In this document: piece by piece, positions 1-64,000 of the stretch
Numbering within the stretch: position 1 is the stretch's first letter
How the letters are laid out: every line of letters starts with the position of its first letter
Source of the DNA: Patescibacteria group bacterium
Lineage (GTDB): Bacteria; Patescibacteriota; JAQUNI01
NCBI GenBank assembly: GCA_028717685.1
Contig: JAQUNI010000003.1
Span: forward strand, 64,311 to 128,310
Direction of reading: 5' to 3'
Length of the DNA: 64,000 nt
Position numbers and translations under genes: made by a program
The notes under the pieces: model-generated
What the model saw: the letters and a program-made list of their open reading frames with translations, nothing else
Told to the model about the DNA's origin: nothing
The model's database searches: none

Positions 1-148
1 TATTTCCCATAATTTTAAGTATTCAAAACAAAAATAAAGAGGTCTTTTTTTAATGATTATACCTCACATCTATAAATCACATTATAATATATTTTTGATT
101 TTTGTTCAAGTATTCTTCTAGAATAGCTTTTTGTTTTGGGCGCTTTGT

Positions 149-895
149 TTATGATAAGGAATTTTTTATTTTTTTTAGCCTTATTTTGGTGGTAAATTCC
201 AAAAGGTCCCAAATGTATTGTCCCGCGTTAAGTTTAGATTTACCGTATCTGCGATCCGTAAAGGCAATGGGCACCTCTGCCACCTTGGCACCGGCGCGAT
301 ATAGGGCATAGGCAAATGAAGGCTGAAAGATATAGCTCTTTTTTTGCCAAGGGATGTCGGATAAATCCGTTTTTTGGTAAAGGCGAGTTGTAAAAGCCCT
401 GAAGGAGGGGGTAAAATCGGAGATTTCGCGGACACCCAGCATAGCGCGGCAAAGAAAATTAGCGCCCCTGCTAAAAACATCGCGATAGAACTCCAGCCTA
501 TTTTCGCCGCCAGAAATGAAACGTGAAGCTTGGACAAAATTAAAGCCTTGATCAATCTTTTGGATAAAGCGAGGGATATCATCAGGATTATGGGAAAGAT
601 CAGCATCAATCTGCATTAAGATATCAGCTTGCAATTTTTCAATCGCGAGATCATAACCGCGTTTCAAGGCGATACCAATTCCTCTTTGTTTTACATCTAG
701 AAGATGAACTTTGGGGTTATTTCGGTTTATTTTTTCCACAATTCTTCCTGTTCCATCAGGTGAATGACTGTCTGAAATAATAATAGAGAGGTTGCATGAG
801 GGGATTTTAGGCTCTTGTTTTAAAACCTCGGCAATGATTTTCCGGATATTTTCCCTTTCGTTATAAGTAGGAATAATGACTGCTAGATTAAGCAT
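149..895 (-). CDS. GT2 polyprenol-phosphate sugar transferase (Dpm1/GtrB-like)
   Basis: IIPTYNEREN...DADLSH motif, soluble GT2 of ~250 aa; overlaps the next gene by 13 nt (operon). Confidence 0.75.
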   Translation of the reverse strand: MLNLAVIIPTYNERENIRKIIAEVLKQEPKIPSCNLSIIISDSHSPDGTGRIVEKINRNNPKVHLLDVKQRGIGIALKRGYDLAIEKLQADILMQIDADLSHNPDDIPRFIQKIDQGFNFVQASRFISGGENRLEFYRDVFSRGANFLCRAMLGVREISDFTPSFRAFTTRLYQKTDLSDIPWQKKSYIFQPSFAYALYRAGAKVAEVPIAFTDRRYGKSKLNAGQYIWDLLEFTTKIRLKKIKNSLS

Positions 896-3516
896 ATTTT
901 TTTATCTCTCCTCCCCTTACGCTTTTTATACACTCTATAAACAATAAATGTCAAGAAAGAGATTGCCATACTGCCCGCGCTGATCCATAGCCCCGCTTCA
1001 AACCAATTCTGGGGCTCATATTCTATTATTAGTTCATTGGTTTTGAGCTTTTGGGGGTCAATATAAAAACCGTTGATTATGGAATATAGAGGAAAGTGGG
1101 GAAAAATATCATTATTTTTAGAAAATAAAGAGTTAAATCTTTTTTTAAAATAGCCTTCCTCTTTTTTTTCTTTAAGTTTCCACATTGGATCGTAGCTTTC
1201 GGCAAAGGCTAAGATGAAAGGTTCTTCTACTTTGGAAAATGAGATTTTATATTGGGTAGGATTAATCTTTTCGTAGCTTACAGTAGGTTTACTTTCTGTT
1301 TTTTCTGATTCTTCCTTATCTTCAGAAAACATTAAGGCATCTATACCGCTAAGAGATTCCTCCTCGAAGAGTTTGAAGTCAGAAATTTCAAACCAAGATT
1401 CTTCTTCTAAATTGGGCTCGGCTTTAAACTCTATTTTGATATAATAGGTATTTTCAGGGAGCCCAAAAAAATGTGAAATTTTTTTCTGTTCTACATTTCC
1501 CATTTGGTCATTCATTAAGTTTTCTACCTCGAAAGCAGTGCGCTGATAGATAGGGTCATAATCTTCGCCATAAAATAAGATTCTAGCATCTACGCCTTTT
1601 AGATTTTCTCCTTGAAATTTATATTCTAGATAGAAATTTTGGTCTTCCTTTACTTTTATAGCATCAGTAATTATTCTACCTTTTCTTTCTGAAACTTGTG
1701 AGCCTTTAAGAACTTCAATTTTAGGGATCAGGTTGGAAATTTTGAGATTTTTTTCTCTAATTTCCAAATTGCCTTGGTCCAGAATGAAAAAATTGTTCAT
1801 TGTTAGAATACTAGTTGGTTTAGTTCTTTGATAAATCGGGACTTTTTCTTTTTGCCCCAAAAACATTTTTCCTAAATTTTGCCAAAAAATTTTTTGTGAA
1901 AGGTTTGGGATTAAATTATATTTTTTATTTCCAAAATTAAATAGATTAATATCCTCTATACTTTCTTTCTCCAATTTTTCTATATCTATAATTCTTTCAT
2001 TTTCATTTAATTGATTATCTTCTTCTATTTTCTCTTTATTATTTTCCTCTTTTTTTTCCTGTGTTTCCTCTTTATTATTTTCATTTATTTGATTTTGATT
2101 ACCTCTTAGTCTTAGAGAAACTTCATAATTGTTTTTCCGGGGCAGATTAAATTCTAAAGGTTCAATAGTCATTTCCGGGCTGATTTTTTGAATATAGAGG
2201 ATGCGATTTTTTTCTAAAATGGTCTTGGCTTCCATTTCATATTGTTGGTATTCCCTCATGGGAATCAAAGCGATTAAATTGACAGCATTAAATCCTTCTA
2301 AATTTTCAATTTTTAAGAAGTAATTCCCTTTTTTAAAATACTGGGAAGATTTTTCAGTGGTGAATTTATTATTAAGATTTAGTGTCTCAACTATTTTTTC
2401 TTGATTATACAAAACCATTTTGAACCTGCCCCCTTTGTTATTTTGGAAATAACGAAGCACAAATAGATATTCCCCGTCTTGATCAATATGTAAGGGTATG
2501 TTTATTTTTTCGTTAGGTTTTTCTGAATAAATTAAACTTTTATTAAAATCAAAATCCCAATTAGAAATTTTTAAATCGTCAATAACCCTGTGCCATTCAC
2601 CGTGCAAAGGTTCTTCCGTAGAAGCTTTATGCCATTCACCTTCCCCTTCTTGTGTGAAAGGAGTTAGATCTATAAAATATTTATCTTTGATTAGAGAAAA
2701 AACAAGATCATCTAAGCTAGTATTATTAAAAATAATATTTTTAAATTTTAAATCTTTAATTTTTTTTAAAATATTTGGTTCTTGGTTGACAAAAATTAAT
2801 CCTTGGTTTATGGGGTTAAAATTTTCTTGGGAATTTAAAATATCCAAGGTTTCCATTCCGCCCACTACCAAGCTTACATTTTCTGGTGCCCAAAATTGAG
2901 GAGCATAATTTTTATTCTCAAAAATTTGTAAATAGCTCTCTCTATCTTCATCACAAACTGCAAAATATTTTTTTTCTTGGATATCTCCGGAATTTTTTTC
3001 TGTAAGAGTAGATTTTTGGCAAAATAGTCCTGGATCTATCTCTTTTAGATTTATTTCCTTTAAATCCGGATTATCTTTTAGATTATTAAGCAACGATTCA
3101 CTATAATCTTCAGGCAAATCCTTTCTAAAAATAAGGTATTTAGTATTTAGGACATCAAAGAATTTATCCAGGTGAGAGACGTTACCAATAGCCGTTTCAA
3201 AAAATAAATAATAGAGTTTAGAATAGGGCGATAAGGGATTAATTGTAGGCTTTCCAGAAGAGCGGGTGACAAAATCGTTGATTTGACGATCGGATGCCCA
3301 GTCTAAAATTCTCGCATCAAATTGCGGTGGCAGCCAAGTAACCTTAAAATCATTTTTTTGAGCGCTTAGCCAGTTATTGATATGATAAAATTCCTCTGGG
3401 ATTTTTACTGGGACCAACTCATGGAATAAAACTTTATCCACTGTTCCTTGAAGATAAATCCAAAGGGAGAAAAAGCAAAAACCAATGATAATGTATCGGG
3501 AATATTTTTTAAGCAT
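883..3516 (-). CDS. large membrane-anchored protein (N- and C-terminal TM helices, big extracytoplasmic domain, Glu/Lys/Asn-rich low-complexity insert)
   Basis: 877-aa ORF, hydrophobic N- and C-termini, codon-coupled to flanking genes. Confidence 0.5.
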   Translation of the reverse strand: MLKKYSRYIIIGFCFFSLWIYLQGTVDKVLFHELVPVKIPEEFYHINNWLSAQKNDFKVTWLPPQFDARILDWASDRQINDFVTRSSGKPTINPLSPYSKLYYLFFETAIGNVSHLDKFFDVLNTKYLIFRKDLPEDYSESLLNNLKDNPDLKEINLKEIDPGLFCQKSTLTEKNSGDIQEKKYFAVCDEDRESYLQIFENKNYAPQFWAPENVSLVVGGMETLDILNSQENFNPINQGLIFVNQEPNILKKIKDLKFKNIIFNNTSLDDLVFSLIKDKYFIDLTPFTQEGEGEWHKASTEEPLHGEWHRVIDDLKISNWDFDFNKSLIYSEKPNEKINIPLHIDQDGEYLFVLRYFQNNKGGRFKMVLYNQEKIVETLNLNNKFTTEKSSQYFKKGNYFLKIENLEGFNAVNLIALIPMREYQQYEMEAKTILEKNRILYIQKISPEMTIEPLEFNLPRKNNYEVSLRLRGNQNQINENNKEETQEKKEENNKEKIEEDNQLNENERIIDIEKLEKESIEDINLFNFGNKKYNLIPNLSQKIFWQNLGKMFLGQKEKVPIYQRTKPTSILTMNNFFILDQGNLEIREKNLKISNLIPKIEVLKGSQVSERKGRIITDAIKVKEDQNFYLEYKFQGENLKGVDARILFYGEDYDPIYQRTAFEVENLMNDQMGNVEQKKISHFFGLPENTYYIKIEFKAEPNLEEESWFEISDFKLFEEESLSGIDALMFSEDKEESEKTESKPTVSYEKINPTQYKISFSKVEEPFILAFAESYDPMWKLKEKKEEGYFKKRFNSLFSKNNDIFPHFPLYSIINGFYIDPQKLKTNELIIEYEPQNWFEAGLWISAGSMAISFLTFIVYRVYKKRKGRRDKKICLI

Positions 3517-5200
3517 ATGTACTATTTTTAACTTTTTGCAACTTCTTTTTCATTTTTTCAATCTTTGAGTTTAATTTTTTAATCTTAAGCTCTTTTTTGC
3601 GCATTTTTTTAGATAAAAGATCAATTTTTTCCTTGATTTTTTTTCTATAGGTTGTTCCGAAAAATCTTAAAAACAAAAAAGTTAATAAAAAACTATAAGA
3701 CAGGGCGAGTAAGCCGTTTATTCGGGAGGATTCCCGAAAGAGCCAGCCAAAATTTTTAAGACAAGGAATGTCAAAAAGGAACTTTTGATATAAATTATAA
3801 TGCCAGATTGGCATCGTGGACATAATGGCCGCAAAAATTCCTAAAATTGAAAAAAAGATTGTATATTTGTTTCTTAAGGAAGGAAATAAAGGGATTAGAA
3901 GAATAAAAGGCAGGATAAAAATCAAAATTTTAAAATAAAGATTTAAAACTTTACTTTCTGTAGGTTTTGCATTTAAATTTAAAGTTTGGATAATGGGATT
4001 AATTTTTTCTTTTGGTTTTTCAATATATTCTTTGGTCAGCATATAGCCAGGAGTTTGGGGAGTGTTTCTCGCAAAACTTGTTTTAACATAGGGAATGAGC
4101 CAATGGCTGGAGAAGAGAATAAAACAGAGAATACAAATAAAGATATTAGCGATATTTTTTAAAAAATTTGAATAATTGAGCCCCTTTAACCCATTCTTCA
4201 AAAGGGCATTTAGGATTTCAATAATTATGAATAATCCTAACATTATAGACGCATATACTAAATAATGAGGAGAAAAAGAGATAAAATTTAAAAGAAAAGC
4301 CAGAATGACAGCAAAACGCGCTTTTTGGACTTCAATGAGTTTGATAAATATAAGTAAAATCAGAGGAAGAAATAGGTAGGCAATCCAGTGATAAAAATGA
4401 GAAATACGGGATAGCGCATAGGGATTAAAGATATAAAATATTACCAAAAATGAGCTGTAAAGTTCTAGATAATTTTTTTGCTTAATAAAATTTTTTAAAA
4501 TTTTCTTTCCTAAAAAATATAAAGACAGTACACCTATAAACAGTACTTCTGAAATCACAAGCTTTATAGTCAATTCTGCTGACAAATGCAACAAACGATT
4601 AAATAAAGAATTGATTAAAACAAATGGAAATATATTTGTTGTTATGCCTTCGGTGAAGCTTCCGTCATTATTCCACAAAAACCATATATTCCCGAGAACC
4701 CTTTCTTGCTGGATGGGAAAACTAATATCCCCTATCTCAATCTGACCTTGACTTACTAAAACTTTTTGAAAAAGAACTAAGGTTAGAAAGACTAAGATAG
4801 CAACATTGATTTTTTCATAATCTATGTTTCTAAAGGTCTTTAAAGGGATGCGATTATCTTTTTCTATTTTTTGTTTTGTGAGAGATATTTTAGTATAGGT
4901 TAAAACACTGATAGCAAGAAATAAATAGGCAAACTTCGCGGCGAGATCAGCCAGGATGAGATCCTTAAAGATCATAAAGATCGGACATAGACTCAGAGAA
5001 ATCAAACCCAAAACAGCTGAAAGCCTGATTGAAATTTTAAGGATAATGGAACTGACAAGGGCACCAGTGAGCACAAGAATATAAATGGGCGCATTCAAAA
5101 GATAGAGCGAGATTAACACAATGCTAAGCCACAGGAAATAATAAGGGAGTGGATGGCGAACCCTAAAATTTTTAATACTTTTTATTACTTTTGAGAACAT
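3509..5200 (-). CDS. polytopic integral membrane protein (>=10 TM) with C-terminal Lys-rich coiled tail; possible GT-C/polymerase-like
   Basis: hydropathy pattern only; no recognisable catalytic motif. Confidence 0.45.
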   Translation of the reverse strand: MFSKVIKSIKNFRVRHPLPYYFLWLSIVLISLYLLNAPIYILVLTGALVSSIILKISIRLSAVLGLISLSLCPIFMIFKDLILADLAAKFAYLFLAISVLTYTKISLTKQKIEKDNRIPLKTFRNIDYEKINVAILVFLTLVLFQKVLVSQGQIEIGDISFPIQQERVLGNIWFLWNNDGSFTEGITTNIFPFVLINSLFNRLLHLSAELTIKLVISEVLFIGVLSLYFLGKKILKNFIKQKNYLELYSSFLVIFYIFNPYALSRISHFYHWIAYLFLPLILLIFIKLIEVQKARFAVILAFLLNFISFSPHYLVYASIMLGLFIIIEILNALLKNGLKGLNYSNFLKNIANIFICILCFILFSSHWLIPYVKTSFARNTPQTPGYMLTKEYIEKPKEKINPIIQTLNLNAKPTESKVLNLYFKILIFILPFILLIPLFPSLRNKYTIFFSILGIFAAIMSTMPIWHYNLYQKFLFDIPCLKNFGWLFRESSRINGLLALSYSFLLTFLFLRFFGTTYRKKIKEKIDLLSKKMRKKELKIKKLNSKIEKMKKKLQKVKNSTYA

Positions 5201-5209
5201 TTGGATATT

Positions 5210-7765
5210 TTAAGAAATTGTCTTTAAAAACCGCTGACGCCTTGAATTTAATTTGAAATAGATTGCAAAGATGATCAGTAAGAATAATGTAAGCAGACTA
5301 ATCCCTAAACAAATATAGATAATATTTTGTTTCTTGAATTCAATAATTAATTCTATATCCAGGGAACCATTCTCGTTTAATTGAACAAATTCCGGGAATG
5401 AATTTTGAAGATAATCAAGATCTAAATACCAAGCGTTCGCATAACCGTTGACTTGGAAGTGATATTTTTCATCCAGAGCTCGCAAGGATATTGATTCCAA
5501 AAGTTTGCCAGAAGGGATATTATTGTCCTGTGTTGCATTTTGAAAGGTTGGCGATATATACTCGTTGTTTTTATTATTTTCAGTAAATCTGGTTGGATAT
5601 ATTTTCCAGAATTTATGGAATTGGTTGGAAAATATAAGGGGGAAAGATTTAGTAATATTTGAAATTCTGATTTTATATTTATAGGGGAATATTTCTTTAT
5701 ATTCAATCAGAGCGTTATTTTCTGAAGTTTTTTCTAAATTTTGTTGAATAAAATCAGGGGCATTCTTAATATATGCAATTCTTTTATCTTTACTTTCTTC
5801 AATGTCTGCTTTTTGAGGAGGGGTATAGACTATACGGTTCGGAATATAAAAGATTGGTAAAAAATTTTCATCTTTAACTTGGTAAAGAGTGATTGCATAT
5901 TTCCCCTTAAGATCATTTATTTCTTTATATATTTCATACGGCGATCTCACATCATTGGGCAGGGAGTTGACATATTTTGGAGTGAAGAGAAAATAATCTT
6001 TTTCTTTGATAAAATTTTCGCTATTCAAAATTTTTTCAAAGAAATGATAGTCATAGTATTCGGTTGTGGAATCCTTTTTGCTATAATATTGATTATAGCG
6101 AGAGTCAACATCTCTTAATAGAATGATATTTTTCACATTAAGTATTTTTAGAATTTCCGGTTTCAAAATGGATTCCCCGGTCAAAAGCCCTTCTTTGTAA
6201 GTTGGAGGGTCAATATTTCGGATTGATAATATTGGTTTATTAATTAAAGAATAAGGAGCGGGCCAGCCTTGATTGGAACCCTTTTCCCAGTATTGTTTAG
6301 TCCCATACACATAATATGGCAAAATGAGCGTCCTATTAATTAATGTTTTGTCTTCTAAATCTTTTTTTAGTTCATAATGATAGCTTGGCACTTTTTCATA
6401 AGGGGAAGCCAATGAGCCGTTTAAATGCATTTTATTTAGGTTGTAGGCGGCCATGCTTGGCCAAATTGTATAAAGGAAAGAAAGAATAAAGAGGGAGACA
6501 AAAGTGATTTTAAGGGTTTTGTTTTTAGTTCTCTCAATGAGGAGTTTAAGAGCAAAAGCAAGCAATATTGCATAGATAAAAATAATATTTAAATTTACTT
6601 TATCGGGGCTTCTTAGGATTGTAAAAATGTTAAAATGAACATAAAAATACTTAAATACCGCCCCCAATGGAGAAGTTACGCCGGCCGCGATTGAGAGCAC
6701 AAAAAAGAGATAAACATAATAAAATACCAGCTTAGTGTTTTTTTTAATGAAGAAGATGGGCAGGAAGATGAATACAACCAAGGCGTAGGTTAAAAACAGG
6801 CCCAGAGGAGTATAGAAGTAATAGTGATAAGGATGATAATAGTCATAATATGCGGCTGCTCTGAAAGACCAGTTGCCAAGCAGACGGATTGCCTCATAAT
6901 ACTCCATTGCCGATGTATCAAAGGTTCGCAGTAATCCACCTTGGATGTTTGTTAAAGTTCCCAGGAATAATTCAATGTCATTATAAAGCCAATAAAGGTT
7001 TAATAAAATTGTTAAGAAGATTATTCCAACAATCGTTAAATGCAAGGGAATTAATTTATGATATGCCTTCTTTTTGATTATTTTAATTAAGGTATAAAGG
7101 TAATAAAATACAAAAGCGAATAGATAAATATTCGCATAGGAAATGTGGCTAACGCCATTGATTGCTAAAGATAATAAAATACTTATCATCCCTATGAAAA
7201 AAATTTGCTGTTTTATACTAACTTTTTTCAAGGTTTGCCTAAGAGCAAGGATGTAAAAGGCAAATGTAAAGGGGAAGAAAGACAAAATGGGAGAATAAAT
7301 CGGACTGAAAAAAATTATAAGGTGAAAGGGATTATAAACGTAAAATAAAGAGCCCAATATAGAATATACTATATTTAATTTGAATATCTTTCTCAAGAAA
7401 TAATACATCCCAGCAAGAGGAAGATAATACTGAAATATAAAAAGCATTGACAGATTAGCAACCACATCAGAGTTAAAGATTTTGTACAGAAGGAATTGCG
7501 AAAGGTACCAAATTAAGGAAGAAAGAAATGATGTTTCGCCTAAACAATCATGATTCCAGGTAAATTTATGTTTTTGGAAATAATAGTTCCCGAATACTAA
7601 GAGAGAGGTGTCGTCACCAAGGCCGACTGCATATTTTTTTACAAAAATTATAAAAATAGCAAACGGTATTAAAAATAATAAGAGAAAGATGGCAAGGCGT
7701 TTTAATAATTTATGCTTTCCGAAAAAAATATAAATTTTTTTCAGGTTGCTAATGAAATTTTTCAT
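5210..7765 (-). CDS. GT-C-fold-like membrane glycosyltransferase (putative)
   Basis: 851 aa; multi-TM N-terminal half with GLGDD acidic motif right after TM1 (GT-C hallmark position), large extracytoplasmic domain, C-terminal TM. Confidence 0.5.
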   Translation of the reverse strand: MKNFISNLKKIYIFFGKHKLLKRLAIFLLLFLIPFAIFIIFVKKYAVGLGDDTSLLVFGNYYFQKHKFTWNHDCLGETSFLSSLIWYLSQFLLYKIFNSDVVANLSMLFIFQYYLPLAGMYYFLRKIFKLNIVYSILGSLFYVYNPFHLIIFFSPIYSPILSFFPFTFAFYILALRQTLKKVSIKQQIFFIGMISILLSLAINGVSHISYANIYLFAFVFYYLYTLIKIIKKKAYHKLIPLHLTIVGIIFLTILLNLYWLYNDIELFLGTLTNIQGGLLRTFDTSAMEYYEAIRLLGNWSFRAAAYYDYYHPYHYYFYTPLGLFLTYALVVFIFLPIFFIKKNTKLVFYYVYLFFVLSIAAGVTSPLGAVFKYFYVHFNIFTILRSPDKVNLNIIFIYAILLAFALKLLIERTKNKTLKITFVSLFILSFLYTIWPSMAAYNLNKMHLNGSLASPYEKVPSYHYELKKDLEDKTLINRTLILPYYVYGTKQYWEKGSNQGWPAPYSLINKPILSIRNIDPPTYKEGLLTGESILKPEILKILNVKNIILLRDVDSRYNQYYSKKDSTTEYYDYHFFEKILNSENFIKEKDYFLFTPKYVNSLPNDVRSPYEIYKEINDLKGKYAITLYQVKDENFLPIFYIPNRIVYTPPQKADIEESKDKRIAYIKNAPDFIQQNLEKTSENNALIEYKEIFPYKYKIRISNITKSFPLIFSNQFHKFWKIYPTRFTENNKNNEYISPTFQNATQDNNIPSGKLLESISLRALDEKYHFQVNGYANAWYLDLDYLQNSFPEFVQLNENGSLDIELIIEFKKQNIIYICLGISLLTLFLLIIFAIYFKLNSRRQRFLKTIS

Positions 7766-7992
7766 ATTAATCTTTAATCACTGGTAGTTTATAGCGGCGC
7801 AAATAAAACCCTTCAGTAAGATAGCGTCAAACATTCTCGCAAAATGAAGCCTCATTGTTCGCTAAGAAGTATTTACTTTTACTATTTAGAACTGTATACT
7901 CTTTATTTGATTTTGTGAGTATGCTCAAAATTTTTTTATAGTTCAAGTATCAGTTTTTAATTCTTAAAAGCGTCTCATTTTATATTCATTCA

Positions 7993-9012
7993 TTATTTAA
8001 ATTTAGGCACCCCGATCATTAGAAAAGTTTTTAATTTGCCAGAATTCCAATTCATAATAGATAGAATTTTTAAATCACCCACTTTTCTTCTCCTTTGGAT
8101 TATTTTTCTTTGTTTAATAGTATCTTGAATATTAATAATATTCCAAAAAATTGCTCTCCAAACAATTATAAACATTTTAAAATTACCGGAAACAAAGTAA
8201 AATAGCGATTCTAAAATATCTTGGCTTATGGATAAGGGAATAATCCAAAACAGGTTTATTAGTCTATAGTTTTTTAACAAATTTCTTAAATTATTTTTAT
8301 TGACTTCATATCTTCGAAAGGTAGGAATAATATGACGTTTATTTTTTTTATATCTTGTCCTTTCTGACGAACCGCCGCCGAAATGAAATAAATGAGCATT
8401 ATGACAAATCGCTAATCTCATGCCAAATAAGTGGGCTCTCCAAGATAGGTCTGTATCCTCGCTATACATATAATATTTTTCATCGAAGCCACCTAGTTTG
8501 ATAAATTTTTTTTTGTCAATCATTAAGGCGCAGCCATCAATGTAAAACAGTTTTCGATAAGGCACACTAATTGGATAACCCAGAAAATCCATCCCCGGGT
8601 ATTGCTTCTTTGATAAATCAATTTTATTTTTACCTGAAGCTTGCGGTCCAATTAAATCAAAATCGTTTTTATTTTTAAAATCAATGAGCTTTTCGAGCAG
8701 ATCACTAGGGGATCGGGTATCGTTATTTAAAAGAAACAAGATGTCTCCCTTGCTATTTTTAACCCCGATATTATTAGCGGTTCCAAAACCTAAGTCTTTA
8801 TCATTCTGGATCACGGTCATATCTTTATAATTCTTTTTTATAAAATCTATGCTGTCATCATCGGAAGCATTATCCACCAGAATAATTTCAAAATTTTTAT
8901 ATGTCTGAGCGTATAAGGAATCCAAACAATTTTTAAGCCATTTTTTCCCGTTGTGGTTAGTTAAAATTATTGAGACTAATTGATTCATCTTATTGTTTTT
9001 TAAGGCAGCCAT
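7993..9012 (-). CDS. GT2 glycosyltransferase (rhamnosyltransferase/WbbL-like)
   Basis: SIILTNHNGKKWLKNCLDSL...ILVDNASDD...GFGTANN motifs. Confidence 0.75.
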   Translation of the reverse strand: MAALKNNKMNQLVSIILTNHNGKKWLKNCLDSLYAQTYKNFEIILVDNASDDDSIDFIKKNYKDMTVIQNDKDLGFGTANNIGVKNSKGDILFLLNNDTRSPSDLLEKLIDFKNKNDFDLIGPQASGKNKIDLSKKQYPGMDFLGYPISVPYRKLFYIDGCALMIDKKKFIKLGGFDEKYYMYSEDTDLSWRAHLFGMRLAICHNAHLFHFGGGSSERTRYKKNKRHIIPTFRRYEVNKNNLRNLLKNYRLINLFWIIPLSISQDILESLFYFVSGNFKMFIIVWRAIFWNIINIQDTIKQRKIIQRRRKVGDLKILSIMNWNSGKLKTFLMIGVPKFK

Positions 9013-9250
9013 AACTCTATTTTAAATAGTATTTATTGGAGTTTTTATTGATGAGGAGACACATAAGGTTCTAGTAAAAGATATCCATGTCGCGAGTTAA
9101 GGCAATCACTTTAGTGACAAGATCGGGATCTCCTCTAAAAAAAAATAAAGTCTGATGTGATGTGCATCTCTATTACCCCACGGGAAGCCTGTGGTTAGCA
9201 GGATTCGTTTCCTGTTCATTTTCTTTTGGTTGCGGGATACAATATTTGAT

Positions 9251-9733
9251 TTATATTAAGCCCCATTCGTAGGGTATTTTTTTTGAGAAAGGATCTAATC
9301 TTCGGATTTCTTGAGGGTCATGTGAAATTGTCGAGCAGTTGGCTATCAGGGCTTCTTTTTTTCCAAAACCCTGAAAGCCATTCCAAACCAAGGGGGGTAC
9401 TTTAATGAGGAGATAATTGTCTTCCCCCGTAAAAATTTCCGTTAGATGACCTTTGGTTTCAGAATTCTCTCGGTCATCATAGAGCACTAGCTTTATATTA
9501 CCCGCGATGACTGCATAATTTAATTCCATTTTTGTATGAATATGCCATCCCTTGATCACTCCCGGATATACGCTAGAAAAGTAAATTTCCCCAAAACCAT
9601 TAAATTCCTTGTCTTCCTTTTTGAGCATATGCAAAATGCGTCCCCTTTCATCAGGGATTATATTTAATTTTTTAATAATTACTCCTTGGATCATCTGCCC
9701 CTTAATCCCGGAGATTTGTTCATCCATTGCCAT
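9251..9733 (-). CDS. cupin sugar-nucleotide epimerase/isomerase (RmlC/FdtA superfamily), paralog of 42090..42545
   Basis: DERGRIL, GWHIHTK, KLVLYDDR motifs shared with the 42090 paralog. Confidence 0.55.
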   Translation of the reverse strand: MAMDEQISGIKGQMIQGVIIKKLNIIPDERGRILHMLKKEDKEFNGFGEIYFSSVYPGVIKGWHIHTKMELNYAVIAGNIKLVLYDDRENSETKGHLTEIFTGEDNYLLIKVPPLVWNGFQGFGKKEALIANCSTISHDPQEIRRLDPFSKKIPYEWGLI

Positions 9734-10649
9734 TTAGATAATAATAATAAGTTTTTTCTAGACCATAATCTAAGTTATAAAGCGGTTTCCATTTAAGTAT
9801 TTTTTTTAATTTAGAATTGTCGCAATTTACATAGTAAACCTCATTTTCAATATAAGGTTTCGCTCCCCAAATGATATTAAATTTTTTATTAGCAATCTTT
9901 TCGATTTTTTTTGTTATTTCCTTAATGCTGTATGCTTTGTCGTAACCTACGTTAAAACCCTCAAATTTAACAATTTTATTAAAATGTTTCAGCGCACAAA
10001 GATAAGCTTGGGCGATGTCTTTGACATAGGTGAAGTTCCATCTCTGTTCGCCGCCAGAAAACTCGATTTCCTCCCCTTTATTGAGAGATTTAATCAGAAA
10101 AGCCATCAGTTTTTCGTTATCCCGATCACCAAAAGGGGCAAATAGTTTGAAATCGATCACTTTAAAATTATAACTATTGGCATAGTACTTTAAAATTTCT
10201 GCAAAAGATAGTTTGGTGGCAGCGTAAAGATTATAAGCACATTTTTCATCCTCTTCTTTAAGGGGGAGATTTTTCATCTTATATTCGGAGAATGTGCCAG
10301 TATTGATAAAATATTTTACCTCCGCTTGAATAGCCAATTGACAAAGAAGGGAAGGAAATTTGACATTTGTGTCAATCATCTCTTCCACTTCGTTAAGATT
10401 ATTGTGCTTCTTAATATATTTCGTGGCGAGATGGATTATACAATCAATATGGCTTTCCTTAAAAATTAAACCTAATTCATTTTTGTCGGAGTAATAAATT
10501 TTAACTGCACGGCGGAAGGGCTCTATTCGTGTATTATTGGAGGCAGAGTGCAATAAGGCAATGACCCTGTAATTTTTTTTCAATAAATTTTCTAACAAGT
10601 GAGAGCCAATAAAACCGGCCGCTCCTGTAACTAAGACTGTTTTTATCAT
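9720..10649 (-). CDS. NAD-dependent epimerase/dehydratase (extended SDR)
   Basis: VLVTGAAGFIGSHL Rossmann start, YxxxK region, C-terminal KKILKWKP. Confidence 0.75.
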   Translation of the reverse strand: MIKTVLVTGAAGFIGSHLLENLLKKNYRVIALLHSASNNTRIEPFRRAVKIYYSDKNELGLIFKESHIDCIIHLATKYIKKHNNLNEVEEMIDTNVKFPSLLCQLAIQAEVKYFINTGTFSEYKMKNLPLKEEDEKCAYNLYAATKLSFAEILKYYANSYNFKVIDFKLFAPFGDRDNEKLMAFLIKSLNKGEEIEFSGGEQRWNFTYVKDIAQAYLCALKHFNKIVKFEGFNVGYDKAYSIKEITKKIEKIANKKFNIIWGAKPYIENEVYYVNCDNSKLKKILKWKPLYNLDYGLEKTYYYYLNGNG

Positions 10650-10683
10650 TTTTTTAAATTTTTAATGTTTTTATGGCCATTAT

Positions 10684-10751
10684 CCAGTATTAAAATATCC
10701 GTTGATTTGTCTTGTTATATAAGCTTGCATATCTATTTTGTTTGAGTAGAA
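10684..10751. repeat. 68-bp direct repeat, copy A (intergenic, 5' of epimerase 9720..10649)
   Basis: 65/68 identical to 14501-14568. Confidence 0.8.
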
Positions 10752-10991
10752 CAGAAAATTTATTCCCACAACTTGCTGCGGATGAGTAATTTATTATCCT
10801 TTCGTAAAAGTATCTAAAATTCTCGTATTAATTTTTTGTTTGCACAGGCAGGTCGCTAAATAATGAAGCCCTCAAGGAGGTCATGCTCCTATTTTTTATT
10901 GGCCATTTTGTAATTCGTCATTTCTTCTATGTTTTTTGGAGGATATTGGGGGTATAGACTAAGATAACATCTAATATTTTCTTATTATGAT

Positions 10992-12182
10992 TTAGACCAA
11001 ACACGATTGGTAAGCATTAATGATTGTTTTTATATTTTTTTCTTCACTGTAATTTTCTAAGGCAAATTTTCTGCAATTAATACGCATTTGGTCAAGATTT
11101 TTTGGATTTTGGCTTAATTTTTCAAGTTCATGGCTTATATTTTTTATGTGGGGACGCATTATGAACCAAATTTTTCCATGACCGCTTTTAATATTTAATC
11201 CCACTTTTCTCTCTTCACCAAAATATTTAGTCCGATCAGGTAAAATAGGGGGTACTCCGCAACTCAAAGCATGCATTGTTACACGACCGACGTAATCTTG
11301 ATCAACTGACCCCCAGAGCAGTAAATCAGCCGCTGAAAGCCAAAAAGGGATCTTCTTGTTTGGTACGCTGCCGAGATAGTGAACATTTTTGTGAGTAGCC
11401 GCTAATTTTTCCACCTCCATCCTTAAGGGTCCGTCACCAATAATAAAAAACTGAATCTTTTCTGATGTTTGTTTAATGATTTTTATTACTTCATGCACAC
11501 CTTTTTCTTCAGTTAGTCGGCCAATAAATAAAACCATAAAACAGCCTTGCTGAAGATTTAGTTTATTTCTTATCTTAATTTTGTTTCGGGGTTTGAATAT
11601 TTTAATTGTATCAATCCAACAATGACAAATTTTTATTTTCTTGGCTGAAATACCCAGAGAAATTAAACACTGGCCGCATTTTTTTGATAAAAGAGTAATA
11701 ATATTAGCTTTATCTAGGATTTTTTTAGCAAATTTTGCTGATAATGATTTTTTTTTAAATTTATATATTGTGTATAAACTAATAATGGACTTTTTTGAAA
11801 ACAATTTACCGATTATACCCGCTGCCAATCCTGCGGATAGACCATGGCCATGAATAACTTGAATTCTTCTAGAAAGAATAGTGGTATAAAAAACGCTAAA
11901 AATAAAAATTCCCAGAAACAGATAAAGAAACTGTAAGGCTGGATATTTTGTCAATCTATAGAATAAATTAAATTTTATCCATGGCAGGCGAAAGATTTGC
12001 AATCCCAACTTTTTTTCGTAGAGAGGAGCTTTAAAGGAAGAAGTTAAAGGGGAATAAGTAATAACGATAGTCCTCCATTGTCTTTTTGTCAATCCTTGCA
12101 CTAAATCATCTAAATAACTCTCTACACCGCCTATATTTGGGCTAAAAAATGGTGATAGAATTAAAACTGATTTGTTGTACAT
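10992..12182 (-). CDS. GT4 glycosyltransferase
   Basis: LILSPFFSPNIGGVESYLDDL N-terminus, paralog of 17204..18340; C-terminal EX7E-type region. Confidence 0.75.
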   Translation of the reverse strand: MYNKSVLILSPFFSPNIGGVESYLDDLVQGLTKRQWRTIVITYSPLTSSFKAPLYEKKLGLQIFRLPWIKFNLFYRLTKYPALQFLYLFLGIFIFSVFYTTILSRRIQVIHGHGLSAGLAAGIIGKLFSKKSIISLYTIYKFKKKSLSAKFAKKILDKANIITLLSKKCGQCLISLGISAKKIKICHCWIDTIKIFKPRNKIKIRNKLNLQQGCFMVLFIGRLTEEKGVHEVIKIIKQTSEKIQFFIIGDGPLRMEVEKLAATHKNVHYLGSVPNKKIPFWLSAADLLLWGSVDQDYVGRVTMHALSCGVPPILPDRTKYFGEERKVGLNIKSGHGKIWFIMRPHIKNISHELEKLSQNPKNLDQMRINCRKFALENYSEEKNIKTIINAYQSCLV

Positions 12183-12203
12183 TGAGCTTATCTCAAAATT
12201 TTT

Positions 12204-12686
12204 TTAATGATGCAGATTATCTTTTAAGGGTTTGGCGGGAATACCGACCACAGTAACGCCCGCGGGGATATCTTTTGTAACCACAGACCCAGCTCCTATA
12301 AAAGCACCCTTACCTATTGTGATGCCTCCTAAAATGATTGCCCCGCTGCCAATAACAGCTTTTTCTCTGACTAAAGTAGGTAAACATTTCCATGTTTTTT
12401 TTAAAGCATTTTCCACGGAAGGACATTTGTCATTAATAAAAGTGACATTATGTCCGATAAATACATCCTTCTCTATCGTTACCCCGCTACAGATAAAACT
12501 ATGGGATTGGATGCGGCATCTTCTGCCAATTTTTACATTGTTTTGAATTTCAACAAAGGGACCGATCATACAATTATCTCCAAGCTTACAGCCATATAAG
12601 TTGACAAAATCATTGATTTTAACATTTTGACCCACCAAAACATTTTTAATACTTTGCTTTGGGTTATTTTCAGTGAGCTTTCTCAT
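12204..12686 (-). CDS. hexapeptide-repeat (left-handed beta-helix) sugar N-acetyltransferase (FdtC/QdtC-like)
   Basis: repeated [LIV]GxxxxI hexapeptides across 160 aa. Confidence 0.75.
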
Positions 12687-13834
12687 ATTTTTAATAAATT
12701 TTTGGAAAAGAATTTTTTTAACTCCACTTTAAGATAATCGATCTCTTGTTTTTTTAATTCTGCATACATTGGCAAAGATAAAATTCGTTTGGATAATTTT
12801 TCTGCTATGGGAAAATCCCCTTTTTTATATCCCAGTTCTTTGTATGCTTTTTGCAAGTGAATAGGCAAAGGATAATGAATTCCGCAAAAAACGCCTCTCT
12901 CTTGTAAAAATTCCATCATCTCGTTACGTAGATCTGTTTCTATAACAAATAGATGAAAAACATGTTTATGGTTTTTTTCAATCATGGGTAATTTTATAGG
13001 CAAATCCTTGAGTTGTTCTATATAGTATGCAGCTGCCTCTCGTCTTTTTTTATTCCACTCATCCAAATATTTTAGTTTTACTGCCAAAATTGCCGCCTGA
13101 AGAGCGTCCAGTCTTGAATTAGTGCCTTTTTCCCAATGAACATATTTTTCTTTTTGTCCATATTCTCTTAATCTTTTAATTTTTTCAGCCATTTTTAGGT
13201 TGTTAGTCACCACTGCCCCACCATCACCATAAGCTCCTAAATTTTTTCCAGGATAAAAACTAAAAGCCGCAGCAATGCCAAAATTTCCTACCTTTTTGTT
13301 TTTGTAAATTGCTCCGTGTGCCTGGCAGGCATCTTCAATGACAGGCAGTTTATACTTTCTGGCAACTTTTAAAATTTCATCCATCTCTGCTGGCTGTCCG
13401 TAGAGATGCACAGCTATTATTGCCTTTGTTTTTGAAGTAATTTTTGGCTCAATTGAATTTGTATCAATGTTGTAACTATCTTCATCACAGTCCACAAAGA
13501 CAGGTTTGGCCCCGGTCATACTCACAGCTAGGGCTGTGGCAATAAAAGTATTAACTGGCACAAGCACCTCGTCCCCTTCTTGAATATTTAAAGCTTGGCA
13601 AATAAATTTCAAAGCATCAGTGCCAGAATTTACCGTCACGCAATACTTAGCCCCGCAATATTTTGCAAACTCTTTTTCAAAAGTTTGAATCTTTTCTCCT
13701 CCGATAAAAGAAGCAGTATTCAGCACTTCTCGGATAGCGTGATCAATTTCTGATCTTATGGCTTGATATTGTCTTTTTAAATTAACAAAATCAATTTGCG
13801 TAAATTTATAACAATTTATATTTAAAAGTATCAC
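12683..13834 (-). CDS. DegT/DnrJ/EryC1/StrS-family PLP sugar aminotransferase (FdtB/QdtB-like)
   Basis: family-typical N-terminus ...[33 protein letters not shown] and length. Confidence 0.85.
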
Positions 13835-14237
13835 CCTTTGTCCATTCTTTGTCTGTATAATTTAATAAAGCAGCAGTTTTAGAAATATTTTGAAAGACAT
13901 GGGCAATTTTAGGGCCAATTTCCAGACGGTTATATTTGTTAGAATTCCCATTTAAGATTAATTTTTTTTCTTCTCCCGTGTTTAGATCTTTGAGATGGAC
14001 CCTTAGTTGGCCTGAAATAATACCAAACCACTCTCTCCATCTTTTATGATAATGATTTCCCCTTATTATATTTGCCTTATCAAAGGTCACAAAATATATT
14101 TGGCCAAACTCTCTGATCTTTTTGTTTAATTCTCTGCGTTGTAAAAAAACGATTAATTGCCCTCGGTCATCATTATATTTTTCCAATTGTTGAAGTTGAA
14201 AATCCATAATCAAGTTAGGATATAAAAGATATTTCAA
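13806..14237 (-). CDS. WxcM/FdtA-like cupin (NDP-4-keto-6-deoxyhexose 3,4-ketoisomerase-like)
   Basis: DDRGQL, RGNHYHK, LRVHLKD motifs resembling FdtA; sits beside aminotransferase and acetyltransferase. Confidence 0.6.
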
Positions 14238-14273
14238 ACCAGTTTCCCTTTTTGCAGTTTATTATGCGCTTTA

Positions 14274-14486
14274 TCAATCTATTAATTTTTCTAACTCACC
14301 CCATCTTTTCACATCTAGGATTCCGATTTGGAATTTGATCTCCGGTTTCCATTTTAATATTCTTTTCACCTTTTTAATATCTGCATAGTAATGTCTCACA
14401 TTAAAAGCCACAACTTTAATTTTAAGCGGTCCACCTGAGCCAATATTGAGAGTTTGAAAATTAACTTCGTTTTTTTTCAGCATCAA
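14274..14486 (-). pseudogene. collapsed remnant of an NAD-dependent epimerase (short start plus C-terminal KRILKWKP motif)
   Basis: 70-aa ORF; its C-terminus is homologous to the C-terminus of 9720..10649; lies immediately 3' of repeat copy B. Confidence 0.45.
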
Positions 14487-15585
14487 GACACTCGCCCTTA
14501 CCAGTATTGAAATATCTGTTGATTTGTCTTGTTGTATAAGCTTGCATATCTATTTTGTTTGAGTAGAATGTTTTGTACCATAATAAGGTTTCCCGGATCG
14601 CCTTGGCAACATTCAATTTGGGCTTCCATTTAAGGTTATGAATCGCTTTGGAGTTGTCTAATTTCAGTATTTTAGTTTCGTGTTTTGAACTGTCTTCACT
14701 GACGGTGAAGCTCCCCTTCTTCAAAAAATCAATTGCCATATTGACTACACTAACGACATCCAGCATACTTTCATTTTGAGGACCAAAATTCCAAGAGCCC
14801 ATCTTGTCCGTATGACCTTCATATAAGCTTTGAGCCAATAATAGGTAGCCCCTTAATGGTTCCAGAACATGTTGCCAAGGGCGAATGGCGTCGGGACTGC
14901 GAATAACGAGATTCTGATTGTTGATAAAAAAGGCTCTAATTAAATCCGGAAGCAGCCTGTCTTTATTCCAATCTCCTCCACCAATAACATTGCCGGAACG
15001 CGCGGAAGCAACCAGAGGATAATTTCCGGCTTGATTATTTTTGAAATTAAAGAAGGAGCAAATATGAGAATTCACTGCCAAGTCCGCGCAAGCTTTGCTG
15101 TTACTATAGGGGTCGTAACCTCCAAGCCGGTCATCTTCTTTAAAGGCGACATTTTTTTCTAAATCCTGATAAACCTTATCAGTGGTAATAATAATTCCTG
15201 CTCTAATATTATTAAGGCGGATAATCTCCAACACGTTGATTGTTCCAATAACGTTGGTTGTGTAGGTAGAGCGGGGATTATCATAAGAGTTTCTGACCAA
15301 GGCTTGAGCGGCAAGGTGAAAAATGATATCGGGTTTGAATTTTTTCACTATCCGATTAAGCTGGTGGAAATTTCGGATATCAACTTGGTGATGTTCTATA
15401 TAATCTTTTAAATTAAGGATGTTAAATAGATTAGGATTTGTGTTTGGCGTTAGCGCACAGCCGCAGATTTTTGCGTCCCAATTGAGAAGAATTTGAGTCA
15501 ACCACGCGCCTTTAAAGCCAGTATGTCCCGTGATTAGGATTCTTTTGCCGCGAAAGAATTTTTTTAAGCTTTTTTTCCCCATCAC
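14461..15585 (-). CDS. rfbG: CDP-glucose 4,6-dehydratase
   Basis: ILITGHTGFKGAWL N-terminus typical of RfbG/DdhB; SDR fold. Confidence 0.8.
   Translation of the reverse strand: MMGKKSLKKFFRGKRILITGHTGFKGAWLTQILLNWDAKICGCALTPNTNPNLFNILNLKDYIEHHQVDIRNFHQLNRIVKKFKPDIIFHLAAQALVRNSYDNPRSTYTTNVIGTINVLEIIRLNNIRAGIIITTDKVYQDLEKNVAFKEDDRLGGYDPYSNSKACADLAVNSHICSFFNFKNNQAGNYPLVASARSGNVIGGGDWNKDRLLPDLIRAFFINNQNLVIRSPDAIRPWQHVLEPLRGYLLLAQSLYEGHTDKMGSWNFGPQNESMLDVVSVVNMAIDFLKKGSFTVSEDSSKHETKILKLDNSKAIHNLKWKPKLNVAKAIRETLLWYKTFYSNKIDMQAYTTRQINRYFNTGKGECLDAEKKRS
14501..14568. repeat. 68-bp direct repeat, copy B (forms the C-terminal tail of the 4,6-dehydratase CDS)
   Basis: 65/68 identical to 10684-10751. 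Confidence 0.8.
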
Positions 15586-15605
15586 TTAAATTGTAATTGA
15601 TATAA

Positions 15606-16388
15606 TTAATCCCATATTTTCCAGGGGGCATTGCCGCTTTCCCACATTTTATCCAATTCTTTCTTGTCATATAGTTTATCCATAGGTTTCCAAAAGCCAT
15701 GATGAGGAAAAGCATAGAGTTCATTGTCCTTTGCTAAATTTTCCAAAGGTTCTTTTTCGAAGACTGTATCGTCGCCTTGGATATAATCAAAAACCTTGGG
15801 TCCTAAGACAAAAAAGCCGCCATTAATATAAGTTTGATTATCTGTTTTTTCGCTAAACTTTGTTATTCTGGATTTTTGGTTTAAAGACAAAGCACCAAAA
15901 CGTCCTTCGGGGATGACGGCAGTCAGCGTAGCAATTTTAGCGTGTTTGCGATGAAATTTTAAAAGTTTCTTAAGGTCAACGTTCCCTACCCCGTCTCCGT
16001 ACGTGGCCATAAAAGTTCCTTTGCCTATGTACTCCTTGACTCTTTTAATACGGCCACCAGTCATCGTATTTTCGCCAGTGTCAACTAAAGTTACTTTCCA
16101 TTGCTCACCGCGATTTTTATAAAATTTGGTCTTCTTGTTTATAAAATCAAAAGTGACATCGCTATGGTGCAGGCAATAATTATTAAACCATTCTTTAATA
16201 TAATATCCTTTATATCCTAAGCAAACTATAAAGTCATTCAATCCAAAATGAGAATAGATTTTCATGATATGCCATAAAATCGGCTTATCTCCTATTTCCA
16301 CCATTGGTTTTGGTTTGTTGACCGTTTCTTCACTTAAGCGGGTTCCGGTCCCTCCGGCTAAAATGACTACTTTCATTTTGTTTTCCAA
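15606..16388 (-). CDS. rfbF: glucose-1-phosphate cytidylyltransferase
   Basis: KVVILAGGTGTRLSEET..KPKPMVEIGDKPILWHIMKIYS is near-consensus RfbF/DdhA. Confidence 0.85.
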   Translation of the reverse strand: MENKMKVVILAGGTGTRLSEETVNKPKPMVEIGDKPILWHIMKIYSHFGLNDFIVCLGYKGYYIKEWFNNYCLHHSDVTFDFINKKTKFYKNRGEQWKVTLVDTGENTMTGGRIKRVKEYIGKGTFMATYGDGVGNVDLKKLLKFHRKHAKIATLTAVIPEGRFGALSLNQKSRITKFSEKTDNQTYINGGFFVLGPKVFDYIQGDDTVFEKEPLENLAKDNELYAFPHHGFWKPMDKLYDKKELDKMWESGNAPWKIWD

Positions 16389-16546
16389 TAATGTGTTAAT
16401 TAAAGGTAAAAAATAAGAATCATTTTTTTAATGCAAGGCAAGCTGCTGCTTTTACTTTAGAGTTGTGGAAATAATCCCCTTACTGTTATAAATGGAAATC
16501 AAATTTTTTGTCATCCGTCATAGTATCCTTCTTTAAAACAATATGT

Positions 16547-17200
16547 TTAAGACAAAAGCATTTTTTTTCTAAACACAATCATTTGTCCTTTTGGCATAAT
16601 GCCAAAATAGCCCTTATTCCATTTATAATTTACTAATTCAAAATTATGCTTTTTACAAATATTGATAAGTGTTTTTTTAGTCAAGAATCTAATATGGGGA
16701 TTATTCGGATAAAAGAATTTATCCCAAAAAAATGTAGCAATGATAATTTTTTTCAATAAATTAAAATCTGTGGTTGTAATACAAAAGAAACCATTCTTTT
16801 TTAACACCCTATTAATTTCCGATAGACATCTATCAATATCTAATAAGTGCTCAATTACTTCTACAGCGAAAACAGTATCAAAAGAATTATCTTGAAAGCT
16901 TAAACTTTCAAGATCTTCTTGTTTAAAGATTAAATTTTTATATTTATTTTTTCCGATTTCTAATGCTTTTTTTGATAATTCAGAGGCAACAGCCTTTTTT
17001 ATAATTGTGGTTTTTGAATTTAAAAAGTTTAAAAATGTACCATCGCCAGCGCCTACATCTAAAACGGTTTTACCAATGTAGTTTTTAAAAAATTCTAAAT
17101 GCCATAGAAGATTTTCCTCCGTCCATTGAGGGGGTAAATATAACATACCCCCGTTTATATTTTTATTCCAATATTTATCATAATAATTTTTATCTTTCAT
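16547..17200 (-). CDS. class I SAM-dependent methyltransferase
   Basis: VLDVGAGDGTF motif I. Confidence 0.7.
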   Translation of the reverse strand: MKDKNYYDKYWNKNINGGMLYLPPQWTEENLLWHLEFFKNYIGKTVLDVGAGDGTFLNFLNSKTTIIKKAVASELSKKALEIGKNKYKNLIFKQEDLESLSFQDNSFDTVFAVEVIEHLLDIDRCLSEINRVLKKNGFFCITTTDFNLLKKIIIATFFWDKFFYPNNPHIRFLTKKTLINICKKHNFELVNYKWNKGYFGIMPKGQMIVFRKKMLLS

Positions 17201-17203
17201 AAT

Positions 17204-18340
17204 TTAATAATATTTGATAATGGAATTTATATTTTTTTCTGAAAAATTTGTCTCAGCATATCTTCTGCAATTTTGAGATAATCTCAAATATAATTCTTTA
17301 TTGATGTACAATTTTTCTATCGCGGCTTTAATATTTTCAACAGTTGGATCTAGTAATAGTGAAACACTCTTATCCAATGCCTCCGGGATTCCGCCTCTAT
17401 TTGATCCAACAACTGGTAGTCCGCAGGCCACGGCTTCAATTATTGATCTACCAAATCCCTCCTCATATTGTGAAGGAGCGCAAAAAAGATCTGCTATATT
17501 ATAATATTTGTACATTATTTTGTTTTCGACGGACCCAATAAATTTCAAATTACTTAATTCTCTTTCTTGCTCTTTTAAAAATTTTTCCTCCGGACCATTA
17601 CCAACAAAAACAAAATTAATTTGAGGCAATCTTTTTGCCACTTTAACCAAGACTTTTACCCCCTTTTTTTCTAGCAGTCTTCCTGCAAAAAGAACCGTAA
17701 ATTTATCCGCAATATTTAGTTTGTTCCTCAACAAAGTTTTATTTAGAGGTTTGAAAATATTGAGGGCAATCCAATGTTTAAATAAGTCCAATTTTGCTTT
17801 GTGTAGACCAAAAGAGATTAATTCATTATATGATCCTTTGGATAAACATAGAACTTTATCAGTTTTATTTAATATGTAGACAATTCTTTTCGCTGTTTTT
17901 GAATCTTTGTCCAATTCATAGATAGCATGGATGCTAACAATTAATTTTTTATGGAATAATTTTTTTAAAATTCCTCCTATTAAAGCGGCGTTGAGGCCGT
18001 GGGCATGGATTACATCTATTCTATTTTTATTAGTTAAGATCCAAATAAATACTCTGCAGAATAAATATGGTGTTAAATATAAAAAGTCAAGAAGGGGAAA
18101 CTTTTCTACTTTATGAAAAAAGTTTTTGCCAGACCATCTATATCTTTTTATATAGATATTTTTACCTTTCTTTTCGCGAGTTGATGCCTTTATTGAGCTG
18201 GTTAGGGGTGAGTAAGTTTGGACAAAGATATAATAGCCCAAATCATCTAATTTTTTCACCAAATCATCTAGATGTGTTTCTACGCCGCCTACGTTTGGGC
18301 TAAAGAAAGGAGTTAAAATTAATACTTTTTTATTTTTCAT
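17204..18340 (-). CDS. GT4 glycosyltransferase
   Basis: LILTPFFSPNVGGVETHLDDL; paralog of 10992..12182. Confidence 0.75.
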   Translation of the reverse strand: MKNKKVLILTPFFSPNVGGVETHLDDLVKKLDDLGYYIFVQTYSPLTSSIKASTREKKGKNIYIKRYRWSGKNFFHKVEKFPLLDFLYLTPYLFCRVFIWILTNKNRIDVIHAHGLNAALIGGILKKLFHKKLIVSIHAIYELDKDSKTAKRIVYILNKTDKVLCLSKGSYNELISFGLHKAKLDLFKHWIALNIFKPLNKTLLRNKLNIADKFTVLFAGRLLEKKGVKVLVKVAKRLPQINFVFVGNGPEEKFLKEQERELSNLKFIGSVENKIMYKYYNIADLFCAPSQYEEGFGRSIIEAVACGLPVVGSNRGGIPEALDKSVSLLLDPTVENIKAAIEKLYINKELYLRLSQNCRRYAETNFSEKNINSIIKYY

Positions 18341-18378
18341 AATTTAAAAAATTTTACTCAAAATTTTGCAAATGGCGA

Positions 18379-19818
18379 TTAAGACATTGCTGATTTCGTT
18401 CCCCCTTGAGTTATTGCTTGAAAGGCGGCCTTTAGGAGTCTTGCATCTTCACGAAGAAAATCGAAGTTGCTCAAATCCCACCAGATTCTTCTTAAAATCC
18501 ATTCGGGGTTGAGGTAAAATCTGCGGTAAGCTTGCTTTTTGGCTTTTACTAAATCTTCTAGTGTCAGGTCGCGGGGAATATACTTGGGCCAAATTGATTT
18601 GAACTCATCCCCCAATTCCCCTCTGATGTACCGATCAATTAAATTAATATTGATTTTTCCCTCTTCAACGCCAGTTTTGTACAAATCCGCTCCAGGCATA
18701 ATAACAGTTATATGTATACCCATGACATCCACCTTAGAAATTAGACCAAAATTGACTGTGTCTTTAATTTCTTTCTTAGTTTCTCCAGGAAAACCTAGCA
18801 TCAGAAAAATGTTGCTTTGAATGCCGTACTTTCTGCACCATCTAATCGCGTTAAAGATATCTCGATTGTTAACATTTTTGTGGATGACTTCATTACGGAT
18901 TCTTTCATTGCCAGACTCAACACCGAAGAGTAGGTTATTGCAGCCAGCTTTTGCCATTAATTTAATCAATTCTTCGTTAACACTATTTGCCCTAGTCATT
19001 GCGCCCCACGTAGCGTTTAATCCCTTTTTGATTAATAATTGGCAAAAATTTTTAATATTTTCTCGATTTAAACTAAAAGTGTCATCATGGAAATGGAATT
19101 TTCCATTATATTGATTATATATAGTTTCCATTTCCTTAATGATGTTCTCTGCCGATCGAAAACGATAGTTTGTTTTATGGACAGGCCGACTGCAAAAACA
19201 GCAATGAAAAGGACAGCCACGTGAGCCAATCATTGAGGCTCTTTTATAAATTGCCGCGGCATCGTTTGTCAATTTGGTTTCAACTCCTCTGTGATAATTA
19301 GAAACATCGGTCAAATGTCGGGCGGGAAATGGTAAATCGTCAAGATTTTGTATTGGTTCTGCATAAAATACTCCTTTCACACGCTTGCCAGCTAATACTT
19401 TCTGAACAATTTTCAACATAGTGAGCTCTCCTTCACCAATAACATAAAAATCAAAAATCGGGAATCGCCGGGCGAAATCCGGATCTGCACTGATGTGGGG
19501 ACCACCTAAACCAACCATGGGACCATGGTTCCCCCACTCCTTCTTCATCTCCGAGGCTAACCGATAAGCAGAACGAATACTGGGTGATAAAGCGGATAAG
19601 CCAACGACTTTAGGATTTTCCTTCTCGATTTCTTGCATTAGTTTTTTTAGAGTTAATCCTTGCACTGTGACGTCGTACAACTTAACCGAAATATTATGTT
19701 TCTCTAAATAAGCAGCAATATAAAGGAGTCCTAAAGGAGGATCGCTGACTTCATCGCCCATCGGCTCATTTTTTCTGCTAAAAGTTATAGGACAATTAAT
19801 TAATAAAACTTGCGTCAT
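18379..19818 (-). CDS. cobalamin-binding-domain radical SAM enzyme (class B type)
   Basis: N-terminal Rossmann-like B12-binding region followed by GCPFHCCFCS (CX3CX2C). Confidence 0.8.
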   Translation of the reverse strand: MTQVLLINCPITFSRKNEPMGDEVSDPPLGLLYIAAYLEKHNISVKLYDVTVQGLTLKKLMQEIEKENPKVVGLSALSPSIRSAYRLASEMKKEWGNHGPMVGLGGPHISADPDFARRFPIFDFYVIGEGELTMLKIVQKVLAGKRVKGVFYAEPIQNLDDLPFPARHLTDVSNYHRGVETKLTNDAAAIYKRASMIGSRGCPFHCCFCSRPVHKTNYRFRSAENIIKEMETIYNQYNGKFHFHDDTFSLNRENIKNFCQLLIKKGLNATWGAMTRANSVNEELIKLMAKAGCNNLLFGVESGNERIRNEVIHKNVNNRDIFNAIRWCRKYGIQSNIFLMLGFPGETKKEIKDTVNFGLISKVDVMGIHITVIMPGADLYKTGVEEGKININLIDRYIRGELGDEFKSIWPKYIPRDLTLEDLVKAKKQAYRRFYLNPEWILRRIWWDLSNFDFLREDARLLKAAFQAITQGGTKSAMS

Positions 19819-19840
19819 AAAATGAATTCAGAAAAATATT

Positions 19841-20407
19841 TTATGTTTTTTGTTTGCAGGCATAGATTGCGCGTTTTTTGATTGAATAGTATTTTAGGAA
19901 GAGAACAAGGGCAGCGCTTGTGGTCGGAATGAAAATGAGGTCGCTTACTAAATTATTGCGCAAGAAAGGCAGGCCCATAAAGTAGCATTGGATTAACCCT
20001 AGCAAAGTATGGGGATACATATCCCAGAGCAACCAAACCCCAAAGTTAGTATAAAGATAGAAGAATAAAGAAGCTGCTATTCCCATCCCCGTCAGGCTTA
20101 AAATAAACTTATAACTGTATCCCCTCTTTTTGCGCACGAGCCAGCCGAAAAAACCAATCATTGCCCAGGCTGACCAAGTGAAGATTAAGATTAGATCGTT
20201 GCCAATATACATATCAGTTAAAGCGATAATGGTGAGCGGAACGATGACGGTATATGCGCCTCCCAAGAGAGAACCAGCCAGAAGACTGGCTACCATTACG
20301 GTTTCCACATTCGGGATATCTTTGAGAATAATCCGACCTATAGCGCCAAAAGCAATAAGGAAAATAGCGATTATGAGCTTAATTTTTGAAATTCGTTTGG
20401 CAAGCAT
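19841..20407 (-). CDS. 6-TM small membrane protein, ECF-transporter S-component-like (candidate vitamin/B12 capture)
   Basis: 188 aa, six hydrophobic helices; context only. Confidence 0.35.
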   Translation of the reverse strand: MLAKRISKIKLIIAIFLIAFGAIGRIILKDIPNVETVMVASLLAGSLLGGAYTVIVPLTIIALTDMYIGNDLILIFTWSAWAMIGFFGWLVRKKRGYSYKFILSLTGMGIAASLFFYLYTNFGVWLLWDMYPHTLLGLIQCYFMGLPFLRNNLVSDLIFIPTTSAALVLFLKYYSIKKRAIYACKQKT

Positions 20408-20428
20408 AAGTTTAGTTTGGAGAAGAAT

Positions 20429-20884
20429 TTAGAAAGAACTCTCTTCAAATCTAAATTCTATTTTGTCATCAGGCGATACTTTTTGTTCCGTAACGCCTAC
20501 AGGCGCCATTTGCCCATTCACATAATAGAGCCAATATTTATTGTCCTGACCATTTTTGATTCCATCAATGGCTTCAATCAACGTCCCCAAATCGTATTGT
20601 TTAGTTTCTAAATTGATTTCATTTTGATTAGCTAATTTTTCCAAAAGATTATAGACCGTTTCCTCAGGCAGAAATTCTAAAGTAAAATTTTTTACTTGAT
20701 CATTACCGAAATTAATAGAAATGGTTGCTTCTTTTTTGGAAATATCAGAGGGGGAGGTTCGGAGATTTTGGGCAGCATCTTGTTCAGCTGGTTTTTGGTT
20801 AAGATTAGTTTGGCTTCCACAGCCGCCGAGCAGCAAAAGGGAGATTATGAACAAAGCAGAAAGAGTAATATTTTTTCTTTGCAT
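20429..20884 (-). CDS. lipoprotein with DUF4430 / transcobalamin-beta-domain-like C-terminus
   Basis: lipobox LLLGGC; C-terminal KYWLYYVNG...DDKIEFRF motif. Confidence 0.5.
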   Translation of the reverse strand: MQRKNITLSALFIISLLLLGGCGSQTNLNQKPAEQDAAQNLRTSPSDISKKEATISINFGNDQVKNFTLEFLPEETVYNLLEKLANQNEINLETKQYDLGTLIEAIDGIKNGQDNKYWLYYVNGQMAPVGVTEQKVSPDDKIEFRFEESSF

Positions 20885-20930
20885 AAATTTAACATTAATT
20901 ATGGCATTATAACTTAGATTTGGTTAGAGA

Positions 20931-21734
20931 TCAAATAAAGGCATTATCTAAAGCCTGGGGACAAGGACAGGCGCGACGTTTTGGTATTTTTTCAATCATC
21001 TTTAAAATTAATTTTTTTACTTTCTGATTATTCTTTTGAAAAACTCTTAATACCTCCGCCGTAGTTACCGGTTTTATATCTTGATAGCCCTCCAATCCTG
21101 TATCATAATCCGTAATTAAGGCTATATTAACATAGCACATAGCCAGTTCTCGAGCTAAAACTATCTCTGGATAGACAGTCATATTGACCACTTGCCAGCC
21201 TTGGGTTTGAAACCATTTACTTTCTGCCCGCGTAGAGAAACGAGGACCTTGGATGACCACAATTGTCGCTTCCTCGTGATGAGAAATTTTTAATTCGGCG
21301 CAGGTTGTTATGGCTAATTTTCTTAAAACTGGACAATAGGGATCGGCCATTCCGATGTGGGCGACGCGGGGACCATTAAAAAAAGTATCCGCTCGATCTC
21401 GCGTGCGATCCACAAACTGGTCGCAAATAACAAAATCACCGGGTTGAATCTTGGGGGTAAGACTGCCTGAAGCGCAAGGCGCAATAATTTGTTTGACCCC
21501 TATTTTTTTAAATGCCCAAAGATTCGCCTGATAAGGAATTTTATGCGGCGGGAGTTCGTGCTTTTCGCCGTGGCGGGGTAAAAACGCAATACTCTTTCCT
21601 TTATATTTTCCAATCGTAAGAGGACCAGAAGGTTTACCAAAAGGAGTATCTATTTTTATTTTTTTCGCTTGGGAGATTAAAGAATAGAAACCAGAACCGC
21701 CAAAGACGCCAATTTCTGCTTTAAAAAGGGGCAT
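20931..21734 (-). CDS. mtnP: S-methyl-5'-thioadenosine (and 5'-deoxyadenosine) phosphorylase, MTAP family
   Basis: IGVFGGSGFY...TPFGKPSGPL...IIAPCASGSL MTAP signature. Confidence 0.85.
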   Translation of the reverse strand: MPLFKAEIGVFGGSGFYSLISQAKKIKIDTPFGKPSGPLTIGKYKGKSIAFLPRHGEKHELPPHKIPYQANLWAFKKIGVKQIIAPCASGSLTPKIQPGDFVICDQFVDRTRDRADTFFNGPRVAHIGMADPYCPVLRKLAITTCAELKISHHEEATIVVIQGPRFSTRAESKWFQTQGWQVVNMTVYPEIVLARELAMCYVNIALITDYDTGLEGYQDIKPVTTAEVLRVFQKNNQKVKKLILKMIEKIPKRRACPCPQALDNAFI

Positions 21735-21739
21735 AGTAG

Positions 21740-22258
21740 TTAGGTATTTAATTTTAGAAGCACATGTTTTTTATATCCTCTAATTTTTCGCTTGCCATCA
21801 AGATAGATGAGTTCAGCTAAAAGGGCAATGCCTATAATTTTACCTTGCATCTTTTTGACCAGTTTTATTGTCGCCGCGAGCGTGCCGCCAGTGGCAAGGA
21901 CATCATCCACGATCAAAACCCTTTCCCCTTCCTTAATTGTATCGGTATGCATCTCTAGAATATTTTTTCCATATTCTAAATCATAAGTCTGTTGAATGAC
22001 TTGGCGGGGCAGTTTACCCTTTTTGCGCACAATGGAAATACCCGCGTTTAGTTTATAGGCGACTCCGGCGGCGAGCAAAAAGCCACGCGCATCAATCCCC
22101 ACCACTTTTTGAATTTTTTTCTTTCGGAAAGGTTGGACAAGTTTATCGATAGTATAATGATAAGCCCGCGCGTTTTCTAAAAGAGGAGTAATGTCTTTAA
22201 AACTAATCCCCTTTTTAGGAAAGTCAGGAATGGCGCGAATAAATTTTTTTAAATCCAT
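21740..22258 (-). CDS. apt: adenine phosphoribosyltransferase
   Basis: VLIVDDVLATGGTLAATIKL PRPP-binding motif, 172 aa. Confidence 0.85.
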   Translation of the reverse strand: MDLKKFIRAIPDFPKKGISFKDITPLLENARAYHYTIDKLVQPFRKKKIQKVVGIDARGFLLAAGVAYKLNAGISIVRKKGKLPRQVIQQTYDLEYGKNILEMHTDTIKEGERVLIVDDVLATGGTLAATIKLVKKMQGKIIGIALLAELIYLDGKRKIRGYKKHVLLKLNT

Positions 22259-22300
22259 ATTTATATTGGACTAAACAGAATTAAAATTTTTGCAAAATGG

Positions 22301-23233
22301 TTATTTTTTGGCAATTACCTTTATCATTGGCCAAAATAATCTGCTGTTGTTTGCTATTTTAATGAAAGCATTTTTTAGTAATCTGGAGGAAATAAAATCA
22401 AAAGTTAATTTGACATTAAATTTACCTATAAGAACATCTTTAAACCCTGCTTGCTTGTGCATTTTTTTTAGGGTTGACCCTAAGAAAGAAAGTTCATAAC
22501 CAAAGATCATATATTTTCCTTGTAATACCTTGATATGAATAAATTCCGCTATTTGTTTTAAAATTGGAAAATAAGGAATGTTGCCCCAAATTTGACGATA
22601 TGTTAAGGAACCAAGATTTAAACAGGGAACCGCATTGAAAGAAATACCATCTTTTTTTAAGACACGATATAATTCATTAATACATTGCTGAGTATTTTTG
22701 AAATGTTCAATAACCCCTCCACCGTAGATCAAATCAACGCGATTTGTTTTAATCGGCAGGTGAGCAACATCTCCTTGAATAAATAAGTAATTTTTAATGC
22801 CGTGAGCTTGTAGAATTTTTTTAGCAACTTTAAGCGCGCTAAGGCTAAAATCTAGACCAATAACCAAATTTACCTTTTTGGCTAATACTTCCCCTGTATA
22901 GAAATAACCACTGCCGATTTCTAGAAATGTTAGATCCTTATTAATCTTTTTAACCTCAGTTATTTGGGGATATGTATTAGGCAAATTTTGTTTTTTAAAT
23001 GTTCTATAAAGTTTCAGATAAGTTTTATTTTTAAAATTATTTTGATATGATTTTTCCCACTTAGATCGGGATAATTCCGCATCGGGAGGGAGGGGGGGCA
23101 TAATACAGAAGATGTCATTATCAATTATTTTATACTTTCTGCCACAACTCTTACAAATCAGAAATTCTTTTTTTCTCTCTAAATCAGATTTACATTTATA
23201 ACAACAAATATAATCTAATGGTTGGGTAGGCAT
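22301..23233 (-). CDS. class I SAM methyltransferase with N-terminal Trm112-like zinc ribbon
   Basis: CCYKCKSDL...CKSCGRKY then LEIGSGYFYTGE motif I. Confidence 0.7.
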   Translation of the reverse strand: MPTQPLDYICCYKCKSDLERKKEFLICKSCGRKYKIIDNDIFCIMPPLPPDAELSRSKWEKSYQNNFKNKTYLKLYRTFKKQNLPNTYPQITEVKKINKDLTFLEIGSGYFYTGEVLAKKVNLVIGLDFSLSALKVAKKILQAHGIKNYLFIQGDVAHLPIKTNRVDLIYGGGVIEHFKNTQQCINELYRVLKKDGISFNAVPCLNLGSLTYRQIWGNIPYFPILKQIAEFIHIKVLQGKYMIFGYELSFLGSTLKKMHKQAGFKDVLIGKFNVKLTFDFISSRLLKNAFIKIANNSRLFWPMIKVIAKK

Positions 23234-23256
23234 AAGGTTTAGATGAGAACTTTAGT

Positions 23257-23370
23257 AAACCCCGTTAGAGAATTTCGTTCTCTAACCCCGTCTAGAAATT
23301 TATTTCTAACGGGGTCAGCATCCATATTTTTCCTACCACCGATTTCGTCAGCGGCTTTCTCTAACGGGGT
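23257..23370. repeat. cluster of palindromic elements (half-site CCCCGTTAGAAA / TTTCTAACGGGG)
   Basis: gttagagaa/ttctctaac and ccccgtctagaaat/atttctaacgggg hairpins plus a third ttctctaacgggg; related copies at 24454-24482, 41393-41481, 48324-48349, 58490-58533. Confidence 0.7.
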
Positions 23371-23423
23371 AAATTATTTCTTTAGTATTTTTTGATTACT
23401 TCTACTTTATCCAGCTTTTCCAT

Positions 23424-24437
23424 TTATATCTGCCAACTCTTCCTTGATTGAATTTTGGTTTTAAAAATTATAGATTTGATCTTAATCCCGCCATAAATAA
23501 AGCAGGATAAAAAACAGGCTAGAGGATGAAAAAACCAAGCAGAGTCTTGTTTTTTCCAATACCCTTTTAAGCTTTGAAAAAGGGTGGGAAAGAAAGTCAG
23601 AGAATAAAGGACAAATTTAACTAATTTCCCTCGTGGAAAATTTTTCCACTGATAAGTTCTTAAGCCCTTTGTTTGATAGTAAAGATAATCCTTGATTCTT
23701 CTTTTTTGTTTTTGGATAAAACTTCCTATGTTACCGGCAAATATATGGATAATGCCTATTTTAACTTTAGCATAAGTGGAATATCCTTTTTGAGTGAGGC
23801 ACCAAATTATATCAATATCAAAAAAGTAGTCTTTAAATGGAACTTTTTCTAAATACTTTTTCCTAATTAAGAACCCATTAGCTCCTATAGTAGGAATTTG
23901 GGGTGGTATTAGTTTAAATTTTAGGTAATTTCCCCTGTCTTCACTTACAACAGGAAAACCGGTCCATTTTTCAGAAAGGAGGTTTTCGCGGTCATAATTG
24001 CCTAAAAAATAACAAAGGGGGTCATTCATTCCCATTAAAGCGGAATATCGGGTTATCATACCATCTTTTTTGCGATATGTGTAGCGGATAGGCTCCGTCC
24101 CTATTATTTCCGGATCAGAAAAAGGGGCAACCATTCTTTTTAGCCAATCACAAGAAGGTAAAATATTGTCGGAGTCAATTAAAGCAATAATATTATTTTG
24201 CGCTTGTTTTACTCCTATGGCTTTTCCGGCCTCCCCGGTTTTTAGAGGATTTTTGAGAATTTTATTAGTGTATTGATAGGCAATTTTTAAGGTATTATCT
24301 TGGGAACCAGCATCAATAATAATAATTTCTATCCGATCTCGGGGATAATCTTGCCTAATTATTGAGTGCAAGCATTGAGAGAGAGTTTTTGTGGAATTAT
24401 AAGTAGGAATAATAACAGAGATAGAAGGAAGATTCAT
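23424..24437 (-). CDS. GT2 glycosyltransferase
   Basis: SVIIPTYNSTKTL...IIIDAGSQDNT. Confidence 0.75.
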   Translation of the reverse strand: MNLPSISVIIPTYNSTKTLSQCLHSIIRQDYPRDRIEIIIIDAGSQDNTLKIAYQYTNKILKNPLKTGEAGKAIGVKQAQNNIIALIDSDNILPSCDWLKRMVAPFSDPEIIGTEPIRYTYRKKDGMITRYSALMGMNDPLCYFLGNYDRENLLSEKWTGFPVVSEDRGNYLKFKLIPPQIPTIGANGFLIRKKYLEKVPFKDYFFDIDIIWCLTQKGYSTYAKVKIGIIHIFAGNIGSFIQKQKRRIKDYLYYQTKGLRTYQWKNFPRGKLVKFVLYSLTFFPTLFQSLKGYWKKQDSAWFFHPLACFLSCFIYGGIKIKSIIFKTKIQSRKSWQI

Positions 24438-24453
24438 AACTTTTTTATTTTTG

Positions 24454-24482
24454 CCCCGTTTAGAAATAAATTTTTAACGGGG
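24454..24482. repeat. palindromic element copy (ccccgtttagaaat aaa tttttaacgggg) between DUF457 stop and GT2 start
   Basis: 13-bp arms; begins with TAAACCCCG overlapping the upstream stop codon. Confidence 0.7.
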
Positions 24483-24483
24483 T

Positions 24484-24906
24484 TTATTCTCCTTCACTAA
24501 ATACTCTAAATTTTTTATATATGCGGTAAATTAAGAAGTAAGAAAAAGTTTTGAGTTCATTGCCAATATCATCAAGAATAAGATGCAGGGTGAACGCGCA
24601 GGCAAGAGCGACTAAAATGGCTCGCTCATGGAATTGCCAGGTGATGAGCCAAAGCAGAATGACAATTTCGTACGAATGTAATGGCACCAGGACTTTTGAA
24701 TTTCGGCGCATATAGTTTTCCGGATGCAAAAATTCTTTGATGTTGCAAGGATTGCGGGGTCTGCTTTTCCAGAAGTCCAAAAGATGATCAAGGTCAAGAA
24801 TAACGCCAGTGAAAAGAAGTGCAATCGCGCCAGTTAAAGAGCGGGTAAAATAGTAGAAGGTGAAGGCTAGGAGGGTTGAGGAAAGAACATGTATTTTTAT
24901 TCGCAT
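24484..24906 (-). CDS. membrane-bound metal-dependent hydrolase, YdjM/DUF457-like
   Basis: ILDLDH, PLHSYE, LHLILDD motifs spaced as in the YdjM family; 3 TM. Confidence 0.45.
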   Translation of the reverse strand: MRIKIHVLSSTLLAFTFYYFTRSLTGAIALLFTGVILDLDHLLDFWKSRPRNPCNIKEFLHPENYMRRNSKVLVPLHSYEIVILLWLITWQFHERAILVALACAFTLHLILDDIGNELKTFSYFLIYRIYKKFRVFSEGE

Positions 24907-24911
24907 ATTTT

Positions 24912-26390
24912 TTAATAATTTTGTTCAAAGTCGGCAAGATGGGAGAACACAGCTTTAGCCCCGCGGGCAAGATATTTCAAATCATTGAGGTCGCGCAGCG
25001 AGACAATCTGGCGCAGGATAAATTCAGGATGGAAAGCGACTTTATAGGTGTCCTGGACAAATTTTTGCAATTGCGCGGAGGAAAAAGAGGTTTGCATTAT
25101 TGCCTCGCGCATATCATAACGGTTCCAGTCTTCAGAAGTGAGCCATTTTTTTTGCTGGCATTCACGAAACAAAGGGGTACCCGGGTAAGGGATGACAATA
25201 GTGGCTTGGAGTGTTTTAGCATAGCCTTTGCGCAGGAGATATTTTCCCAAGCGCACAGTTTGCCGCGCTTCTTCTTCGGTCTCCCACGGATAACCAAACA
25301 TAATTGTTACATGGGGAGACAATCCTGTTTTACGCGCCAGCTTGCAGGATGAGATGATCTTCTCTACCGTCATATTTTTACTTATCTTGTTTAACGTTTT
25401 CTCGCTGGCTGATTCTAAACCAAAAAGCAAAAAGCGGAAATTTGCCTTACGCATTAACCCATATTCTTTTTTGTTAAGGGCCCCGAAGCGCATATTGCAA
25501 TCCAAAATCACTTTTTTATTATAGCCGCGTTCAATCATCCCGCGGCAGAATTCTTGCAGCCATTCCCCTATCGGGAAAGTGCCTGTATCATCCATTATTT
25601 CCTTAATTTGATATTTTTTAATTAATTCTCCAATTTCATCCAAGACATTCTCTGGGGTGCGGGTGTGGTATTTTGGATAAAGCGTGGTCCAAGAACAAAA
25701 AGTGCACTCGTGATGCCAACAATCGCGGCCAGCCATAATATAAGTTCCTGGTGTGCGGGAGAAATTGCCTACATCGTAGGCATAATTTTGCCATTCTGTT
25801 AGTTCGCGGTCAATGAAGGGCAGGGTATTGAGATTATGGTTGAGCGCAAATTTTCCCGTATTTTTAATCTCTTCATTATCGCGGTAATAAATTCCTGGCT
25901 CTAGATTTTGGGGGACAGGTTCTAGATTGGGTTTTAGATTTTGAAGGAAGTTTAAAAGCAGAAAATCGTAATCGCCGCCAGTTAAAACAAAGTCCACTTT
26001 GGAGTTCTGGAATGATTCTTCAGGCAACGCCGTGACATGGTCGCCGACAAGAATCGTTTTTAATGCAGGGATTTCTTTTTTTAACGCATTGGTGATTTTC
26101 CAGTGCCTTTTTACGGTTGGAGTTTTCGTTTCCATTACCACAATGTTTGGTTGAATTTTTTTCACAAATTCCAACCATTCCGCGTATCTCATTTCTTCGG
26201 CAATGCCGTCTTTCCAAATCACCTTAAAACCATTTTTTTGAAGTAAAGTGGCAGCTTGCGCCGGCACCACTGGATAAATGGGGCAATGGCGGCGAAACCA
26301 TTGGAATTGGCGGTTCTGGGATAATAGAGGATAACCTTTTTTAGATGGCAGAGGTGGATAAGTAATTAAAGTTTTCAAGTGTTCTGACAT
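24912..26390 (-). CDS. cobalamin-binding-domain-like radical SAM enzyme, second copy, with CX4CX2C spacing
   Basis: N-terminal Rossmann-like region; GRDCWHHECTFCSW; 492 aa. Confidence 0.7.
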   Translation of the reverse strand: MSEHLKTLITYPPLPSKKGYPLLSQNRQFQWFRRHCPIYPVVPAQAATLLQKNGFKVIWKDGIAEEMRYAEWLEFVKKIQPNIVVMETKTPTVKRHWKITNALKKEIPALKTILVGDHVTALPEESFQNSKVDFVLTGGDYDFLLLNFLQNLKPNLEPVPQNLEPGIYYRDNEEIKNTGKFALNHNLNTLPFIDRELTEWQNYAYDVGNFSRTPGTYIMAGRDCWHHECTFCSWTTLYPKYHTRTPENVLDEIGELIKKYQIKEIMDDTGTFPIGEWLQEFCRGMIERGYNKKVILDCNMRFGALNKKEYGLMRKANFRFLLFGLESASEKTLNKISKNMTVEKIISSCKLARKTGLSPHVTIMFGYPWETEEEARQTVRLGKYLLRKGYAKTLQATIVIPYPGTPLFRECQQKKWLTSEDWNRYDMREAIMQTSFSSAQLQKFVQDTYKVAFHPEFILRQIVSLRDLNDLKYLARGAKAVFSHLADFEQNY

Positions 26391-26393
26391 TTT

Positions 26394-27434
26394 TTACATT
26401 CTTAATTTGCTTTTTAGGGTTTTTGTAAATAACAGACCTTGGAGGAATTTTACGCCGTAGACTAAATGGGTTAAGAATATATAAGGAATGACCAATAAGC
26501 CGACTAAAGGATTTTTTTCTCGGAAAGCAGACTCAATCGCCGCCCAGAGCATTATGCCAAGATATAGCAGTAAGATGATAATATCACCATATAGGAAATG
26601 AATATAACCATCCTTTTTTGCTAAGTAGCCTATTAGCGGGTTCGCGACTAATAATAGCACAAAAAGACTGGGAATAAAGTAAGCAAATTTCAAGGAGGTT
26701 GCGGGGAATTTTTTGGCAAAGAAACCGCGATGCAAGCCATAACCCGCAATTTGTCGCAGGTGGCTTAAGAGAGTTTTGCGGCGATGATGGTAAACAATGA
26801 GCTTAGGGTCATAAATTATATTACCGCCTGTCTGAGTTAGATCCAGACAGAATTTTGTGTCTTCTCCGGGCCAATATTGGGAGTTAAAACCCCCTATTTT
26901 TTGGAATATGTGTTTGCGCACTAAAAAATTTACCGAAGGCCAGTCGGTCACGGTTTTCCTTTTTTTACCTGGAATATAACGGTCCGCAATTCCTCCCCAG
27001 AAAGAGGAGGCAAGACATGCGCCGGAGGTTTTTTGGTGCAAGGAATCGTCTTGGGGGGTAATGGCAGGACCGCCTAGGGCGGCAATCCTGGGGTCTTGAA
27101 AATTTTTTTCCGCTTGCGACAGCCAGTCATTTTGTGGATAAGCGTCATCATCCAGAAAAGCGAGAATCTCTCCTTCCGCGTATTGAAGCGCTAGCGTTCT
27201 TTTCTCTGCGGGACCGATTTTCCCTGTGGGGATAATTTTCGTTTTGGGGAATGCTTCTTCTGACTTTGTGTCAGGAAAAATTAGAATTTCAAAATTTTGA
27301 TGGGTAAGGTTTAAAAGGTGGCGAACTGTTTCGTGGATATAATCATTGATTCTGACTACTGGGATGATGATAGAAAATTGAGGCATCCTTGAAAGTATAA
27401 AATTAAAAATGAAAAATGTAAAATGACAGATCAA
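26394..27434 (-). CDS. GT2 glycosyltransferase fused to C-terminal TM helices (true start probably MPQFS at ~27386)
   Basis: FSIIIPVV...ILIFPD, DDDAYP motif, three C-terminal TM segments. Confidence 0.7.
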   Translation of the reverse strand: MICHFTFFIFNFILSRMPQFSIIIPVVRINDYIHETVRHLLNLTHQNFEILIFPDTKSEEAFPKTKIIPTGKIGPAEKRTLALQYAEGEILAFLDDDAYPQNDWLSQAEKNFQDPRIAALGGPAITPQDDSLHQKTSGACLASSFWGGIADRYIPGKKRKTVTDWPSVNFLVRKHIFQKIGGFNSQYWPGEDTKFCLDLTQTGGNIIYDPKLIVYHHRRKTLLSHLRQIAGYGLHRGFFAKKFPATSLKFAYFIPSLFVLLLVANPLIGYLAKKDGYIHFLYGDIIILLLYLGIMLWAAIESAFREKNPLVGLLVIPYIFLTHLVYGVKFLQGLLFTKTLKSKLRM

Positions 27435-27478
27435 AATTTAAAATTTTACATACTAATTTTGCATTTCCATTTTACTTT

Positions 27479-28432
27479 TTAATCGCGTTTAGTTTTTAGC
27501 TTTTCAAAATATATAATCGTTTTTTTTAAGCCATCTTCTAAATTTACCTTTGGCGTCCATCCTAATTTTGTGCGCGCTAGAGTGATATCTGGCTTTCTTT
27601 TTACGGGGTCGTCTTCGGGGAGAGGATAGAATTTGATTTTAGAGTGAGAGCCGGTGAGTTCTATCACTTTTCTGGCTAAATCATCAATTTTGGTTTCCAG
27701 GGGATTTCCCAGATTAAAAGGTCCAATTTCTTTACTCTTCATCATCTTGATTAAACCAATGACTATATCATCAACATAGCTGAAAGAGCGGGTTTGCTTC
27801 CCTTTGCCATAAACGGTAATAGGTTTATTATCTAGAGCCTGGTTGATAAAGTTAGGAATCACGCGGCCATCATTATCGCGCATACCCGGACCGTAAGTGT
27901 TAAAAATTCGGACAATTTTCGCGTTGAGTCTGTATTTTCGGACATAACTCATAATCAGACTTTCGGCAAAACGTTTACCCTCATCATAACAAGAGCGGGG
28001 ACCTAAGGTATTAACATAGCCGCGGTAGCTTTCTTTCTGGGGATGTACTTGAGGATCACCATAAACTTCAGAGGTGGAGGCTTGTAAAAAGATGGCTTGA
28101 TGTTCCATTGCTAAATCTAAAAGACGGTTCACTCCCTCGGAGCAGGCTTTTAAAATCTTAGTAGGATAACGCGGAAAATCCACGGGAGAAGCGGGACAGG
28201 CTAGGTTATAAATTTCGTCAATTTTATCCGGCAAAGGAGGGATGTTCTCCGTAATATCGTGATCCATAAAGACAAAGTTAGGGTCAGAAAACCACTCCTT
28301 GATATTGTCGTAAGATCCGGTAATAAGGTTATCAATGCACAGGATTTTATTCTTTTCCTGAAGCAGATAGCGAATCAGATTAGAGCCGATAAATCCCGCC
28401 CCGCCGGTGACTAAGATAGTTTTTTTGTCCAT
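27479..28432 (-). CDS. uxs: UDP-glucuronate decarboxylase (UDP-xylose synthase)-like SDR
   Basis: TILVTGGAGFIGSNL...YDEGKR...FNTYGPGM near-consensus UXS. Confidence 0.8.
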   Translation of the reverse strand: MDKKTILVTGGAGFIGSNLIRYLLQEKNKILCIDNLITGSYDNIKEWFSDPNFVFMDHDITENIPPLPDKIDEIYNLACPASPVDFPRYPTKILKACSEGVNRLLDLAMEHQAIFLQASTSEVYGDPQVHPQKESYRGYVNTLGPRSCYDEGKRFAESLIMSYVRKYRLNAKIVRIFNTYGPGMRDNDGRVIPNFINQALDNKPITVYGKGKQTRSFSYVDDIVIGLIKMMKSKEIGPFNLGNPLETKIDDLARKVIELTGSHSKIKFYPLPEDDPVKRKPDITLARTKLGWTPKVNLEDGLKKTIIYFEKLKTKRD

Positions 28433-28451
28433 ATAATTTACCTTTTTAATG

Positions 28452-28525
28452 CTTCGGCCTTGCTCAGTACCTCTTCGAGCTTGAAGGCTCTTCAGAGCCT
28501 GAACGGCCTGAATTTTGCCGAAGGA
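28452..28525. other. GC-rich structured intergenic element (outer stem cttcggc/gccgaag enclosing ggctcttcagagcc hairpin)
   Basis: local GC far above surroundings; nested inverted repeats. Confidence 0.3.
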
Positions 28526-28562
28526 TTAATCTTAAAATTTTAGCTTAATATAGTGATTAATG

Positions 28563-29324
28563 TCAATTTTTTTGATATTTTTTTGATATATTTTTCCGTT
28601 TTTCCGATAGTTGATCATAATACCGCAATATTTTTAAACGATAGAAAACAGCCATAGTGTCCCAAAATGATTTATTGATTGCTGATAGACAAATAGAGCT
28701 GTGGTTGAAATCCATTTCAAGATTGACTGGAATTTCCATAATTTTGTAACCATAATGGTGAGCCAAGACGAGCAGTTCAATGTCAAAAGCATATTGCTTC
28801 ACGAGGACCTTGGGGAAGATTTCGGCAAGCACTTCGCGTTTAAATAATTTTAAGCCCACTTGGCTGTCTTTGATATCCATTTGAAAGAGGGTTTTAACCA
28901 TAAGCTGCGCCGCGCGGCTCAAGACTTGACGCTTTAGGGGGTAAATCACTCGCGACTGCGGATGTCTCTTTGAGCCGATAATCACGGGTACTTTGAATTT
29001 CTGATAGCAATTGATAATCTGAATGATGTGCGCGGGGTCAAATTCCAGACCAGCATCAAAGAAGATAATTAAATCGCCGCTTGTATGATTGAAGCCATAT
29101 TTTAGGGCATAACCCTTTCCCCTATTTTGAGGATAGCCTAGAATGATGATAGAGTGAGAGTTGTAAGCAGAGGCAATCTCGTAGGTCTTATCTTGTTTGC
29201 CATCGCAAATTACAATAATTTCCGTGAGGTACGGGAGCGATTGAATGGTATTCTGGACCGCCTCAATTGTTTGGCTAATTTTGTCTTGCTCGTGATAAGC
29301 AGGAATCAGAATGGAAATTTTCAT
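28563..29324 (-). CDS. GT2 glycosyltransferase (DPM/GtrB-like, soluble)
   Basis: ISILIPAYHEQDKI...FFDAGLEFDP. Confidence 0.7.
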   Translation of the reverse strand: MKISILIPAYHEQDKISQTIEAVQNTIQSLPYLTEIIVICDGKQDKTYEIASAYNSHSIIILGYPQNRGKGYALKYGFNHTSGDLIIFFDAGLEFDPAHIIQIINCYQKFKVPVIIGSKRHPQSRVIYPLKRQVLSRAAQLMVKTLFQMDIKDSQVGLKLFKREVLAEIFPKVLVKQYAFDIELLVLAHHYGYKIMEIPVNLEMDFNHSSICLSAINKSFWDTMAVFYRLKILRYYDQLSEKRKNISKKYQKN

Positions 29325-29329
29325 TATGA

Positions 29330-30631
29330 TTACAGAAGATTTGAAGTATTTTTTGATTTATTTAAGGCAAGATTTCCCCTTCTTTCCCAGAAATAGAAAA
29401 TCATCAGTCCTCCGAATAATCCAGCGAGGGAGATCAGGAGATTAAAAACAATTTGTCTGATTGAGCCGTGACGCATTAAAATAAGCAGGATTTCCAAGAT
29501 GCTGGTTGCGATTAAGATATAAATGAATTTAAATTTGTGAACGGAAAGATAATAATTAATTAAGATATTATCCAGCGAGAGGAAAAACATAGTGATAGCG
29601 CTAAAGCCCACTAAAGGGGAAATAACAAGGTAAGAAGAGCCAAAAAGCATCTTAATAATTAGTTGGGGAAAAAGGAAATATGCTATTACCCCTAAGCCTG
29701 AAACAAAGCCGACTATTTTCAGGGACTGTTTTAAAAGATGTTGGTGATCCTTGCCCTTTTTATGCCTTTCCGCCACCATTGGAAACATCACCGCCGCAAT
29801 GGCGCCCGTGGCAAAGAAGATAATTTGGCTTAATTTAGAAAGAGCTGAATAAAGCCCTGCTTCGTGAGCGGAAAAGAAGTGCTTCACCATAATAACGTCA
29901 ATGTTGTAAAGCGCCGTGAGACAGAAGAGGGTAATCAATGCGGGTAAGGCAAAGGATATAATTTTATAATCCTTAATTTTATTTCGCGGAGTGTAAAGAA
30001 AAATGAATCTAAGGGGCAGGAAACTCACTATAAAAGCAATTAAACTCGCGACAACCATTGCGCCCAGCGCGCCATATACTTTTAGGCTCGTCAGAACCAA
30101 AGCCGCGCCCAGAGAGGTTTTAATTAACGCCTCTGTCAACAAATTCCAGGCGAGGGATTTGAAAAGTTGCAAACCCTGAAGGATGCCGCGAGTCGCTGGC
30201 ACTACAAAAGCCAGAAGCAAGATAAAATTCAGAGTCAGAATTAATTTTAAAGAAGGTATTTGCAAGAAATGAGCAAGCCATGGTGCCATAATGCAGAGAG
30301 CCAAGAACACGCCTAAACCCACCAGGATTAAATTTTTTACAAGATATCGCAGTAAAAAATGGAGTTCTCCATAGTTTTTGTTGACTTTCAGATTGCTCGC
30401 GAGTTTAACAATGACCATACTAACGGTGGACATCGGGATGGATAAAATTATACTCACGGAGATTAAGGAGGCTAAAACGCCATAGTCCGCCGGTCCCAAG
30501 GCTCTTCCTGCCACTAGATGAAAAATATAATTCCCCACGCTGGCTGACATTGAGCCAAGGAACAGAATATAACTATTCTTAATTAGCTTATTTTTTTTCA
30601 GTTTCAGGTTAATGGTTTGGAAAATATTCAT
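29330..30631 (-). CDS. wzx: Wzx-like polysaccharide flippase (MOP superfamily)
   Basis: 433 aa, ~12 TM, polysacc_synt-like N-terminus. Confidence 0.7.
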   Translation of the reverse strand: MNIFQTINLKLKKNKLIKNSYILFLGSMSASVGNYIFHLVAGRALGPADYGVLASLISVSIILSIPMSTVSMVIVKLASNLKVNKNYGELHFLLRYLVKNLILVGLGVFLALCIMAPWLAHFLQIPSLKLILTLNFILLLAFVVPATRGILQGLQLFKSLAWNLLTEALIKTSLGAALVLTSLKVYGALGAMVVASLIAFIVSFLPLRFIFLYTPRNKIKDYKIISFALPALITLFCLTALYNIDVIMVKHFFSAHEAGLYSALSKLSQIIFFATGAIAAVMFPMVAERHKKGKDHQHLLKQSLKIVGFVSGLGVIAYFLFPQLIIKMLFGSSYLVISPLVGFSAITMFFLSLDNILINYYLSVHKFKFIYILIATSILEILLILMRHGSIRQIVFNLLISLAGLFGGLMIFYFWERRGNLALNKSKNTSNLL

Positions 30632-31587
30632 TTTATCTCTCTACTACTTTGCGAAGGGTGTTGATTAGATTTAAACCATTCTATGGTTTTTTTGATTCCT
30701 TCTTCCAGGGAATAGCGCGGTTTCCATTTTAATTCTTTTTGGGCGAGACTCGCATCTAAACTTATTCTATCTACTTCACCTGGGCGGCAAGGAAGATATT
30801 GGGGTTTTATCTCACTTTGCAATTCCTTTTTAATTATTTGAAATATTTGTTCTGTGGTAGTCGCTTTTCCCGTGCCAATATTGTAGGTTTTGTTTCGATG
30901 AGAGATCATTGCTTGGATATTAGCTTCCACTATGTCTTCCACGAAAATATAATCCCTTTTATTTTTGCCATAAGCAAAAAGAGAAGGCGCTTCTCCTCGG
31001 ATTAATTTATTAATAAAAATGGCGATCACCCCCGCTTCTCCCAAAGGGTTCTGGCGGGGACCATAGACATTGGCATAACGCAGGGTAATGTAGGGCAATC
31101 CATAGAGCCTATGATAAATCTCTAAATATTTTTCCGCCGTATATTTGGAAATGCCATAGCAAGATAGAGGATTTACAGAGTGTGATTCCGGAACAGGGAT
31201 CTTTATGGGTTCGCCATAGACAGCTCCTCCGCTAGAGGCATAGATAAATTTTTTTATTTTAATTTTCGCCGCTTCTCTAATGATATTCAAGGACCCTAGG
31301 ATATTCACTTTGGCATCATAGATTGGTTTTTGGAGGGATTTATGCACGTCCATTTGGGCCGCCAGGTGAAAAATATAATCTATTTTATACTTGCGAAAGA
31401 TTGGTCTTAAATTTTCGTTAATGTTTTTTTCGTAAAAGACCAGATTTTTATTTGTGAGAGGAAGATTATGGCGGAAGCCCGTGGAAAGGTCGTCTATCAC
31501 TAACACTTTGTGTTTTAATTTTAATAATCTCTTGACTAAATTCGCGCCAATAAAACCTGCCCCTCCAGTAACAAGTACCGTCGGCAT
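30628..31587 (-). CDS. NAD-dependent UDP-sugar 4-epimerase (GalE/WbpP-like)
   Basis: VLVTGGAGFIGANL, YxxxK, C-terminal LKWKP. Confidence 0.75.
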   Translation of the reverse strand: MPTVLVTGGAGFIGANLVKRLLKLKHKVLVIDDLSTGFRHNLPLTNKNLVFYEKNINENLRPIFRKYKIDYIFHLAAQMDVHKSLQKPIYDAKVNILGSLNIIREAAKIKIKKFIYASSGGAVYGEPIKIPVPESHSVNPLSCYGISKYTAEKYLEIYHRLYGLPYITLRYANVYGPRQNPLGEAGVIAIFINKLIRGEAPSLFAYGKNKRDYIFVEDIVEANIQAMISHRNKTYNIGTGKATTTEQIFQIIKKELQSEIKPQYLPCRPGEVDRISLDASLAQKELKWKPRYSLEEGIKKTIEWFKSNQHPSQSSREIK

Positions 31588-31791
31588 AAAGTTTGGTTTA
31601 TATATTAAAAAATTGAGCCCTATAGATAAGGTCTTATCTTATTGTAACTGAAAAGAGATAGATTGGTCAAGAATAATAATTTAGTAATTTCTTGCCAAAA
31701 TATAAAAAAATAAGGGAGAAGAATCTTAAAGATATCCTCTCCCTTTTCACTTTTGTGCGGGCCAGCGCCGCCGAAAGAACGGTGGAAAGAT

Positions 31792-32496
31792 TCAAACCTC
31801 ACGACCTAATCCCTCCTCCTTTAACCAAGTAAAAAATTCTATAAATTCTTGCGCATTACACGCATATCGCTTAGCATAATCTTCCAGTACCTCTGATTTT
31901 TCTAAAAAAGCAGATAAGGAATTGATCGGTACCTTGCCATTATCCCCGCGCACCAGACAAGCGATAAAAATTTTTTCATAACAACGAAGCAGGATATCAC
32001 TTGGATTTTGCATAATCCAAGCAGCTAGCGAGGCTTTAGTGAGTTTGCCTTTTTCATAAACTCTGCGCGCAGTGATGCCGCTTGAGACGACATCGTCAAC
32101 AACCGCAATATTTGAATCTTTTGGCGCTTGAAAATCAGCAATCCAGGCTTCGGGATTTTTATAACCAAGACGCTCCGCAGCAATATTGACGCCTTGGGCG
32201 ATTTTTAGAGTGCATCGCATAAACTTGGCTCCTTTGCCTGGCCAAATAATTGTTTGGAATAGCTCTGGTTGCCAAATTTTTAAGAGCAGATCATTTAACA
32301 TGTCTGGAGTCAGTATTTGAGATGGCGCTTTAAGTTCGGGAATGTCGTTGCTAAATCCCAATTGATCCAAGCCGATATCGTCAATAAAGATATTACCTTT
32401 TACCCACCAAAATTCGTTCACCACAAGATTCGGTAGTCTATTTCTCACCTTTTCTTGCCAAGACATCTTGATGCCTCCTCTAATTTTTTCTGGCAA
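31792..32496 (-). CDS. phosphoribosyltransferase-domain protein (type I PRTase fold), unknown substrate
   Basis: IAVVDDVVSSGITA PRPP-binding-like motif; 17-nt overlap with the upstream LOG-like gene. Confidence 0.5.
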   Translation of the reverse strand: MPEKIRGGIKMSWQEKVRNRLPNLVVNEFWWVKGNIFIDDIGLDQLGFSNDIPELKAPSQILTPDMLNDLLLKIWQPELFQTIIWPGKGAKFMRCTLKIAQGVNIAAERLGYKNPEAWIADFQAPKDSNIAVVDDVVSSGITARRVYEKGKLTKASLAAWIMQNPSDILLRCYEKIFIACLVRGDNGKVPINSLSAFLEKSEVLEDYAKRYACNAQEFIEFFTWLKEEGLGREV

Positions 32497-33007
32497 TCTT
32501 CATTGCCAGCTTCACTGTTTCTTGCGCGGATCGCGCAACATAATACGGATATTTTCGCCAATTCTCTAATTGCAAGATTGACAAAAAATCCTCGCCAAAA
32601 CCTTTAATGAATATCAAAGGTTTTTGGTAACGGTAGGCAATCGCGAACTCGGCGAGCGTGCCCGCGTCCCCTGGGATCACGATAATCGCGTCAGAACTTA
32701 AAATTCCGGCGAAAATGTAATCGCCAATGTCAACGGGTGTGCAGATTTCTACCGTAACCCAAGGAACGCTTAAACCCCGTTTGCGACCCGGCGTTCCGAC
32801 CACAATGCCGCTGGCTTGATAAGCGCCGCGACAAGCCGCTTCTACCACGCCCGAGCAGCCGCCGGTAATTAAAATCGCTTTGGCGGCCGCTACTGCGCGA
32901 CCAATTTCTTCCGCGAGAGCCAAGGTTGCCTCTTTTCTTCGGCGCCCGCCTCGCAGGTTTTTTTCTTCCGGTCCAATGATGCCGATTTGAATGTTTCTTT
33001 GCTTCAT
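32480..33007 (-). CDS. LOG/SLOG-family Rossmann protein (TIGR00725-like nucleotide N-glycosidase/binding)
   Basis: ILITGGCSGVVEAACRGA and PGDAGTLAEF motifs. Confidence 0.55.
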   Translation of the reverse strand: MKQRNIQIGIIGPEEKNLRGGRRRKEATLALAEEIGRAVAAAKAILITGGCSGVVEAACRGAYQASGIVVGTPGRKRGLSVPWVTVEICTPVDIGDYIFAGILSSDAIIVIPGDAGTLAEFAIAYRYQKPLIFIKGFGEDFLSILQLENWRKYPYYVARSAQETVKLAMKIARKN

Positions 33008-33079
33008 ATTTTTCAGTTAAATAAAAAATCTCTTCCCTTGCGGGAAGAGGATGAAATGATTTTTAAAATCCAAATAAAA

Positions 33080-33430
33080 TCAACCCAACCTTTTCCCGTA
33101 AGGAGAAAGATTGTGATGATGGTTTTTTAATCTTTTTAAAATTAATTGATAGCCACCCTTACCTCTATTGAGCCATTTTGAGACTCGGGCTATTGTGGTA
33201 GAACTTAATCCAGTTTCTCTCTCAATTTTCAGGTAAGGTTTTTTTTCATCCAACATCTGCGCAGCCCGCCATCTTTTTCCGAATTCAATAATTTCTTGCT
33301 CAGTTAAAAGATCGCGCAAAAAATACTTGGCTTCTTGAAGGTTTTTTAAAGCCAAAATCGCTTGGCATAGGTCTTTGGTTGTTTGATTATCCCATTGTGA
33401 CATAATGTTTACTTTATTATAGTAAAGCAC
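33080..33430 (-). CDS. TrpR-related YerC/YecD-family DNA-binding protein
   Basis: LTEQEIIEFGKRW...IERETGLSSTTIARVSKWLNRG matches the YerC pattern. Confidence 0.8.
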   Translation of the reverse strand: MLYYNKVNIMSQWDNQTTKDLCQAILALKNLQEAKYFLRDLLTEQEIIEFGKRWRAAQMLDEKKPYLKIERETGLSSTTIARVSKWLNRGKGGYQLILKRLKNHHHNLSPYGKRLG

Positions 33431-33479
33431 TTTATCTAAGTAAAGTATAGCAAGGCAAATTTTTTTGTCAAGAGATCAA

Positions 33480-33515
33480 ATATCAGATTGAAAATTCTTG
33501 TTTGTATGATATAAT
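33480..33515 (+). promoter_or_regulatory. sigma70-like promoter (TTGAAA, 16 nt, TGaTATAAT) giving a near-leaderless transcript for 33522
   Basis: extended -10 ends ~8 nt before ATG; divergent to the yerC-like gene. Confidence 0.4.
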
Positions 33516-33521
33516 AAATTT

Positions 33522-33974
33522 ATGTTAGAAAAATATCAGGAAAAAAGAAATTTTCAAAAAACTCCGGAGCCGCGGGGAAAAGCAGCAAAATCTAAGGACA
33601 ATCGTTTTGTAATCCAGCAACATAGAGCGCGGACTTTACATTATGATGTTCGCCTTGAGGTTGAAGGGGTTTTGAAGTCTTGGGCTGTACCCAAGAATTT
33701 ACCTTTATCATTAGGGGAGAAACATTTAGCGATTAAGACCGAGGATCATCCTGTGCAATACCTTACTTTTGAGGGTATAATCCCCGAAGGGAATTATGGC
33801 GCTGGCGTGGTTCAGATTTGGGACCAGGGTAAGTTTAAACTAGAAAGTCGCGAGCCCCGCAAGCTTGTTTTTTATTTGCGAGGCAAAAAATTGACGGGAA
33901 AGTATGTTTTGGTTAAAATAGGGAAACAGCCAAAAAAGGGTAAAAACTGGCTGGTTTTCAAGATAAAAGCATAA
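33522..33974 (+). CDS. stand-alone DNA ligase D 3'-phosphoesterase (LigD-PE) domain protein
   Basis: RFVIQQHRARTLHYDVRLE...GVLKSWAVPKNLP signature. Confidence 0.8.
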   Translation: MLEKYQEKRNFQKTPEPRGKAAKSKDNRFVIQQHRARTLHYDVRLEVEGVLKSWAVPKNLPLSLGEKHLAIKTEDHPVQYLTFEGIIPEGNYGAGVVQIWDQGKFKLESREPRKLVFYLRGKKLTGKYVLVKIGKQPKKGKNWLVFKIKA

Positions 33975-33981
33975 CTTTTTT

Positions 33982-34839
33982 TTGTTAACTTTTATGTTGC
34001 CATCTAAAATTCGTTTTATCTTCAGAGTTGTTTTTATCGCCTTTTTTGCGGCGATCCTACTTTTTGTTTTATATCAGAATTTTAACCCTTTTGGCGTCCC
34101 GCGATCTTATGACTACGAATTTTCACCTAAGATTAACCATTTTATCAGCCCTTTATTGCCCAAGGAGCGGGTTTCGGAGTATTACCGCGATGCGAAAGGA
34201 GATTGGTATCAAATTTTAAAGGGTCCTTTGGTTTATTTTTCCCTATATCCTGTTGCTAAAGATCGTAAACTTGACCTGATTATAAAATATAAAAGTGAAG
34301 TGCCGGAAATTAGATTTGGCGAAACAGTCTCTGTAGGCGACAATTTAGAATATAAGCCTTATCCTTTTTATAACGCATTTATCCAAAATCTTGACTGGCC
34401 TTGCGTGGAGAACAACGGGGTATTTTTGTATCAGAAAGAGAAGCACTTTAGCTCGGTTCAAGAATATTTGGGCAATGTTCCTTTGGATAAAAATAATGCG
34501 GTTTATTTTTTCGGTGATGAGCGAATTAAAAATGCGAAGAGTCTCACCCATTTTCAGAGCCCTGTAAAGGAGATTGATTATTTAATTACTACTTACAAGA
34601 AGGCCGAGACGACACCCGATGGCTGGCTTGTAACCACCATGCATTTGGATTTATCCAACTCATTTATTCTGCGGCAGTATATAAAATATCTTTTTAGTAT
34701 TCCATTTTTTGAAAATTATGTCGCCTCATCTGGAGAGCTAGCACCCGAGGTAGTGATTACTAATATCAAGGCCGTTGTTTACGAACCCCCTTCTCGTTAC
34801 TTCCTTAAATTGCAAAATTTATTTAGAAATAGGCCTTAA
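33982..34839 (+). CDS. hypothetical membrane-anchored protein (N-terminal TM)
   Basis: ORF with codon-usage continuity; no recognisable domain. Confidence 0.4.
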   Translation: MLTFMLPSKIRFIFRVVFIAFFAAILLFVLYQNFNPFGVPRSYDYEFSPKINHFISPLLPKERVSEYYRDAKGDWYQILKGPLVYFSLYPVAKDRKLDLIIKYKSEVPEIRFGETVSVGDNLEYKPYPFYNAFIQNLDWPCVENNGVFLYQKEKHFSSVQEYLGNVPLDKNNAVYFFGDERIKNAKSLTHFQSPVKEIDYLITTYKKAETTPDGWLVTTMHLDLSNSFILRQYIKYLFSIPFFENYVASSGELAPEVVITNIKAVVYEPPSRYFLKLQNLFRNRP

Positions 34840-35056
34840 TTTTATGAAACTGGAAGTTGGAAAAGCGAAATTATTTTATGCCATAGTGAGCGACTTTTTT
34901 GTGATTAGTTTAGTGGGTTATCTTTTTTTTCTTTGGTTAGATCGCGCGTATAATCAATGCATTAGCAATTATTTTAGTTTAAATATCATTTTAGGTCTTG
35001 TTTTACTATCGGGGATTATGACTGCTGTTTTGAGGGGAATATTGGCGAAAAAATAA
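34775..35056 (+). CDS. small hypothetical membrane protein (start likely MKLEVGK at ~34844)
   Basis: two hydrophobic helices. Confidence 0.3.
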   Translation: MFTNPLLVTSLNCKIYLEIGLNFMKLEVGKAKLFYAIVSDFFVISLVGYLFFLWLDRAYNQCISNYFSLNIILGLVLLSGIMTAVLRGILAKK

Positions 35057-35223
35057 AATAAACGTCCAGCTATGGTGTAGGTGGGCGTTTAAAAATTCCT
35101 TATGACAATTTTTGTTTCTTAAGGGATTTTTTTATTTTTTGATATTTTTTATTTGTCCAAAATGAAAATCATCCAACGCACCAGTCCCTCATTTTTCAAA
35201 AATTCGGGACGGTACAGGGTTTT

Positions 35224-35304
35224 GCTCCATTAGCCCGCTCGCAACGCCTCGCAAGGCTCGGCTTGCATGGCCGGGCGGGCAACGGGCTTAGAAACCCGTG
35301 GAGC
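35224..35304. ncRNA. GC-rich structured element (closing stem GCUCCA/UGGAGC, internal GCCCGC/GCGGGC, GCAAG/CUUGC and CGGG/CCCG hairpins); candidate small RNA or terminator, not a tRNA
   Basis: ~70% GC island in a ~35% GC genome, immediately 3' of the HD-zinc-ribbon gene. Confidence 0.3.
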
Positions 35305-35305
35305 T

Positions 35306-36001
35306 TTATTTTAGATAAATATGCTGGTATTTTTTTATTTTTGCCTGAAGGGTTTTTCTTTCATTTTCCACATCGTCAATATTTTTTAAACCCGTACAGT
35401 TGGGGTAACGGGTGCAGCCATAAAACATATTTCCTCCGTTTTTCCCTTGGCGTTTGCGCATCGGAGCGCCGCAAGCAGGACAAGTAACCTCCTCGGAAAA
35501 ATACAAAACTTTAGCGCTCCACATATCCGCCATATGGAGAATAACCGCCAAAGGTTTCATATTTTTAATGAATTCTTTAAAATCGCTCCAGCCGCCTTCA
35601 GCATAAAGCAGGGCATTAAGCTCATTATCACTAAGGCCAATACCAGCTTTGGCTAACTCATTGAGGGTCCAAACCTCGGCTGGCAATTCAATGTCTGTCC
35701 ATCGCCAAGCATCCTTAATATCTTCCACATAGGTTACGATTTTGGCAAAATCATGGAGGTAGGCGGCGACAATCATCTCTTCTTCCGTAAAATCGGGGTG
35801 AGAATAGGATAGATTATTATAGGGCAGATATTTATTGAGCCTTAGCATTATTTCTAGAATTTCAGTAGTGTGCAGAAGAAGTCCGCCCGTAAAATTATGA
35901 TGATGGGTTTCCGCTGCCGGCGCGCGGTCAAAAGCAGAACGATATTCTTCCGCAAAAGCAGCGAGTTTAGTTTTTTTGAGGTAAGCGTACAAATCAAGCA
36001 T
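35306..36001 (-). CDS. HD-domain phosphohydrolase fused to a C-terminal topoisomerase-I-type C4 zinc ribbon
   Basis: HHHNF..LHD..HMAD HD residues; CPACGAPMRKRQGKNGGNMFYGCTRYPNC. Confidence 0.7.
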   Translation of the reverse strand: MLDLYAYLKKTKLAAFAEEYRSAFDRAPAAETHHHNFTGGLLLHTTEILEIMLRLNKYLPYNNLSYSHPDFTEEEMIVAAYLHDFAKIVTYVEDIKDAWRWTDIELPAEVWTLNELAKAGIGLSDNELNALLYAEGGWSDFKEFIKNMKPLAVILHMADMWSAKVLYFSEEVTCPACGAPMRKRQGKNGGNMFYGCTRYPNCTGLKNIDDVENERKTLQAKIKKYQHIYLK

Positions 36002-36117
36002 ATTTTGAGTTATTTTTATAGTGCGGTTTGTGTTGTTTATTTTCCAAAATAGCCGCCTTGGGAATTCACCTTTGGGGTTTTAAGGATAAAGATTAAACTG
36101 AGAAAGATTTATAGAGC

Positions 36118-36597
36118 TTATCTTTTAAAAAGGAAACCTCCCAAGGGGTGATAGCTAAAGATGATAAAACTTATTAGAAAGAAGAGAAAGAGAAGGGTTG
36201 TGACTAAAATTACCGAGCAGTTTGGTTCTTTAGTGCTTAAAAATTGCTCCAAAAATTGAGCGATAATTACAGCAATGGCTATGCTTAAAAATACCGTCGT
36301 AAAACCGCTAGGGGTAATCATAATAAAAACAGCAGTCAAAATAGTGGCGCTGACGATGCCGGCGAGCTTGCCAAAAAAGATATTGTCTCTTTCCGCAAAA
36401 CCTGGAATTAAGAATTCTAAAAGACCATAGATAATCATTGCCCAAAAGACTATTTTAGCGATTTCAAAGATACTGCCATCTTGGGCGCAAAACAGCTTTA
36501 TGCCACCCGCATAGCGCAGAAAGCCAACCAAAAAAAGAATGGCAATCACGGCGATAATTTTATAAAAGAGCAATTGTTTTTTAGAAAGCTTATTCAT
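36118..36597 (-). CDS. hypothetical small membrane protein (4-5 TM)
   Basis: hydropathy. Confidence 0.4.
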   Translation of the reverse strand: MNKLSKKQLLFYKIIAVIAILFLVGFLRYAGGIKLFCAQDGSIFEIAKIVFWAMIIYGLLEFLIPGFAERDNIFFGKLAGIVSATILTAVFIMITPSGFTTVFLSIAIAVIIAQFLEQFLSTKEPNCSVILVTTLLFLFFLISFIIFSYHPLGGFLFKR

Positions 36598-36688
36598 TTG
36601 GATTGACCCTGCCCTCCTCTCTTGGGAATTTAGCGGCTATTCAAGTCTATTAATATTTTAGCAAAGAATTCATTTGTAGGCAATTCCT

Positions 36689-37984
36689 TTATCTCCCAAT
36701 CCCTACATATTTAAAGCCCATTTCTCTAATTTTAGCAGGCTCAAGGATGTTGCGCGCGTCCACAATATTGGGAGTTCTCATTAATCTTTTGATTTTTGTC
36801 CAACTCAAATTTTGAAATTCCGGCCAATCGGTGGCGATGAGCAGGACATCGCTTCCTTTAGCGCAAAGGTAAGGATTACCCGCGTAGCTAATTTTTTTAC
36901 CAAGCGCCTTGCGGGCGTTGTTCGCGGCGATAGGATCATAAGCTTTGATTTTAGCCCCGCGTTTGAAAAGCAAGTTAATAATGTCAATAGCAGGCGATTC
37001 GCGCACATCGTCAGTATGGGATTTGAAGGCGAGACCTAGCACCGCGATTTTTTTGCCTTGGAGTTTACCACCTAAGATATTTTTGATCTTAGCCACAACA
37101 ATTTCCCTTTGGTGTTGATTGATTTGCATTACTGCCTCCAGAAGATTAAACCAGTAACCGCCGGCGCGGGCAAAATAATAGAGAGCAGAGACATCCTTCG
37201 GGAAACAGGAGCCGCCATAGCCAGGGCCCGGGTCTAAAAATTTGTCGCCGATGCGGGAATCTAGACCGATACCCTTGGCCACCATTTTCACATCTGCTTC
37301 GTAATTATCGCAAATATTGGCAATCTCGTTAATAAAAGAGATTTTGAGAGCGAGAAAAGAATTGGCGGCATACTTAATCATTTCTGCCGATTCTAAGTTG
37401 GCAATAACAAGCGGTGCTTTAAATGGGGCATATAGTTTTTTCATTATTTCTATGGCAGGGGCGTTCGGTTTTTCAAATCCTAAAACAATACGATCGGGAT
37501 GGAGGAAATCGGAAATGGCAGTCCCTTCTCTCTGAAATTCAGGATTGGAAACAACATCAAATTTTCCTTTGTAATTTTTCGCGACCATTTCCCTCACCAT
37601 CTTTCCTGTGCCGATCGGCACGGTGCTCTTGTCTACAATTACTTTGTAGTCTTTTAGATTCTTTCCTAAATCGCGCGCGACTTGCAGGACATACCGAAGA
37701 TCCGCTTTGCCGTTTTTATCTTGAGGGGTGCCGACAGCAATGAAAACTATGCTCGCGTCTTTAATGCCTTCGGATAAAGAAGTGGTAAAATTGATTCTGC
37801 CGCTATTTAAGTTTTTTTTGAGCATTTCTGGCAGATGTTCTTCATAGATTGTGGGGATCCCTTTTTTAAGTTTGGTGATCTTGGCTTTGTCAACATCTAC
37901 GCAGGTTACTTTGTGACCTAAGTCAGCAAAGCAAACCCCTACGCCTAAGCCGACGTAACCAGTGCCAATAACAGCGAGTTTCAT
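36689..37984 (-). CDS. ugd: UDP-glucose 6-dehydrogenase
   Basis: KLAVIGTGYVGLGVGVCFA...GGSCFPKD catalytic Cys motif. Confidence 0.85.
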   Translation of the reverse strand: MKLAVIGTGYVGLGVGVCFADLGHKVTCVDVDKAKITKLKKGIPTIYEEHLPEMLKKNLNSGRINFTTSLSEGIKDASIVFIAVGTPQDKNGKADLRYVLQVARDLGKNLKDYKVIVDKSTVPIGTGKMVREMVAKNYKGKFDVVSNPEFQREGTAISDFLHPDRIVLGFEKPNAPAIEIMKKLYAPFKAPLVIANLESAEMIKYAANSFLALKISFINEIANICDNYEADVKMVAKGIGLDSRIGDKFLDPGPGYGGSCFPKDVSALYYFARAGGYWFNLLEAVMQINQHQREIVVAKIKNILGGKLQGKKIAVLGLAFKSHTDDVRESPAIDIINLLFKRGAKIKAYDPIAANNARKALGKKISYAGNPYLCAKGSDVLLIATDWPEFQNLSWTKIKRLMRTPNIVDARNILEPAKIREMGFKYVGIGR

Positions 37985-38014
37985 AGTGATGAGATAATTA
38001 AAAATTGAAAATTG

Positions 38015-38908
38015 TTATTTTGATTCATTTAATGCCTTATCCCTGACTAAAGTCGTTGCTCGATATAAGGTTTCCGGGATGCCAGCATCGGTCCACCAGC
38101 CATGCAGTGTTTCGTATTCCATTGTTCCTTCTTTAATGTATTGATTATTCACATCCGTGATTTCAAGCTCTCCCCTGTCGGAAGGTTTTAAGGTTTTAAT
38201 TATTTCATAGACGTAGCTGTCGTACATATAAATACCAGTTACCGCCAGGTTTGATTTTGGTATTTTAGGTTTTTCCTCAATACTAATAATTTTGCCATTT
38301 TTAACTTCAGCCACACCGAAACGTTTAGCATCAGGCACTTCTTTCAAAAAAATCCTTGCTCCTTTTTTTTGATTGCGGAAATTTTCTACCGCCGGACCAA
38401 TATTGTCTTCAAAGATATTGTCACCTAAAATCACAACAACCTTTTGGTCATCGGCGAAATCTTGAGTCAAACCTAAAGCTTCAGCAATACCTCCCGCCCC
38501 TTCTTGATAAGCATATCTTAATTCGCGCAGGCCGAATTCTTTGCCATTGCCTAAAAGACGCAAAAAGTCACCTGGACTATTGCCGCCCGTGACAATCATC
38601 ACTTCCTTGATTCCCGCATTAACTAAAGTCTGCAAAGGATAATAGATCATCGGTTTATTGTAGACAGGGAGGAGATGTTTATTGGTCACCTTGGTGGCAG
38701 GCAGAAGCCTTGTGCCTGTGCCGCCAGCTAAAATAATTCCCTTGACATCTGTTTCTGCTGCGCGTTCCTTTTTTTGCGACCTTAATCTTTCATATTCCTC
38801 AATATCCATCACTACCGTTCGGGGATTTTCTCCCTCAATAATGATGTGAGTTTTACTGGTTGCGCGAGTGAGAGTCGCTATTTTTTGTGAATTTTCTTTG
38901 TTAAGCAT
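38015..38908 (-). CDS. rmlA: glucose-1-phosphate thymidylyltransferase (true start probably at internal Met ~38809)
   Basis: KGIILAGGTGTRLLPATKVTNKHLLPVYNKPMIYYPL. Confidence 0.85.
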   Translation of the reverse strand: MLNKENSQKIATLTRATSKTHIIIEGENPRTVVMDIEEYERLRSQKKERAAETDVKGIILAGGTGTRLLPATKVTNKHLLPVYNKPMIYYPLQTLVNAGIKEVMIVTGGNSPGDFLRLLGNGKEFGLRELRYAYQEGAGGIAEALGLTQDFADDQKVVVILGDNIFEDNIGPAVENFRNQKKGARIFLKEVPDAKRFGVAEVKNGKIISIEEKPKIPKSNLAVTGIYMYDSYVYEIIKTLKPSDRGELEITDVNNQYIKEGTMEYETLHGWWTDAGIPETLYRATTLVRDKALNESK

Positions 38909-38916
38909 AAATTTTA

Positions 38917-38985
38917 GTAATCAGTAATCAGTAATTAGTAATCAGGGAATTTATCCTTTTACCGATTACCGATTACCGATTACGA
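38917..38985. repeat. hyphenated inverted repeat built from GTAATCAG heptamer tandems, (gtaatcag)n ... (ccgattac)n
   Basis: ~29-bp arms; related element at 58891-58981. Confidence 0.65.
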
Positions 38986-40386
38986 ATTTAGGTATTCTTC
39001 CAATGTTTCTTCCCAATGCCTTAAGCGAGGCAGTTTCGTGTTTAATAAAATTGAATACATCGGTCTTTTGGCGCGGGAACGATATTCTTGACTGGAAATC
39101 GGCTTCATTTTTGCCTTAATTCCATTAAGGAGAAGAATTTTACGCGCGAATTGATACCAGTTGGTTTTACCTTCATTAGTAATATGATAAATACCAAAAG
39201 GTCTTTCCTGTTCTAGAATTTGACGGGTCGCGCGGGCCAAGTCACGGGTATAGGTCGGTTTTCCCCATTGATCATTAACGACCGTAAGTGTAGCATTGCT
39301 CTGTGCTTTCTGCAATATTTTATCTACAAAATTAATTCCTTCCTTTCCAAATAACCAAGAACTACGGATGAGATAATATTGTTCACAATGGCGGCGCAAA
39401 AGGGCTTCTCCTAAAAACTTAGATTTTCCATAGACGTTGATTGGATTGGGTTGGATAGTTTCTTTATATCCTTTACGATTTTTTCCTTCAAAAACATAAT
39501 CCGTGGAATAATGAACTAAAACAGCATTAAGTTTTTTTGCAATCTGCGCAAGATATCCGACAGCCTTGCCATTCACTTTTAGGGCTTGCTCTTGGTTTCC
39601 CTCTGCTTCTTCAACATTAGTGTAAGCGGCGGCGTTAATGATAATGTCTGGTTTCAGACGGGAAATTTTATTTCGCAGAGTCTTTCTTCTGGTAATATCC
39701 ACATTATTTTTATCCCAAGAAGTGAGCTCGCAATCTTGAAACTCTTGAACTAGGGATCTGCCTAGCATACCCTTGCTTCCTAAAACTAAGATTTTTTTCC
39801 CGAAATTTTCTAATAGTTTATTGCGGCTGCGGATAAGATCAGGATGGATTTTTATTCCCTTGCGCACAAATTCTTTGATATCTTCATTATAAGTATAGAG
39901 AAGAGCGCGATCTAAGGACTTTCGGGCAAGAGACAGGACTTCTTTTAATTCAACTGATCCAACTCCGCCTTTTGGCGCTGGCGCGGTTACATCCGCGAGA
40001 TAAATAATTTTGTCCAAAATATCCATATTTATTTTGGGAACACAGTGTCTTTCTATCGCCTGGAGGATTGTTTTGTCACGGACATTGAATTCTTGTTGAG
40101 CCAATTTCGCGCCCACCGCGGCATGCAAAAGCAGAATGTGTTTTTTGGTAAAAATGTCTATCTTAATGCGGTACTTTTTGGCGAGCAGAATCCAAGTTTC
40201 TTCGGACAAATCGCGCGCCATATCGTGAATTAAGCCGGTAAAATAGGCTTTCGCAGGATTCACACCGCCGATGATTTTTGCTATTTTTTCCGCCGTTTTT
40301 GCCACGGATAGACTATGAAAAAATCTATCCTCCGATAGACTCTTCTTCAGGTAGGCGGTAATTTTTTTTAAATCAGGGTTATTCAT
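38980..40386 (-). CDS. rmlD: fusion of a YqeK-like HD hydrolase domain (N-terminal) with dTDP-4-dehydrorhamnose reductase
   Basis: HSLSVAKTAEKIA..GLIHDMAR, then ILVLGSKGMLG...YGKSKFLGE...IYHITNEG. Confidence 0.75.
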   Translation of the reverse strand: MNNPDLKKITAYLKKSLSEDRFFHSLSVAKTAEKIAKIIGGVNPAKAYFTGLIHDMARDLSEETWILLAKKYRIKIDIFTKKHILLLHAAVGAKLAQQEFNVRDKTILQAIERHCVPKINMDILDKIIYLADVTAPAPKGGVGSVELKEVLSLARKSLDRALLYTYNEDIKEFVRKGIKIHPDLIRSRNKLLENFGKKILVLGSKGMLGRSLVQEFQDCELTSWDKNNVDITRRKTLRNKISRLKPDIIINAAAYTNVEEAEGNQEQALKVNGKAVGYLAQIAKKLNAVLVHYSTDYVFEGKNRKGYKETIQPNPINVYGKSKFLGEALLRRHCEQYYLIRSSWLFGKEGINFVDKILQKAQSNATLTVVNDQWGKPTYTRDLARATRQILEQERPFGIYHITNEGKTNWYQFARKILLLNGIKAKMKPISSQEYRSRAKRPMYSILLNTKLPRLRHWEETLEEYLNS

Positions 40387-40399
40387 AATGAAATTTCAT

Positions 40400-41428
40400 T
40401 CACCTTTTACCATATTGTCTTTTGTAATATTTAAGGTATTCTTTGGACTTAATTCTTTTCCACCATTCTTCATTATTTTTATACCATTCTATAGTGCATT
40501 TCATTGCTTTTTGAAACTGATACTGCGGTTTCCAGCCTAAACGGCGAACTTTGCTTGAATTTAGGGCATAGCGTCTGTCGTGGCCGAGACGGTCCTTAAC
40601 ATATTCAATCATTTTTTTGTCTCTGTCTAGGGTTTTCAAAATTAACTTAGTAATTTCAAGATTCGTTCTCGGATTATCGCCGCCGATATTATAAATTTCA
40701 CCTATCTTGCCTTTATGGAACACCAGATCAAGAGCCGTACAATTATCTTCAACGTAAATCCAGTCGCGCACATTTTTACCATCGCCGTAGAGGGGAACCT
40801 TTTTTTCTTCTAAAATGTTTGTTACAAAGAGAGGGATCAGCTTTTCCGGATATTGGTAAGGTCCAAAATTATTAGAGCTTCGCGTAATTAATACGGGGAG
40901 GTTAAATGTGCGGTGATAGGCGCGAACCATTAGGTCTCCGCCGGCTTTAGAGGCTGAATAAGGATTATTTGGCGCTAAAGATGATTCTTCGTTCGCTTTG
41001 CCATTAGTGAGGCTGCCGTAAACTTCATCAGTAGAAATTTGGAGATATCTTTTAATCTTGAATTCCTTTACTGCTTCCAGAAGATTTTTAGTACCCAGAA
41101 TATCGGTACGGATAAAATCATCAGCGCCCATAATGGAGCGGTCTACGTGCGTCTCGGCAGCGAAATTTAAAATCCCATCTACATCTTTCGCTATTTTGTT
41201 TACCAGCTTAGCATCAGTAATGTCGCCCTTCACGAATTTATAGCGAGAGGTTTTGATGTCTTTTAAATTATCTAAGTTGCCGCAATAGGTTAATTTATCT
41301 AGGTTAGTGATTCGGTAACGGGGATATTTTTTGAGGAGGTAGTGAATAAAGTTGCTGCCGATAAACCCCGCACCACCGGTGATTAATAATTTCACCCTGT
41401 TAGAAATAAAATTATTTTTTCTTGGCAT
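40400..41428 (-). CDS. rmlB: dTDP-glucose 4,6-dehydratase
   Basis: LLITGGAGFIGSNFIHYLL...YSASKAGGD. Confidence 0.85.
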   Translation of the reverse strand: MPRKNNFISNRVKLLITGGAGFIGSNFIHYLLKKYPRYRITNLDKLTYCGNLDNLKDIKTSRYKFVKGDITDAKLVNKIAKDVDGILNFAAETHVDRSIMGADDFIRTDILGTKNLLEAVKEFKIKRYLQISTDEVYGSLTNGKANEESSLAPNNPYSASKAGGDLMVRAYHRTFNLPVLITRSSNNFGPYQYPEKLIPLFVTNILEEKKVPLYGDGKNVRDWIYVEDNCTALDLVFHKGKIGEIYNIGGDNPRTNLEITKLILKTLDRDKKMIEYVKDRLGHDRRYALNSSKVRRLGWKPQYQFQKAMKCTIEWYKNNEEWWKRIKSKEYLKYYKRQYGKR

Positions 41429-41481
41429 ATATTTTTTGTATGTTAATCATTTTCCCCGCGGAAATCGTATTTCTAACGAGG
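41393..41481. repeat. split palindromic element (ccctgttagaaata ... tatttctaacgagg) bracketing the rmlB start codon
   Basis: half-sites ~55 nt apart; same family as 23257-23370. Confidence 0.5.
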
Positions 41482-42051
41482 CAATGATTTTTGATAGAGA
41501 TCATATTTATAGAGACTGGCTAAGATGGAAGCGCCCAGAATTTGATTTTTCATGATCATTTTTTCAATTTCCGCGGGGGTGAACTTTTGCACCCTATCTA
41601 TTTCCGCAGGATCGGGCTTTTTGTGGATGGGAGACATATCTTCTGCAAGGTAGATCCAAAAATGCTGGGGATAGGCGGTAGAAGTGACAAATTCCGTGCC
41701 GATTTTAGTCCATTTTTTGGCGTTAAGACAGGCTTCTTCCGCCAATTCCCTTTTTGCCGCGGCAAGGTAGCTTTCTTTGTCCTCTTTGCGCCCCATCGGG
41801 ATTTCCCAGGTGTATCTTTTCAGGGTGTAGCGATATTGGCGCACGAAATAGATATTGCCTTTTACATCCCTAGGAATGATCGCTATAAAAGGTTTTTTCC
41901 GAATATAATAATAGTTTACTTTTTTCCCCAACTGATTGATTACTTTATCTTTAAAAAGGTCAAGGTATTGGCAACTGTAAATTTTATGGGAAGATATCTT
42001 CCGCCAGCGGGTTGTTTTTATATTTTTTAATGTGTGCTGTGTTCTTCTCAT
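41473..42051 (-). CDS. NUDIX hydrolase
   Basis: GRKEDKESYLAAAKRELAEEACL Nudix box. Confidence 0.75.
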   Translation of the reverse strand: MRRTQHTLKNIKTTRWRKISSHKIYSCQYLDLFKDKVINQLGKKVNYYYIRKKPFIAIIPRDVKGNIYFVRQYRYTLKRYTWEIPMGRKEDKESYLAAAKRELAEEACLNAKKWTKIGTEFVTSTAYPQHFWIYLAEDMSPIHKKPDPAEIDRVQKFTPAEIEKMIMKNQILGASILASLYKYDLYQKSLPR

Positions 42052-42089
42052 CTATTTAAGTTTACCAGAAAAAGTCCTAGAAGGGCAAG

Positions 42090-42545
42090 TCATCCCATTT
42101 TAATCTTCCAATCGTAAGGAATTAATTCGGTATTATATGGTAAGCGGTATTCATCTGGTTTTTGCGGATTATAAGGGTGGGTTGGAACATTAATGATGAG
42201 TGCTTCTTTGTCGGAAATGCATTTCCAACCATGATAAATCTCCTTGGGAACTTGGACTAAAACTGGGTTATGCTCACCGATAAAAAATTCGTTCACTTCG
42301 CCCAAGGTCGGAGAATTTAAACGGCCATCATAGAGAACAAGTTTAATCATTCCTTGAATGCAACAAATGTAATCGGTTTGAATTTTATGTAAATGCCAAG
42401 CCTTCACAACCTGCGGGTAGGTAGTGGTGAGATAGACCTGTCCGAAGTTTTGATAAAAGTCGTCATCTTGGCGTAAAATCTCTATTACTCTGCCGCGCTC
42501 GTCGGGATGGACATTTAATTTTTTGATTTGGACATCAGTAATCAT
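42090..42545 (-). CDS. rmlC: dTDP-4-dehydrorhamnose 3,5-epimerase-like cupin (short form)
   Basis: DERGRVIEIL, AWHLHK, KLVLYDGR; sits in the rmlA/B/D operon. Confidence 0.6.
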   Translation of the reverse strand: MITDVQIKKLNVHPDERGRVIEILRQDDDFYQNFGQVYLTTTYPQVVKAWHLHKIQTDYICCIQGMIKLVLYDGRLNSPTLGEVNEFFIGEHNPVLVQVPKEIYHGWKCISDKEALIINVPTHPYNPQKPDEYRLPYNTELIPYDWKIKMG

Positions 42546-42554
42546 AAATTGAAT

Positions 42555-43775
42555 TTATTTTGGATTAAGATATATAGGATGAGTTTTCGCAATCCTCGGC
42601 AGGGAATTTTTAATTCTTATTGGATTTTTCGCTTTAAGCATTGCATAAAGGGATAAAGTTTGGCGCGTGATTTTTTGCCAATTATAGTTTCTTTTCACCC
42701 TTTCTCGCGCCAGGTGGCCATTTTTTAAAACTAATTCTGGATGATCATTTAAAAATAAGATTTTTTGAGTAAGGTCAACAAAACTTTTTGATTTAAAGGT
42801 GTAACCCGCTTCTCCAATCGCCTCTTGGTTTTCCGGGATGTCGGAGACTAAAACGCAACGGCCAGATCCCATTGCCTCCAGAAGACTAATAGATAATCCT
42901 TCCACTTCCGAAGGTAAAACATAAAGATAGGCATTAGAAAGGAGTTCGTTCAAAATTTTTCCCTGTTGGTGGCCTAGAAAGACTACATTAGGATTATTTT
43001 GAGCTAATTCTTTAAGATAGTCAAGATAGTTTTGATTTTCTTTAGGGTTATCTCCCACAATCACCAGCTTTTTATTCAAATTCAAATTTTGGAAAGCACG
43101 AATAAGATAATGAATACCTTTTAAAGGAATAAGGCGAGAAACCGAAAGAATATAGCTATTTTCCGTTAGTCCCCATTTTTTAATTCGTTGCGCTTTTTGC
43201 GGAGGGAAAAGAGGTGCGCCATTGGGGATATAAAATATGTGAGCGGTCGGATACTTGCGGCGGCAGTAAGAATACAGATTTTTTGAGACCGTAATCGTGG
43301 CGTGAGGAAATTTTACCGTGGCCCATTCCCCCAGAGCAAGAAAAAGGCGGGCAATATATCCCCATTTTTTATTGAAGCGGTCGCGCGAATGAAAGGTGGC
43401 GATGATTTGAGTCTTTCTTTTTAAAAGCCGAGGCAGAAAAGCGAGGAGCGAGGGTCCAACTGAATGAATATGAATAATATCCACCTTTTGAAATAAGACA
43501 TGAATTAAGGAGGTTAGAGTGTGCGTGATCGCGGCTAAATTTTTTGTGGGGATATAAGGGGTATAAATGATTCGCACCCCTTTATATCGCCTAACGCGGC
43601 TTTGTGTATAATGGCGGCGGGAGTAAACCAAAACTTCGTGCCCTGCTTTTACCAAGCGGACAGCTAGTTCTTCGGTATGTCTCTCCACTCCGCCATCGCG
43701 GCAGGGAATGCCCTTAGAGCCGATAATTGCTATTTTCATTATTTTGGGATTTATAGTAGAAGAGTTATTATACAT
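42555..43775 (-). CDS. GT4 glycosyltransferase
   Basis: IIGSKGIPCRDGGVERHTEELAVRL; C-terminal EX7E region. Confidence 0.75.
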   Translation of the reverse strand: MYNNSSTINPKIMKIAIIGSKGIPCRDGGVERHTEELAVRLVKAGHEVLVYSRRHYTQSRVRRYKGVRIIYTPYIPTKNLAAITHTLTSLIHVLFQKVDIIHIHSVGPSLLAFLPRLLKRKTQIIATFHSRDRFNKKWGYIARLFLALGEWATVKFPHATITVSKNLYSYCRRKYPTAHIFYIPNGAPLFPPQKAQRIKKWGLTENSYILSVSRLIPLKGIHYLIRAFQNLNLNKKLVIVGDNPKENQNYLDYLKELAQNNPNVVFLGHQQGKILNELLSNAYLYVLPSEVEGLSISLLEAMGSGRCVLVSDIPENQEAIGEAGYTFKSKSFVDLTQKILFLNDHPELVLKNGHLARERVKRNYNWQKITRQTLSLYAMLKAKNPIRIKNSLPRIAKTHPIYLNPK

Positions 43776-43807
43776 CTTAAATCGTTATAAGTCAAGAGCT
43801 TTTGGTT

Positions 43808-45022
43808 CTAATGCCCTTGGCGTGCAAATTGATAAATCTTCATCAGATTTTGATAATAGATTTCCGGATTGTAGCGCCTAATTTCCCGTTTTGCCCTTTG
43901 ACCGATCTTTCGCGTGACTTCGCGGTTTTGATAAAGGGATTGGATTTTTTTCTCGAGTTCCGCGGCATTCTGGAAAAAGAAACCAGTACTTCCTTCGCGG
44001 ATGATTTCTTGAAGACCGCCCTTTTTGCTCGCGAGCACCACTTTACCTAAATTAAAAGATTCTAGGACGACTAATCCGAAAACCTCCTGCCAACTGCTCG
44101 GAACGACCACAAAGCGGGATTGCCGGATAATCTTTTTGAGTTCGTCTCCTTGCTTGTAACCCAGAAACTGAATATTGGTAATATAATTTTTTTGAATATA
44201 AGCTTCCAGTTTTTCTTTCTCGGGACCCTCCCCGGCTATTTTCAATTTAATTTCTGGCAGTTTTTGCATCACGGAGATTAAAAGATCCAAGCCTTTTTCG
44301 GGCGAAAGGCGGCCGAAAAATAAAATATAATTTTTTTCCTTCGCAGATAGCAGATTCTCTTCTTTAATAAAATAAGGCAGGGTTACTAATTTTGCTTGCG
44401 GCAATCCCCATGCTGTAAGTTTTTGGCGCATAAACTTGCTCGGACAGATGAAAATGTTAACATAACGTTCATAAAAATGAAAGGCTTTATGAAAATACAT
44501 TTCCAGAGTGTTAACAAGAGAAGCAAGATAAGAATCCTTCACGCATTTATTTAAAAAACATTGATAATATTTTTTCTTTCTGCATTTTTCGCACACTTTA
44601 TTATGCTGAAAAAGCTGGTAGTTTGGACAAATAAGTTTGTAGTCATTCACTGTCATTACGATAGGGATTTTATGCTTTTTTAAAATTCCTAAAATAGAAG
44701 GTGAAATTTGATGATAGATGTTATGAATATGAGCGATCTCTGGTTTTTCTTTTTGAATCAAAGCTCGGATTTTTCTTTTCGCCTCCAGTGAATAAAAGAT
44801 ACGGCCGAGGGTCGCGAGAGTCTTGAAGGAAAATTTGGGGCGCGAGAGATCCACTTCATTTACAAAATATTGCGCGTGAGGAGAAGGCTCGTTTTTATCG
44901 CTACGCATAGAGAAAGGAATTACTTTGTGGCCGTGCCTTTCTAGCAATTTAGTTAAATCAAAATAATGACGGTCTGCTCCGCCCTGAATGTGGTAAAATT
45001 TGTTGATGTTGAGAATGCGCAT
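43808..45022 (-). CDS. GT4 glycosyltransferase
   Basis: GT4 C-terminal FVVPSSWQEVFGLVVLESF motif. Confidence 0.75.
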   Translation of the reverse strand: MRILNINKFYHIQGGADRHYFDLTKLLERHGHKVIPFSMRSDKNEPSPHAQYFVNEVDLSRPKFSFKTLATLGRIFYSLEAKRKIRALIQKEKPEIAHIHNIYHQISPSILGILKKHKIPIVMTVNDYKLICPNYQLFQHNKVCEKCRKKKYYQCFLNKCVKDSYLASLVNTLEMYFHKAFHFYERYVNIFICPSKFMRQKLTAWGLPQAKLVTLPYFIKEENLLSAKEKNYILFFGRLSPEKGLDLLISVMQKLPEIKLKIAGEGPEKEKLEAYIQKNYITNIQFLGYKQGDELKKIIRQSRFVVVPSSWQEVFGLVVLESFNLGKVVLASKKGGLQEIIREGSTGFFFQNAAELEKKIQSLYQNREVTRKIGQRAKREIRRYNPEIYYQNLMKIYQFARQGH

Positions 45023-45029
45023 CAGGGAA

Positions 45030-45145
45030 AGTTAAAAGTTAAATCGCAAAAGGCAAATCTGAAAGGTAAAAGTAAAAACTTTTTACTTTTAACTTGTAGA
45101 TTTCACTTTTGACTTTTGAAATTTGACTTTTAATATTTTTATTCT
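45030..45145. repeat. AT-rich hyphenated inverted repeat (AAAAGTAAAAA-type arms) spanning the GT2 3' end and intergenic region
   Basis: arms ~50 nt centred near 45078. Confidence 0.5.
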
Positions 45146-45967
45146 CAACTTCACCCAGCTTAAGAGAACTATAATATTAAAACCTATTCTTCGTTGAGGG
45201 TAATGTTTTTTCCAAAAATATAGAAGGCTGTTTCGCAAATATAGCCAAGGCGCGAGAGAACCTTGGGATGATCCGTGATGATGATGAATTACTTCATCTT
45301 CTCCCCAGAAGATAATTTGAAAGCCAGCCTCCCGTGCTCTTTTGCAGAAATCAATGTCTTCTAAATACATAAAATAATTTTCATCAAAAAGCCCAATTTT
45401 TTCCAAAACGGATCGGCGGATGAAAAGGCAGGTGCCAGAAAGCCACTTTACCCTCCGAGTCTGGTAGAATTTTTTACGTGTCCAAAGATTAGGCATCACT
45501 ACCCTGCCCCAGGGAAGGATTTTGTAGAGTAAGGTTAGGTCTAAAAATTCTGTCGCGAGGGAGGGGTAATTTCCAAAATTAGCATTGATGCTTCCATCTA
45601 GCAGAGTCAGGCGGGGCGAAGTGATGCCCACGTCTGGATGGCGGTCTAAAAAGGTAATAATCTTGTTTAAATTTTGATGCGCAAAAGCGTCGGTGTTTAA
45701 AAGCAAAAGATATTCGCCTCGCGCGATCTTGATTCCTTGATTCACAGCGGCGGCGAACCCGCGATTTTTTTCATTGATAATCAGCCTTACTTGAGGAAAA
45801 TCTTTTTTAATTCTCCCGACAGAGTTATCTTCAGAATTGTTATCTATGACAATTGCCTCAATAGGTATTTTAAGAAAAGCCGCGAATACTTTAGATAGGC
45901 ATTCTAAAGTCAGGGTGCAGGTATTATATGAAGGAATAATTATAGAAAGTTTAATCTTATTTCGCAT
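45089..45967 (-). CDS. GT2 glycosyltransferase
   Basis: LSIIIPSYNTCTL...VIDNNSEDNS. Confidence 0.75.
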   Translation of the reverse strand: MRNKIKLSIIIPSYNTCTLTLECLSKVFAAFLKIPIEAIVIDNNSEDNSVGRIKKDFPQVRLIINEKNRGFAAAVNQGIKIARGEYLLLLNTDAFAHQNLNKIITFLDRHPDVGITSPRLTLLDGSINANFGNYPSLATEFLDLTLLYKILPWGRVVMPNLWTRKKFYQTRRVKWLSGTCLFIRRSVLEKIGLFDENYFMYLEDIDFCKRAREAGFQIIFWGEDEVIHHHHGSSQGSLAPWLYLRNSLLYFWKKHYPQRRIGFNIIVLLSWVKLRIKILKVKFQKSKVKSTS

Positions 45968-47324
45968 TTTTTTGGTTAATTAGCTGATTGTAAATTGCGA
46001 GTAATCCTATAATATACCAAAATACCATTCCATAGTACAGCCCAATTAAGGTAGCTTCCACCATTGAATTTAGCAGCACGATAATGAGCGTGGAAACAAA
46101 TCCCAGATAAAGCATTTTTTCCTCCGGATTCAAAGAGATTTTTTGAGCCTTTTTAATTTCTAAATAAATGGCGCGAATAACCAGCATAAAAGCGGCAAAA
46201 CCGATTATTCCGAGTTCAAGAAGCACTTGCAGAAAAAAATTATTACTTTCCGTTTCCACGGACCAAGGCAAAAGATTTTTGTATTCCAATTTTAAATTGC
46301 CCGTGCCTACACCCAAGATGGGATTATGAACAAAGATTTGATAAGCAGAACGGAATTCCACTATCCGAAAACGGGTATTGGGATCCGTCAAAACTCGCGT
46401 CAGACGATCTAAAAATTTATCAGAATAAGAGGCAAGGGGGATAGCGATTACGGCAAGAAGGACGCAGATAAAAAGGATAGCAAAGAGTTTTTTAACTTTT
46501 TGTTTTCTGAAAATATAAATAAAACCAGCCATCAGGGAAAAAATCTCGCCTTTACCAAGGGTTAAGAAGGTAGCCATTCCACCCACAATCGTTTCGGCAA
46601 AGAGAAGCATTTTCAACCATTTATTACGGGTAGTTAATAATAGAATATAAGTGAATGGCAGAGTCATAATAATAATGGCCGCAATGTAAACCCATTTCCC
46701 TACCGGTGTGATTATCGCTTCACGGGCTAGGGCATAGTCTCCTTGAAAACCACCCAGAGAGATGACTTTGAAAATTAACTGGGTAGCAACCAACAATCCG
46801 GTTATGGGGATAGAAAAAAGAGCGATTTTAAAATCCCTTTTGTTTTTGATGAGATTTACGGCTAAAAGCAAGATTAAAAAATGAAAACCAAGATTGCGCA
46901 GGGCAATGACGGCACGGGAAAGATTATCCGCCCAGCCCAAAGATAAGACAGATAGAAAGATATACAAAAGAAAGCATCCTAAGAGTAAAGGAAATCTTAT
47001 TTGCTTAAATTGTTTTTGGGCAATGAGCTTCAAAATAAAGAATAAAGTTAAAATAATGACCAAAATTTCAGCGAGGCTTACTTGGTAATACCAATCCTGG
47101 ATGCGGATGGTAGCTATTTGACCGAAGACAATAGCAGGCGGAATCAGAATAAGGACAAAAACAGGGTTTTTGAGGTAAAGGAAGATAAGAATGGCGAGAC
47201 CAAAAATTATGCCAAAAGTTAAGAGTAAATGCCCCCATCCCTCGTCTCCCCAATTAGAAAACAAGGGTATAAGGATACCGAATAATAGAATAAGTATGGA
47301 AATAAGAAGGATTTTTTTGACCAT
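45957..47324 (-). CDS. O-antigen ligase/polymerase-family membrane protein (Wzy_C-like)
   Basis: ~11 TM; conserved HNPILGVGTGN...LELGIIGF loop region. Confidence 0.6.
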   Translation of the reverse strand: MVKKILLISILILLFGILIPLFSNWGDEGWGHLLLTFGIIFGLAILIFLYLKNPVFVLILIPPAIVFGQIATIRIQDWYYQVSLAEILVIILTLFFILKLIAQKQFKQIRFPLLLGCFLLYIFLSVLSLGWADNLSRAVIALRNLGFHFLILLLAVNLIKNKRDFKIALFSIPITGLLVATQLIFKVISLGGFQGDYALAREAIITPVGKWVYIAAIIIMTLPFTYILLLTTRNKWLKMLLFAETIVGGMATFLTLGKGEIFSLMAGFIYIFRKQKVKKLFAILFICVLLAVIAIPLASYSDKFLDRLTRVLTDPNTRFRIVEFRSAYQIFVHNPILGVGTGNLKLEYKNLLPWSVETESNNFFLQVLLELGIIGFAAFMLVIRAIYLEIKKAQKISLNPEEKMLYLGFVSTLIIVLLNSMVEATLIGLYYGMVFWYIIGLLAIYNQLINQKNAK

Positions 47325-47388
47325 AGTTTTAAGCTTTACTATACATCAAAAGTCAGTTTTTGTCAAATAAAATGGTAAAAAAATAGGG

Positions 47389-47439
47389 TAAGGAGAGAAT
47401 TAAATTGAATTGAAAATCTTTTTAATCTCCTTACCCTGC
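47389..47439 (-). terminator. Rho-independent terminator after 47448..48287 (11-bp stem gggtaaggaga/tctccttaccc, T-run on minus strand)
   Basis: perfect stem followed by TATTTTTTTAC on the minus strand. Confidence 0.55.
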
Positions 47440-47447
47440 TCCGTGCC

Positions 47448-48287
47448 TTAATTGACAATCGCTGTGCGATTGTCAGCGCCGGAGTTGATAAAGGTGCCGC
47501 GGTTATCCAATTTACCTTTGAACTGGTAAACCGGATATTTATTAGATGTTCCATCTGCCACCTTGATGAGATAAACAGCCGTTGTGCCATTGACTTTCAC
47601 CTCGGATGTGTATCTTGCTCTTTTATCTGACCAAAGCACGAAGGCAAATTCTTTATCTGGCACGTATGATCCGCTCCATTCCCAACTGCCGTTCTTATAT
47701 GATATTGGCACGCTTGCCCAACCTGTCACATCTGAAGAGAGGTAGATGGTTGTTCCTATACTTTCTGCGGTTGTTAAAGTGAATTTGACATTGAGGATAC
47801 CTACACCACCGGACAGTTGTAGAACCTTACTATCAGTGTCAAACATTAATTGGAAAGAACCGCTGCCGTCTATGTTTTGTAATTTGACATTATTAACCCA
47901 CAAATCATAGATGACACTACCGCCAATGAATGATGCCTTAATATAACCCGGTAGAGTGGTCCATACCTTAACACGGCAGGAGTTAAATTCATTGATGCTG
48001 TTGAAAGTAATTTTTTTCACATTAGGATATTCATTCCCGTCTGCGAAAAGATTACTTTCCACTTCAATGGCTCCGGTTGCGGATGGCGCCATTTTACTTT
48101 CCGTGGTTATGCTGGGCAATATCGTCCCTTCCGGGTATGACAGAGATAACCTAGCAATAATGGTGGAAACCTGCTCTCCCATTTCATCGCCTAGAATACT
48201 ACTAAATGGGTTGCGTGCCTGATCGCAGCCCAAGAACAGAAATGTCAGTAAAACCACCATCAGGCAGGTGGTTATTATCCTTATCAT
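47448..48287 (-). CDS. hypothetical lipoprotein, beta-rich
   Basis: signal peptide plus lipobox FLFLGC; strong GGAGG SD. Confidence 0.5.
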   Translation of the reverse strand: MIRIITTCLMVVLLTFLFLGCDQARNPFSSILGDEMGEQVSTIIARLSLSYPEGTILPSITTESKMAPSATGAIEVESNLFADGNEYPNVKKITFNSINEFNSCRVKVWTTLPGYIKASFIGGSVIYDLWVNNVKLQNIDGSGSFQLMFDTDSKVLQLSGGVGILNVKFTLTTAESIGTTIYLSSDVTGWASVPISYKNGSWEWSGSYVPDKEFAFVLWSDKRARYTSEVKVNGTTAVYLIKVADGTSNKYPVYQFKGKLDNRGTFINSGADNRTAIVN

Positions 48288-48323
48288 TACTTAATACCTC
48301 CAGTTCAGAAATTTACGGTTTCA

Positions 48324-48369
48324 CCCTAACGGGTGATCTCCCGTTAGGGATGACAGGTCAGGAGACCTG
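48324..48369 (-). promoter_or_regulatory. tandem hairpins in the 5' leader of 47448..48287 (ccctaacggg/cccgttaggg, then caggtc/gacctg)
   Basis: perfect 10-bp and 6-bp stems, no T-run; first hairpin is an everted copy of the CGTTAG element. Confidence 0.35.
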
Positions 48370-48383
48370 AACCAACGTAATGG

Positions 48384-49124
48384 TTATATTCCTGGTCCGG
48401 GTTCAATATTGTCCCCTTCGATTCGGAAATTAATACTCCCTTTCTGGGTTGACGGGTTGATTTTAACCCACTTACTACTAGATTTATGCACCGCTGCCCA
48501 GAAGGAGTCAGCCGTCTGAAGTTCTATGCCTAATACTTGAATTGTGGCATTTCCTTGATAATCTCCCGCAGGTGGCATGGGGAATGAAGCCTCCAAACAT
48601 TTTGTATTGGGGTTGTAGGTCATTTCCCTGCCTTGGGCTGGGCGCCAAGCTGTGGAGCTGTCAACAAAATAGATTCTTTCACCAGGTCCGGGTTGTCGGA
48701 TAAGTCTTGCGTCAACAGCTACAAGGAGATTATTACCATCGCTAGAAATGTCAATAATATAGTCTCCCGTACCTTGAGTAATAGATGCTGTTGGTGCAAT
48801 ATAAGACGTTGACGTTGCTGAAGCTGCGGCGGCTGCGGAAGCAGATGCAGATGCTGTCGTTGCCGCTGTTGCCGCGGATGATTGTCCGAAAAGTCGCAGT
48901 TTTGGCTCTGGGTGCACTACAGGACCTTGATACCCTGGCGTACAGTGCCAATTCACGGGCTCGCGTTGCTCCATTTGCATCATTAACGCGCGAGCAGCCA
49001 TTGCCTTGGTGACTATTATCTCATTATCGTTGCTGCATTTTGAGGGGTATACAGCGCAACCCATCAGAACAATTGTGAGACTAAGAAATAAACCTATTAA
49101 CAGAACAGACAAAACCTTTTTCAT
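48384..49124 (-). CDS. hypothetical lipoprotein with Ala/Ser/Thr-rich linker
   Basis: lipobox LMGC; SSAATAATTASASASAAAAASATSTS; 4-nt overlap with the upstream gene. Confidence 0.5.
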   Translation of the reverse strand: MKKVLSVLLIGLFLSLTIVLMGCAVYPSKCSNDNEIIVTKAMAARALMMQMEQREPVNWHCTPGYQGPVVHPEPKLRLFGQSSAATAATTASASASAAAAASATSTSYIAPTASITQGTGDYIIDISSDGNNLLVAVDARLIRQPGPGERIYFVDSSTAWRPAQGREMTYNPNTKCLEASFPMPPAGDYQGNATIQVLGIELQTADSFWAAVHKSSSKWVKINPSTQKGSINFRIEGDNIEPGPGI

Positions 49125-49945
49125 TTGAGAAACCTCCTTGCATTTGGATCTTGCGAAAAACCGACTCCGATCAAGACTCTGTCTTGATCAAATTCGGGAT
49201 TTATTTTACCCATCCGTCGGTCTTTCTCTTTTACTAACATTCTCTCCCAAGAAATTTCCAGCCAGAATGGGAGAAGATTAATTCTGGCATACACTCCGCC
49301 ATTGGGTCTAAGCTCACTTTCCCAAATCTCACTCTGGTAATAGGCCCAAGTTGTTTGAAGACCTATTTCCAGACTTTGTTGAAAATTCACGCCTAGACGT
49401 AGACGCAGTTCACTATCTGTTCCGGGATAACGGATACCGCCGAGTTTACCGAGGTCAAATGTGGTATAGGCGGCATCAAAACTAAATAAACGGTGCCATG
49501 CTCGCATCTGGGCGAGAAATAAATTCGTGTCAAATTCACCGTTCCATTTCAGTTTTAATTCATCGCGCGTCCTGACATTGCACCAAACACTACCTAATCC
49601 CCAATTCAGATTAATCTCTGGCACGATGAAAGCGCCCAAGATTATTTTTTCATCCTTTTCTAGTCTCGCAAATTGGGGATTCCATTTTTGATAACCTTGG
49701 ATGTGGACCATTGGTCCGCCGTCCAAAGAAAGACACCATGGCAGGTCAAACGGCTTTTGCATTACGATATACATCACCGTATTTTCTTCATCACGGAAAT
49801 TACGGCTGTGGATGATATCAAAGAACACCGGCTCATCTATTTTCATATGGGCTTCGGTGTATAGATATTTTGCCGTATCCGCGTCTGCAAAAACTTTGAC
49901 CACTAACATCAACATCATTACCAAAACCACCAGCAATTTTTTCAT
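49121..49945 (-). CDS. secreted protein with amphipathic beta-strand pattern (beta-barrel-like)
   Basis: signal peptide; alternating hydrophobic C-terminal strands (RLRLGVNFQ, LEIGLQTTWAYYQ, GVYARINLL). Confidence 0.4.
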   Translation of the reverse strand: MKKLLVVLVMMLMLVVKVFADADTAKYLYTEAHMKIDEPVFFDIIHSRNFRDEENTVMYIVMQKPFDLPWCLSLDGGPMVHIQGYQKWNPQFARLEKDEKIILGAFIVPEINLNWGLGSVWCNVRTRDELKLKWNGEFDTNLFLAQMRAWHRLFSFDAAYTTFDLGKLGGIRYPGTDSELRLRLGVNFQQSLEIGLQTTWAYYQSEIWESELRPNGGVYARINLLPFWLEISWERMLVKEKDRRMGKINPEFDQDRVLIGVGFSQDPNARRFLK

Positions 49946-49994
49946 TTTATCACCTCTCGATCTTGTAGAATCTTTAGTTCTAATTAAGACACTC

Positions 49995-50096
49995 CGTCAC
50001 TGCGAGGAAGACACAAAGTGCCGACCAAAGCAATCTCGTTTTTATATTATGATGAGATTGCTTCGTCGGGCTTGAAAGCCCTTCTCGCAATGACGG
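49995..50096. ncRNA. candidate structured RNA: 13-bp closing stem, long 16-17-bp hairpin and GGGCUUGAAAGCCC tetraloop-like hairpin
   Basis: ccgtcactgcgag/ctcgcaatgacgg; ccgaccaaagcaatctc/gagattgcttcgtcgg; GC-rich island in the 5' leader of 49121..49945. Confidence 0.35.
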
Positions 50097-50186
50097 AAAT
50101 GCCCACCTTATTACAGATGATGTAGTTCTATAGAATATGAGTTCAATTATTTTTCAAAGAACATTCTTAAAATTATAACTAAAAAA

Positions 50187-50945
50187 TTATTTTTCAACAA
50201 TCTTTAAGCCGCCAATGTAGTGGTCTGACTTTTTCTCTTCTATTGTCGTATCGCCATTTTGCACGACCTCCATAACCTCTGTTTTTTCATTTTCTTGCGG
50301 TTCGGGGGGCATAATAGGCGTTGGTTTTTGCGACAGACTTTGGGTTTTCCAAAGAATTACTATCGCGCTAATCGCAAGGCCTACGAATAAGCTTAAGATA
50401 ATGTTTAGCAAAATATTCGGTTTCACGGGCCGCTCCGAGACGAGCGGCGTGTCTAAAACCACGATTCCGACTTCATCTCCTAAATTATAATAAGCTTTGC
50501 CTTTTTTGGAAAAATTGTAAATAATGGCGTTCATAATATTTTTTGCTTGCGAGGCTTCGGGATGATAGACATTGATTTCAATAATACTTGTGTCCGTGGA
50601 AACGCGGGAACTAACCATTTTAGCCCATTTTTCCCGGAGATCTTTTTCTTTCTTTGGAAAATAAATTGAATCAATCGGAAACCCAGAATTCAAGACATCA
50701 TTCATAAAAGAACTGCTTTTTATAATTTTCGCAAACAGCATAGCCAACCTCTCGGCAGACTGGCTTGCTTTATACATATCTAGGTCGGCATTTGTTTTTT
50801 GGGTAATCAAAATCCGGCCGCTTGCTCTGTAAAGCGGTTTTTGAAGGGAACTTGCGATTAAACTTACCACAATCGTGGCAAGAGTAATAATCGTAATAGT
50901 GCGCCAGCTTTGGCGGATCCGTTGTAAATATTGTTGATAATTCAT
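50187..50945 (-). CDS. Wzz/PCP-like chain-length determinant protein
   Basis: N-terminal TM, ~150-aa extracytoplasmic domain, second TM near the C-terminus. Confidence 0.5.
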   Translation of the reverse strand: MNYQQYLQRIRQSWRTITIITLATIVVSLIASSLQKPLYRASGRILITQKTNADLDMYKASQSAERLAMLFAKIIKSSSFMNDVLNSGFPIDSIYFPKKEKDLREKWAKMVSSRVSTDTSIIEINVYHPEASQAKNIMNAIIYNFSKKGKAYYNLGDEVGIVVLDTPLVSERPVKPNILLNIILSLFVGLAISAIVILWKTQSLSQKPTPIMPPEPQENEKTEVMEVVQNGDTTIEEKKSDHYIGGLKIVEK

Positions 50946-51042
50946 AAGATCATAAGATTTGTGAAATTACATTGTACACTAAATCTAAAAATCTGTCAAG
51001 CTTTTTTGTGCTTGACAGATTTTTGAGTAAGATAAGCTTTAA

Positions 51043-52317
51043 TTATTCTTTTTCGTCCATTTTACCCAAAACAACTTTTATTTCTAAGCTTTTCTCCTCT
51101 CTTACGACAGTGAGGGTGATTTCTTCATTTGGTTTATATTTTTGAAGTAAAGTAGTCAGAGAATGATTTTCGTCTATTTCTTGCCCATTAACGCGCGTAA
51201 TAATGTCCATTTCTTTCAAACCAGCTTTTTGCGCCGGGCTACCCGGGAGAATAGGCAGAAGATTGGGATCACCACTATAAATAAGAGCTCCTTTTTCGAC
51301 TGGTAGTTTGTTGAGGTTAGCTAATTCAGGGGTGATAGGGATAAGGCGCACTCCAATATAAGGACGGATAATTTTACCTTCGCGGATCACACTATCAATA
51401 GCAGTTTTAATATTATCAACGGGAATGGCGAAGCCGACCAACTGTCCTTGGCGGTCAATCGCGGTGTTAATACCTATAACCTGACCTTGAATATTGACTA
51501 ATGGCCCTCCAGAATTACCGGGATTGATTGCCGCATCGGTTTGAATCACATCTTCCAAGCTTTCCGATTGCAACATCCCGTCGCCTGCTTGAACAGAACG
51601 TCCGATCGCTGAAACAACTCCTGTTGTGACTGTATTTTGATATTCGCCAAGCGTATTGCCGATAGCAATAACTTTTTGCCCCACTTCAAGATCACCAGAA
51701 TTCCCTAATTCCGCCACAGGCAAATTTTCCGCTTGAATTTTAACGACGGCAAAATCATTAGAGGGATCGCGAGCTAAAACCTGCGCCTCGTAGTTTTTAC
51801 CATCGCTGGTGACGACGGTATATTTTGCGCCAGTATCGGCGACCACGTGCTTATTGGTGGCGATTAAACCATCGTTGGTCAGAATAAAACCTGTGCCCCC
51901 TCCCTTTTGTTGGAAAACATCTCCGAAGAAGCCTCGGGCGTCGCGCGTGCTGATGATACTCACGACGGCCGGGGAAATCTTTTTAACCGCGGCAATGACT
52001 CCCGATTCTTCATTAATCACCACCTTTTCATTTTTTTGGATGGTTACTGGCTGGTCGCTCTTTAAAAATTCATAGCGTTCAAAGAAAGGAATTGTGGAAA
52101 GATAAGGCAAAATAATCCTGTTTGTTATTATGCTCCCTATTCCGCCTGATAAGAATCCCAAAATAATAATCATTAATATAATAAGAAACCATTTAAAAGC
52201 AGAATCTTTCTTGATGATTTTTGCTTTTTGACTGCTTGGCGCTTTTGATTTGGGCTTAAAGTGCGCTCTGGTGTTCGTTCGAATAGATTTAATTTGGATG
52301 TTTTTGAAGTCGTTCAT
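51043..52317 (-). CDS. htrA: HtrA/DegP-family serine protease with PDZ domain, membrane-anchored
   Basis: GTGFILTNDGLIATNKHVV, GNSGGPLVN. Confidence 0.85.
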   Translation of the reverse strand: MNDFKNIQIKSIRTNTRAHFKPKSKAPSSQKAKIIKKDSAFKWFLIILMIIILGFLSGGIGSIITNRIILPYLSTIPFFERYEFLKSDQPVTIQKNEKVVINEESGVIAAVKKISPAVVSIISTRDARGFFGDVFQQKGGGTGFILTNDGLIATNKHVVADTGAKYTVVTSDGKNYEAQVLARDPSNDFAVVKIQAENLPVAELGNSGDLEVGQKVIAIGNTLGEYQNTVTTGVVSAIGRSVQAGDGMLQSESLEDVIQTDAAINPGNSGGPLVNIQGQVIGINTAIDRQGQLVGFAIPVDNIKTAIDSVIREGKIIRPYIGVRLIPITPELANLNKLPVEKGALIYSGDPNLLPILPGSPAQKAGLKEMDIITRVNGQEIDENHSLTTLLQKYKPNEEITLTVVREEKSLEIKVVLGKMDEKE

Positions 52318-52398
52318 AAATTGTAAGTAACTGGTAATTAAGGGAATATCTTTAGGGGATTAAAGTTATCAGTTTACTCGTTATGAGTTAATATATTT

Positions 52399-53229
52399 TT
52401 ACCTCGGTATCCATTGATTAGAAAATAAAACGCTTGAGATTGTAATAATTCCCAGAAGAAAATAAATTTTGATTAAACGTCGGGTTAACATTTGGCGGGA
52501 ATAGTATTCTAAAATGCCGAGGATGATATAGACACTTACTATCACAATGATAGCATTGGCGATGTAATTTGTGGGCCAGAAGGTAAGAGACCAGAATATC
52601 TGGCTAGCGGTTAAACTCGTGATCAAGGTATAGAGAACGGCTAAGGAAGGTGTGAAAATTTCACTCAAAAATTGATAAGTCAGAGAGAAAACAACGAGAA
52701 CAACGATTAAAAGAGCCTGCCAAAGAGGAAAAGACAAAAGATAAATTAAAGCAAAGAGGTTTGCCGTTAGAAAAAATGTAGTGAGTATGACCAGAGCTTC
52801 ATTTGTCGTGTAAACAACCATTTTCCGTTTGTCTTCTTCGGATTTTAAAATTACTTCTTGGTGGGAGTAAAAACGATATTTACTTAAGGTTGCGATGTTA
52901 TTTAGGACAATTCCTAAAATAATACTCGCGCCGATGATGAAAAAATGCTGCACATAGCTTTTTTGGGCGAGGATAAAAAGAGCGAGAATGCTTAAGGTAT
53001 AGAAAAGTGGCAAGATTAAATAGATGAACTGTTTTAATTTTTTTTGACTCAAAAATCCACCCAGATAAAGAGAAGCAAGGAGCACGCATCCTATAATAAC
53101 GCCAAAAATTTTCCAAAAAATTTCAGGATATTGAATGACGAATTCGAGACCAATCAGCATAGTTAGAGGAGGCAGGATGGTGGCGATTTTAGAAAGCCAG
53201 GAAGACATAGGGAAATTTTTAATTTTCAA
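52399..53229 (-). CDS. hypothetical polytopic membrane protein
   Basis: ~8 TM. Confidence 0.4.
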   Translation of the reverse strand: MKIKNFPMSSWLSKIATILPPLTMLIGLEFVIQYPEIFWKIFGVIIGCVLLASLYLGGFLSQKKLKQFIYLILPLFYTLSILALFILAQKSYVQHFFIIGASIILGIVLNNIATLSKYRFYSHQEVILKSEEDKRKMVVYTTNEALVILTTFFLTANLFALIYLLSFPLWQALLIVVLVVFSLTYQFLSEIFTPSLAVLYTLITSLTASQIFWSLTFWPTNYIANAIIVIVSVYIILGILEYYSRQMLTRRLIKIYFLLGIITISSVLFSNQWIPR

Positions 53230-53337
53230 TTTCTAATTTCTATTAAATTTTCAATATTTTAATTTTTAAACAGTTTGAAAATTATTTGTTTAGAAATTGA
53301 TTCATTAAAAATTTAATGAAAATTGAAAATTAGAAAT
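53227..53337. repeat. AT-rich inverted repeat (aattttcaatttctaattt ... aaattagaaattgaaaatt) with central aaacagtttgaaaatt
   Basis: perfect 19-bp arms ~75 nt apart, between the valS stop and the next gene's start. Confidence 0.6.
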
Positions 53338-53343
53338 TGAAAA

Positions 53344-55692
53344 TTATTTTATGTTTCTTGTTAAATATCTGACAATCTCTTCTCCTTCTTTTGATAACTT
53401 TATCTTTGATTTTTTTCGAATTCTGATTTGGGTAACCTTTTCCTGTATCAATTTAAATTCGTTTCGCGTTTTGCGGTCCAGATGTTCTGCGGGAAAGCTT
53501 GGCCATGGGGTTATGATTAAATCGCCTTTTTCTTTTAATTCGTGATATAGTTCTTCCGTGATAAATGGCATAAAGGGATGCAATAGTTTTAAGGTTTCGC
53601 GGAGAATCTGGCGCAGGATAAAGCCAACTTCTTTCTGTTCTTCCTTATTTTCGCTGTAGATCCTTGCTTTGGCGATTTCAAGGTACCAATCGCATAATTC
53701 ATTCCAGAAAAATTTATACAGACGTTTTGCGGCATAAGCAATCTTGTAGTTCTGCAAATATTGAGTTACTTTTCTAATCGTATAATGCAGTCGGTAGAAA
53801 ATCCAGTGGTCAGCCAGGTTGTCAGCGCTACGCGCGATTTTGAGAGCGGCAGACTCCTTGTAATTTTTAATCGGCTGCGTGTTTTCAATGACGAGCTTTG
53901 TGGCATTATAAATTTTCGTGACAAAATTGCGGGAAGCGCGGATTTTGTCTTCCATTGCCTGCCGGCTCATTTTGATATCGCGGCCAGGATAAGCGCTTCC
54001 CGCTAAGGCAAAGCGCAGAGCGTCCGCGGAATATTTTTCAATCATTTCTAATGGATCAACGCCATTACCCAAGGACTTGCTCATTTTTTGTCCTTTTTCA
54101 TCGCGGAGCGTGCCATGGATAAAAATAGTTCTAAAGGGAACATCGTCCATAAACTTTAGCCCCAAAATAATCATTCGGCAAATCCATAGGTATACAATTC
54201 CTGGCGCGGTAACCATTACATCTGAAGGGTAATATTTTTTAAGATCGGCTGTTGCTTCGGGCCAGCCCAGGGTGGAAAATGGCCAAAGACCAGAAGAAAA
54301 CCACGTATCTAAAACGTCTTTTTCTTGGGTAATTTTTTTGCTTTTGCAAAGGGGGCATGATTTCGGTTTTGTGGCTGAAATAATAGGCTGATCTGAACAG
54401 TCGCAGTAATAAACCGGCATCGGGTGACCCCAGACGATTTGTCGTGAAATACACCAATCATGAATTTGGGAGAGCCAATCAAGAGCTTGTTTTTTGTAGC
54501 GCTCTGGAAGGAATCGCACTTCCCCTTTTTCAATTGCTTCTATGGCTGGCGCGGCTAATGGTTTCATTTTAATAAACCATTGCACAGAAATTTGCGGCTC
54601 CACTACGCTTTTACAACGTTCACAAACCGCGACGTTATGTTTAATATTTTCTATTTTTTTTAAATACCCCTCCTCTCTCAAATCTTGAATGATAATTTCG
54701 CGAGCTTTATTTATTGGTAGTCCTTGATATTTCGCGGGAACATTTGTCATTTTACCATTGCGATCGATTACGATCGGCATCTGGAGTTTATGCCGTTCGC
54801 CTATTTGATAATCATTAATATCATGCGCCGGAGTAACTTTCACCGCGCCTGTAGCGAAATTTGGATCTACTGTTTCGTCAGTAATAATGGGAATTTCCCG
54901 TTTAGTTAAAGGTAAAATAACCTTTTTCCCTATTAATTTTTGATATCTTTTATCTTTTGGATGCACAGCGACAGCAGTATCCCCTAACATCGTTTCGGGT
55001 CTGGTTGTAGCCACAACTATTCTTGATTCTTGACTCTTAACCCTTGATTCTAAAAGAGGATATTCAATATAATATAACTTGCCTTCGCGCTTTTTATATT
55101 CCAATTCTAAATCTGTAATCGCAGTCTCACACCGCGGGCACCAATGAACAATGTATGGGCCTTTGTAAATCAGCCCTTCATTATATAAACGAATAAATTC
55201 TTCGGTTACTGCTTGGGCTGGTCCAGGATCTAAGGTAAAGGTTTTGCGCGACCAATCTGCAGATTCGCCTAGAGCCTGTGACTGTTCTGAAATTTTTTTT
55301 TCGTAGATTCGCGCCCATTTCCAAATATATTCCAAAAATTTTTTCCGACCTAAATCATCGCGGGTTTTTCTCTCTTCTTTCAGAAGTTTTTTTTCCATTG
55401 TCCCTTGCATTTGGATTCCGGCGTGATCAATACCAGGAAGCCAGAGGGTATCAAAACCTTGCATTCTTTTGGCGCGGACTAAAACATCAGTAATGGTATG
55501 TTGCAGGACATGGCCTAAATGCATCTCGCCGGTTAGATTGAGCGGCGGCATAATCATCACAAAAGATTTCTTTTTGGACTGATTGTCAGCCTTAAAATAG
55601 GCTTTTTTTAGCCAATATTGGTACCATTTTTTTTCAATTGTTTTAGCGTTGTATTTTTTGTCCATAAGCAAAAAATTGCTTTTTGAGCACAT
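53344..55692 (-). CDS. valS: valyl-tRNA synthetase (compact form)
   Basis: PPLNLTGEMHLGHVLQHTI (HIGH), KMSKSLGN. Confidence 0.85.
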   Translation of the reverse strand: MCSKSNFLLMDKKYNAKTIEKKWYQYWLKKAYFKADNQSKKKSFVMIMPPLNLTGEMHLGHVLQHTITDVLVRAKRMQGFDTLWLPGIDHAGIQMQGTMEKKLLKEERKTRDDLGRKKFLEYIWKWARIYEKKISEQSQALGESADWSRKTFTLDPGPAQAVTEEFIRLYNEGLIYKGPYIVHWCPRCETAITDLELEYKKREGKLYYIEYPLLESRVKSQESRIVVATTRPETMLGDTAVAVHPKDKRYQKLIGKKVILPLTKREIPIITDETVDPNFATGAVKVTPAHDINDYQIGERHKLQMPIVIDRNGKMTNVPAKYQGLPINKAREIIIQDLREEGYLKKIENIKHNVAVCERCKSVVEPQISVQWFIKMKPLAAPAIEAIEKGEVRFLPERYKKQALDWLSQIHDWCISRQIVWGHPMPVYYCDCSDQPIISATKPKSCPLCKSKKITQEKDVLDTWFSSGLWPFSTLGWPEATADLKKYYPSDVMVTAPGIVYLWICRMIILGLKFMDDVPFRTIFIHGTLRDEKGQKMSKSLGNGVDPLEMIEKYSADALRFALAGSAYPGRDIKMSRQAMEDKIRASRNFVTKIYNATKLVIENTQPIKNYKESAALKIARSADNLADHWIFYRLHYTIRKVTQYLQNYKIAYAAKRLYKFFWNELCDWYLEIAKARIYSENKEEQKEVGFILRQILRETLKLLHPFMPFITEELYHELKEKGDLIITPWPSFPAEHLDRKTRNEFKLIQEKVTQIRIRKKSKIKLSKEGEEIVRYLTRNIK

Positions 55693-55726
55693 TTATTGTA
55701 TCTTAAAAGCGCTGGATTGACAAGGA

Positions 55727-55978
55727 GTGTTTAATTGGAAAGGAGAATTTTGCAAGATGGAGATTTTGGATCAGGTTGTTACCGGCGTGGTTACTGTAAA
55801 AATATCAAACAAGGGGGATCAAAGAAGGGATTGGGTTATTTTGAAAGAAGAGCCCTTAATAGTAGTTGCAGAGAAAGTGTATAAAAAGTTCTGGCCGAAT
55901 CAAAAGAAATACAGCGGCTTTAATGTTAAATCATTTGATCCTTTAACAAATATGTTAGAGGTTGAGGTAAAGTATTAG
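55727..55978 (+). CDS. small hypothetical protein
   Basis: ORF only. Confidence 0.3.
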   Translation: MFNWKGEFCKMEILDQVVTGVVTVKISNKGDQRRDWVILKEEPLIVVAEKVYKKFWPNQKKYSGFNVKSFDPLTNMLEVEVKY

Positions 55979-56144
55979 TTTGTCATTTTGTTTTTGCCTC
56001 AATCTCTTTTTTATTTAGCTTATTTGCTTTTTATGGTAAAATCAAAAAACCTATTCTTTTGAGAAATATATTTTTGGTGTCATCGCCGATTTTTGGGGGA
56101 ACCCAGGTTTATATCGTTAGACCTGGATTCCCGCCTTCGCGGGA

Positions 56145-57296
56145 ATGACAAATAAGTTGAAACTAAAATTGATAAAAAATCAATATCGCACTTGGTTAGA
56201 AATTGACACCAAGGCAATAAAAAATAACTATCAAATTTTTCGCAATTTAATTCCCAAGGGTTGCAAACTTTGTGGTGTGGTTAAATCTAATGCTTATGGT
56301 CATGGTTTAGTGGACTTTTCAAAAGAATTAGAATGTTTGGATATTGATTTTTTGGCAGTGGATTCTGTTGTGGAGGGTTTGCGTCTAAGAAAAGAGGGCA
56401 TCAAGACTCCGATTCTGGTTTTAGGATATACTTTGCCCTCGTTAGTTAAAAAAGCGGCTATCAATAGTTTAAGTCTAACTATATCTTCTTTTGACGCAGT
56501 ATACAGCTTACCGAAATTACTGGGGCGTAAGAAAATTAAAATTCACCTCAAATTAGACACGGGAATGCACAGACAAGGGTTTTACGAAGATGACGCGCAG
56601 AAAGTATTAAATTTTTTAAGTAAAAATAAGAATATAATTTTAGAAGGTACCTATACTCATTTTGCAGGGGCGAAGAATCCGGCGTTCCCGCAAAACACAA
56701 AAAAACAGCTTGCTATTTTTCAGAAATGGATTAAAGAATTAAGCAAAAAAGGCTGTAAGCCGATTTGCCACGCCGCGGCAACAGCCGGGACTATTCTCTT
56801 TCCAGAAGCGCGTCTGGATATGGCGCGCGTTGGCATCGGACTTTATGGTTTATGGCCATCCAAAGAAATAAAAGCCTTTGCGGCAGAGAGATTAAAATTG
56901 AAGCCGGCAATGCGATGGAAAACAATAATAGGTGAGATTAAAAATCTTTCCAAAGGCGAACGGATAGGGTATGATTTCACCGAGAGGGTAGATCAAAATT
57001 CCAAGATCGCCATCCTGCCTGTAGGCTATTGGCATGGTTATCCGCGCAGTTTATCCAGTATCGGCTATGTTCTGGTCCAAGGGAAAAGATGCAAGATTCT
57101 AGGTCGAATTTCTATGGATATGATTATTATTAACATTAGCGATGTTCCTAGGGCAAAAGTCGGGGATGAAGTGTATCTATTGGGCAAAAGCGGTCAGGAA
57201 AAAGTAAGCGCGGATGATCTGGCGTATCTTTCTGACACTGTAAATTACGAAATTGTGACCAGGATAAATCCATTGATTAAGAAAATATATTTGTAG
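56145..57296 (+). CDS. alr: alanine racemase
   Basis: VVKSNAYGHG PLP-lysine motif. Confidence 0.85.
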   Translation: MTNKLKLKLIKNQYRTWLEIDTKAIKNNYQIFRNLIPKGCKLCGVVKSNAYGHGLVDFSKELECLDIDFLAVDSVVEGLRLRKEGIKTPILVLGYTLPSLVKKAAINSLSLTISSFDAVYSLPKLLGRKKIKIHLKLDTGMHRQGFYEDDAQKVLNFLSKNKNIILEGTYTHFAGAKNPAFPQNTKKQLAIFQKWIKELSKKGCKPICHAAATAGTILFPEARLDMARVGIGLYGLWPSKEIKAFAAERLKLKPAMRWKTIIGEIKNLSKGERIGYDFTERVDQNSKIAILPVGYWHGYPRSLSSIGYVLVQGKRCKILGRISMDMIIINISDVPRAKVGDEVYLLGKSGQEKVSADDLAYLSDTVNYEIVTRINPLIKKIYL

Positions 57297-57388
57297 AATT
57301 TAATATTTTTTCCCTTAAGTTTTGGGAGTTTGGCGGGTACAAGACCCCCTCTAACTCCCCCTTGCCAAGGGGGAGAAAATTTTAAACT

Positions 57389-58492
57389 GTGTCTAAAATC
57401 AAAGTTGGTATTTTATTTGGCGGAAAGTCAGCCGAGCACGAGGTTTCTTTGGTTTCCGCGGAATCAGTGATGGGACATCTTAATCAAAATAAATACGAAG
57501 TGATCCCTGTGGGGATTAACCGCGAGGGTAAATGGATTACAGCAGGCGAGCCTCTAAAACATCTAAAGAAGGGCAGACAAGGAGAGGCGCGGAAAAGGTT
57601 ACTGCCGGCAGTGCACCATAAGGACGCAAAATCTCATGTTGCCACAAAAGCAGTGGACGTGATTTTTCCAGTTTTGCATGGCACTTATGGCGAAGATGGC
57701 ACTGTGCAGGGTTTTTTGGAATTAGCGAATATCCCATATGTGGGCGCGGGAGTTGCGGCATCGGCAATAGGAATGGACAAGGTTTTACAGAAAGAGATAT
57801 TCCGGGCCAAGGACCTGCCAGTGATTAATTATTTGGTTTTTTGGCGCAAGCGAATTTTAGAAAGATTAGATCCCCAGGTCGTGAAAGAGATTGAGGAAAA
57901 AATCGGCTACCCTTGTTTTACCAAGCCCGCTAATTCAGGTTCTTCGGTAGGTATTTTTAAGGCGCATACAAGGGCAGAGCTTCGATATATGATTAAAAAA
58001 ACCGCTCATTTTGACCGCAAGATTATTGTGGAAAAAGCGGTCGCCAACGCCCGTGAGATTGAGGTGGCGGTTTTGGGCAATGATGATCCAGAGGTTTCGG
58101 TTTGTGGTGAAATTATTTCTTCCAATGAATTTTATGATTATGAGGCGAAGTATGTTGACGGGAAAAGTAAAGCGATTATTCCCGCAAAGATTTCCCAAAA
58201 AATAAGTGATGAAATTAGAAAAATCGCGCGAGAAGCCTATCTGGCGATTGACTGCTCCGGAATGGGGCGCGTTGATTTTTTAGTGGATGGAAAAATAAAT
58301 AAAGTGTATTTAAGTGAAATTAATACAATCCCAGGATTTACTTCTATTTCTATGTATCCTAAACTCTGGCAGGCATCGGGTCTTTCCTATCCGCGGCTTC
58401 TGGACAGATTGATTCACCTTGCTTTGGAACGCCACCAAGATAAACAAAAAAATGAGACTATGTTGGAATTAAAAAGTAAGTGGTATCAGTAA
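57389..58492 (+). CDS. ddl: D-alanine--D-alanine ligase
   Basis: VGILFGGKSAEHEVSLVSA..., ATP-grasp C-terminus. Confidence 0.85.
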   Translation: MSKIKVGILFGGKSAEHEVSLVSAESVMGHLNQNKYEVIPVGINREGKWITAGEPLKHLKKGRQGEARKRLLPAVHHKDAKSHVATKAVDVIFPVLHGTYGEDGTVQGFLELANIPYVGAGVAASAIGMDKVLQKEIFRAKDLPVINYLVFWRKRILERLDPQVVKEIEEKIGYPCFTKPANSGSSVGIFKAHTRAELRYMIKKTAHFDRKIIVEKAVANAREIEVAVLGNDDPEVSVCGEIISSNEFYDYEAKYVDGKSKAIIPAKISQKISDEIRKIAREAYLAIDCSGMGRVDFLVDGKINKVYLSEINTIPGFTSISMYPKLWQASGLSYPRLLDRLIHLALERHQDKQKNETMLELKSKWYQ

Positions 58493-58533
58493 ACCCTGTT
58501 GGAGAATTTTGTTTTCTAACCCTGTTAGAAAGG
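58490..58533. repeat. degenerate copy of the CGTTAG palindromic element starting on the ddl stop codon
   Basis: ~85% identical to 23257-23300 (taaaccctgttggagaattttgttttctaaccctgttagaaa). Confidence 0.6.
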
Positions 58534-58577
58534 ATATGGAATATCTTCGCAGGAAGGCAGTAGATTGACTGTGTGTT

Positions 58578-58616
58578 ATAACTAAAAATGGCTTAAATAA
58601 GCCATTTTAGTTATTA
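58578..58616. terminator. bidirectional intrinsic terminator between convergent ddl (+) and hypA-like (-)
   Basis: ~17-bp stem ataactaaaaatggctta/taagccattttagttat with T-tracts on both strands. Confidence 0.55.
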
Positions 58617-58626
58617 TCTTAAGGAG

Positions 58627-58884
58627 TTATTTCATCCCTTGAATTTCTTTTAATTTGAAATAATCCCCCTTTATTTTTTTAATTTGGATTTCCGCGCCTT
58701 CTGCTATAGTTTTTTGATTGAGGAGGTTGATATTGAATTTTAAATTCAGAGGAGCAATAATGGCTCCGTGCTCTTCAATTTCGCCCAATTCAATCACTAT
58801 TTTGGTGATTTTTTTTAAATGATTTTTTTGGGCGTATTCTAAGGCTTGGCGCAAAATTTTGTTGGCAGCGTGAAAGTCATGCAT
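58627..58884 (-). CDS. hypA: HypA-like hydrogenase nickel-insertion protein lacking the C-terminal zinc finger
   Basis: MHD N-terminus and ...TIAEGAEIQIKK align to HypA residues 1-65; no CxxC pairs. Confidence 0.5.
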   Translation of the reverse strand: MHDFHAANKILRQALEYAQKNHLKKITKIVIELGEIEEHGAIIAPLNLKFNINLLNQKTIAEGAEIQIKKIKGDYFKLKEIQGMK

Positions 58885-58890
58885 AAAATG

Positions 58891-58981
58891 GTAATTAGTA
58901 ATCCGTAATCAGTAATTGGTAATTGTGAACAATCAGATGATAGTCGGTAAAAATTAATAGTTACTAATTACTGATTACTAC
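58891..58981. repeat. GTAATCAG-heptamer hyphenated inverted repeat, second copy
   Basis: gtaattagtaatccgtaatcagtaattggtaatt ... aattaatagttactaattactgattactac. Confidence 0.65.
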
Positions 58982-58982
58982 A

Positions 58983-60236
58983 TTAATGTACCGCGCAGGT
59001 GATGCAGGGATCATAGGCGCGGATGAGCATTTTGATATCGTCTTCTTTTTTGTTATTCTCTAAAAATTTTTCCAGATCGTTTTCCAGATTCGCTAAGAAT
59101 TGAGCAGTGGGGGTAATAATATTGCAGTTTTTAATAAAACCCCTCGCATCGGTTTCATAATAATGAAAAAGAAGTCCGCGGGGTGCTTCAGTAACCCCCA
59201 ATCCCCTGCCCGCCTTCGTTTTGTATTTTTGTATTTTTTCCGTTTTGATTTTTAATTTTGAAATGATTTTGATTGTTTCTTCTGTCGCGTGAATTACTTC
59301 AATCATCTGGGCAAGAAGATTATAAAAGATATTATAGCAAGGGAGGGAAAATTCAGTGCGAGCGAGAGCTTTATGCGCGAATGGATTCAACTTTTTGTAA
59401 TTTAAATTGACGCGGCTTAATGCTCCTACAAGATAACTTTCGCCAACAATTTTGACTTTTTTGATTAAGTCCTCTGCCATTTCTTGCTTTTCGTTCGCCT
59501 TTCTCAAAAATATTCGGGGGGAGTAAGTTTTATTTTTAGGCAGTTTAATCTGACCATTATAAAGGGCATATTCTTGTTTATTAGACAAGGCGGCAAAAAC
59601 AGTTAAGCGTTGAAATTCTGGGAAGGTGAGATTATTTAAAAAGTCAAAAAGGTCATTGGCGGTTTCCAGATTTTTTTTCGCAGCATTTAAGATTTTATTA
59701 AGCATTTTTCCCGAGGGCAACTTGCGAAAGCCGCCGATGGCAGTAGTTGTCGGGTGGATGTTGCGGCCGCCGATTGCATTTAGAATGAGGTTGCCAAAGT
59801 CGCGGATTTGGATTGCTTCCTTCGCAGTTTTGGGATTGATTTTCACTAAAGCTAAATCGTTTTTTAAATTAAAAAAATCAGAGAGGGCTAAAAAATAGAT
59901 ATGCGTCATATGGCTTTGAATGAATTGACCGAACAGCATTAGTTTGCGCAGGGTTGTTGTTTGAGGGCTTGCTTTAACGCGTAAAGCATTCTCTATCGCT
60001 TTGATAGCAGTCAAATTATGGACAGTGGGACAAATGCCGCAGATTCGCGCCGTAATCCAAGGCGCTTCAGTGTATTTTCGTCCGATTAATATTCCTTCAA
60101 TAAGCCTCGCTCCTTCTTTGACCTCCAAACGCGCTTCGTGGATGAGACCATTTTCCAGCTTACCCACAAATCCCGCGTGACCTTCAATTTTGTTGATTGC
60201 GTTGATAGAAATGGTAATTTTTTTATTAGTTGGCAT
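58983..60236 (-). CDS. [NiFe]-hydrogenase large subunit (group 3-like), ends at the terminal His with no C-terminal extension
   Basis: N-terminal RICGICP and C-terminal DPCITCAVH nickel-binding motifs. Confidence 0.85.
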   Translation of the reverse strand: MPTNKKITISINAINKIEGHAGFVGKLENGLIHEARLEVKEGARLIEGILIGRKYTEAPWITARICGICPTVHNLTAIKAIENALRVKASPQTTTLRKLMLFGQFIQSHMTHIYFLALSDFFNLKNDLALVKINPKTAKEAIQIRDFGNLILNAIGGRNIHPTTTAIGGFRKLPSGKMLNKILNAAKKNLETANDLFDFLNNLTFPEFQRLTVFAALSNKQEYALYNGQIKLPKNKTYSPRIFLRKANEKQEMAEDLIKKVKIVGESYLVGALSRVNLNYKKLNPFAHKALARTEFSLPCYNIFYNLLAQMIEVIHATEETIKIISKLKIKTEKIQKYKTKAGRGLGVTEAPRGLLFHYYETDARGFIKNCNIITPTAQFLANLENDLEKFLENNKKEDDIKMLIRAYDPCITCAVH

Positions 60237-60364
60237 TTTATCTATTTTACTAATAGAAAATTTTTGATTTTTAACTAATTTGTATTGACTTAATTTCTAT
60301 TGAAATAATCCAATAATCAATTAAAAATTAAATAAAAATTAAGAAGTAAAAATTAAAAATTAAC

Positions 60365-61090
60365 TTATTTGTTCCCAAAAATTTCCAGAACCCTTTCATA
60401 CTCTTTATTGCCTAAAAGTTCTTGCATCTTTTTTTCATTCGGTTCGTTTACCCTGCCGCGGCAGCCAGTGCAGGGCAGGTTACTTTTTAAGCAGATTGCT
60501 TCGCATCCGCCACGGATCATCGGTCCGAGACAGGGTTTGCCCTCTAGAAGCAGGCAGGGATAATTTTTAATTTGGCATTCATAGCAGACTGGACGGTCAG
60601 GCAGATGCGGTTTACTGCCAATCGCTACTTGCCTTAAGACTTCTAAAATTTCTTGATTGTTTGGCGGACAGCCGGGAATAATAAAATCCACGGGTACATA
60701 AGCAGAGAGGGGTTCTATTTTTCTATTATCAATTTTTTTTCCGGAAGACGGATAAACATATTTTAAGATTTTATCTTTATTGCCGTAATTTTTGATTTTT
60801 TGGATATTACCTAGATGAGCGCAGGCGCCTAGAGCGATCAAGGTTTTAGCTTGTTTACGCAGATTTTCCAGTTTTATTTTTTCTTCTTCCCTTGTGACCG
60901 TTCCTTCAATAAATGCAATATCAATGTCTATTTCACTATTAGCTTTTTTGTCCTCAATGAGATGGAAATCCACTAATTCAAAATCCTCCAAGACTTTAAA
61001 AAAAGTTTGGCCTAAATCTAAAATAGAGAAAAGGCAGCCATTACAAGAGGTGAGCGAAGTAATAATTAAAGTTTTTTTCTTTTTTTTCAT
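60365..61090 (-). CDS. [NiFe]-hydrogenase small (delta-type) subunit
   Basis: TSCNGC proximal-cluster motif, multiple Cys clusters, 241 aa. Confidence 0.75.
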   Translation of the reverse strand: MKKKKKTLIITSLTSCNGCLFSILDLGQTFFKVLEDFELVDFHLIEDKKANSEIDIDIAFIEGTVTREEEKIKLENLRKQAKTLIALGACAHLGNIQKIKNYGNKDKILKYVYPSSGKKIDNRKIEPLSAYVPVDFIIPGCPPNNQEILEVLRQVAIGSKPHLPDRPVCYECQIKNYPCLLLEGKPCLGPMIRGGCEAICLKSNLPCTGCRGRVNEPNEKKMQELLGNKEYERVLEIFGNK

Positions 61091-61863
61091 CGGGAAAAAG
61101 GAATACGTTTTTTAGAGTTGAGGTTAATTTTTATCTTTTGGCTTTGGTCCTGATGCTGATTTTTTTTAATAATGCAATGCGTTAAATCAAATGGGTACAT
61201 ACCGGGTTTGCCAAAATCAATGCGTGCAGGGATAGCTTTGCCAATTTTAGCCAAATATTCCAATCTCTCTTGTTTGGCTTTAAGTTTTTTTGAGAGAGAG
61301 ACCAGATTTGCATTGTTGGCGCAATCTATTGCCACCCCAAAGTGGTGGAAGATATTTTGACCTTTGATTACTTTTAAATCCGGCGGCACAAAAACGTTTT
61401 TAAAAATCGTTTTCTTGATGCCATATCGATATTCTAAATCTGCGACACGGTTTTTTTGCTGTTTTTTGATATTAACGAGTTTACAAAGGGTGAGAATATG
61501 GGCTAAGGCATAAGACGGAGAATAGATGTCCTCAATTTTGTTTTCAGCGATACCATCGGCGTGGTCTAGGGCAAAACATTCTAAAATATCTTCTTGGTCA
61601 ATCAAGATTTTATTACGTTTTTTTGCGTAGTAACTAATTGTATTAGGAAAGGCGGTAATAATGTAGCGAGAAAGTGTGGCAAGCTTAATTGGCTTATTTT
61701 TGATAAATTTTTTTAAATCAACGGTGCTGATGCAAAAGGGGTGCAAAAAAAGCCTGCTTACTTCATCAATTGCTTTTGGTGTACATTTTATTTTCTTAAA
61801 ATAAGGCAGGGTTTTTGCCCTTGCCATATTCAATTTTTGGATAAGATCGCCTTTTTTGGCCAT
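61087..61863 (-). CDS. hypothetical protein (few Cys; not an FeS beta subunit)
   Basis: ORF codon-coupled within the hydrogenase operon. Confidence 0.4.
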   Translation of the reverse strand: MAKKGDLIQKLNMARAKTLPYFKKIKCTPKAIDEVSRLFLHPFCISTVDLKKFIKNKPIKLATLSRYIITAFPNTISYYAKKRNKILIDQEDILECFALDHADGIAENKIEDIYSPSYALAHILTLCKLVNIKKQQKNRVADLEYRYGIKKTIFKNVFVPPDLKVIKGQNIFHHFGVAIDCANNANLVSLSKKLKAKQERLEYLAKIGKAIPARIDFGKPGMYPFDLTHCIIKKNQHQDQSQKIKINLNSKKRIPFSR

Positions 61864-62735
61864 AGTTTGTTTTGAAAGACCACAAGATAAAGCCCAAAAA
61901 TTAAAAGCAGAATTCCTGTTATTTTTAAAGGGATCACTTTTTCATTGATAAATATCAGAGAGAGAAGGGAAGTAAGGGGCGCGCCGAGGGTCATAATTGC
62001 GGCGGCAGTGAAAGCGGGAATGTATTTCAAGCCATTATAAAAAGTAGTCACATAACCAAAAAGAATGATGGCGCTAACCACTATCCAAAGATATTGCCAT
62101 AGGGAATAGCCGAGGGTGAAATGAAACCCGTTGTTTTTGACCAGGAGAAATAAAAAGATCAGAATTGCGCCGAAGAACATTCTACCCCAAGCAACCACGA
62201 AGCCTGAAAGATGGGTAAGAACTTTTTTGGCAAGCGCGATTTCAAAAGCCCACATTATCGCAGCTATTAAAATCAGAAGATCGCCGCGATTGAGGCTTTC
62301 CGGTTTATATTGAAAGTAGAAGATACTACCCAAAAGCATTATAAAGGCAGCGACTAGTTCATATTTGTTAATCTTTTTTTTCAGAAATAACCAAGAAATC
62401 GGCACAAGCCAAATAAATATTGTTTTGTGAAAGAAGCTTGCTTGCGCGGCTGAAGTGAGGGTTAAGCCCTTGAAGAAAAGGAGGAAGGGCACAGAGCCGC
62501 CTATAAAACCGATTAAGACCAAATTCCACCAATCCCTGCGGGTCAAATCCTTAAATTCCTTGAGCCGATAGATCAGAAAAAGCATAGCCGTTAATAATAT
62601 GGCAACCAGGAGATTTTTCGCGAAGGTAAAAAAGTAGGGCTCAATACCCGACGCCTCCCATTTATTCAGGAAGACGGAGAAACCAGAGATGATGCTTGTG
62701 GTTAAAATAAGAAGAATGCCTTTAGTGTATTTCAT
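61830..62735 (-). CDS. EamA/DMT-family transporter (10 TM)
   Basis: two EamA-like repeats. Confidence 0.7.
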   Translation of the reverse strand: MKYTKGILLILTTSIISGFSVFLNKWEASGIEPYFFTFAKNLLVAILLTAMLFLIYRLKEFKDLTRRDWWNLVLIGFIGGSVPFLLFFKGLTLTSAAQASFFHKTIFIWLVPISWLFLKKKINKYELVAAFIMLLGSIFYFQYKPESLNRGDLLILIAAIMWAFEIALAKKVLTHLSGFVVAWGRMFFGAILIFLFLLVKNNGFHFTLGYSLWQYLWIVVSAIILFGYVTTFYNGLKYIPAFTAAAIMTLGAPLTSLLSLIFINEKVIPLKITGILLLIFGLYLVVFQNKLWPKKAILSKN

Positions 62736-62739
62736 AAGT

Positions 62740-62880
62740 TTATTGAAATCCTAAATCCTAAGCACCAAATCCTAAACAATATCTAAATCCAAAATTCAAA
62801 ACTGTTTGAATTTAGAGATTTGAATTTTGAATTTGTTTAGAATTTAGGATTTAGGATTTGGGATTTAGAATTTTGAAGAT
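62740..62880. repeat. AT-rich hyphenated inverted repeat (cctaaatcctaa... / ...ttaggatttagg) with central aaactgtttgaattt and tttgtttagaattt
   Basis: related to 53227-53337 through the shared gtttgaaWtt / tttgtttagaaWtt cores. Confidence 0.55.
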
Positions 62881-63058
62881 ATCTATTTATATAATTCGCT
62901 TGTTTTGAGGAAATTTTAGCAATTACAAAGCCATTCTGTTCTAGAACCCAGTCCCCCATTTTCACGGAAACCAAGGAAGAATCAAGGATCTTGTCTTGGT
63001 TGCTGGTGGCTTTGTTTTTATTTAATTTTATGATTTGATGGGGAATGGCAAGGCACAT
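62837..63058 (-). CDS. hypC: hydrogenase maturation factor HypC/HupF
   Basis: MCLAIP N-terminus; VKMGDWVLEQNGFVI. Confidence 0.8.
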   Translation of the reverse strand: MCLAIPHQIIKLNKNKATSNQDKILDSSLVSVKMGDWVLEQNGFVIAKISSKQANYINRYLQNSKSQILNPKF

Positions 63059-63059
63059 A

Positions 63060-63230
63060 GAAACAATTTTAAATTCTAAATTTTTAATTTTAAATCAAAT
63101 CTAAATTTTAAATTATTTAATTTTAACCCCCTTTTTCCCTTTGTTTTAAAATTTAAAATTAGGATTTTAAAATTGATTTAAAATTCAGAATTAAAAATTT
63201 GAAATTTTTAAATAATGTTGGGTAAATCTT
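63060..63230. repeat. AT-rich inverted repeat region (taattttaaatcaaatctaaattttaaatt ... aatttaaaattaggattttaaaattgatttaaaatt)
   Basis: imperfect ~30-bp arms. Confidence 0.45.
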
Positions 63231-63876
63231 TAATCTCTGCCCAGGAGAATACCGGTCCTTCTTTACAGACGTATTTTCCGTTCGGGAGCGCGCAGTGTTG
63301 GCAGATGCCGACGCCGCAGTGCATGCGCCGTTCCAAAGAAAGATAAATCTCATCATCTTTAAACTTTAATCTTTTCAGCCTCTCCATAACGAATTTATAC
63401 ATTATCGGCGGTCCTACCACGAGAGCCAGAGCATGTTCAAGGGTTTTGTATTTATCAAATAAAGTGGTAATCACGCCAATATTTCCTTTCCATTGCAGCT
63501 GGCATTGATCCAGGGTTACTTTAACATCAATATCCTGCTTTTGCCAAGAAGGGAATTCCTTTTCAAAAATGCGGTATTCTTCGCATTTAGTACCATAGAA
63601 GAGCTGGACCTTTTTGTAAGTAGCGCGGCGATGTAGAATGCTTAAAATTACGGAACGTAAAGGGGCGAGACCAATGCCGCCGGCAATAATGAGCAAATTT
63701 TTATGTGCCAGTTTTTTCAAGGGAAAACCGCGTCCATAAGGTCCTCTCACGCCCACATAGTCGCCTTGATGCTTATGAAAGAGGGCAGAGGTGACAATAC
63801 CTTTTTCCTGAACCGTGATTTGAAATTGTTTGCTGTTGTATTGGCTGGAGCAAAAGGCGAAAGGCGCTTCACCCAC
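63208..63876 (-). CDS. hydrogenase gamma-type FAD/NAD and 2Fe-2S subunit (HydG/PyrK-like), N-terminally truncated
   Basis: GGIGLAPLRS, C-terminal CGVGICQHC..C; ~40 N-terminal residues of the FAD barrel are missing; reading frame closes at 63892. Confidence 0.65.
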   Translation of the reverse strand: MGEAPFAFCSSQYNSKQFQITVQEKGIVTSALFHKHQGDYVGVRGPYGRGFPLKKLAHKNLLIIAGGIGLAPLRSVILSILHRRATYKKVQLFYGTKCEEYRIFEKEFPSWQKQDIDVKVTLDQCQLQWKGNIGVITTLFDKYKTLEHALALVVGPPIMYKFVMERLKRLKFKDDEIYLSLERRMHCGVGICQHCALPNGKYVCKEGPVFSWAEIKDLPNII

Positions 63877-63895
63877 TTTGGGAATGGAAAGTTAG

Positions 63896-64000
63896 GATCA
63901 ATACGATAAAGCATTGGAAAATGTGGATAAAGCCATAGATTTGAATGGCAACGTGGCAAAATACTGGGCAAACAAAGGGCTGGTGCAAATCGCCCTGCAA
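63896..64000 (+). CDS. partial ORF fragment, TPR-like (DKALENVDKAIDLNGNVAKYWANKGLVQIALQ), runs off the window
   Basis: open frame with TPR-like W-LG-Y pattern and no start codon. Confidence 0.3.

Follow-up and report, generated by a model that had tools for sequence, protein, structure and literature searches.

Results

Gene content of the locus

The locus lies in a window of 64,000 nucleotides, the whole stretch of DNA analyzed here, from a Patescibacteria metagenome-assembled genome (MAG); all of its genes, and the features described below, are on the minus strand. In the direction of transcription it begins with ddhA (15606..16388), a glucose-1-phosphate cytidylyltransferase gene (TIGR02623 equivalog, 397.9 bits against a cutoff of 300), and ddhB (14461..15585), which encodes CDP-glucose 4,6-dehydratase (TIGR02622 equivalog, 441.7 bits against a cutoff of 278). 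DdhB has 374 residues when read from its GTG codon; the NCBI call is 373 residues (MDD5627249.1, from a Patescibacteria MAG; cluster member P0121). Farther downstream are a 309-residue SDR-type NDP-sugar epimerase/reductase (9720..10649; PF01370, E 1.6e-44) whose homologues share contigs with DdhB homologues, an RmlC-like cupin that is a putative NDP-4-keto-sugar epimerase (9251..9733; PF00908, E 6.7e-10) and a GT2 glycosyltransferase (7993..9012; PF00535). We compared the locus with five related contigs, all from metagenome assemblies (L007, L008, L009, L010 and L015). The order in L008 and L009, and likewise in the more distant L015, is ddhA-ddhB-rfbH-SDR-cupin-GT2, with the cupin syntenic and a GT2 gene at the same place in all three, and the 2.9-kb contig L007 carries ddhA-ddhB and then ends inside rfbH.

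Between ddhB and the SDR gene the window carries a four-gene cassette. It consists of an FdtA/QdtA-family cupin, a putative NDP-4-keto-6-deoxyhexose 3,4-ketoisomerase (13806..14237; PF05523, 49.6 bits against a cutoff of 23); a QdtB/FdtB-like C-3 sugar aminotransferase of the DegT family (12683..13834; PF01041, E 1e-124; top solved match QdtB 3FRK, E 2.9e-123); a left-handed beta-helix N-acetyltransferase resembling QdtC, FdtC and WlbB (12204..12686; Hexapep, E 8e-31; solved matches 7S43, WlbB 3MQG, 4MZU and QdtC 3FS8); and, last, a GT4 glycosyltransferase (10992..12182; PF00534/PF13439). These are the FdtA-like, DegT aminotransferase, hexapeptide acetyltransferase and GT4 genes that an initial annotation of this DNA had placed here. 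By sequence, the first three resemble the trio of the dTDP-Qui3NAc and dTDP-Fuc3NAc pathways (QdtA/QdtB/QdtC and FdtA/FdtB/FdtC), which likewise pairs a member of the cupin 3,4-ketoisomerase family with a C-3 aminotransferase and a beta-helix N-acetyltransferase. In contrast to those pathways, the trio in the window stands directly behind CDP-glucose genes rather than rmlA/rmlB, and the isomerase only weakly matches solved FdtA and QdtA proteins (best matches 7N67, an 'FdtA domain-containing protein', E 1.7e-5, and QdtA 4ZU7, E 9e-4).

The GT4 gene is followed by a 240-nt non-coding spacer with stops in every frame (10752..10991), which contains a weak, terminator-like hairpin (10782..10765) and has no similarity to any of the compared loci; it would have come with the cassette, and its 3' end would mark the right-hand, illegitimate junction. 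Domain and repeat searches of the cassette found no integrase, transposase or inverted repeats. The initial annotation had suggested comparing composition with the flanks, and the GC content of the cassette is not distinctive (0.337, against 0.31–0.39 in its neighbors). The cassette enzymes may act either on the CDP-sugar supplied by ddhAB or on a dTDP-sugar supplied by the rml genes, which lie 25 kb away.

A duplicated ddhB 3' end flanks the cassette

A repeat search of the window recovered, at the same coordinates as in the initial annotation, a 68-nt direct repeat with 65/68 identical positions: copy A at 10684-10751 and copy B at 14501-14568. The mismatches (plus-strand positions 10692/14509, 10700/14517 and 10717/14534) amount to two non-synonymous and one synonymous codon change, and the copies match without interruption over at most 34 nt (10718-10751 = 14535-14568). 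The edges of the repeat are sharp, with identity at background level beyond both ends, and only two sites in the window, copies A and B, match the 34-mer with up to three mismatches, whereas 0.00 are expected from 100 shuffles.

Copy B is the genuine last 22.7 codons of ddhB (codons 340-362; F340-G362). It encodes the C-terminal helix conserved in 120 homologues (FY..K.DM..YT..QI..YF), the TIGR02622 match covers residues 10-358 of 374, and the 95–96% nucleotide identity of ddhB to its relatives continues as far as position 14505. Thus, the initial suggestion that copy B gives the dehydratase an atypical tail does not hold, as copy B is the canonical C-terminus and only the 12 residues past the repeat (KGECLDAEKKRS and a stop codon; 14461..14500) are unusual. 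The proteins of the relatives end in ...YFNIR, and copy A ends in ...YFNTG just past the repeat. Read in the SDR frame, the DNA of the extension gives RASVLMLKK... and aligns to the SDR family from residue ~220 on; the left junction removed the original ddhB stop, so the extension is SDR-pseudogene DNA translated out of frame.

Copy A lies between genes, 34 nt upstream, in the sense of transcription, of the SDR gene (10649..9720). The initial annotation had placed it correctly as intergenic and 5' of an epimerase gene, but it is not anonymous DNA: read in frame it gives FYSNKIDMQAYITRQINGYFNTG with TAA directly after, the remnant of a gene end. The adjoining segment (10656..10683) comprises the last base of the ddhB Gly codon, the old ddhB TAA (10682-10680) and the first ~25 nt of rfbH/ddhC, and aligns with L007, L008 and L009 as ATAATGGCCA(C/T)AAAAACATTAAAAATTT. 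The ATG of this rfbH stub (10680-10678) overlaps the ddhB stop, as it does in the relatives. Over 97 nt, copy A and its 3' flank are 92.8% identical to the boundary between ddhB and rfbH in L008 and L009. Judged by these alignments and by its reading frame, copy A is the orphaned 3' end of ddhB with its stop codon, followed by the start of rfbH.

The rest of rfbH is missing. The intact gene of the relatives encodes 427 residues and is assigned to RfbH by NF011936 (655 bits against a cutoff of 423). Positions 1233-1329 of L008 correspond to window 10751-10656 and positions 2568-3976 to window 10663-9263, and the 8 nt common to both alignments, AAAAATTT (10656..10663), occur at both the start and the end of rfbH in L008. 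The two alignments show that ~1.24 kb of rfbH was deleted between these 8-nt microhomologies.

A truncated SDR gene marks the left junction

Directly after copy B lies a pseudogene remnant of the C-terminal third of an SDR-type NDP-sugar epimerase/reductase (14238..14500), recognized by family alignment and by a match to the C-terminal end of PF16363 (E 1.5e-4); it includes a 70-residue open reading frame (14486..14274). A composite of the window and L010 sequences aligns to the C-terminal 70–99 residues of SDR309-family proteins, which are its best hits (best match 35% over 92 residues, E 7e-13; 77 family matches at E<0.01). The remnant starts near residue 200–220, and the 5' two-thirds of the gene are absent. 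This C-terminal alignment places the left end of the insert within a gene, which is what an illegitimate joint would produce. The L010 remnant lacks the ATG, has an in-frame TAA, carries ~53 nt extra relative to the window and has lost 16 nt; the remnant region is 88.1% identical between the two strains with three indels, whereas the cassette genes are 95.4% identical with none. The 70-residue frame is, on the evidence of these alignments, a decaying, 5'-truncated and internally deleted C-terminal SDR fragment. The initial annotation had described it as an internally deleted paralog of the downstream epimerase, for which similarity on alignment was the proposed check; the internal deletion and the shared SDR family are borne out, but the two are only distant kin (~34% protein identity).

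This distance bears on how the repeat arose. The initial annotation favored a repeat-mediated duplication followed by gene replacement, and an internal tandem duplication of 'ddhB-end plus SDR gene', with later divergence and gene replacement in one copy, could explain why SDR-family sequence follows both copies, if at unequal distances. However, copies that are 96% identical as DNA, beside SDR sequences that share ~34% protein identity, rule out a single duplication. In addition, the rfbH stub follows copy A and not copy B, and the SDR fragment is present only from residue ~200–220 on, its 5' two-thirds having left no trace. We consider this origin highly improbable.

The arrangement is supported by independent contigs

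The source is a MAG, the repeat is longer than common k-mer sizes, and Logan contigs break there, as would be expected if two strains had been chimerically joined through a shared k-mer. We examined Logan contigs (k=31 graph) from runs SRR22315506, SRR22315508 and SRR22315509. Contigs 100% identical to the window were found for the SDR side in all three runs, for the ddhB side in two and for the cassette in two, and all of them end precisely at the shared 34-mer, which is unavoidable in a k=31 graph. A cassette contig of 3,843 nt starts within copy B and ends within copy A, and so confirms the spacer-to-repeat junction. The order in the window is the sole path that uses each graph edge once. 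Moreover, in L010, a different strain, a single contig shows the cassette flanked by ddhB and the SDR gene. The arrangement is not an assembly artefact, and a chimera is an exceedingly remote explanation for it.

Relatives with and without the cassette

Neither the cassette nor the 68-nt repeat is present in L007, L008, L009 or L015. The ddhA-ddhB pair of the window is 94.7–96.4% identical to those of L007, L008 and L009 (for ddhA against L009, 94.7% nucleotide identity and dS 0.28). Synonymous divergence from the relatives is 0.20–0.28 in ddhAB but rises abruptly to about 1 for the SDR and cupin genes (SDR against L008, 76% amino acid identity and dS about 1.0), which marks ddhAB as a recently shared block beside variable modules. 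A conserved block next to variable modules is the pattern described for Yersinia ddh modules (PMC5399914). Cassette capture, proposed in the initial annotation, is supported by three relatives whose ddhA-ddhB are 95–96% identical and which have rfbH, without the cassette, at this place.

The sister strain represented by L010 is 92.9% identical to the window and carries the cassette in one piece, with ddhB on one side and the SDR gene on the other. Its order is ddhB tail, SDR remnant, cassette, the first 60 nt of the spacer and then a jump to window position 10676 (L010 1-3663 = window 14548-10932; L010 3656-3781 = window 10676-10551). Copy A is missing from L010, with 263 nt deleted between CCA(T)AAAAACAT repeats; in the window this imperfect direct pair is CCAAAAAACAT (10929..10939, the upstream member) and CCATAAAAACAT (10665-10676). 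L010 retains the same rfbH-deletion junction and thus derives from a window-like arrangement. The initial annotation had taken diverged repeats in relatives as a sign against recombinogenic copies; L010 presents this in stronger form, as it has the cassette but no second repeat. Between the window and L010, dN/dS is 0.15 for the cupin, 0.21 for the aminotransferase, 0.05 for the acetyltransferase and 0.21 for the GT4 gene (96.1% nucleotide identity), ratios that, with the absence of indels, indicate purifying selection on the cassette genes. The cassette donor was not found: beyond the window strain and L010, the nearest relatives of the DegT protein are 67–69% identical (Ca. Scalindua and others) and not syntenic.

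Discussion

Our results favor a model in which the repeat is a by-product of recombination rather than a device for it. The initial annotation had raised the possibility that the cassette is excisable and phase-variable, with homologous recombination between the 68-bp copies popping it out and switching the glycan. The copies are direct, and their 34-bp perfect block is at or above the minimum length for RecA-dependent recombination in E. coli, ~23–27 bp. Deletion would restore a normal-length ddhB ending in ...NTG, followed directly by the SDR-cupin operon, and the k=31 Logan graphs give the same picture for the window arrangement and for a mixture with the deleted form. The layout after deletion would also resemble the ddhAB-altAB module of Yersinia (PMC5399914). 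However, the cassette carries neither a recombinase nor a replication function, so an excised circle would be lost and the change would be one-way, which is not phase variation. The copies differ by 4.4% (3/68), which is in the range seen between strains for ddhB alleles (3–6/68), and thus give no sign of gene conversion or ongoing exchange, and L010 has kept the cassette under purifying selection without copy A. No relative fits the predicted excision product, as the cassette-free relatives have intact rfbH and hence are not excision products. Every contig found with the exact SDR gene of the window ends at the repeat, which means that all three runs contain the cassette branch. Excision with phase variation is therefore very unlikely. 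Rare RecA-mediated deletion through the 34-bp block may leave a minority of cells without the cassette.

A second possibility is that the cassette is a recombinase-free mobile module, a circle bearing the 68-nt ddhB end that would enter any genome with a similar ddhB through one homologous crossover and regenerate the flanking repeat each time. A Campbell-type crossover predicts two sharp direct repeats of equal length with unrelated outer flanks, and ddhAB is a highly conserved block common to otherwise diverged loci. Nonetheless, only two genomes are known to have the cassette, both with the same surroundings on the chromosome and with a divergence that fits vertical descent; L010 lacks the second copy; no circle junction was observed; and the model needs an earlier fusion of the ddhB end to a truncated SDR gene. 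We regard such a module as very unlikely. Site-specific cassettes, such as those with integron attC sites or att-flanked islands, also have direct repeats of which one is the 3' end of a conserved gene, but there is no integrase, attC-like inverted repeat structure or tRNA/tmRNA target here, the repeat is plain ddhB coding sequence, and the loss of one copy in L010 left the cassette unaffected.

Most probably, then, the repeat is a recombination scar left when a four-gene amino-sugar module was put into a surface-glycan operon next to ddhB; footprints of this kind are ordinary in remodelled glycan loci, and the repeat is not a working element. The strain's ancestor would have had an operon of ddhA-ddhB-rfbH(ddhC)-SDR-cupin-GT2 for a CDP-linked 3,6-dideoxyhexose-type sugar. 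Comparison with the relatives shows that a 3.75-kb foreign fragment was joined both at the very end of ddhB and at a point 68 nt before its stop, which doubled the last 68 nt of the gene. The fragment begins inside an SDR gene and brought the QdtA/FdtA-like isomerase, QdtB-like 3-aminotransferase, QdtC-like N-acetyltransferase, GT4 gene and 240-nt spacer. Since the insertion, copy B completes a working ddhB and copy A is an orphan with the old stop and the rfbH start. The event may have combined one exchange in or near the conserved ddhAB block with one illegitimate joint, either as homology-facilitated illegitimate recombination or as its equivalent, a circularised fragment entering by a single crossover; an insertion by template switching, with an illegitimate joint on each side, would fit equally well. 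Reported events of homology-facilitated illegitimate recombination usually delete recipient DNA, whereas here 68 nt are duplicated. The rfbH deletion, evident from the AAAAATTT microhomologies, could have come before or after the insertion. Pieces without use have been decaying by small deletions, as shown by the truncated SDR gene, whose damage differs between the window and L010, and by copy A, which is gone from L010.

Several parts of this model have counterparts elsewhere. In the O-antigen ddh clusters of Yersinia pseudotuberculosis and Salmonella enterica, modules that follow the ddh genes are replaced (Kenyon, Cunneen & Reeves 2017, PMC5399914; Reeves et al. 2013, PMC3715488). As in the window, a conserved ddh block precedes variable sugar-specific genes, recombination boundaries are sharp at ddh gene ends, and gene remnants mark junctions (the Abe module, for example, retains a remnant of tyv); other genes have taken the place of ddhC in one Yersinia module. 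The differences are that the host here is a Patescibacteria (CPR) MAG and not an enterobacterium, that the incoming genes are a Qdt/Fdt-type 3-amino-sugar trio with a GT4 gene rather than dideoxyhexose-specific, that the scar is a duplicated 68-nt ddhB end, and that the locus lacks ddhD. Homology-facilitated illegitimate recombination (de Vries & Wackernagel 2002; Prudhomme et al. 2002; Meier & Wackernagel 2003), considered in PMC5361080 and PMC3240628, combines one homologous anchor, which here would be ddhAB, with one illegitimate joint. By such a route, new modules in Vibrio T6SS immunity arrays and Rhs orphan arrays are proposed to push old sequence back, leaving orphaned gene ends behind them, much as copy A lies behind the cassette.

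In functional terms, this history would amount to the loss of a 3,6-dideoxy branch and the gain of a 3-acetamido-3,6-dideoxyhexose branch with its own transferase. If the branches were swapped in this way, the surface glycan of the organism would have changed.

Results

Every gene at the locus lies on the minus strand. ddhA (16388..15606; glucose-1-phosphate cytidylyltransferase, above the TIGR02623 cutoff) and ddhB (15585..14461; CDP-glucose 4,6-dehydratase, above the TIGR02622 cutoff) are followed by a 70-aa ORF (14486..14274), an FdtA-family cupin gene (14237..13806; PF05523, 49.6 bits), a DegT aminotransferase gene (13834..12683; closest solved relative the C-3 aminotransferase QdtB, 3FRK, E 2.9e-123), a QdtC/WlbB-like hexapeptide (LbH) N-acetyltransferase gene (12686..12204) and a GT4 gene (12182..10992). 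Beyond a 240-nt non-coding spacer comes copy A of a direct repeat, whose copy B lies in the 3′ end of ddhB, and then, after 34 nt, genes for an SDR epimerase/reductase (10649..9720), an RmlC-like cupin (9733..9251) and a GT2 (9012..7993). The segment between the two copies, hereafter the cassette, encodes a Qdt/Fdt-type trio of FdtA-family isomerase, C-3 aminotransferase and LbH N-acetyltransferase. The ORFs inside the repeat pair and on either side of it all encode sugar-pathway enzymes or glycosyltransferases; none encodes an integrase or recombinase, and the cassette ORFs include no replication gene. The composition of the cassette (GC 0.337, GC3 0.27–0.33) shows no foreign signature and, because it resembles that of the neighbouring glycan genes (0.26–0.39), is uninformative on origin. 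The spacer has no nucleotide or translated similarity to the window or to any locus fetched. Promoter- and terminator-like sites in the region are no commoner than in shuffled sequence; a weak terminator-like hairpin in the spacer just upstream of copy A (10765–10782, minus strand; TCCGCAGCAAGTTGTGGG then AATAAATTTT) could be the cassette's own terminator, although such sites do not exceed the shuffle background.

The direct repeat described in the initial annotation is real. A repeat search of 8–18 kb returned one outstanding pair, 10684–10751 (copy A) and 14501–14568 (copy B), identical at 65/68 positions; the three mismatches fall at A10692/G14509, C10700/T14517 and A10717/G14534, leaving a perfect 34-mer (10718–10751 = 14535–14568). 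Allowing up to 3 mismatches, the 34-mer occurs at these two sites only (shuffled expectation 0.00). Alignment of the surrounding 240 nt shows that both repeat edges are sharp, with identity at background directly outside.

Copy B was also thought to give ddhB an atypical C-terminal tail, a view that comparison with the C-termini of 120 homologues overturns. Copy B corresponds to ddhB codons 340–362 (FYSNKIDMQAYTTRQINRYFNTG), which form the usual C-terminal helix of the dehydratase family, and most of the homologues terminate 0–6 residues past ...YF. The protein is a CDP-glucose 4,6-dehydratase that passes the curated cutoff over the full model (TIGR02622, 441.7 bits against 278.45; model positions 1–351 of 352, residues 10–358 of 374). 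Only the 12 residues past copy B (KGECLDAEKKRS) are unusual. They are an SDR fragment read in another frame, the ddhB stop having been lost at the left junction. On the minus strand, copy A is in the same frame as ddhB (FYSNKIDMQAYITRQINGYFNTG) with a TAA directly after, and for this reason we regard it as a dehydratase gene end lacking its body. We also considered whether the tail, together with "MLKKNEV" after copy B, might be an alternative ddhB/rfbH junction allele, as the similar tails of two homologous dehydratases (P0004 and P0007) overlap the rfbH start. This reading is ruled out by the SDR frame, which aligns continuously with SDR-family residues from ~220 to the C-terminus. Basic C-terminal extensions of 10–20 residues that overlap the rfbH start (for example, ...NTVKGEEKIEKRDRVASR) are natural in some distant CDP-glucose dehydratases, including P0004, P0005, P0007 and the one at 9100–9170 of L014 (JGI contig Ga0613821_000001), so that the ddhB tail alone is no sign of damage.

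The two copies differ from each other at 3/68 positions (4.4%), and the ddhB alleles of the compared strains differ at 3–6/68. Because the divergence of the copies is about that between strains, they are either old or derived from two alleles, and have not been homogenised.

Logan assemblies of SRR22315506, SRR22315508 and SRR22315509 contain contigs 100% identical to the window. SDR-side contigs from all three runs begin at window position 10747, ddhB-side contigs from two runs end at 14539, and a 3,843-nt contig from two runs spans exactly 14564..10722, independently confirming the spacer-to-repeat junction. These break points are those forced on a k=31 graph by the shared 34-mer, and the window order is the sole path that uses each graph edge once. 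In a different strain (contig L010), moreover, the cassette lies between ddhB and the SDR gene on a single contig. Misassembly is thus very unlikely. The ddhB protein on record is NCBI MDD5627249.1, encoded on a contig of 128 kb in a Patescibacteria-group MAG; the exact protein from the GTG start is not on record, because NCBI uses an ATG start and the Logan contigs break inside the gene. The run accessions returned no hit in the literature.

Relatives that lack the cassette indicate what the locus looked like before. A dehydratase search returned a 97% identical protein of 361 aa ending ...YFNIR, whose cluster has two further members. On contigs L007, L008 and L009, ddhAB is 95–96% identical to the window, neither the cassette nor the 68-nt repeat is present, and rfbH stands in place of the cassette, which supports the cassette capture first proposed. 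The order on L008 and L009 is ddhA-ddhB-[427-aa DegT-family gene]-SDR-cupin-GT2, and the short contig L007 ends within the 427-aa gene. The L008 protein scores 655.3 bits against NF011936 (cutoff 423), which identifies it as RfbH/DdhC, the CDP-4-keto-6-deoxyglucose 3-dehydrase. A more distant contig, L015 (ddhB 65% identical), has the same gene order, and many SDR homologues share contigs with ddhB homologues. By this synteny and linkage, ddhA-ddhB-rfbH-SDR-cupin-GT2 is the ancestral operon. From ddhA to GT2, the operons of L008, L009 and L015 include rfbH/ddhC but lack ddhD (E3 reductase), so the reductase partner of the 3-dehydrase must be encoded elsewhere or be dispensable.

BLAST alignments place the parts of this operon in the window. 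L008 1–1296 matches window 15800–14505 at 94.8% (the end of ddhA, and ddhB), L008 1233–1329 matches 10751–10656 at 92.8% (copy A and the stop codon, running ~25 nt into rfbH), and L008 2568–3976 matches 10663–9263 at 76.5% (SDR and cupin, preceded by the final 20 nt of rfbH). Because the second match runs across copy A, the stop and the rfbH start, copy A is the former ddhB/rfbH boundary. The window has lost about 1.24 kb of rfbH, leaving ~25 nt of its 5′ end and ~20 nt of its 3′ end. The last two of these alignments overlap by 8 nt (AAAAATTT; 10663–10656). L008 has this motif twice in rfbH, once at each end of the gene, and rfbH was thus lost by a microhomology deletion.

An aminotransferase search found one close relative (93% aa identity), on L010. 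This sister-strain contig matches window 14548–10932 at 92.9% and then resumes at window 10676–10551; it contains all four cassette genes, with the ddhB tail and SDR fragment before them and 60 nt of spacer after, but a 263-nt stretch with copy A in it is absent. The window has CCAAAAAACAT at 10939–10929 and CCATAAAAACAT at 10676–10665, where L010 has one merged copy. As L010 retains the distal rfbH stub and the identical rfbH-deletion junction (GTTAAAAATTT|AAAAAAATG), these sequences imply that its ancestor must have been arranged like the window and that copy A was lost later. Each decay step is at A-rich microhomologies of 8–12 nt.

The cassette genes are under purifying selection between the window and L010 (dN/dS 0.05–0.21, dS 0.08–0.25, no indels, 95.4% identity overall). 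From copy B to fdtA, identity is 88.1% and the alignment contains three indels (54, 9 and 16 columns). The L010 version of the 70-aa ORF has no start codon and an in-frame TAA; its region retains ~53 nt that the window lost and is missing 16 nt that the window has. A composite of the two versions aligns with the C-terminal 70–99 residues of SDR309-family proteins in its best matches (top match 35% over 92 aa, E 7e-13; 77 family members at E<0.01), and the remnant matches the C-terminal end of PF16363 (E 1.5e-4). The composite is 34% identical to the window's own SDR over 71 aa, so the proposed relationship of this ORF to the epimerase holds at the level of the SDR family, but a recent paralogue is not supported. 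By these alignments the ORF is a decaying pseudogene fragment of a distant SDR paralogue.

Divergence from the ancestral-type relatives changes abruptly at the module boundary: dS is 0.28 for ddhA and 0.20 for ddhB, whereas in the same relatives it is about 1 for the SDR and about 1 or saturated for the cupin. Upstream of ddhA, the window and L008/L009 loci are unrelated. Given low dS in ddhAB, high dS in the SDR and cupin, and these unrelated upstream loci, ddhAB behaves as a recently shared or exchanged block among otherwise diverged Patescibacteria glycan loci. No breakpoint was detectable inside ddhB: compared with L009, mismatches are spread fairly evenly along ddhAB and do not become denser towards the 3′ end.

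The cassette donor was not found: the search through DegT homologues returned only the window strain and L010 above 70% identity, and the next matches, from Ca. Scalindua, are 67–69% identical and not syntenic. A dehydratase scan of genome contigs yielded only ~30% identical matches (Pelagibacteraceae, Methanobrevibacter) and no related reference genome. A scan of metagenome contigs with the repeat's invariant 22-mer yielded one chance 24-nt match, on an unrelated ORF-free contig.

Both precursor routes are encoded in the window, CDP through ddhAB, which adjoins the cassette, and dTDP through rmlAB (38–41.4 kb). The rml genes belong to a second nucleotide-sugar/glycan locus (38015–47324) with an rmlA-like gene (38015–38908), an unusual fusion of rmlD to an N-terminal YqeK-like HD-phosphatase domain (38980–40386, 468 aa), rmlB (40400–41428), a NUDIX hydrolase, an RmlC-like cupin (42090–42545), two GT4s, a GT2 and an O-antigen-ligase-like protein (45957–47324). 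With these genes encoded, dTDP-4-keto-6-deoxyglucose, the canonical Qdt/Fdt substrate, should be available in the cell. Directly upstream of ddhA and in the same orientation (16547–19818) are genes for a methyltransferase (16547–17200), a GT4 (17204–18340) and a class-B (B12-binding) radical SAM enzyme (18379–19818), which hint at a methylated or otherwise modified sugar in the glycan. The first ~87 nt of the GT4 genes at 12182.. and 18340.. are 76% identical. Three large consecutive ORFs (877, 563 and 851 aa) that match no Pfam family close the glycan locus distally (883–7765); in L008 their place is taken by a PMT_2-family protein of 845 aa and an unmatched ORF of 882 aa. The three ORFs may be divergent membrane glycosyltransferases or polymerases.

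Discussion

Our results identify the locus as a module-replacement scar in a glycan locus. Different genes occupy the same site in relatives, divergence shifts abruptly at the module boundary, and gene remnants persist where the module was joined: the orphaned ddhB end, which leads into a stub of the rfbH start, and a truncated SDR pseudogene decaying differently in two strains. In Yersinia pseudotuberculosis, the genes specific to each sugar are swapped downstream of the ddh genes, and the junctions can be recognised by remnants (PMC5399914); the window locus resembles these modules in having a shared ddhAB block beside more diverged modules.

In the window, a 3.75-kb fragment, with its left end inside an SDR gene and its right end in non-coding DNA, is joined on one side to the last ddhB codon and on the other to the old ddhB 3′ end, 68 nt ahead of its stop. 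These joints explain why the direct copies are equal in length and sharply bounded while their outer flanks are unrelated. The most economical mechanism, we infer, is homology-facilitated illegitimate recombination, in which a single exchange within the conserved ddhAB block is combined with one illegitimate joint; a single crossover of a circularised fragment would be the topological equivalent. Such recombination has been proposed for the orphan arrays of Vibrio T6SS and Rhs (PMC5361080). It would pair a homologous anchor junction with an illegitimate junction at 3–12 nt of donor microhomology. Here, the far end of the inserted DNA is the 240-nt spacer, which matches nothing in the window or in the loci fetched. 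Template switching, with both joints illegitimate, would account for the insertion equally well. Insertion of the cassette may have preceded the loss of rfbH, and the phenotype would have changed from a 3,6-dideoxy branch, now lost, to a 3-acetamido-3,6-dideoxyhexose with its own GT4.

The initial annotation suggested that the cassette might be excisable and phase-variable. States with and without it were compared in assembled contigs, where k=31 graphs collapse the junction. The minimum length for RecA-dependent recombination in E. coli is ~23–27 bp, and rare RecA-dependent deletion through the 34-bp perfect block could occur, leaving a tidy ddhA-ddhB-SDR-cupin operon. A working switch is another matter. 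Nothing points to deletion at a useful rate, the cassette carries no recombinase or replication gene, and its loss would be irreversible. The divergence of the repeats, at the level seen between strains, shows that they are not kept identical by exchange, and the L010 lineage dropped copy A yet conserved the cassette. The cassette-free relatives, having an intact rfbH, are ancestors in type and not excision products. A site-specific mobile cassette (an integron or att-flanked island) was likewise rejected, as there is no integrase or recombinase and L010 has the cassette without copy A.

It is a long shot that glycan modules in Patescibacteria dock and undock at the conserved ddhB 3′ end without any recombinase. 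If they did, a single RecA-dependent deletion would both take out the amino-sugar module and put a ddhB of normal length back in front of SDR-cupin. The population would then have a serotype switch that works one way, and modules that had circularised could re-enter other ddhB loci by single crossover.

The event is of a well-known kind, and this is a new example in a candidate-phyla-radiation (CPR) bacterium. By itself the scar is ordinary; it has modest value as a clean three-stage record of the rebuilding of a surface-glycan operon, from the ancestral ddhA-ddhB-rfbH-SDR-cupin operon (L008, L009, L015), through the window, with the cassette in, a gene end duplicated and rfbH deleted, to L010, with the scar partly erased. 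It also carries a warning for annotation: neither the 70-aa ORF nor the 12 extra residues of the dehydratase should be taken for a gene or domain, as both are by-products of the junction. More broadly, the locus documents deletional clean-up in a reduced genome and shows that CPR glycan loci diversify by the module-swapping logic of enterobacterial O-antigens.

Follow-up and report, generated by a model that had tools for sequence, protein, structure and literature searches.

A radical SAM glycan locus in a Patescibacteria genome, with a probable corrinoid-import pair and an adenine-salvage pair

Introduction

The HpnI/HpnJ pathway, in which HpnJ is a ring-contracting enzyme, offers a comparison for the pairing of a glycosyltransferase with a radical SAM (rSAM) gene that is described here. 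Rossmann-like domains occur without cobalamin binding in AprD4 and ArsL (PMC12931638), and the C-terminal domain of transcobalamins is DUF4430 (PMC4350170). Enzymes of the rSAM type are inhibited by 5'-deoxyadenosine (5'-dAdo), which is removed by MtnP, a phosphorylase that cleaves 5'-dAdo besides S-methyl-5'-thioadenosine (MTA); class I methyltransferases, by contrast, release SAH instead of MTA, and MtnP does not act on SAH, which goes by another route (PMC8102628).

Here we analyse a 64-kb stretch of DNA (hereafter, the window) from a metagenome-assembled genome of the Patescibacteria (CPR), an assignment in line with a 100%-identical protein recorded under 'Patescibacteria group bacterium'. 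Its setting is an envelope-glycan locus of approximately 50 kb, with the interval 16547-27434 at its centre. A reading of the sequence alone had already proposed a glycan locus, and glycan genes do fill some 50 of the 64 kb, encoding a flippase, Wzy, Wzz, many glycosyltransferases (GTs) and sugar-nucleotide enzymes.

Results and Discussion

The ORFs of the central island, and the conserved genes upstream of it, are as follows; those of the island are co-directional.

16547..17200, minus strand: MT_a, class I SAM methyltransferase of 217 aa, a low-GC cassette gene (GC 0.26; Pfam Methyltransf_11, 76 bits)
17204..18340, minus strand: GT4 glycosyltransferase (Pfam Glycos_transf_1, 129 bits; Glyco_transf_4, 70 bits)
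18379..19818, minus strand: rSAM1, radical SAM enzyme of the cobalamin type from a subfamily as yet uncharacterised, in the variable part of the locus (Pfam, motif, AF2 model)
19841..20407, minus strand: DUF6580, ECF S-component-like membrane protein, probable corrinoid transporter (Pfam DUF6580, 105 bits)
20429..20884, minus strand: DUF4430 lipoprotein with a transcobalamin/intrinsic-factor beta-domain, probable extracellular corrinoid binder (Pfam DUF4430, 63 bits; cut-off 23.8)
20931..21734, minus strand: MtnP/MTAP, MTA (and 5'-dAdo) phosphorylase (NF005876, 352.4, cut-off 306; TIGR01694, 294.9, cut-off 274.85)
21740..22258, minus strand: Apt/APRT, adenine phosphoribosyltransferase (TIGR01090, 216.8, cut-off 185.85; NF002636, 222 bits, cut-off 125)
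22301..23233, minus strand: class I SAM methyltransferase whose N-terminus bears a CxxC...CxxC zinc ribbon, a low-GC insert (GC 0.31; Pfam Methyltransf_31, 66 bits)
23424..24437, minus strand: GT2_a glycosyltransferase (Pfam Glycos_transf_2, 84 bits)
24484..24906, minus strand: 140-aa membrane protein, weakly YdjM/DUF457-like, conserved downstream partner of rSAM2 in the clade
24912..26390, minus strand: rSAM2, radical SAM enzyme resembling HpnJ and BchE and probably carrying a B12 domain, widely conserved core (Pfam, NCBIfam, motif)
26394..27434, minus strand: GT2_b, glycosyltransferase conserved as the partner of rSAM2 (Pfam Glycos_transf_2, Glyco_trans_2_3)
27479..30631, minus strand: upstream core beyond the island, comprising an NDP-sugar dehydratase/epimerase, a 253-aa ArnC/PpgS-like polyprenyl-phosphate GT2 and a Wzx-type flippase (Pfam, NCBIfam)

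The genes from 23233 down to 16547 are separated by gaps of 3-46 bp and may be co-transcribed; promoter and terminator scans scored at chance level. The GC content is approximately 0.40 in the backbone genes and lower in those of the inserted cassettes. The mtnP-like and apt genes had been placed directly between two rSAM genes, and both do lie between rSAM1 and rSAM2 and pass curated equivalog cut-offs, but they share that space with DUF6580, DUF4430, a methyltransferase, a GT2 gene and the 140-aa ORF. The DUF4430 and DUF6580 genes between MTAP and rSAM1, which we regard as the strongest support element of the island, had been overlooked. Pfam confirms both of the class I methyltransferases first noted, whereas the three supposed GT2 genes are two GT2 genes and one GT4 gene (17204-18340). 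The Trm112-like zinc ribbon is visible as CxxC...CxxC in the translation of 22301-23233, but scores 17.2 against Pfam Trm112p (cut-off 22), and a DUF457 membrane hydrolase at 24484-24906 is not borne out beyond weak matches (DUF6122, 19.8 bits, below cut-off; 'weak' YdjM matches in homologues).

Within the clade of the window the backbone GT2_b-rSAM2-140aa-APRT-MTAP-DUF4430-DUF6580 is kept, with glycan cassettes inserted at differing points. The order rSAM2...APRT-MTAP is retained in the nearest relatives (L008, L009/L010/L013, L012, L043/L095 and L092), with identities of 91-93% for rSAM2 (L008 and L043) and 53-80% for the 140-aa ORF (L008, L009, L012 and L043). The proposed synteny of two rSAM genes flanking the salvage pair is not conserved: rSAM1 takes up this position only in the present genome and near-identical contigs; the methyltransferase of 22301-23233 is also missing at the corresponding position in L008, L009 and L092. 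The arrangement is real and common to close relatives, but is only in part demonstrated to form one functional unit.

The case for corrinoid supply draws on the DUF4430/DUF6580 pair. The DUF4430 protein has an N-terminal lipobox (LLLGGC), and in at least 44 of 80 GTDB loci its gene is the immediate upstream neighbour of DUF6580. Within 10 kb of DUF6580 in the same 80 loci we found the B12-dependent NrdJ (53 loci; matches passing equivalog cut-offs), NrdR (43) and CobO (37). Cobalamin riboswitches precede the pair in two lineages: RF00174 lies directly upstream of it in L015, and RF01482 heads an operon of transcobalamin-like, DUF4430 and DUF6580 genes in L031. Given this neighbourhood and these riboswitches, the pair is a probable corrinoid importer, transport being predicted from sequence and structural models. 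The AF2 model of DUF6580 (pLDDT 84.6) resembles most closely BtuM with cyanocobalamin (8C7P, TM 0.60/0.63; Foldseek E 0.08), followed by other S-components, and the best PDB match of the family profile is CbrT (6FNP_A), over the full length, at E 0.24; both matches are weak. No cobalamin riboswitch was found in the window, L008 or L013. The 64 kb also lack CobO, NrdJ and an ECF energising module, and the pair might therefore supply a B12-dependent enzyme encoded in another part of the genome.

The prediction of two B12-type rSAM enzymes is upheld. In rSAM1 the Pfam matches to Radical_SAM (97.3 bits) and to the B12-binding domain (70.8 bits) both exceed gathering thresholds, and the motif, CPFHCCFC, has the spacing CX3CX2C. 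In rSAM2 Radical_SAM scores 66 bits and B12-binding 24.0 bits, below the gathering threshold of 32.1, yet two B12-rSAM families, HpnJ (158 bits) and BchE (115 bits), match the protein over its whole length, and it probably uses cobalamin. Its cysteine triad, CWHHECTFC (CX4CX2C), is non-canonically spaced. Anaerobic RNR activases, named earlier as one of the clades that would speak against a tailoring role, are absent from the NCBIfam matches listed for either enzyme, and both belong to the cobalamin-type rSAM group.

The genomic company of the two enzymes differs. We found at least 534 metagenomic relatives of rSAM2. Among 64 loci in which another gene lies upstream of rSAM2, the adjacent one is a GT2_b-like GT2 in 55; in the window the gap is 3 bp. 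Homologues of the flippase (31 of 80 rSAM2-anchored loci) and of the 253-aa GT2 (28 of 80) lie mostly two to four genes upstream, and a GT2_a homologue directly follows rSAM2 homologues in 10 metagenomic loci. Homologues of rSAM1 (42-57% identity) occur in other Patescibacteria glycan loci. The second-best NCBIfam match of its neighbour GT4 is an rSAM-associated GT family (TIGR04157, 90 bits, below cut-off), and a GT4 homologue (43% identical) adjoins the rSAM1 homologue in L175.

The chemistry of rSAM1 and rSAM2, read earlier as probably methylating, may be methylation, dehydration or ring contraction. It is possible, although we would not presume it, that neither enzyme is a C-methylase, rSAM1 acting as an AprD4-like sugar 1,2-diol dehydratase (deoxygenation) and rSAM2 as an HpnJ-like ring-contracting or rearranging enzyme on a sugar installed by GT2_b. 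Paromamine-bound AprD4 is both the best fold for the rSAM1 model (TM 0.69/0.72; pLDDT 89.9) and its best PDB sequence match (69 bits), but the methylases TsrM, MgmA/QCMT, CysS and TokK fit almost equally, OxsB is also among the top folds, and the strong B12-binding domain of rSAM1 sits poorly with AprD4, which does not use cobalamin (PMC12931638). HpnJ likewise heads the NCBIfam matches of rSAM2 (residues 39-485), and the close pairing with GT2_b recalls HpnI-HpnJ, but GT2_b has no HpnI match in NCBIfam (its best is MftF, 99 bits, below cut-off). The scores fall far below the family cut-offs (93 against 500 for AprD4 with rSAM1; 158 against 578 for HpnJ with rSAM2), and rSAM1 reaches no NCBIfam cut-off at all (best PhpK, 145 bits, and HpnJ, 144 bits). 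The separate class I methyltransferases of the locus could, for their part, perform O- or N-methylations.

The earlier proposal of a self-contained module, in which MtnP and Apt were recruited specifically to clear and reuse what the rSAM enzymes and methyltransferases of the locus itself release, and are kept beside them by selection, appears to us doubtful. One premise, that the MTAP family cleaves 5'-dAdo as well as MTA, is well founded (PMC8102628), and 5'-dAdo may be the main substrate of MtnP here; another, that the methyltransferases feed MTAP, holds for their release of SAH but not of MTA, and MTAP does not cleave SAH. The APRT and MTAP genes are 5 bp apart, their order persists in the clade despite cassettes inserted between genes, and (APRT-)MTAP recurs inside rSAM-rich glycan loci of two further lineages, in gene orders of their own: in L175/L176 (Paceibacterota), APRT-MTAP leads directly into a GT4 gene (43% identical) and a homologue of rSAM1 (42%), with another B12-rSAM, a methyltransferase and a SPASM rSAM following, and in L117/L135 MTAP abuts the flippase within an rSAM2 locus. 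Removal of inhibitory 5'-dAdo would suit such loci, which hold up to five rSAM genes each. Against this, most rSAM2-anchored and rSAM1-anchored relatives are without APRT-MTAP. Outside the clade, in 78 metagenomic loci anchored on rSAM2, this gene retains only its GT2 and flippase partners; APRT, DUF4430 and DUF6580 are absent, and MTAP occurs in one lineage only, which is close to the 0.4-0.75 occurrences that chance would give across the 750 kb covered if a genome of approximately 1 Mb is assumed. Three other lineages, of which L093 and L094 are Patescibacteria, show MTAP in a housekeeping setting, by itself in L093 and L177 and as APRT-MTAP amid translation genes in L094; MTAP is approximately 60% identical across phyla, as fits a core enzyme and not a specialised paralogue; and the window contains no genes for disposal of 5-deoxyribose phosphate (MtnA, aldolase), leaving 5-deoxyribose-1-phosphate without a route. 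Because the 78 outside loci lack the pair and the contexts of MTAP are mixed, the link between by-product salvage and the rSAM enzymes is suggestive, and the coupling to B12 supply is the stronger.

Least probable, in our view, is co-location by descent alone, whereby APRT, MTAP, DUF4430 and DUF6580 are essential housekeeping anchors functionally unrelated to the rSAM enzymes, with the importer serving an NrdJ elsewhere: the extent of the glycan genes gives any gene a sizeable chance of falling among them, the lower-GC cassettes vary between relatives, NrdJ and CobO are the normal company of DUF6580, and both large surveys find the association in a single clade, but in a second, distant lineage (L076) a gene resembling rSAM2 runs into the beginning of DUF4430-DUF6580 and is translationally coupled to it, the pair in this clade lies away from NrdJ and, in the window, within 22 bp of the B12-rSAM rSAM1, and MTAP lies in glycan/rSAM loci of the two further lineages noted above.

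Conclusions

On balance, we lean towards a B12-rSAM glycan locus with a probable corrinoid-import pair and a general adenine-salvage pair. In this scheme rSAM1 and rSAM2 would tailor a sugar or polyprenyl-linked glycan, rSAM2 acting in concert with GT2_b, its invariant neighbour upstream, as part of a widespread core with the flippase and polyprenyl-phosphate GT2, and rSAM1 forming part of a swappable cassette with GT4 and a methyltransferase. The organism is presumably unable to make corrinoids, and the DUF4430 surface lipoprotein and BtuM/CbrT-like DUF6580 most likely capture and import them for the adjoining B12-dependent enzymes. MtnP would convert the inhibitory 5'-dAdo that each rSAM turnover releases to adenine and 5-deoxyribose-1-phosphate, and Apt would return the adenine to AMP. 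The two are most likely the general salvage enzymes of the cell, not a dedicated, self-contained detoxification device; their position in the locus goes back to descent within a single clade, and loci rich in rSAM genes may favour it slightly. Among known systems, rSAM1 comes closest in fold to the sugar diol-dehydratase AprD4, from which its strong B12-binding domain sets it apart, and the variable glycan cassettes, if their co-location with the backbone were purely by descent, would find their likeness in O-antigen loci, which recombine between conserved flanking genes.

Gene Content and Setting of the Locus

All ORFs across 10992-31587 of the window lie on the minus strand, and Pfam and NCBIfam assignments give the following gene order along it.

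Genes of the interval, 5' to 3' along the minus strand (assignments from Pfam and NCBIfam, save for the 140-aa ORF)
29330-30631, minus strand: flippase
28563-29324, minus strand: 253-aa ArnC/PpgS-like GT2
27479-28432, minus strand: NDP-sugar dehydratase/epimerase
26394-27434, minus strand: glycosyltransferase GT2_b
24912-26390, minus strand: radical SAM enzyme rSAM2
24484-24906, minus strand: 140-aa membrane ORF
23424-24437, minus strand: glycosyltransferase GT2_a
22301-23233, minus strand: zinc-ribbon methyltransferase
21740-22258, minus strand: Apt (APRT)
20931-21734, minus strand: MtnP (MTAP)
20429-20884, minus strand: DUF4430 protein
19841-20407, minus strand: DUF6580 protein
18379-19818, minus strand: radical SAM enzyme rSAM1
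17204-18340, minus strand: GT4
16547-17200, minus strand: methyltransferase

The genes are separated by 3-46 bp, apart from two wider gaps that follow GT2_a (190 bp) and the last methyltransferase (158 bp); promoter and terminator scans returned the same counts as shuffled sequence, and so carry no information on operon structure. Judged from the rest of the window, the interval occupies the middle of a glycan locus of ~50 kb, which also encodes further GT2 and GT4 enzymes, a DegT aminotransferase, Rml-type enzymes, UDP-glucose dehydrogenase, Wzy and Wzz; beyond it lie housekeeping genes and a NiFe hydrogenase. A database record 100% identical to rSAM1 is labelled 'Patescibacteria group bacterium'. 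An earlier, sequence-only reading of this interval had counted three GT2 genes, one of which (17204-18340) proved to be a GT4, and its Trm112-like and DUF457 assignments correspond to sub-threshold matches. It had also placed the mtnP-like and apt genes directly between the two radical SAM genes; they do lie between them, but the DUF4430 and DUF6580 genes, which separate MtnP from rSAM1, had gone unreported.

Four genes (16547-18340 and 22301-24437) have a GC content of 0.26-0.34, vs. 0.39-0.43 in the conserved backbone and neighboring genes, and the same four are missing at those positions in sister loci. This pattern fits recently acquired cassettes.

Several other features of the window merit record. 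Where the glycan locus ends in low-GC sequence (883-7765; GC about 0.30-0.32), three large ORFs of 877, 563, and 851 aa follow one another on the minus strand; none matches Pfam at E<=1e-4, and their products may be novel GT-C-like or surface proteins. The break separating two glycan sub-regions (32480-33974) holds genes for proteins with SLOG cluster-4 (LDcluster4), Trp-repressor-like and LigD 3'-phosphoesterase domains, and a TraI_2/topoisomerase zinc-ribbon protein is encoded at 35306-36001. In a 468-aa protein encoded at 38980-40386, RmlD (dTDP-4-dehydrorhamnose reductase) is fused to an HD phosphohydrolase domain at the N-terminus. Genes for a NiFe hydrogenase large subunit, an Oxidored_q6 small subunit and a NAD-binding/Fe-S subunit occur together at 58983-63876, interrupted by an EamA transporter gene.

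Two Cobalamin-Type Radical SAM Enzymes

The proposal that both rSAM1 and rSAM2 are cobalamin-type radical SAM enzymes is borne out at the level of domains for rSAM1, in which the B12-binding domain (PF02310; 70.8 bits vs. a gathering threshold of 32.1) and the Radical_SAM domain (97.3 bits) both exceed gathering. It holds in part for rSAM2, in which Radical_SAM scores 66 bits but B12-binding only 24.0 bits, under the same threshold of 32.1; the protein nevertheless aligns end to end with the HpnJ and BchE models. Each has a three-cysteine radical SAM core, spaced CX3CX2C in rSAM1 and CX4CX2C in rSAM2. The top NCBIfam matches of both are all B12-dependent radical SAM families, led by PhpK (145 bits), HpnJ (144), ApyD (138) and BchE (130) for rSAM1, and by HpnJ (158) and BchE (115) for rSAM2. 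All of these scores fall under the family cut-offs, which stand at 577.6 for HpnJ (TIGR03471); for the AprD4 diol-dehydratase model (NF033070; cut-off 500), rSAM1 reaches 93 and rSAM2 33 bits. NrdG-type anaerobic ribonucleotide-reductase activases, which the earlier reading had named as a grouping that would count against it, are absent from the NCBIfam matches, here the best 25 of 33 for rSAM1 and all 21 for rSAM2.

The rSAM1 structural model (pLDDT 89.9) has AprD4 as its top fold match, followed by TsrM, MgmA/QCMT, CysS, TokK and OxsB, and superposes on the B12-bound structures of TsrM, TokK and OxsB; AprD4 is also its best PDB sequence match. These proteins span several chemistries, as AprD4 is a sugar diol dehydratase, TsrM, MgmA/QCMT, CysS and TokK are methylases, and OxsB is ring-contracting. 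AprD4 has a Rossmann-like domain yet binds no cobalamin, such that a domain match alone is no proof of binding (PMC12931638). For rSAM2, we infer a lipid-linked sugar substrate from its conserved partners, namely the flippase, the polyprenyl-phosphate GT2 and GT2_b.

Within the wider rSAM2 family (proteins P0243-P0341), the spacing between the first and second cluster cysteines ranges from CX3 to about CX20. Several full-length members (P0248, P0250, P0253, P0256, and P0273) have lost all three cysteines, and may thus be inactive paralogues. The top family representatives P0241, P0242 and P0244 are 890-972 aa long, with the match divided over 2-3 stretches, suggestive of an insertion or fusion.

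Conserved Backbone and the GT2_b-rSAM2 Core

Anchoring on DUF6580 and on MtnP recovered one clade of related loci (L008, L009/L010/L013, L012, L043 (= L095), and L092), with 60-93% identity to the window protein for rSAM2 and 71-91% for MtnP. Common to this clade is the backbone GT2_b-rSAM2-140aa-Apt-MtnP-DUF4430-DUF6580, into which glycan cassettes are inserted at differing points: L008 has none, L009 and L092 have five genes separating MtnP from DUF4430, and in the window GT2_a and a methyltransferase separate the 140-aa ORF from Apt. The variable part of L008 encodes, at 14993-15798 and running off the locus, a 723-aa fusion of B12-binding, radical SAM and class I methyltransferase domains.

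The closest homologues of rSAM1 (42-57% identity) reside in other glycan loci rich in radical SAM genes. Within 10 kb, contig permitting, of the nearest of these (45-57%; L004-L007), many radical SAM genes are present but MTAP, APRT, DUF4430 and DUF6580 are absent, which places rSAM1 outside the conserved block. The suggested rSAM-mtnP-apt-rSAM synteny is therefore retained in the clade on the rSAM2 side, as rSAM2...Apt-MtnP, but does not extend to rSAM1. L006 and L007 pack three to five radical SAM genes, most of them encoding a B12-binding domain, into 11-17 kb, together with PMT_2/GT-C proteins and methyltransferases; loci of this kind seem common in Patescibacteria.

A metagenome scan with the rSAM2 alignment returned at least 534 relatives, from which 80 loci were kept, 78 of them outside the clade. 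A GT2_b-like glycosyltransferase lies directly upstream of rSAM2 in 55 of the 64 loci that have an upstream gene, and the flippase and the 253-aa GT2 recur in 31/80 and 28/80 loci, respectively. Apt, DUF4430 and DUF6580 occur in none of the 78 loci outside the clade.

DUF4430 and DUF6580 as a Candidate Corrinoid Importer

The DUF4430 protein of the window (PF14478; 63.0 bits vs. a gathering threshold of 23.8) bears a lipoprotein signal (LLLGGC), and DUF4430 is the C-terminal domain of transcobalamin (PMC4350170). Its DUF6580 neighbor matches only DUF6580 in Pfam, with PF12822 also found in a few homologues. Single-sequence PDB searches with either protein yielded nothing useful. A profile of DUF6580 homologues has CbrT (6FNP_A) as its best PDB match, over the full length (E 0.24); CbrT is the S-component of a proven B12 transporter, ECF-CbrT. 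The AF2 model of DUF6580 (pLDDT 84.6) has BtuM with cyanocobalamin as its best Foldseek match (TM 0.60/0.63), and the 12 best matches are S-components or S-like CbiM, bar one designed protein.

Genomic context points the same way. Scanning GTDB with a DUF6580 alignment gave 80 loci, nearly all from Patescibacteria, in at least 44 of which DUF4430 lies directly upstream of DUF6580. Within 10 kb of DUF6580 are a ribonucleotide reductase (53/80 loci), which passes the equivalog cut-offs of the B12-dependent NrdJ, NrdR (43/80) and the corrinoid adenosyltransferase CobO/BtuR (37/80). Regulation is also informative, with a Cobalamin riboswitch (RF00174; 57.9 bits) between CobO and DUF4430 in L015, and an AdoCbl riboswitch (RF01482; 51.4 bits) heading a four-gene operon in a Falkowbacteria MAG (L031:3244-6820). 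This operon encodes a 610-aa protein, a 171-aa protein, DUF4430 and DUF6580, the first of which joins a Prenyltrans/SQHop_cyclase-like alpha/alpha-toroid to a DUF4430 domain, the full two-domain architecture of transcobalamin. Fold, neighbors and regulation together link the DUF4430/DUF6580 pair to B12, and make it a probable corrinoid importer.

In the window itself, no Cobalamin riboswitch was detected at gathering over the whole length, and a search of 15.5-28.6 kb at E<=1 returned only a chance-level match to DUF805 RNA; NrdJ, CobO and an ECF module (ABC ATPase, EcfT) are likewise absent from the 64 kb. The nearest B12-type enzymes to the pair are the radical SAM enzymes, with rSAM1 starting 22 bp after DUF6580. 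In a distant locus (L076), an rSAM2-like gene overlaps the start of DUF4430-DUF6580, and a flippase and GT2 adjoin. Literature searches found nothing on DUF6580 or on DUF4430 plus DUF6580 as an importer, and nothing relevant on CPR/Patescibacteria in connection with cobalamin, radical SAM enzymes, ribonucleotide reductase or transporters.

Some of these loci show further peculiarities. The NrdJ-CobO-DUF4430-DUF6580 arrangement seen in Patescibacteria also occurs in a MAG that is labelled as the DPANN archaeon Candidatus Iainarchaeum (L062:1-20471), which could reflect shared ecology, gene transfer or mis-binning. Directly upstream of DUF6580 in L016 (6426-9950) is a 1174-aa NrdJ with a LAGLIDADG intein, and a 1190-aa ORF at the same position in L019 is 69% identical to it (tblastn). 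In a Woesebacteria MAG, DUF4430-DUF6580 is followed, some 2 kb downstream, by a group I intron (RF00028; 56.7 bits; L087:12367-12587).

MtnP and Apt in Radical SAM-Rich Glycan Loci

Identification of the mtnP-like and apt genes was borne out at equivalog level, both for MtnP (TIGR01694, 294.9 vs. 274.85; NF005876, 352.4 vs. 306) and for Apt (TIGR01090, 216.8 vs. 185.85). Apt converts adenine to AMP. Radical SAM turnover releases 5'-deoxyadenosine (5'-dAdo), an inhibitor of radical SAM enzymes; MtnP cleaves 5'-dAdo or MTA to adenine and the corresponding (5-deoxy/methylthio)ribose-1-phosphate, and SAH is handled separately (PMC8102628).

In the 78 rSAM2 loci outside the clade, MtnP was found in one lineage only (L117/L135), where a homologue with 54% identity lies between a PIG-V-like GT-C and a flippase (L135:2978-6243); the coding regions overlap or abut, and Apt is absent. 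Enrichment of MTAP near rSAM2 found no statistical support, as one independent lineage in 750 kb of flanks approximates the chance expectation of about 0.4-0.75 matches at a genome size of ~1 Mb. In L175/L176 (Paceibacterota), the order is GT2-Apt-MtnP-GT4-rSAM1 homologue-second B12-rSAM-methyltransferase-SPASM rSAM, with 43 and 42% identity to the window proteins for GT4 and rSAM1, respectively. Elsewhere, MtnP lies among NusA, H+-PPase and L27 (L093), Apt-MtnP among IF2, a class I aminoacyl-tRNA synthetase and a thioredoxin-reductase-like oxidoreductase (L094), and MtnP in a non-CPR-like context (L177). Overall, MtnP, with or without Apt, falls within radical SAM-rich glycan loci in three lineages, in differing gene orders, and outside them in three others. 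Glycan loci are large targets in small Patescibacteria genomes. This distribution is suggestive of recruitment into radical SAM-rich loci, short of a demonstrated rule, and the earlier notion of a self-contained tailoring module with its own by-product detoxification is supported in part.

Implications

Each part described here belongs to, or is distantly related to, a known kind of protein, namely class B radical SAM enzymes, MtnP, Apt, S-component transporters or the transcobalamin domain, and cofactor importers are well known to cluster with the enzymes they serve. The novelty lies in the very common, uncharacterized GT2_b-rSAM2 pair; the relocation of the DUF pair, in the window's clade, from NrdJ/CobO to B12-type radical SAM glycan genes; and a candidate corrinoid importer, DUF4430 plus DUF6580, widespread in Patescibacteria and present in one DPANN-labelled MAG (L062). 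The recurrent placement of MtnP/Apt in radical SAM-rich glycan loci would also be new, but is unproven.

In the mechanism we propose, the DUF4430/DUF6580 pair would supply corrinoid to the B12-type radical SAM enzymes of the locus, and MtnP with Apt would remove 5'-dAdo and save the adenine. A bolder reading, which we hold tentatively and regard as rather doubtful as a whole, is that Patescibacteria with radical SAM-rich glycan loci keep a selected 'cofactor in, by-product out' unit, in which the transcobalamin-like lipoprotein and BtuM/CbrT-like S-component form an uncharacterized corrinoid importer widespread in CPR/DPANN, MtnP/Apt clear 5'-deoxyadenosine, and the ubiquitous GT2_b-rSAM2 performs an undescribed radical C-methylation or ring rearrangement on a polyprenyl-linked sugar. 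If so, then GT2_b-rSAM2 chemistry would give these episymbionts unusual surface sugars.

CPR/Patescibacteria are metabolically minimal and rely on other cells. The locus bears both on their acquisition of vitamin B12, for which DUF4430 plus DUF6580 is a concrete and testable candidate, and on the products of their very large glycan loci, in which cobalamin-type radical SAM enzymes occur regularly; hundreds of metagenomic loci conserve the GT2_b-rSAM2 pair.

Comparison with Known Systems

HpnI-HpnK-HpnJ constitute the hopanoid cyclitol-ether pathway, in which a GT2 acts before ring contraction by a B12-type radical SAM enzyme. The rSAM2 system resembles HpnI-HpnJ in that HpnJ is the best family match of rSAM2 over its full length, and in that one particular GT2 almost always precedes rSAM2. 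Family membership was rejected, however, because scores fall far under the cut-offs (158 vs. 578 for rSAM2) and GT2_b has no HpnI match; the partners also differ, being a flippase and a polyprenyl-phosphate GT2, and no hopanoid genes occur in the window. By structure and by PDB sequence, rSAM1 finds its closest counterpart in AprD4, a radical SAM 1,2-diol dehydratase with an aminoglycoside sugar substrate. AprD4 binds no cobalamin, however, whereas rSAM1 has a strong B12-binding domain, and rSAM1 scores 93 vs. the NF033070 cut-off of 500.

MtnP is shared at equivalog level with 5'-dAdo salvage by the DHAP shunt, a paralogue of methionine salvage. Of the features of the DHAP shunt or 5-deoxyribose salvage, the window holds MtnP only: unlike in the shunt, a scan of 61 ORFs (each at least 110 aa) found neither an MtnA isomerase nor an aldolase, and MtnP is coupled to Apt instead, such that only the adenine half is visibly recycled.

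The predicted six-helix S-component fold of DUF6580 resembles those of BtuM (solitary) and CbrT (of ECF-CbrT), and the family shares with cobalamin S-components an association with B12 riboswitches, NrdJ and CobO. Its identity to BtuM and CbrT is nevertheless <20%, with weak E-values, no ECF module is nearby, and the available part of the CbrT report describes no DUF4430 lipoprotein partner for either protein (PMC5997447). DUF4430 corresponds to the beta-domain of transcobalamin and intrinsic factor, and L031 even pairs it with an alpha/alpha-toroid; the window protein, unlike transcobalamin, is bacterial, a lipoprotein of 151 aa that has the beta-domain alone, and its cobalamin binding is putative.

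Finally, aminoglycoside clusters encode GenK and GenD1, class B (cobalamin-dependent) radical SAM enzymes that C-methylate sugars. The present enzymes differ in belonging to a primary envelope-glycan locus of a CPR bacterium rather than an antibiotic cluster, and in reaching no family cut-off. With GenK/GenD1, TsrM, TokK, CysS and MgmA/QCMT they nonetheless share a radical SAM core, preceded by an N-terminal B12-binding Rossmann domain in rSAM1 and by a putative one in rSAM2, and 5'-dAdo as predicted by-product; the rSAM1 model superposes on TsrM, MgmA/QCMT, CysS and TokK, and like the class B enzymes GenK and GenD1 they share their cluster with glycosyltransferases.

Follow-up and report, generated by a model that had tools for sequence, protein, structure and literature searches.

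Vitamin transporters of the ECF type are defined by the absence of an extracytoplasmic substrate-binding protein. The closest described relative of the locus studied here is found in Lactobacillales, for which a cluster nrdJ-cbrS-cbrT-pduO has been published. CbrT is an experimentally proven S component for cobalamin (Cbl) and cobinamide (Cbi), and CbrT on its own gave no B12 transport in E. coli (PMC5997447). Only a single mention of cbrS was found in the literature, where the gene is named and its product uncharacterised. BtuM of Thiobacillus denitrificans (PDB 6FFV, 8C7P), a solitary S-component-like B12 transporter and decyanase, represents a different solution, as it needs no ECF module and none is present in its hosts; its invariant Cys80 serves as the axial cobalt ligand in BtuM_Td (PMC6072759). 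In eukaryotes, the isolated beta-domain of transcobalamin (TC) binds Cbl and Cbi by itself (PMC5599065). A further related system, the ECF-like operon lsa1836-1840 of L. sakei, is the only one of its kind for which experiments were found in the literature searched and was read as a heme importer on the basis of a deletion mutant and docking (bioRxiv 10.1101/864751).

The window analysed here, a 64-kb stretch of Patescibacteria DNA, harbors a large glycan/cell-envelope biosynthesis cluster, in which two minus-strand ORFs separated by 21 bp (ORF list and coordinates) encode a DUF4430 protein and a DUF6580 membrane protein (Table 1). As in cbrS-cbrT (ECF-CbrT of Lactobacillus delbrueckii, PDB 6FNP), the gene of an exported DUF4430 protein is located directly upstream of a gene for a six-helix, S-component-type protein of about 180 amino acids. 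The family and fold assignments, the homology to CbrT, the conservation of the pair, the links of neighbourhoods and riboswitches to B12 and one gene fusion were all obtained directly, and on this basis the two genes most probably encode a system for scavenging and importing corrinoids (vitamin B12), equivalent in Patescibacteria to cbrS-cbrT. The window copy differs from the Lactobacillales cluster in that it adjoins genes for B12-radical SAM enzymes in the glycan cluster, while neither NrdJ nor BtuR or another adenosyltransferase was found in the 64 kb, and in that its membrane protein belongs to Pfam DUF6580 and not to PF12822.

Table 1. Positions of the genes and features of the corrinoid uptake locus within the window.
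Feature	Position	Strand	Description
DUF4430 (CbrS-like) protein	20429..20884	-	151 aa; PF14478 63 bits
Signal peptide with lipobox of DUF4430 protein	~20819-20884	-	Cys22
Transcobalamin beta-domain-like fold of DUF4430 protein (predicted)	~20432-20737	-	residues ~50-151
DUF6580 membrane protein	19841..20407	-	188 aa; PF20221 105 bits
B12-binding radical SAM enzyme (class B type)	18379..19818	-	479 aa; PF02310 70.8 bits and PF04055 97.3 bits
Second radical SAM enzyme (HpnJ-like)	24912..26390	-	492 aa; PF04055 66 bits
MTAP-like purine nucleoside phosphorylase	20931-21734	-	PF01048 149 bits
Adenine phosphoribosyltransferase-like protein	21740-22258	-	PF00156 72 bits
Sigma-70-like promoter match TTGATC-17-TATAAT	20906..20934	-	10/12 consensus positions

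The DUF4430 protein starts with MQRKNITLSALFIISLLLLGGC and ends with ...NKYWLYYVNGQMAPVGVTEQKVSPDDKIEFRFEESSF. In the Pfam scan, residues 75-147 were aligned to profile positions 2-71 (of 72) of PF14478 with 63 bits at a curated cutoff of 23.8, and the resemblance of the C-terminal motif is therefore a real family match and not a product of chance. The initial annotation had described this ORF as a lipoprotein resembling the transcobalamin beta-domain and had made this reading depend on a DUF4430/transcobalamin match, which was obtained well above threshold. The lipobox could be confirmed as well: LLLGGC with Cys22 follows a hydrophobic stretch and fits the PROSITE-type pattern [LIVMFWSTAG]2-[LIVMFYSTAGCQ]-[AGS]-C. 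In the AlphaFold2 model, residues 20-44 appear as a low-confidence, probably disordered linker, and the DUF4430 domain is modelled with a pLDDT of about 94-98. The 19 best Foldseek matches of this model in the PDB (E 6e-7 to 1e-5) are all transcobalamin, intrinsic factor (IF), haptocorrin (HC) or the bacterial DUF4430 structure 3u7z, and comparison with the isolated human TC beta-domain (5no0) gave a TM-score of 0.81 (rmsd 2.0 Å). The similarity extends to the sequence level, since a profile of mixed CPR and Firmicute DUF4430 proteins matched the haptocorrin beta-domain (E 4e-5), with the C-terminal motif YW..(V)NG...G(D/E).(I/V)EF aligned in the haptocorrin and 3u7z matches. A narrow, CPR-only profile missed transcobalamin and haptocorrin, and single-sequence PDB searches with the DUF4430 and DUF6580 proteins gave nothing useful.

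The likeness to the beta-domains of eukaryotic transcobalamin, intrinsic factor and haptocorrin comprises the fold, the Pfam domain and the profile similarity to haptocorrin. [quoted passage not shown] A full transcobalamin-like identity was rejected, since the 151 amino acids accommodate a signal peptide, a linker and one beta-domain, with no alpha domain. All 47 DUF4430 partners encoded adjacent to DUF6580 in related loci have a hydrophobic N-terminus. A lipobox is present in only 11 of them, while the other 36 carry a transmembrane or signal anchor, so that tethering rather than lipidation is the conserved feature. We propose that the DUF4430 protein is a corrinoid capture protein, predicted to be tethered at the outer face of the membrane; its structural relationship to the TC beta-domain suggests that it may bind corrinoids.

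The DUF6580 protein was assigned to PF20221 with 105 bits (cutoff 27), and it did not match PF12822 in the single-sequence Pfam scan. Its AlphaFold model (pLDDT 86, pTM 0.79) shows six long membrane helices, the last of which is kinked. The plausible PDB neighbours found with Foldseek are exclusively ECF S components (PanT, RibU, FolT, ThiT and BtuM; probabilities 0.77-1.00, but E>=0.1). The highest TM-score was reached with BtuM containing cyanocobalamin (8c7p; 0.61/0.64, rmsd 4.3 Å). By profile comparison, the DUF6580 family was aligned with the CbrT family over the full length (171 columns; hhalign 97.4%, E 1.5e-11); some members of DUF6580 and some homologues of CbrT match PF12822 as well as PF20221, and a motif R..PN(V/I)(E/Q)x(V/I)T is common to both families. 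On these profiles and the predicted structure, the DUF6580 protein has an S-component fold and is distantly homologous to CbrT, the B12-specific S component, and it is proposed here as the predicted corrinoid-translocating subunit. The six-helix S-component layout ascribed to this 188-aa protein from the sequence was borne out by the fold and the CbrT-family homology, and no match to an unrelated family was obtained. The search of S-component families proposed in the initial annotation was successful only in part, as it led to DUF6580 and not directly to a named S-component family, the link being made via fold and profile comparison.

Two features of characterised transporters are not found in DUF6580. 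In the first transmembrane helix of the CbrT family, A/G/S16 and A20 are conserved (AxxxA, a small-xxx-small motif for docking to EcfT), whereas an AxxxA-type motif is not conserved in DUF6580 at the aligned positions 15 (I/V/A...) and 19 (A/V/I/F/L/T), a comparison that depends on the register; A14, G21 and G24 are present in this region instead. BtuM and DUF6580 share the S-component fold, a similar size, B12 as proposed substrate and the absence of a detected ECF module nearby, but there is no significant sequence similarity between them, and the cobalt-coordinating Cys80 of BtuM is without counterpart: none of the cysteines is invariant in an alignment of 20 DUF6580 sequences, the only frequent one, C141, being Cys in 14 and Ser in 6. 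Membership in the BtuM family was rejected for lack of this invariant cysteine. Furthermore, BtuM occurs mainly in Proteobacteria, where it is co-localised with BtuB and has no DUF4430 partner (PMC6072759).

The pair was compared in 80 related loci, mostly from Patescibacteria, 77 of which were scored for adjacency. DUF4430 is encoded immediately upstream of DUF6580 on the same strand in 47/77 loci, frequently with an overlap or a distance below 30 bp, and in one case (P0382) both are naturally fused in the order DUF6580, an extra transmembrane helix and DUF4430. NrdJ is encoded within 8 kb in 51/80 loci and a corrinoid adenosyltransferase of the BtuR/CobO type in 36/80, with NrdJ>BtuR>DUF4430>DUF6580 as the recurring gene order. 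In 14 loci without DUF4430, the upstream neighbour of DUF6580 is NrdJ; TIGR02504 ranks second in 14/14, and the one NrdJ neighbour shown in detail reached 576 bits against this model (cutoff 400). In most Patescibacteria relatives, the pair is accompanied by NrdJ and a corrinoid adenosyltransferase; the same holds for Lactobacillus, where the latter enzyme is, in contrast, of the PduO type. In L. helveticus, the order RNR-II>DUF4430>CbrT-homologue>PduO matches the published nrdJ-cbrS-cbrT-pduO cluster, and this synteny suggests that CbrS is itself a DUF4430 protein. In a relative from the Falkowbacteria (L025), a TC-alpha-like toroid is fused to DUF4430 in the same operon.

Cobalamin-class riboswitches (RF00174, RF01482 or RF01689) were detected above the Rfam gathering score in 10 of 43 scanned loci, eight of them on the same strand and upstream of the operon. 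In seven cases the riboswitch precedes the DUF4430 start by approximately 65-240 nt, and in six of these it lies between a BtuR-sized gene and DUF4430. From this position between the two genes, seen in at least six loci, it follows that the riboswitch acts on the pair and not on NrdJ. In the window itself, no riboswitch was found at the gathering score, and none at E<=5 in the region 17000-28000. A TPP riboswitch in another locus (L047) controls a classical solute-binding protein and is for this reason uninformative with respect to ECF modules.

In the window, the pair is co-oriented and closely spaced with the gene of a B12-binding radical SAM enzyme, which begins 22 bp downstream of the DUF6580 gene; the gap upstream of the DUF4430 gene is 46 bp. 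No terminator-like site was found between the pair and this gene. The best NCBIfam matches of the enzyme are the B12-radical SAM families PhpK, HpnJ and BchE, all far below their equivalog cutoffs. The second radical SAM enzyme is encoded 4 kb upstream on the same strand with five intervening genes; it reached 158 bits against the HpnJ model (cutoff 578), and its B12-binding domain PF02310 is weak (24 bits, under the Pfam cutoff of 32.1). The description of the pair as wedged between B12-radical SAM genes is consequently loose, as the downstream gene follows directly but the upstream one is distant and has a sub-threshold B12 domain. The downstream enzyme is the probable consumer of the imported cofactor, and in this tight operon the pair may specifically feed the adjacent radical SAM enzymes. 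A promoter match that covers the MTAP-like gene's stop codon (20931-20933) and extends over the gap preceding DUF4430 is the best sigma-70-like site of the region, in which such sites are in total as numerous as expected from shuffled sequences; it is suggestive of a possible own promoter of the DUF4430-DUF6580-radical SAM genes. No cob/cbi genes were found in the 64-kb window, and the organism is presumably unable to make B12.

According to the model derived from these data, the DUF4430 protein would, after export, be anchored on the outside of the cytoplasmic membrane, in the window protein through a lipid at Cys22, and a flexible linker of about 25 residues would hold out the domain of about 100 residues with the transcobalamin/intrinsic factor beta-domain fold. 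This domain would bind cobalamin or cobinamide from the surroundings and concentrate the corrinoid at the membrane. A putative hand-off would then bring the corrinoid to the six-helix DUF6580 protein, which would carry it across the membrane, presumably inwards. Inside the cell, the cofactor would serve the class B (B12-dependent) radical SAM enzyme(s) of the glycan/cell-envelope cluster, presumably transcribed together with the pair. In most relatives it would be adenosylated by BtuR and then used by NrdJ, the B12-dependent ribonucleotide reductase.

How such transport would be energised is the point at which two versions of this model diverge. Neither an ABC ATPase (Walker A and signature motifs) nor an EcfT-like gene was found in the 64-kb window, where the unknown membrane ORF proved to be DUF5656, and no NrdJ, BtuR or ECF genes were found in the approximately 4 kb beyond it (with UDP-glucose dehydrogenase and MurJ) that could be reached via contigs encoding its terminal genes. 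Likewise, EcfA, EcfA' or EcfT genes were not co-localised with the pair in any of the 80 loci. The missing co-localisation says little, since the genes of Group II S components, that of CbrT included, as a rule do not lie beside those of their ECF module; on the model of CbrT, an EcfAA'T module at another site in the genome might be expected with an even chance. In the other version, DUF6580 would act as a solitary, BtuM-like facilitator, with high-affinity capture by the tethered DUF4430 protein outside and trapping by B12 enzymes inside driving net uptake without an ECF module. The lack of ECF genes near the pair, the non-conserved EcfT-docking motif at the aligned positions, the very small host genomes and the best structural match, the solitary transporter BtuM that is functional without an ECF module (PMC6072759), are in favour of this mode. 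The closer homologue by sequence, however, is CbrT, which gave no transport alone (PMC5997447), and the cysteine ligand of BtuM is absent, which together with the usual distant location of ECF modules makes solitary operation possible but less than probable.

Two other readings concern the substrate and the pairing as such. Import of heme or another non-corrin tetrapyrrole would be in accordance with the L. sakei operon, in which an S component is likewise encoded together with an exported TC-beta-like protein and which, encoding a TC-alpha-like as well as a TC-beta-like secreted protein, was interpreted by its authors as serving heme uptake (bioRxiv 10.1101/864751). In the literature searched, neither a demonstration of corrinoid binding nor other binding data were found for any bacterial DUF4430 protein. 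The L. sakei operon differs from the window in encoding a fused EcfAA', an EcfT and a distinct alpha-like protein of its own. The neighbourhoods of the related loci showed no heme-related gene, whereas the partners there are B12-specific (NrdJ and the adenosyltransferase), cobalamin/AdoCbl riboswitches directly control the pair in relatives, CbrT as the nearest homologue with a characterised function is a transporter of Cbl and Cbi, and the window pair is tightly spaced with a B12-binding radical SAM gene, all of which renders heme import very improbable. It is equally hard to reconcile with these data that the adjacency is functionally meaningless, with DUF4430 as a generic beta-grasp surface lipoprotein and DUF6580 as a transporter of another substrate required together with NrdJ, such as a nucleoside or cobalt. 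Substrate specificity of S components is unreadable from the fold alone, nucleotide-metabolism genes such as that for dCTP deaminase are also located in the neighbourhoods, and beyond the TC-family matches the DUF4430 fold resembles ubiquitin-like beta-grasp domains (Pfam ubiquitin, E 0.1). The ubiquitin-like matches of the model, however, start only at E>1e-2 compared to 1e-6 for TC/IF/HC. The retention of the pair with overlapping or very short spacing, its fusion in P0382, the position of the riboswitches directly before DUF4430 and the pairing of DUF4430 with a proven B12 S component in Firmicutes also argue against a chance arrangement, which we regard as highly unlikely. The surface corrinoid-binding and uptake unit put forward in the initial annotation is supported, as a putative assignment, by the same lines of evidence.

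With corrinoid uptake as the preferred reading, a specific and testable function would be available for two widespread families of "unknown function", of which DUF6580 comprises about 4,300 clusters at 50% identity in public data and DUF4430 is the bacterial form of the transcobalamin beta-domain. CbrS, named but uncharacterised in the literature found, would come to notice as an accessory protein conserved with ECF-CbrT, the proven B12 transporter. No literature was found on DUF6580 or on B12 or ECF transport in CPR, and the pair probably represents the way in which vitamin B12 is acquired by Patescibacteria/CPR bacteria and by at least one DPANN archaeon. With their tiny genomes and their dependence on others, these organisms appear to need B12 for DNA precursors (NrdJ) and, in the present case, also for radical SAM tailoring of cell-envelope glycans, so that B12 would be one concrete commodity they must take from hosts or neighbours. 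A more far-reaching scenario, which as a whole we consider rather unlikely, is that the B12-specific branch (CbrT/DUF6580) does have a membrane-tethered TC-beta-like capture protein (CbrS/DUF4430), retained across Firmicutes, Patescibacteria and DPANN archaea, that in ultra-small genomes the pair works without the ECF ATPase module as a minimal, ATP-independent form of B12 scavenging, and that this family was the prokaryotic source of the beta-domain of animal transcobalamin and intrinsic factor and of the alpha plus beta architecture in L025.

Directly upstream of the pair, the window encodes the MTAP-like and the adenine phosphoribosyltransferase-like proteins, which may have a role in the salvage of 5'-deoxyadenosine or MTA from radical SAM chemistry. 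These genes are part of the context and stand outside the uptake unit. A relative with 72% identity (L004) has this gene set beside the pair as well.

The two genes of the pair lie within a run of genes from 149 to 33430 of the window in which all called ORFs share the strand of the pair, and which reads as a large glycan and cell-envelope biosynthesis cluster (by eye and from Pfam scans covering part of it). The window comes from the metagenome-assembled genome of a Patescibacteria (CPR) member, and identical proteins are recorded in the databases as 'MAG: hypothetical protein PHW01_04585 [Patescibacteria group bacterium]' and 'DUF4430 domain-containing protein'.

Genes of the DUF4430-DUF6580 locus in the window
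Feature	Position	Strand	Length	Placement
DUF4430 ORF	20429-20884	-	151 aa	46 bp after the MTAP-like gene
DUF6580 ORF	19841-20407	-	188 aa	21 bp after the DUF4430 ORF
B12-binding radical SAM gene	18379-19818			22 bp after the DUF6580 ORF
MTAP-like phosphorylase (PF01048) and adenine phosphoribosyltransferase-like protein (PF00156)	20931-22258	-		directly upstream of the pair, between radical SAM genes

The 151-aa protein matched Pfam DUF4430 with 63 bits (curated cutoff 23.8). Its N-terminus is a hydrophobic signal sequence ending in LLLGGC, with Cys22 matching a PROSITE-type lipobox pattern, so that the lipobox and the DUF4430-type motif reported for this ORF in the initial annotation are both present. 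An AlphaFold model based on an alignment of 12 homologues is of low confidence in the linker (residues 20-44) and very confident in the domain at approximately 50-150 (block pLDDT 94-98). The top 19 Foldseek matches of this model in the PDB were transcobalamin (TC), intrinsic factor, haptocorrin and the bacterial DUF4430 structure 3u7z (E 6e-7 to 1e-5); ubiquitin-like folds appeared only from E > 1e-2. Superposition on the isolated human TC beta-domain (5no0) gave a TM-score of 0.81 and an rmsd of 2.0 Å (Foldseek), and the likeness to the beta domain of TC and intrinsic factor previously read from the sequence alone thus holds for the fold. A narrow, CPR-only DUF4430 profile gave no sequence match to TC, intrinsic factor or haptocorrin proteins; a profile of mixed CPR and Firmicute members detected the haptocorrin beta-domain (4kki, residues 323-431; E 4e-5) and 3u7z (E 2.5e-4). 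The C-terminal domain of TCN proteins is a DUF4430 domain (PMC4350170), and the TC beta-domain in isolation keeps cobalamin and was co-crystallized with CNCbl and cobinamide (PMC5599065).

The 188-aa protein was assigned to Pfam DUF6580 (105 bits, cutoff 27), a family that counts 4,315 representatives of 50%-identity clusters (E <= 1e-3). Its sequence matched no NCBIfam model and, searched directly, no PDB entry. One relative (P0019) is labelled 'DUF6580 family putative transport protein' by NCBI. The predicted structure of the 188-aa protein comprises six long helices (pLDDT 86, pTM 0.79), and the plausible Foldseek matches in the PDB were all ECF S components (PanT, RibU, FolT, ThiT, CbiM), with weak E-values of at least 0.1, in agreement with the S-component-like character proposed before. 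The highest TM-score, likewise at a weak E-value of at least 0.1, was found for BtuM with cyanocobalamin (8c7p; 0.61/0.64, rmsd 4.3 Å), whose invariant cysteine ligand is, however, absent from DUF6580. With the DUF6580 profile, PDB entry 6fnp chain A was retrieved at a non-significant E of 2.3, sharing the motif D(I/L)PN(V/I)(Q/E)x(V/I)T. This chain is taken to be CbrT from its 182-aa length and the published statement that 6FNP is ECF-CbrT; the segment itself is assigned to PF12822, not DUF6580. A profile-profile comparison of 20 DUF6580 with 15 CbrT-family proteins resulted in 97.4% probability (E 1.5e-11, 171 columns), and both Pfam models are annotated on some members of each family. Because of this match and the doubly annotated members, DUF6580 belongs, on sequence grounds, with the CbrT-type S components as a divergent branch, although the positions aligned with the AxxxA-type motif conserved in CbrT are not conserved in DUF6580.

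In Lactobacillus delbrueckii, cbrT is located in an nrdJ-cbrS-cbrT-pduO cluster, and in experiments CbrT together with its ECF module transported cobalamin and cobinamide, whereas CbrT alone did not (PMC5997447). A 65%-identical CbrT homologue (PF12822) of L. helveticus is preceded by a class II RNR and a 136-aa DUF4430 protein and followed by a PduO-type adenosyltransferase. Since this order matches that of the L. delbrueckii cluster, CbrS is by synteny a DUF4430 protein. A DUF4430 and S-component pair was also found in Pontibacillus, where the S component weakly matches DUF6580 as well. Both window proteins have named Lactobacillales homologues, encoded with the same genomic logic, which makes the pair an extension of a known system. 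What is new is the placement of DUF6580 among the CbrT-type B12 S components, the recognition of CbrS as a TC-beta-like DUF4430 protein that is kept as a partner across very distant phyla, and the extension of the system to Patescibacteria and DPANN, none of which was found in the searchable literature. For a specialist in B12 transport this is a logical and useful extension, not a surprise; it would weigh more if the system could dispense with an ECF module, or if CbrS served an ECF-type transporter as a genuine substrate-binding subunit.

A scan of one genome per GTDB species yielded 80 loci with DUF6580, in 77 of which the ORF could be called. The hosts are nearly all Patescibacteria lineages, with one DPANN archaeon. 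Many of the records are titled Gammaproteobacteria, Pirellulales, Bdellovibrionales or Pseudomonadales (e.g. L008, L011, L023, L029, L032, L035); on a typically CPR locus (NrdJ-BtuR-DUF4430-DUF6580), such titles are probably taxonomic mislabels of MAGs and not true occurrences in those phyla. A DUF4430 gene lies directly upstream of DUF6580 on the same strand in 47/77 loci, typically at a spacing of -77 to +30 bp. A hydrophobic N-terminus is common to all 47 DUF4430 partners, of which 11 carry a lipobox and 36 a TM or signal anchor only. In the archaeal locus (Candidatus Iainarchaeum archaeon, JAGHAM010000003.1, ~7500-8567), NrdJ is encoded three genes upstream of the pair. The system is thus found in both ultra-small bacteria and archaea, for which lateral transfer or a similar need in their ecology could be the reason. 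A 335-aa protein (P0382) from the 50%-cluster library starts with DUF6580 (8-176) and ends with DUF4430 (278-333); between them lies an additional hydrophobic helix whose end, SFSGC, resembles a lipobox. The two domains thus follow each other in the opposite order to the genes elsewhere, and this single instance may be an assembly or annotation artefact. With such a topology the DUF4430 domain would be on the outer side of the membrane, and as a natural fusion the protein would support functional coupling of both domains.

Where the upstream neighbour was not DUF4430 (24 scanned), it was the adenosylcobalamin-dependent ribonucleotide reductase NrdJ in 14 loci and the corrinoid adenosyltransferase BtuR/CobO in two. 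TIGR02504 ranked second in all 14 NrdJ proteins; the single member detailed scored 576 bits (cutoff 400). Within 8 kb of DUF6580, NrdJ was found in 51/80 loci, BtuR in 36/80 and a B12-radical-SAM gene in 3/80. By chance, a gene present once in a genome of ~1 Mb would co-occur within 16 kb in approximately 2% of cases. The most frequent extended gene order is NrdJ>BtuR>DUF4430>DUF6580. Next after DUF6580 in L006-L085 are genes for a DUF1858 protein (13/75 loci), dCTP deaminase (8/75) and an MtrA-like protein with PterinBD-DUF4346 (4/75); MtrA is the corrinoid-binding subunit in methanogens. A ~146-aa neighbour (L064, 8557-8997) has no Pfam match. The NrdJ proteins beside DUF6580 in L010 (4426-7950, Kerfeldbacteria label) and L013 (4364-7936, Patescibacteria group) are ~1,180 aa each. 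In that of L010 there is an intein that includes a homing-endonuclease domain of the LAGLIDADG type; such domains occur in two scanned neighbours, the second presumably being L013 (71% identical, 1,190 aa).

Rfam scans at the gathering threshold covered 43 of the 80 loci and revealed cobalamin-class riboswitches (RF00174, RF01482 or RF01689) in 10, a kind of control that is a classic sign of B12 transport genes. All 10 loci carry the DUF4430-DUF6580 pair (10/32 scanned pair loci), and no B12 riboswitch was found in the nine NrdJ>DUF6580 loci that were scanned. In eight of the 10 loci the switch precedes the operon and lies on its coding strand, in seven of them 65-240 nt before the DUF4430 start. 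Six of these seven switches are situated between a BtuR-sized gene and DUF4430 and therefore control the pair, not NrdJ/BtuR. In the eighth, from Candidatus Falkowbacteria (L025, JABMQE010000139.1, 3244-6820), an AdoCbl riboswitch (RF01482, 3244-3392) stands ahead of the gene for a 610-aa protein with an alpha/alpha-toroid (Prenyltrans/SQHop_cyclase, 111-207), DUF4430 (320-390) and Ig-like domains, so that a CPR bacterium has the complete alpha+beta architecture of transcobalamin-like proteins. This gene heads an operon that continues with an Ig-like protein and ends in another, short DUF4430 protein and DUF6580. In L066 (3758-5517, RF01689) and L084 (3810-5962, RF00174) the switch lies just 3' of DUF6580, ahead of ORFs of 552 aa (no Pfam match) and 652 aa, respectively, which may be further members of the B12 regulon. 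On another CPR-type contig (L047, 11854-11968, minus strand), a TPP riboswitch controls a classical ABC-type solute-binding protein (SBP_bac_8/6/1), and thiamine, at least there, apparently enters through a conventional ABC importer and not an ECF S component.

The best-supported reading of the pair is a scheme of capture, translocation and use. The tethered, exported DUF4430 domain would bind a corrinoid at the cell surface, the CbrT-like DUF6580 protein would move it across the membrane, and co-encoded B12 enzymes would use the cofactor. The analysis shows the families and folds, the homology, the conserved pairing of the genes and their links to B12; corrinoid binding, hand-off and transport direction are what we infer here. 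Just one operon with a TC-beta-like partner has been studied by experiment, lsa1836-1840 of L. sakei, and it was assigned to heme uptake (bioRxiv 10.1101/864751). For the family of the pair, the links to NrdJ, BtuR and riboswitches argue strongly for a corrinoid rather than heme as ligand. No ECF module was co-localised with DUF6580 in any of the 80 loci, nor was an ABC ATPase or EcfT candidate found in the window. In shared-module ECF systems S-component genes normally lie apart from the module, and missing ECF genes near the pair do not, for this reason, imply their absence from the genome. Neither NrdJ, BtuR nor a cobalamin riboswitch (Rfam scan) was found in the window, where the cofactor would go to radical SAM enzymes of class B. 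These cycle cob(I)alamin and methylcobalamin and would not require an adenosyltransferase, which fits the lack of BtuR.

The MTAP-like and adenine phosphoribosyltransferase-like genes are also found beside the pair in a 72%-identical relative (L004), and their products could serve in disposal or salvage of the radical SAM by-products 5'-deoxyadenosine/MTA. Within the glycan cluster, three very large ORFs (883-7765, minus strand; 877, 563 and 851 aa), of which two encode multi-pass membrane proteins, are not assigned to any Pfam family and may encode novel glycosyltransferase- or polymerase-like envelope proteins. At 58627-63876, genes for a [NiFe]-hydrogenase large subunit (PF00374), small subunit (PF01058), HypA and an EamA-family transporter were found together with a FAD/NAD-binding iron-sulfur-like ORF (63208-63876). 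They adjoin genes for alanine racemase, D-Ala-D-Ala ligase and ValRS (the first and last identified by eye only), and the stretch resembles a locus for a cytoplasmic hydrogenase (group 3-type).
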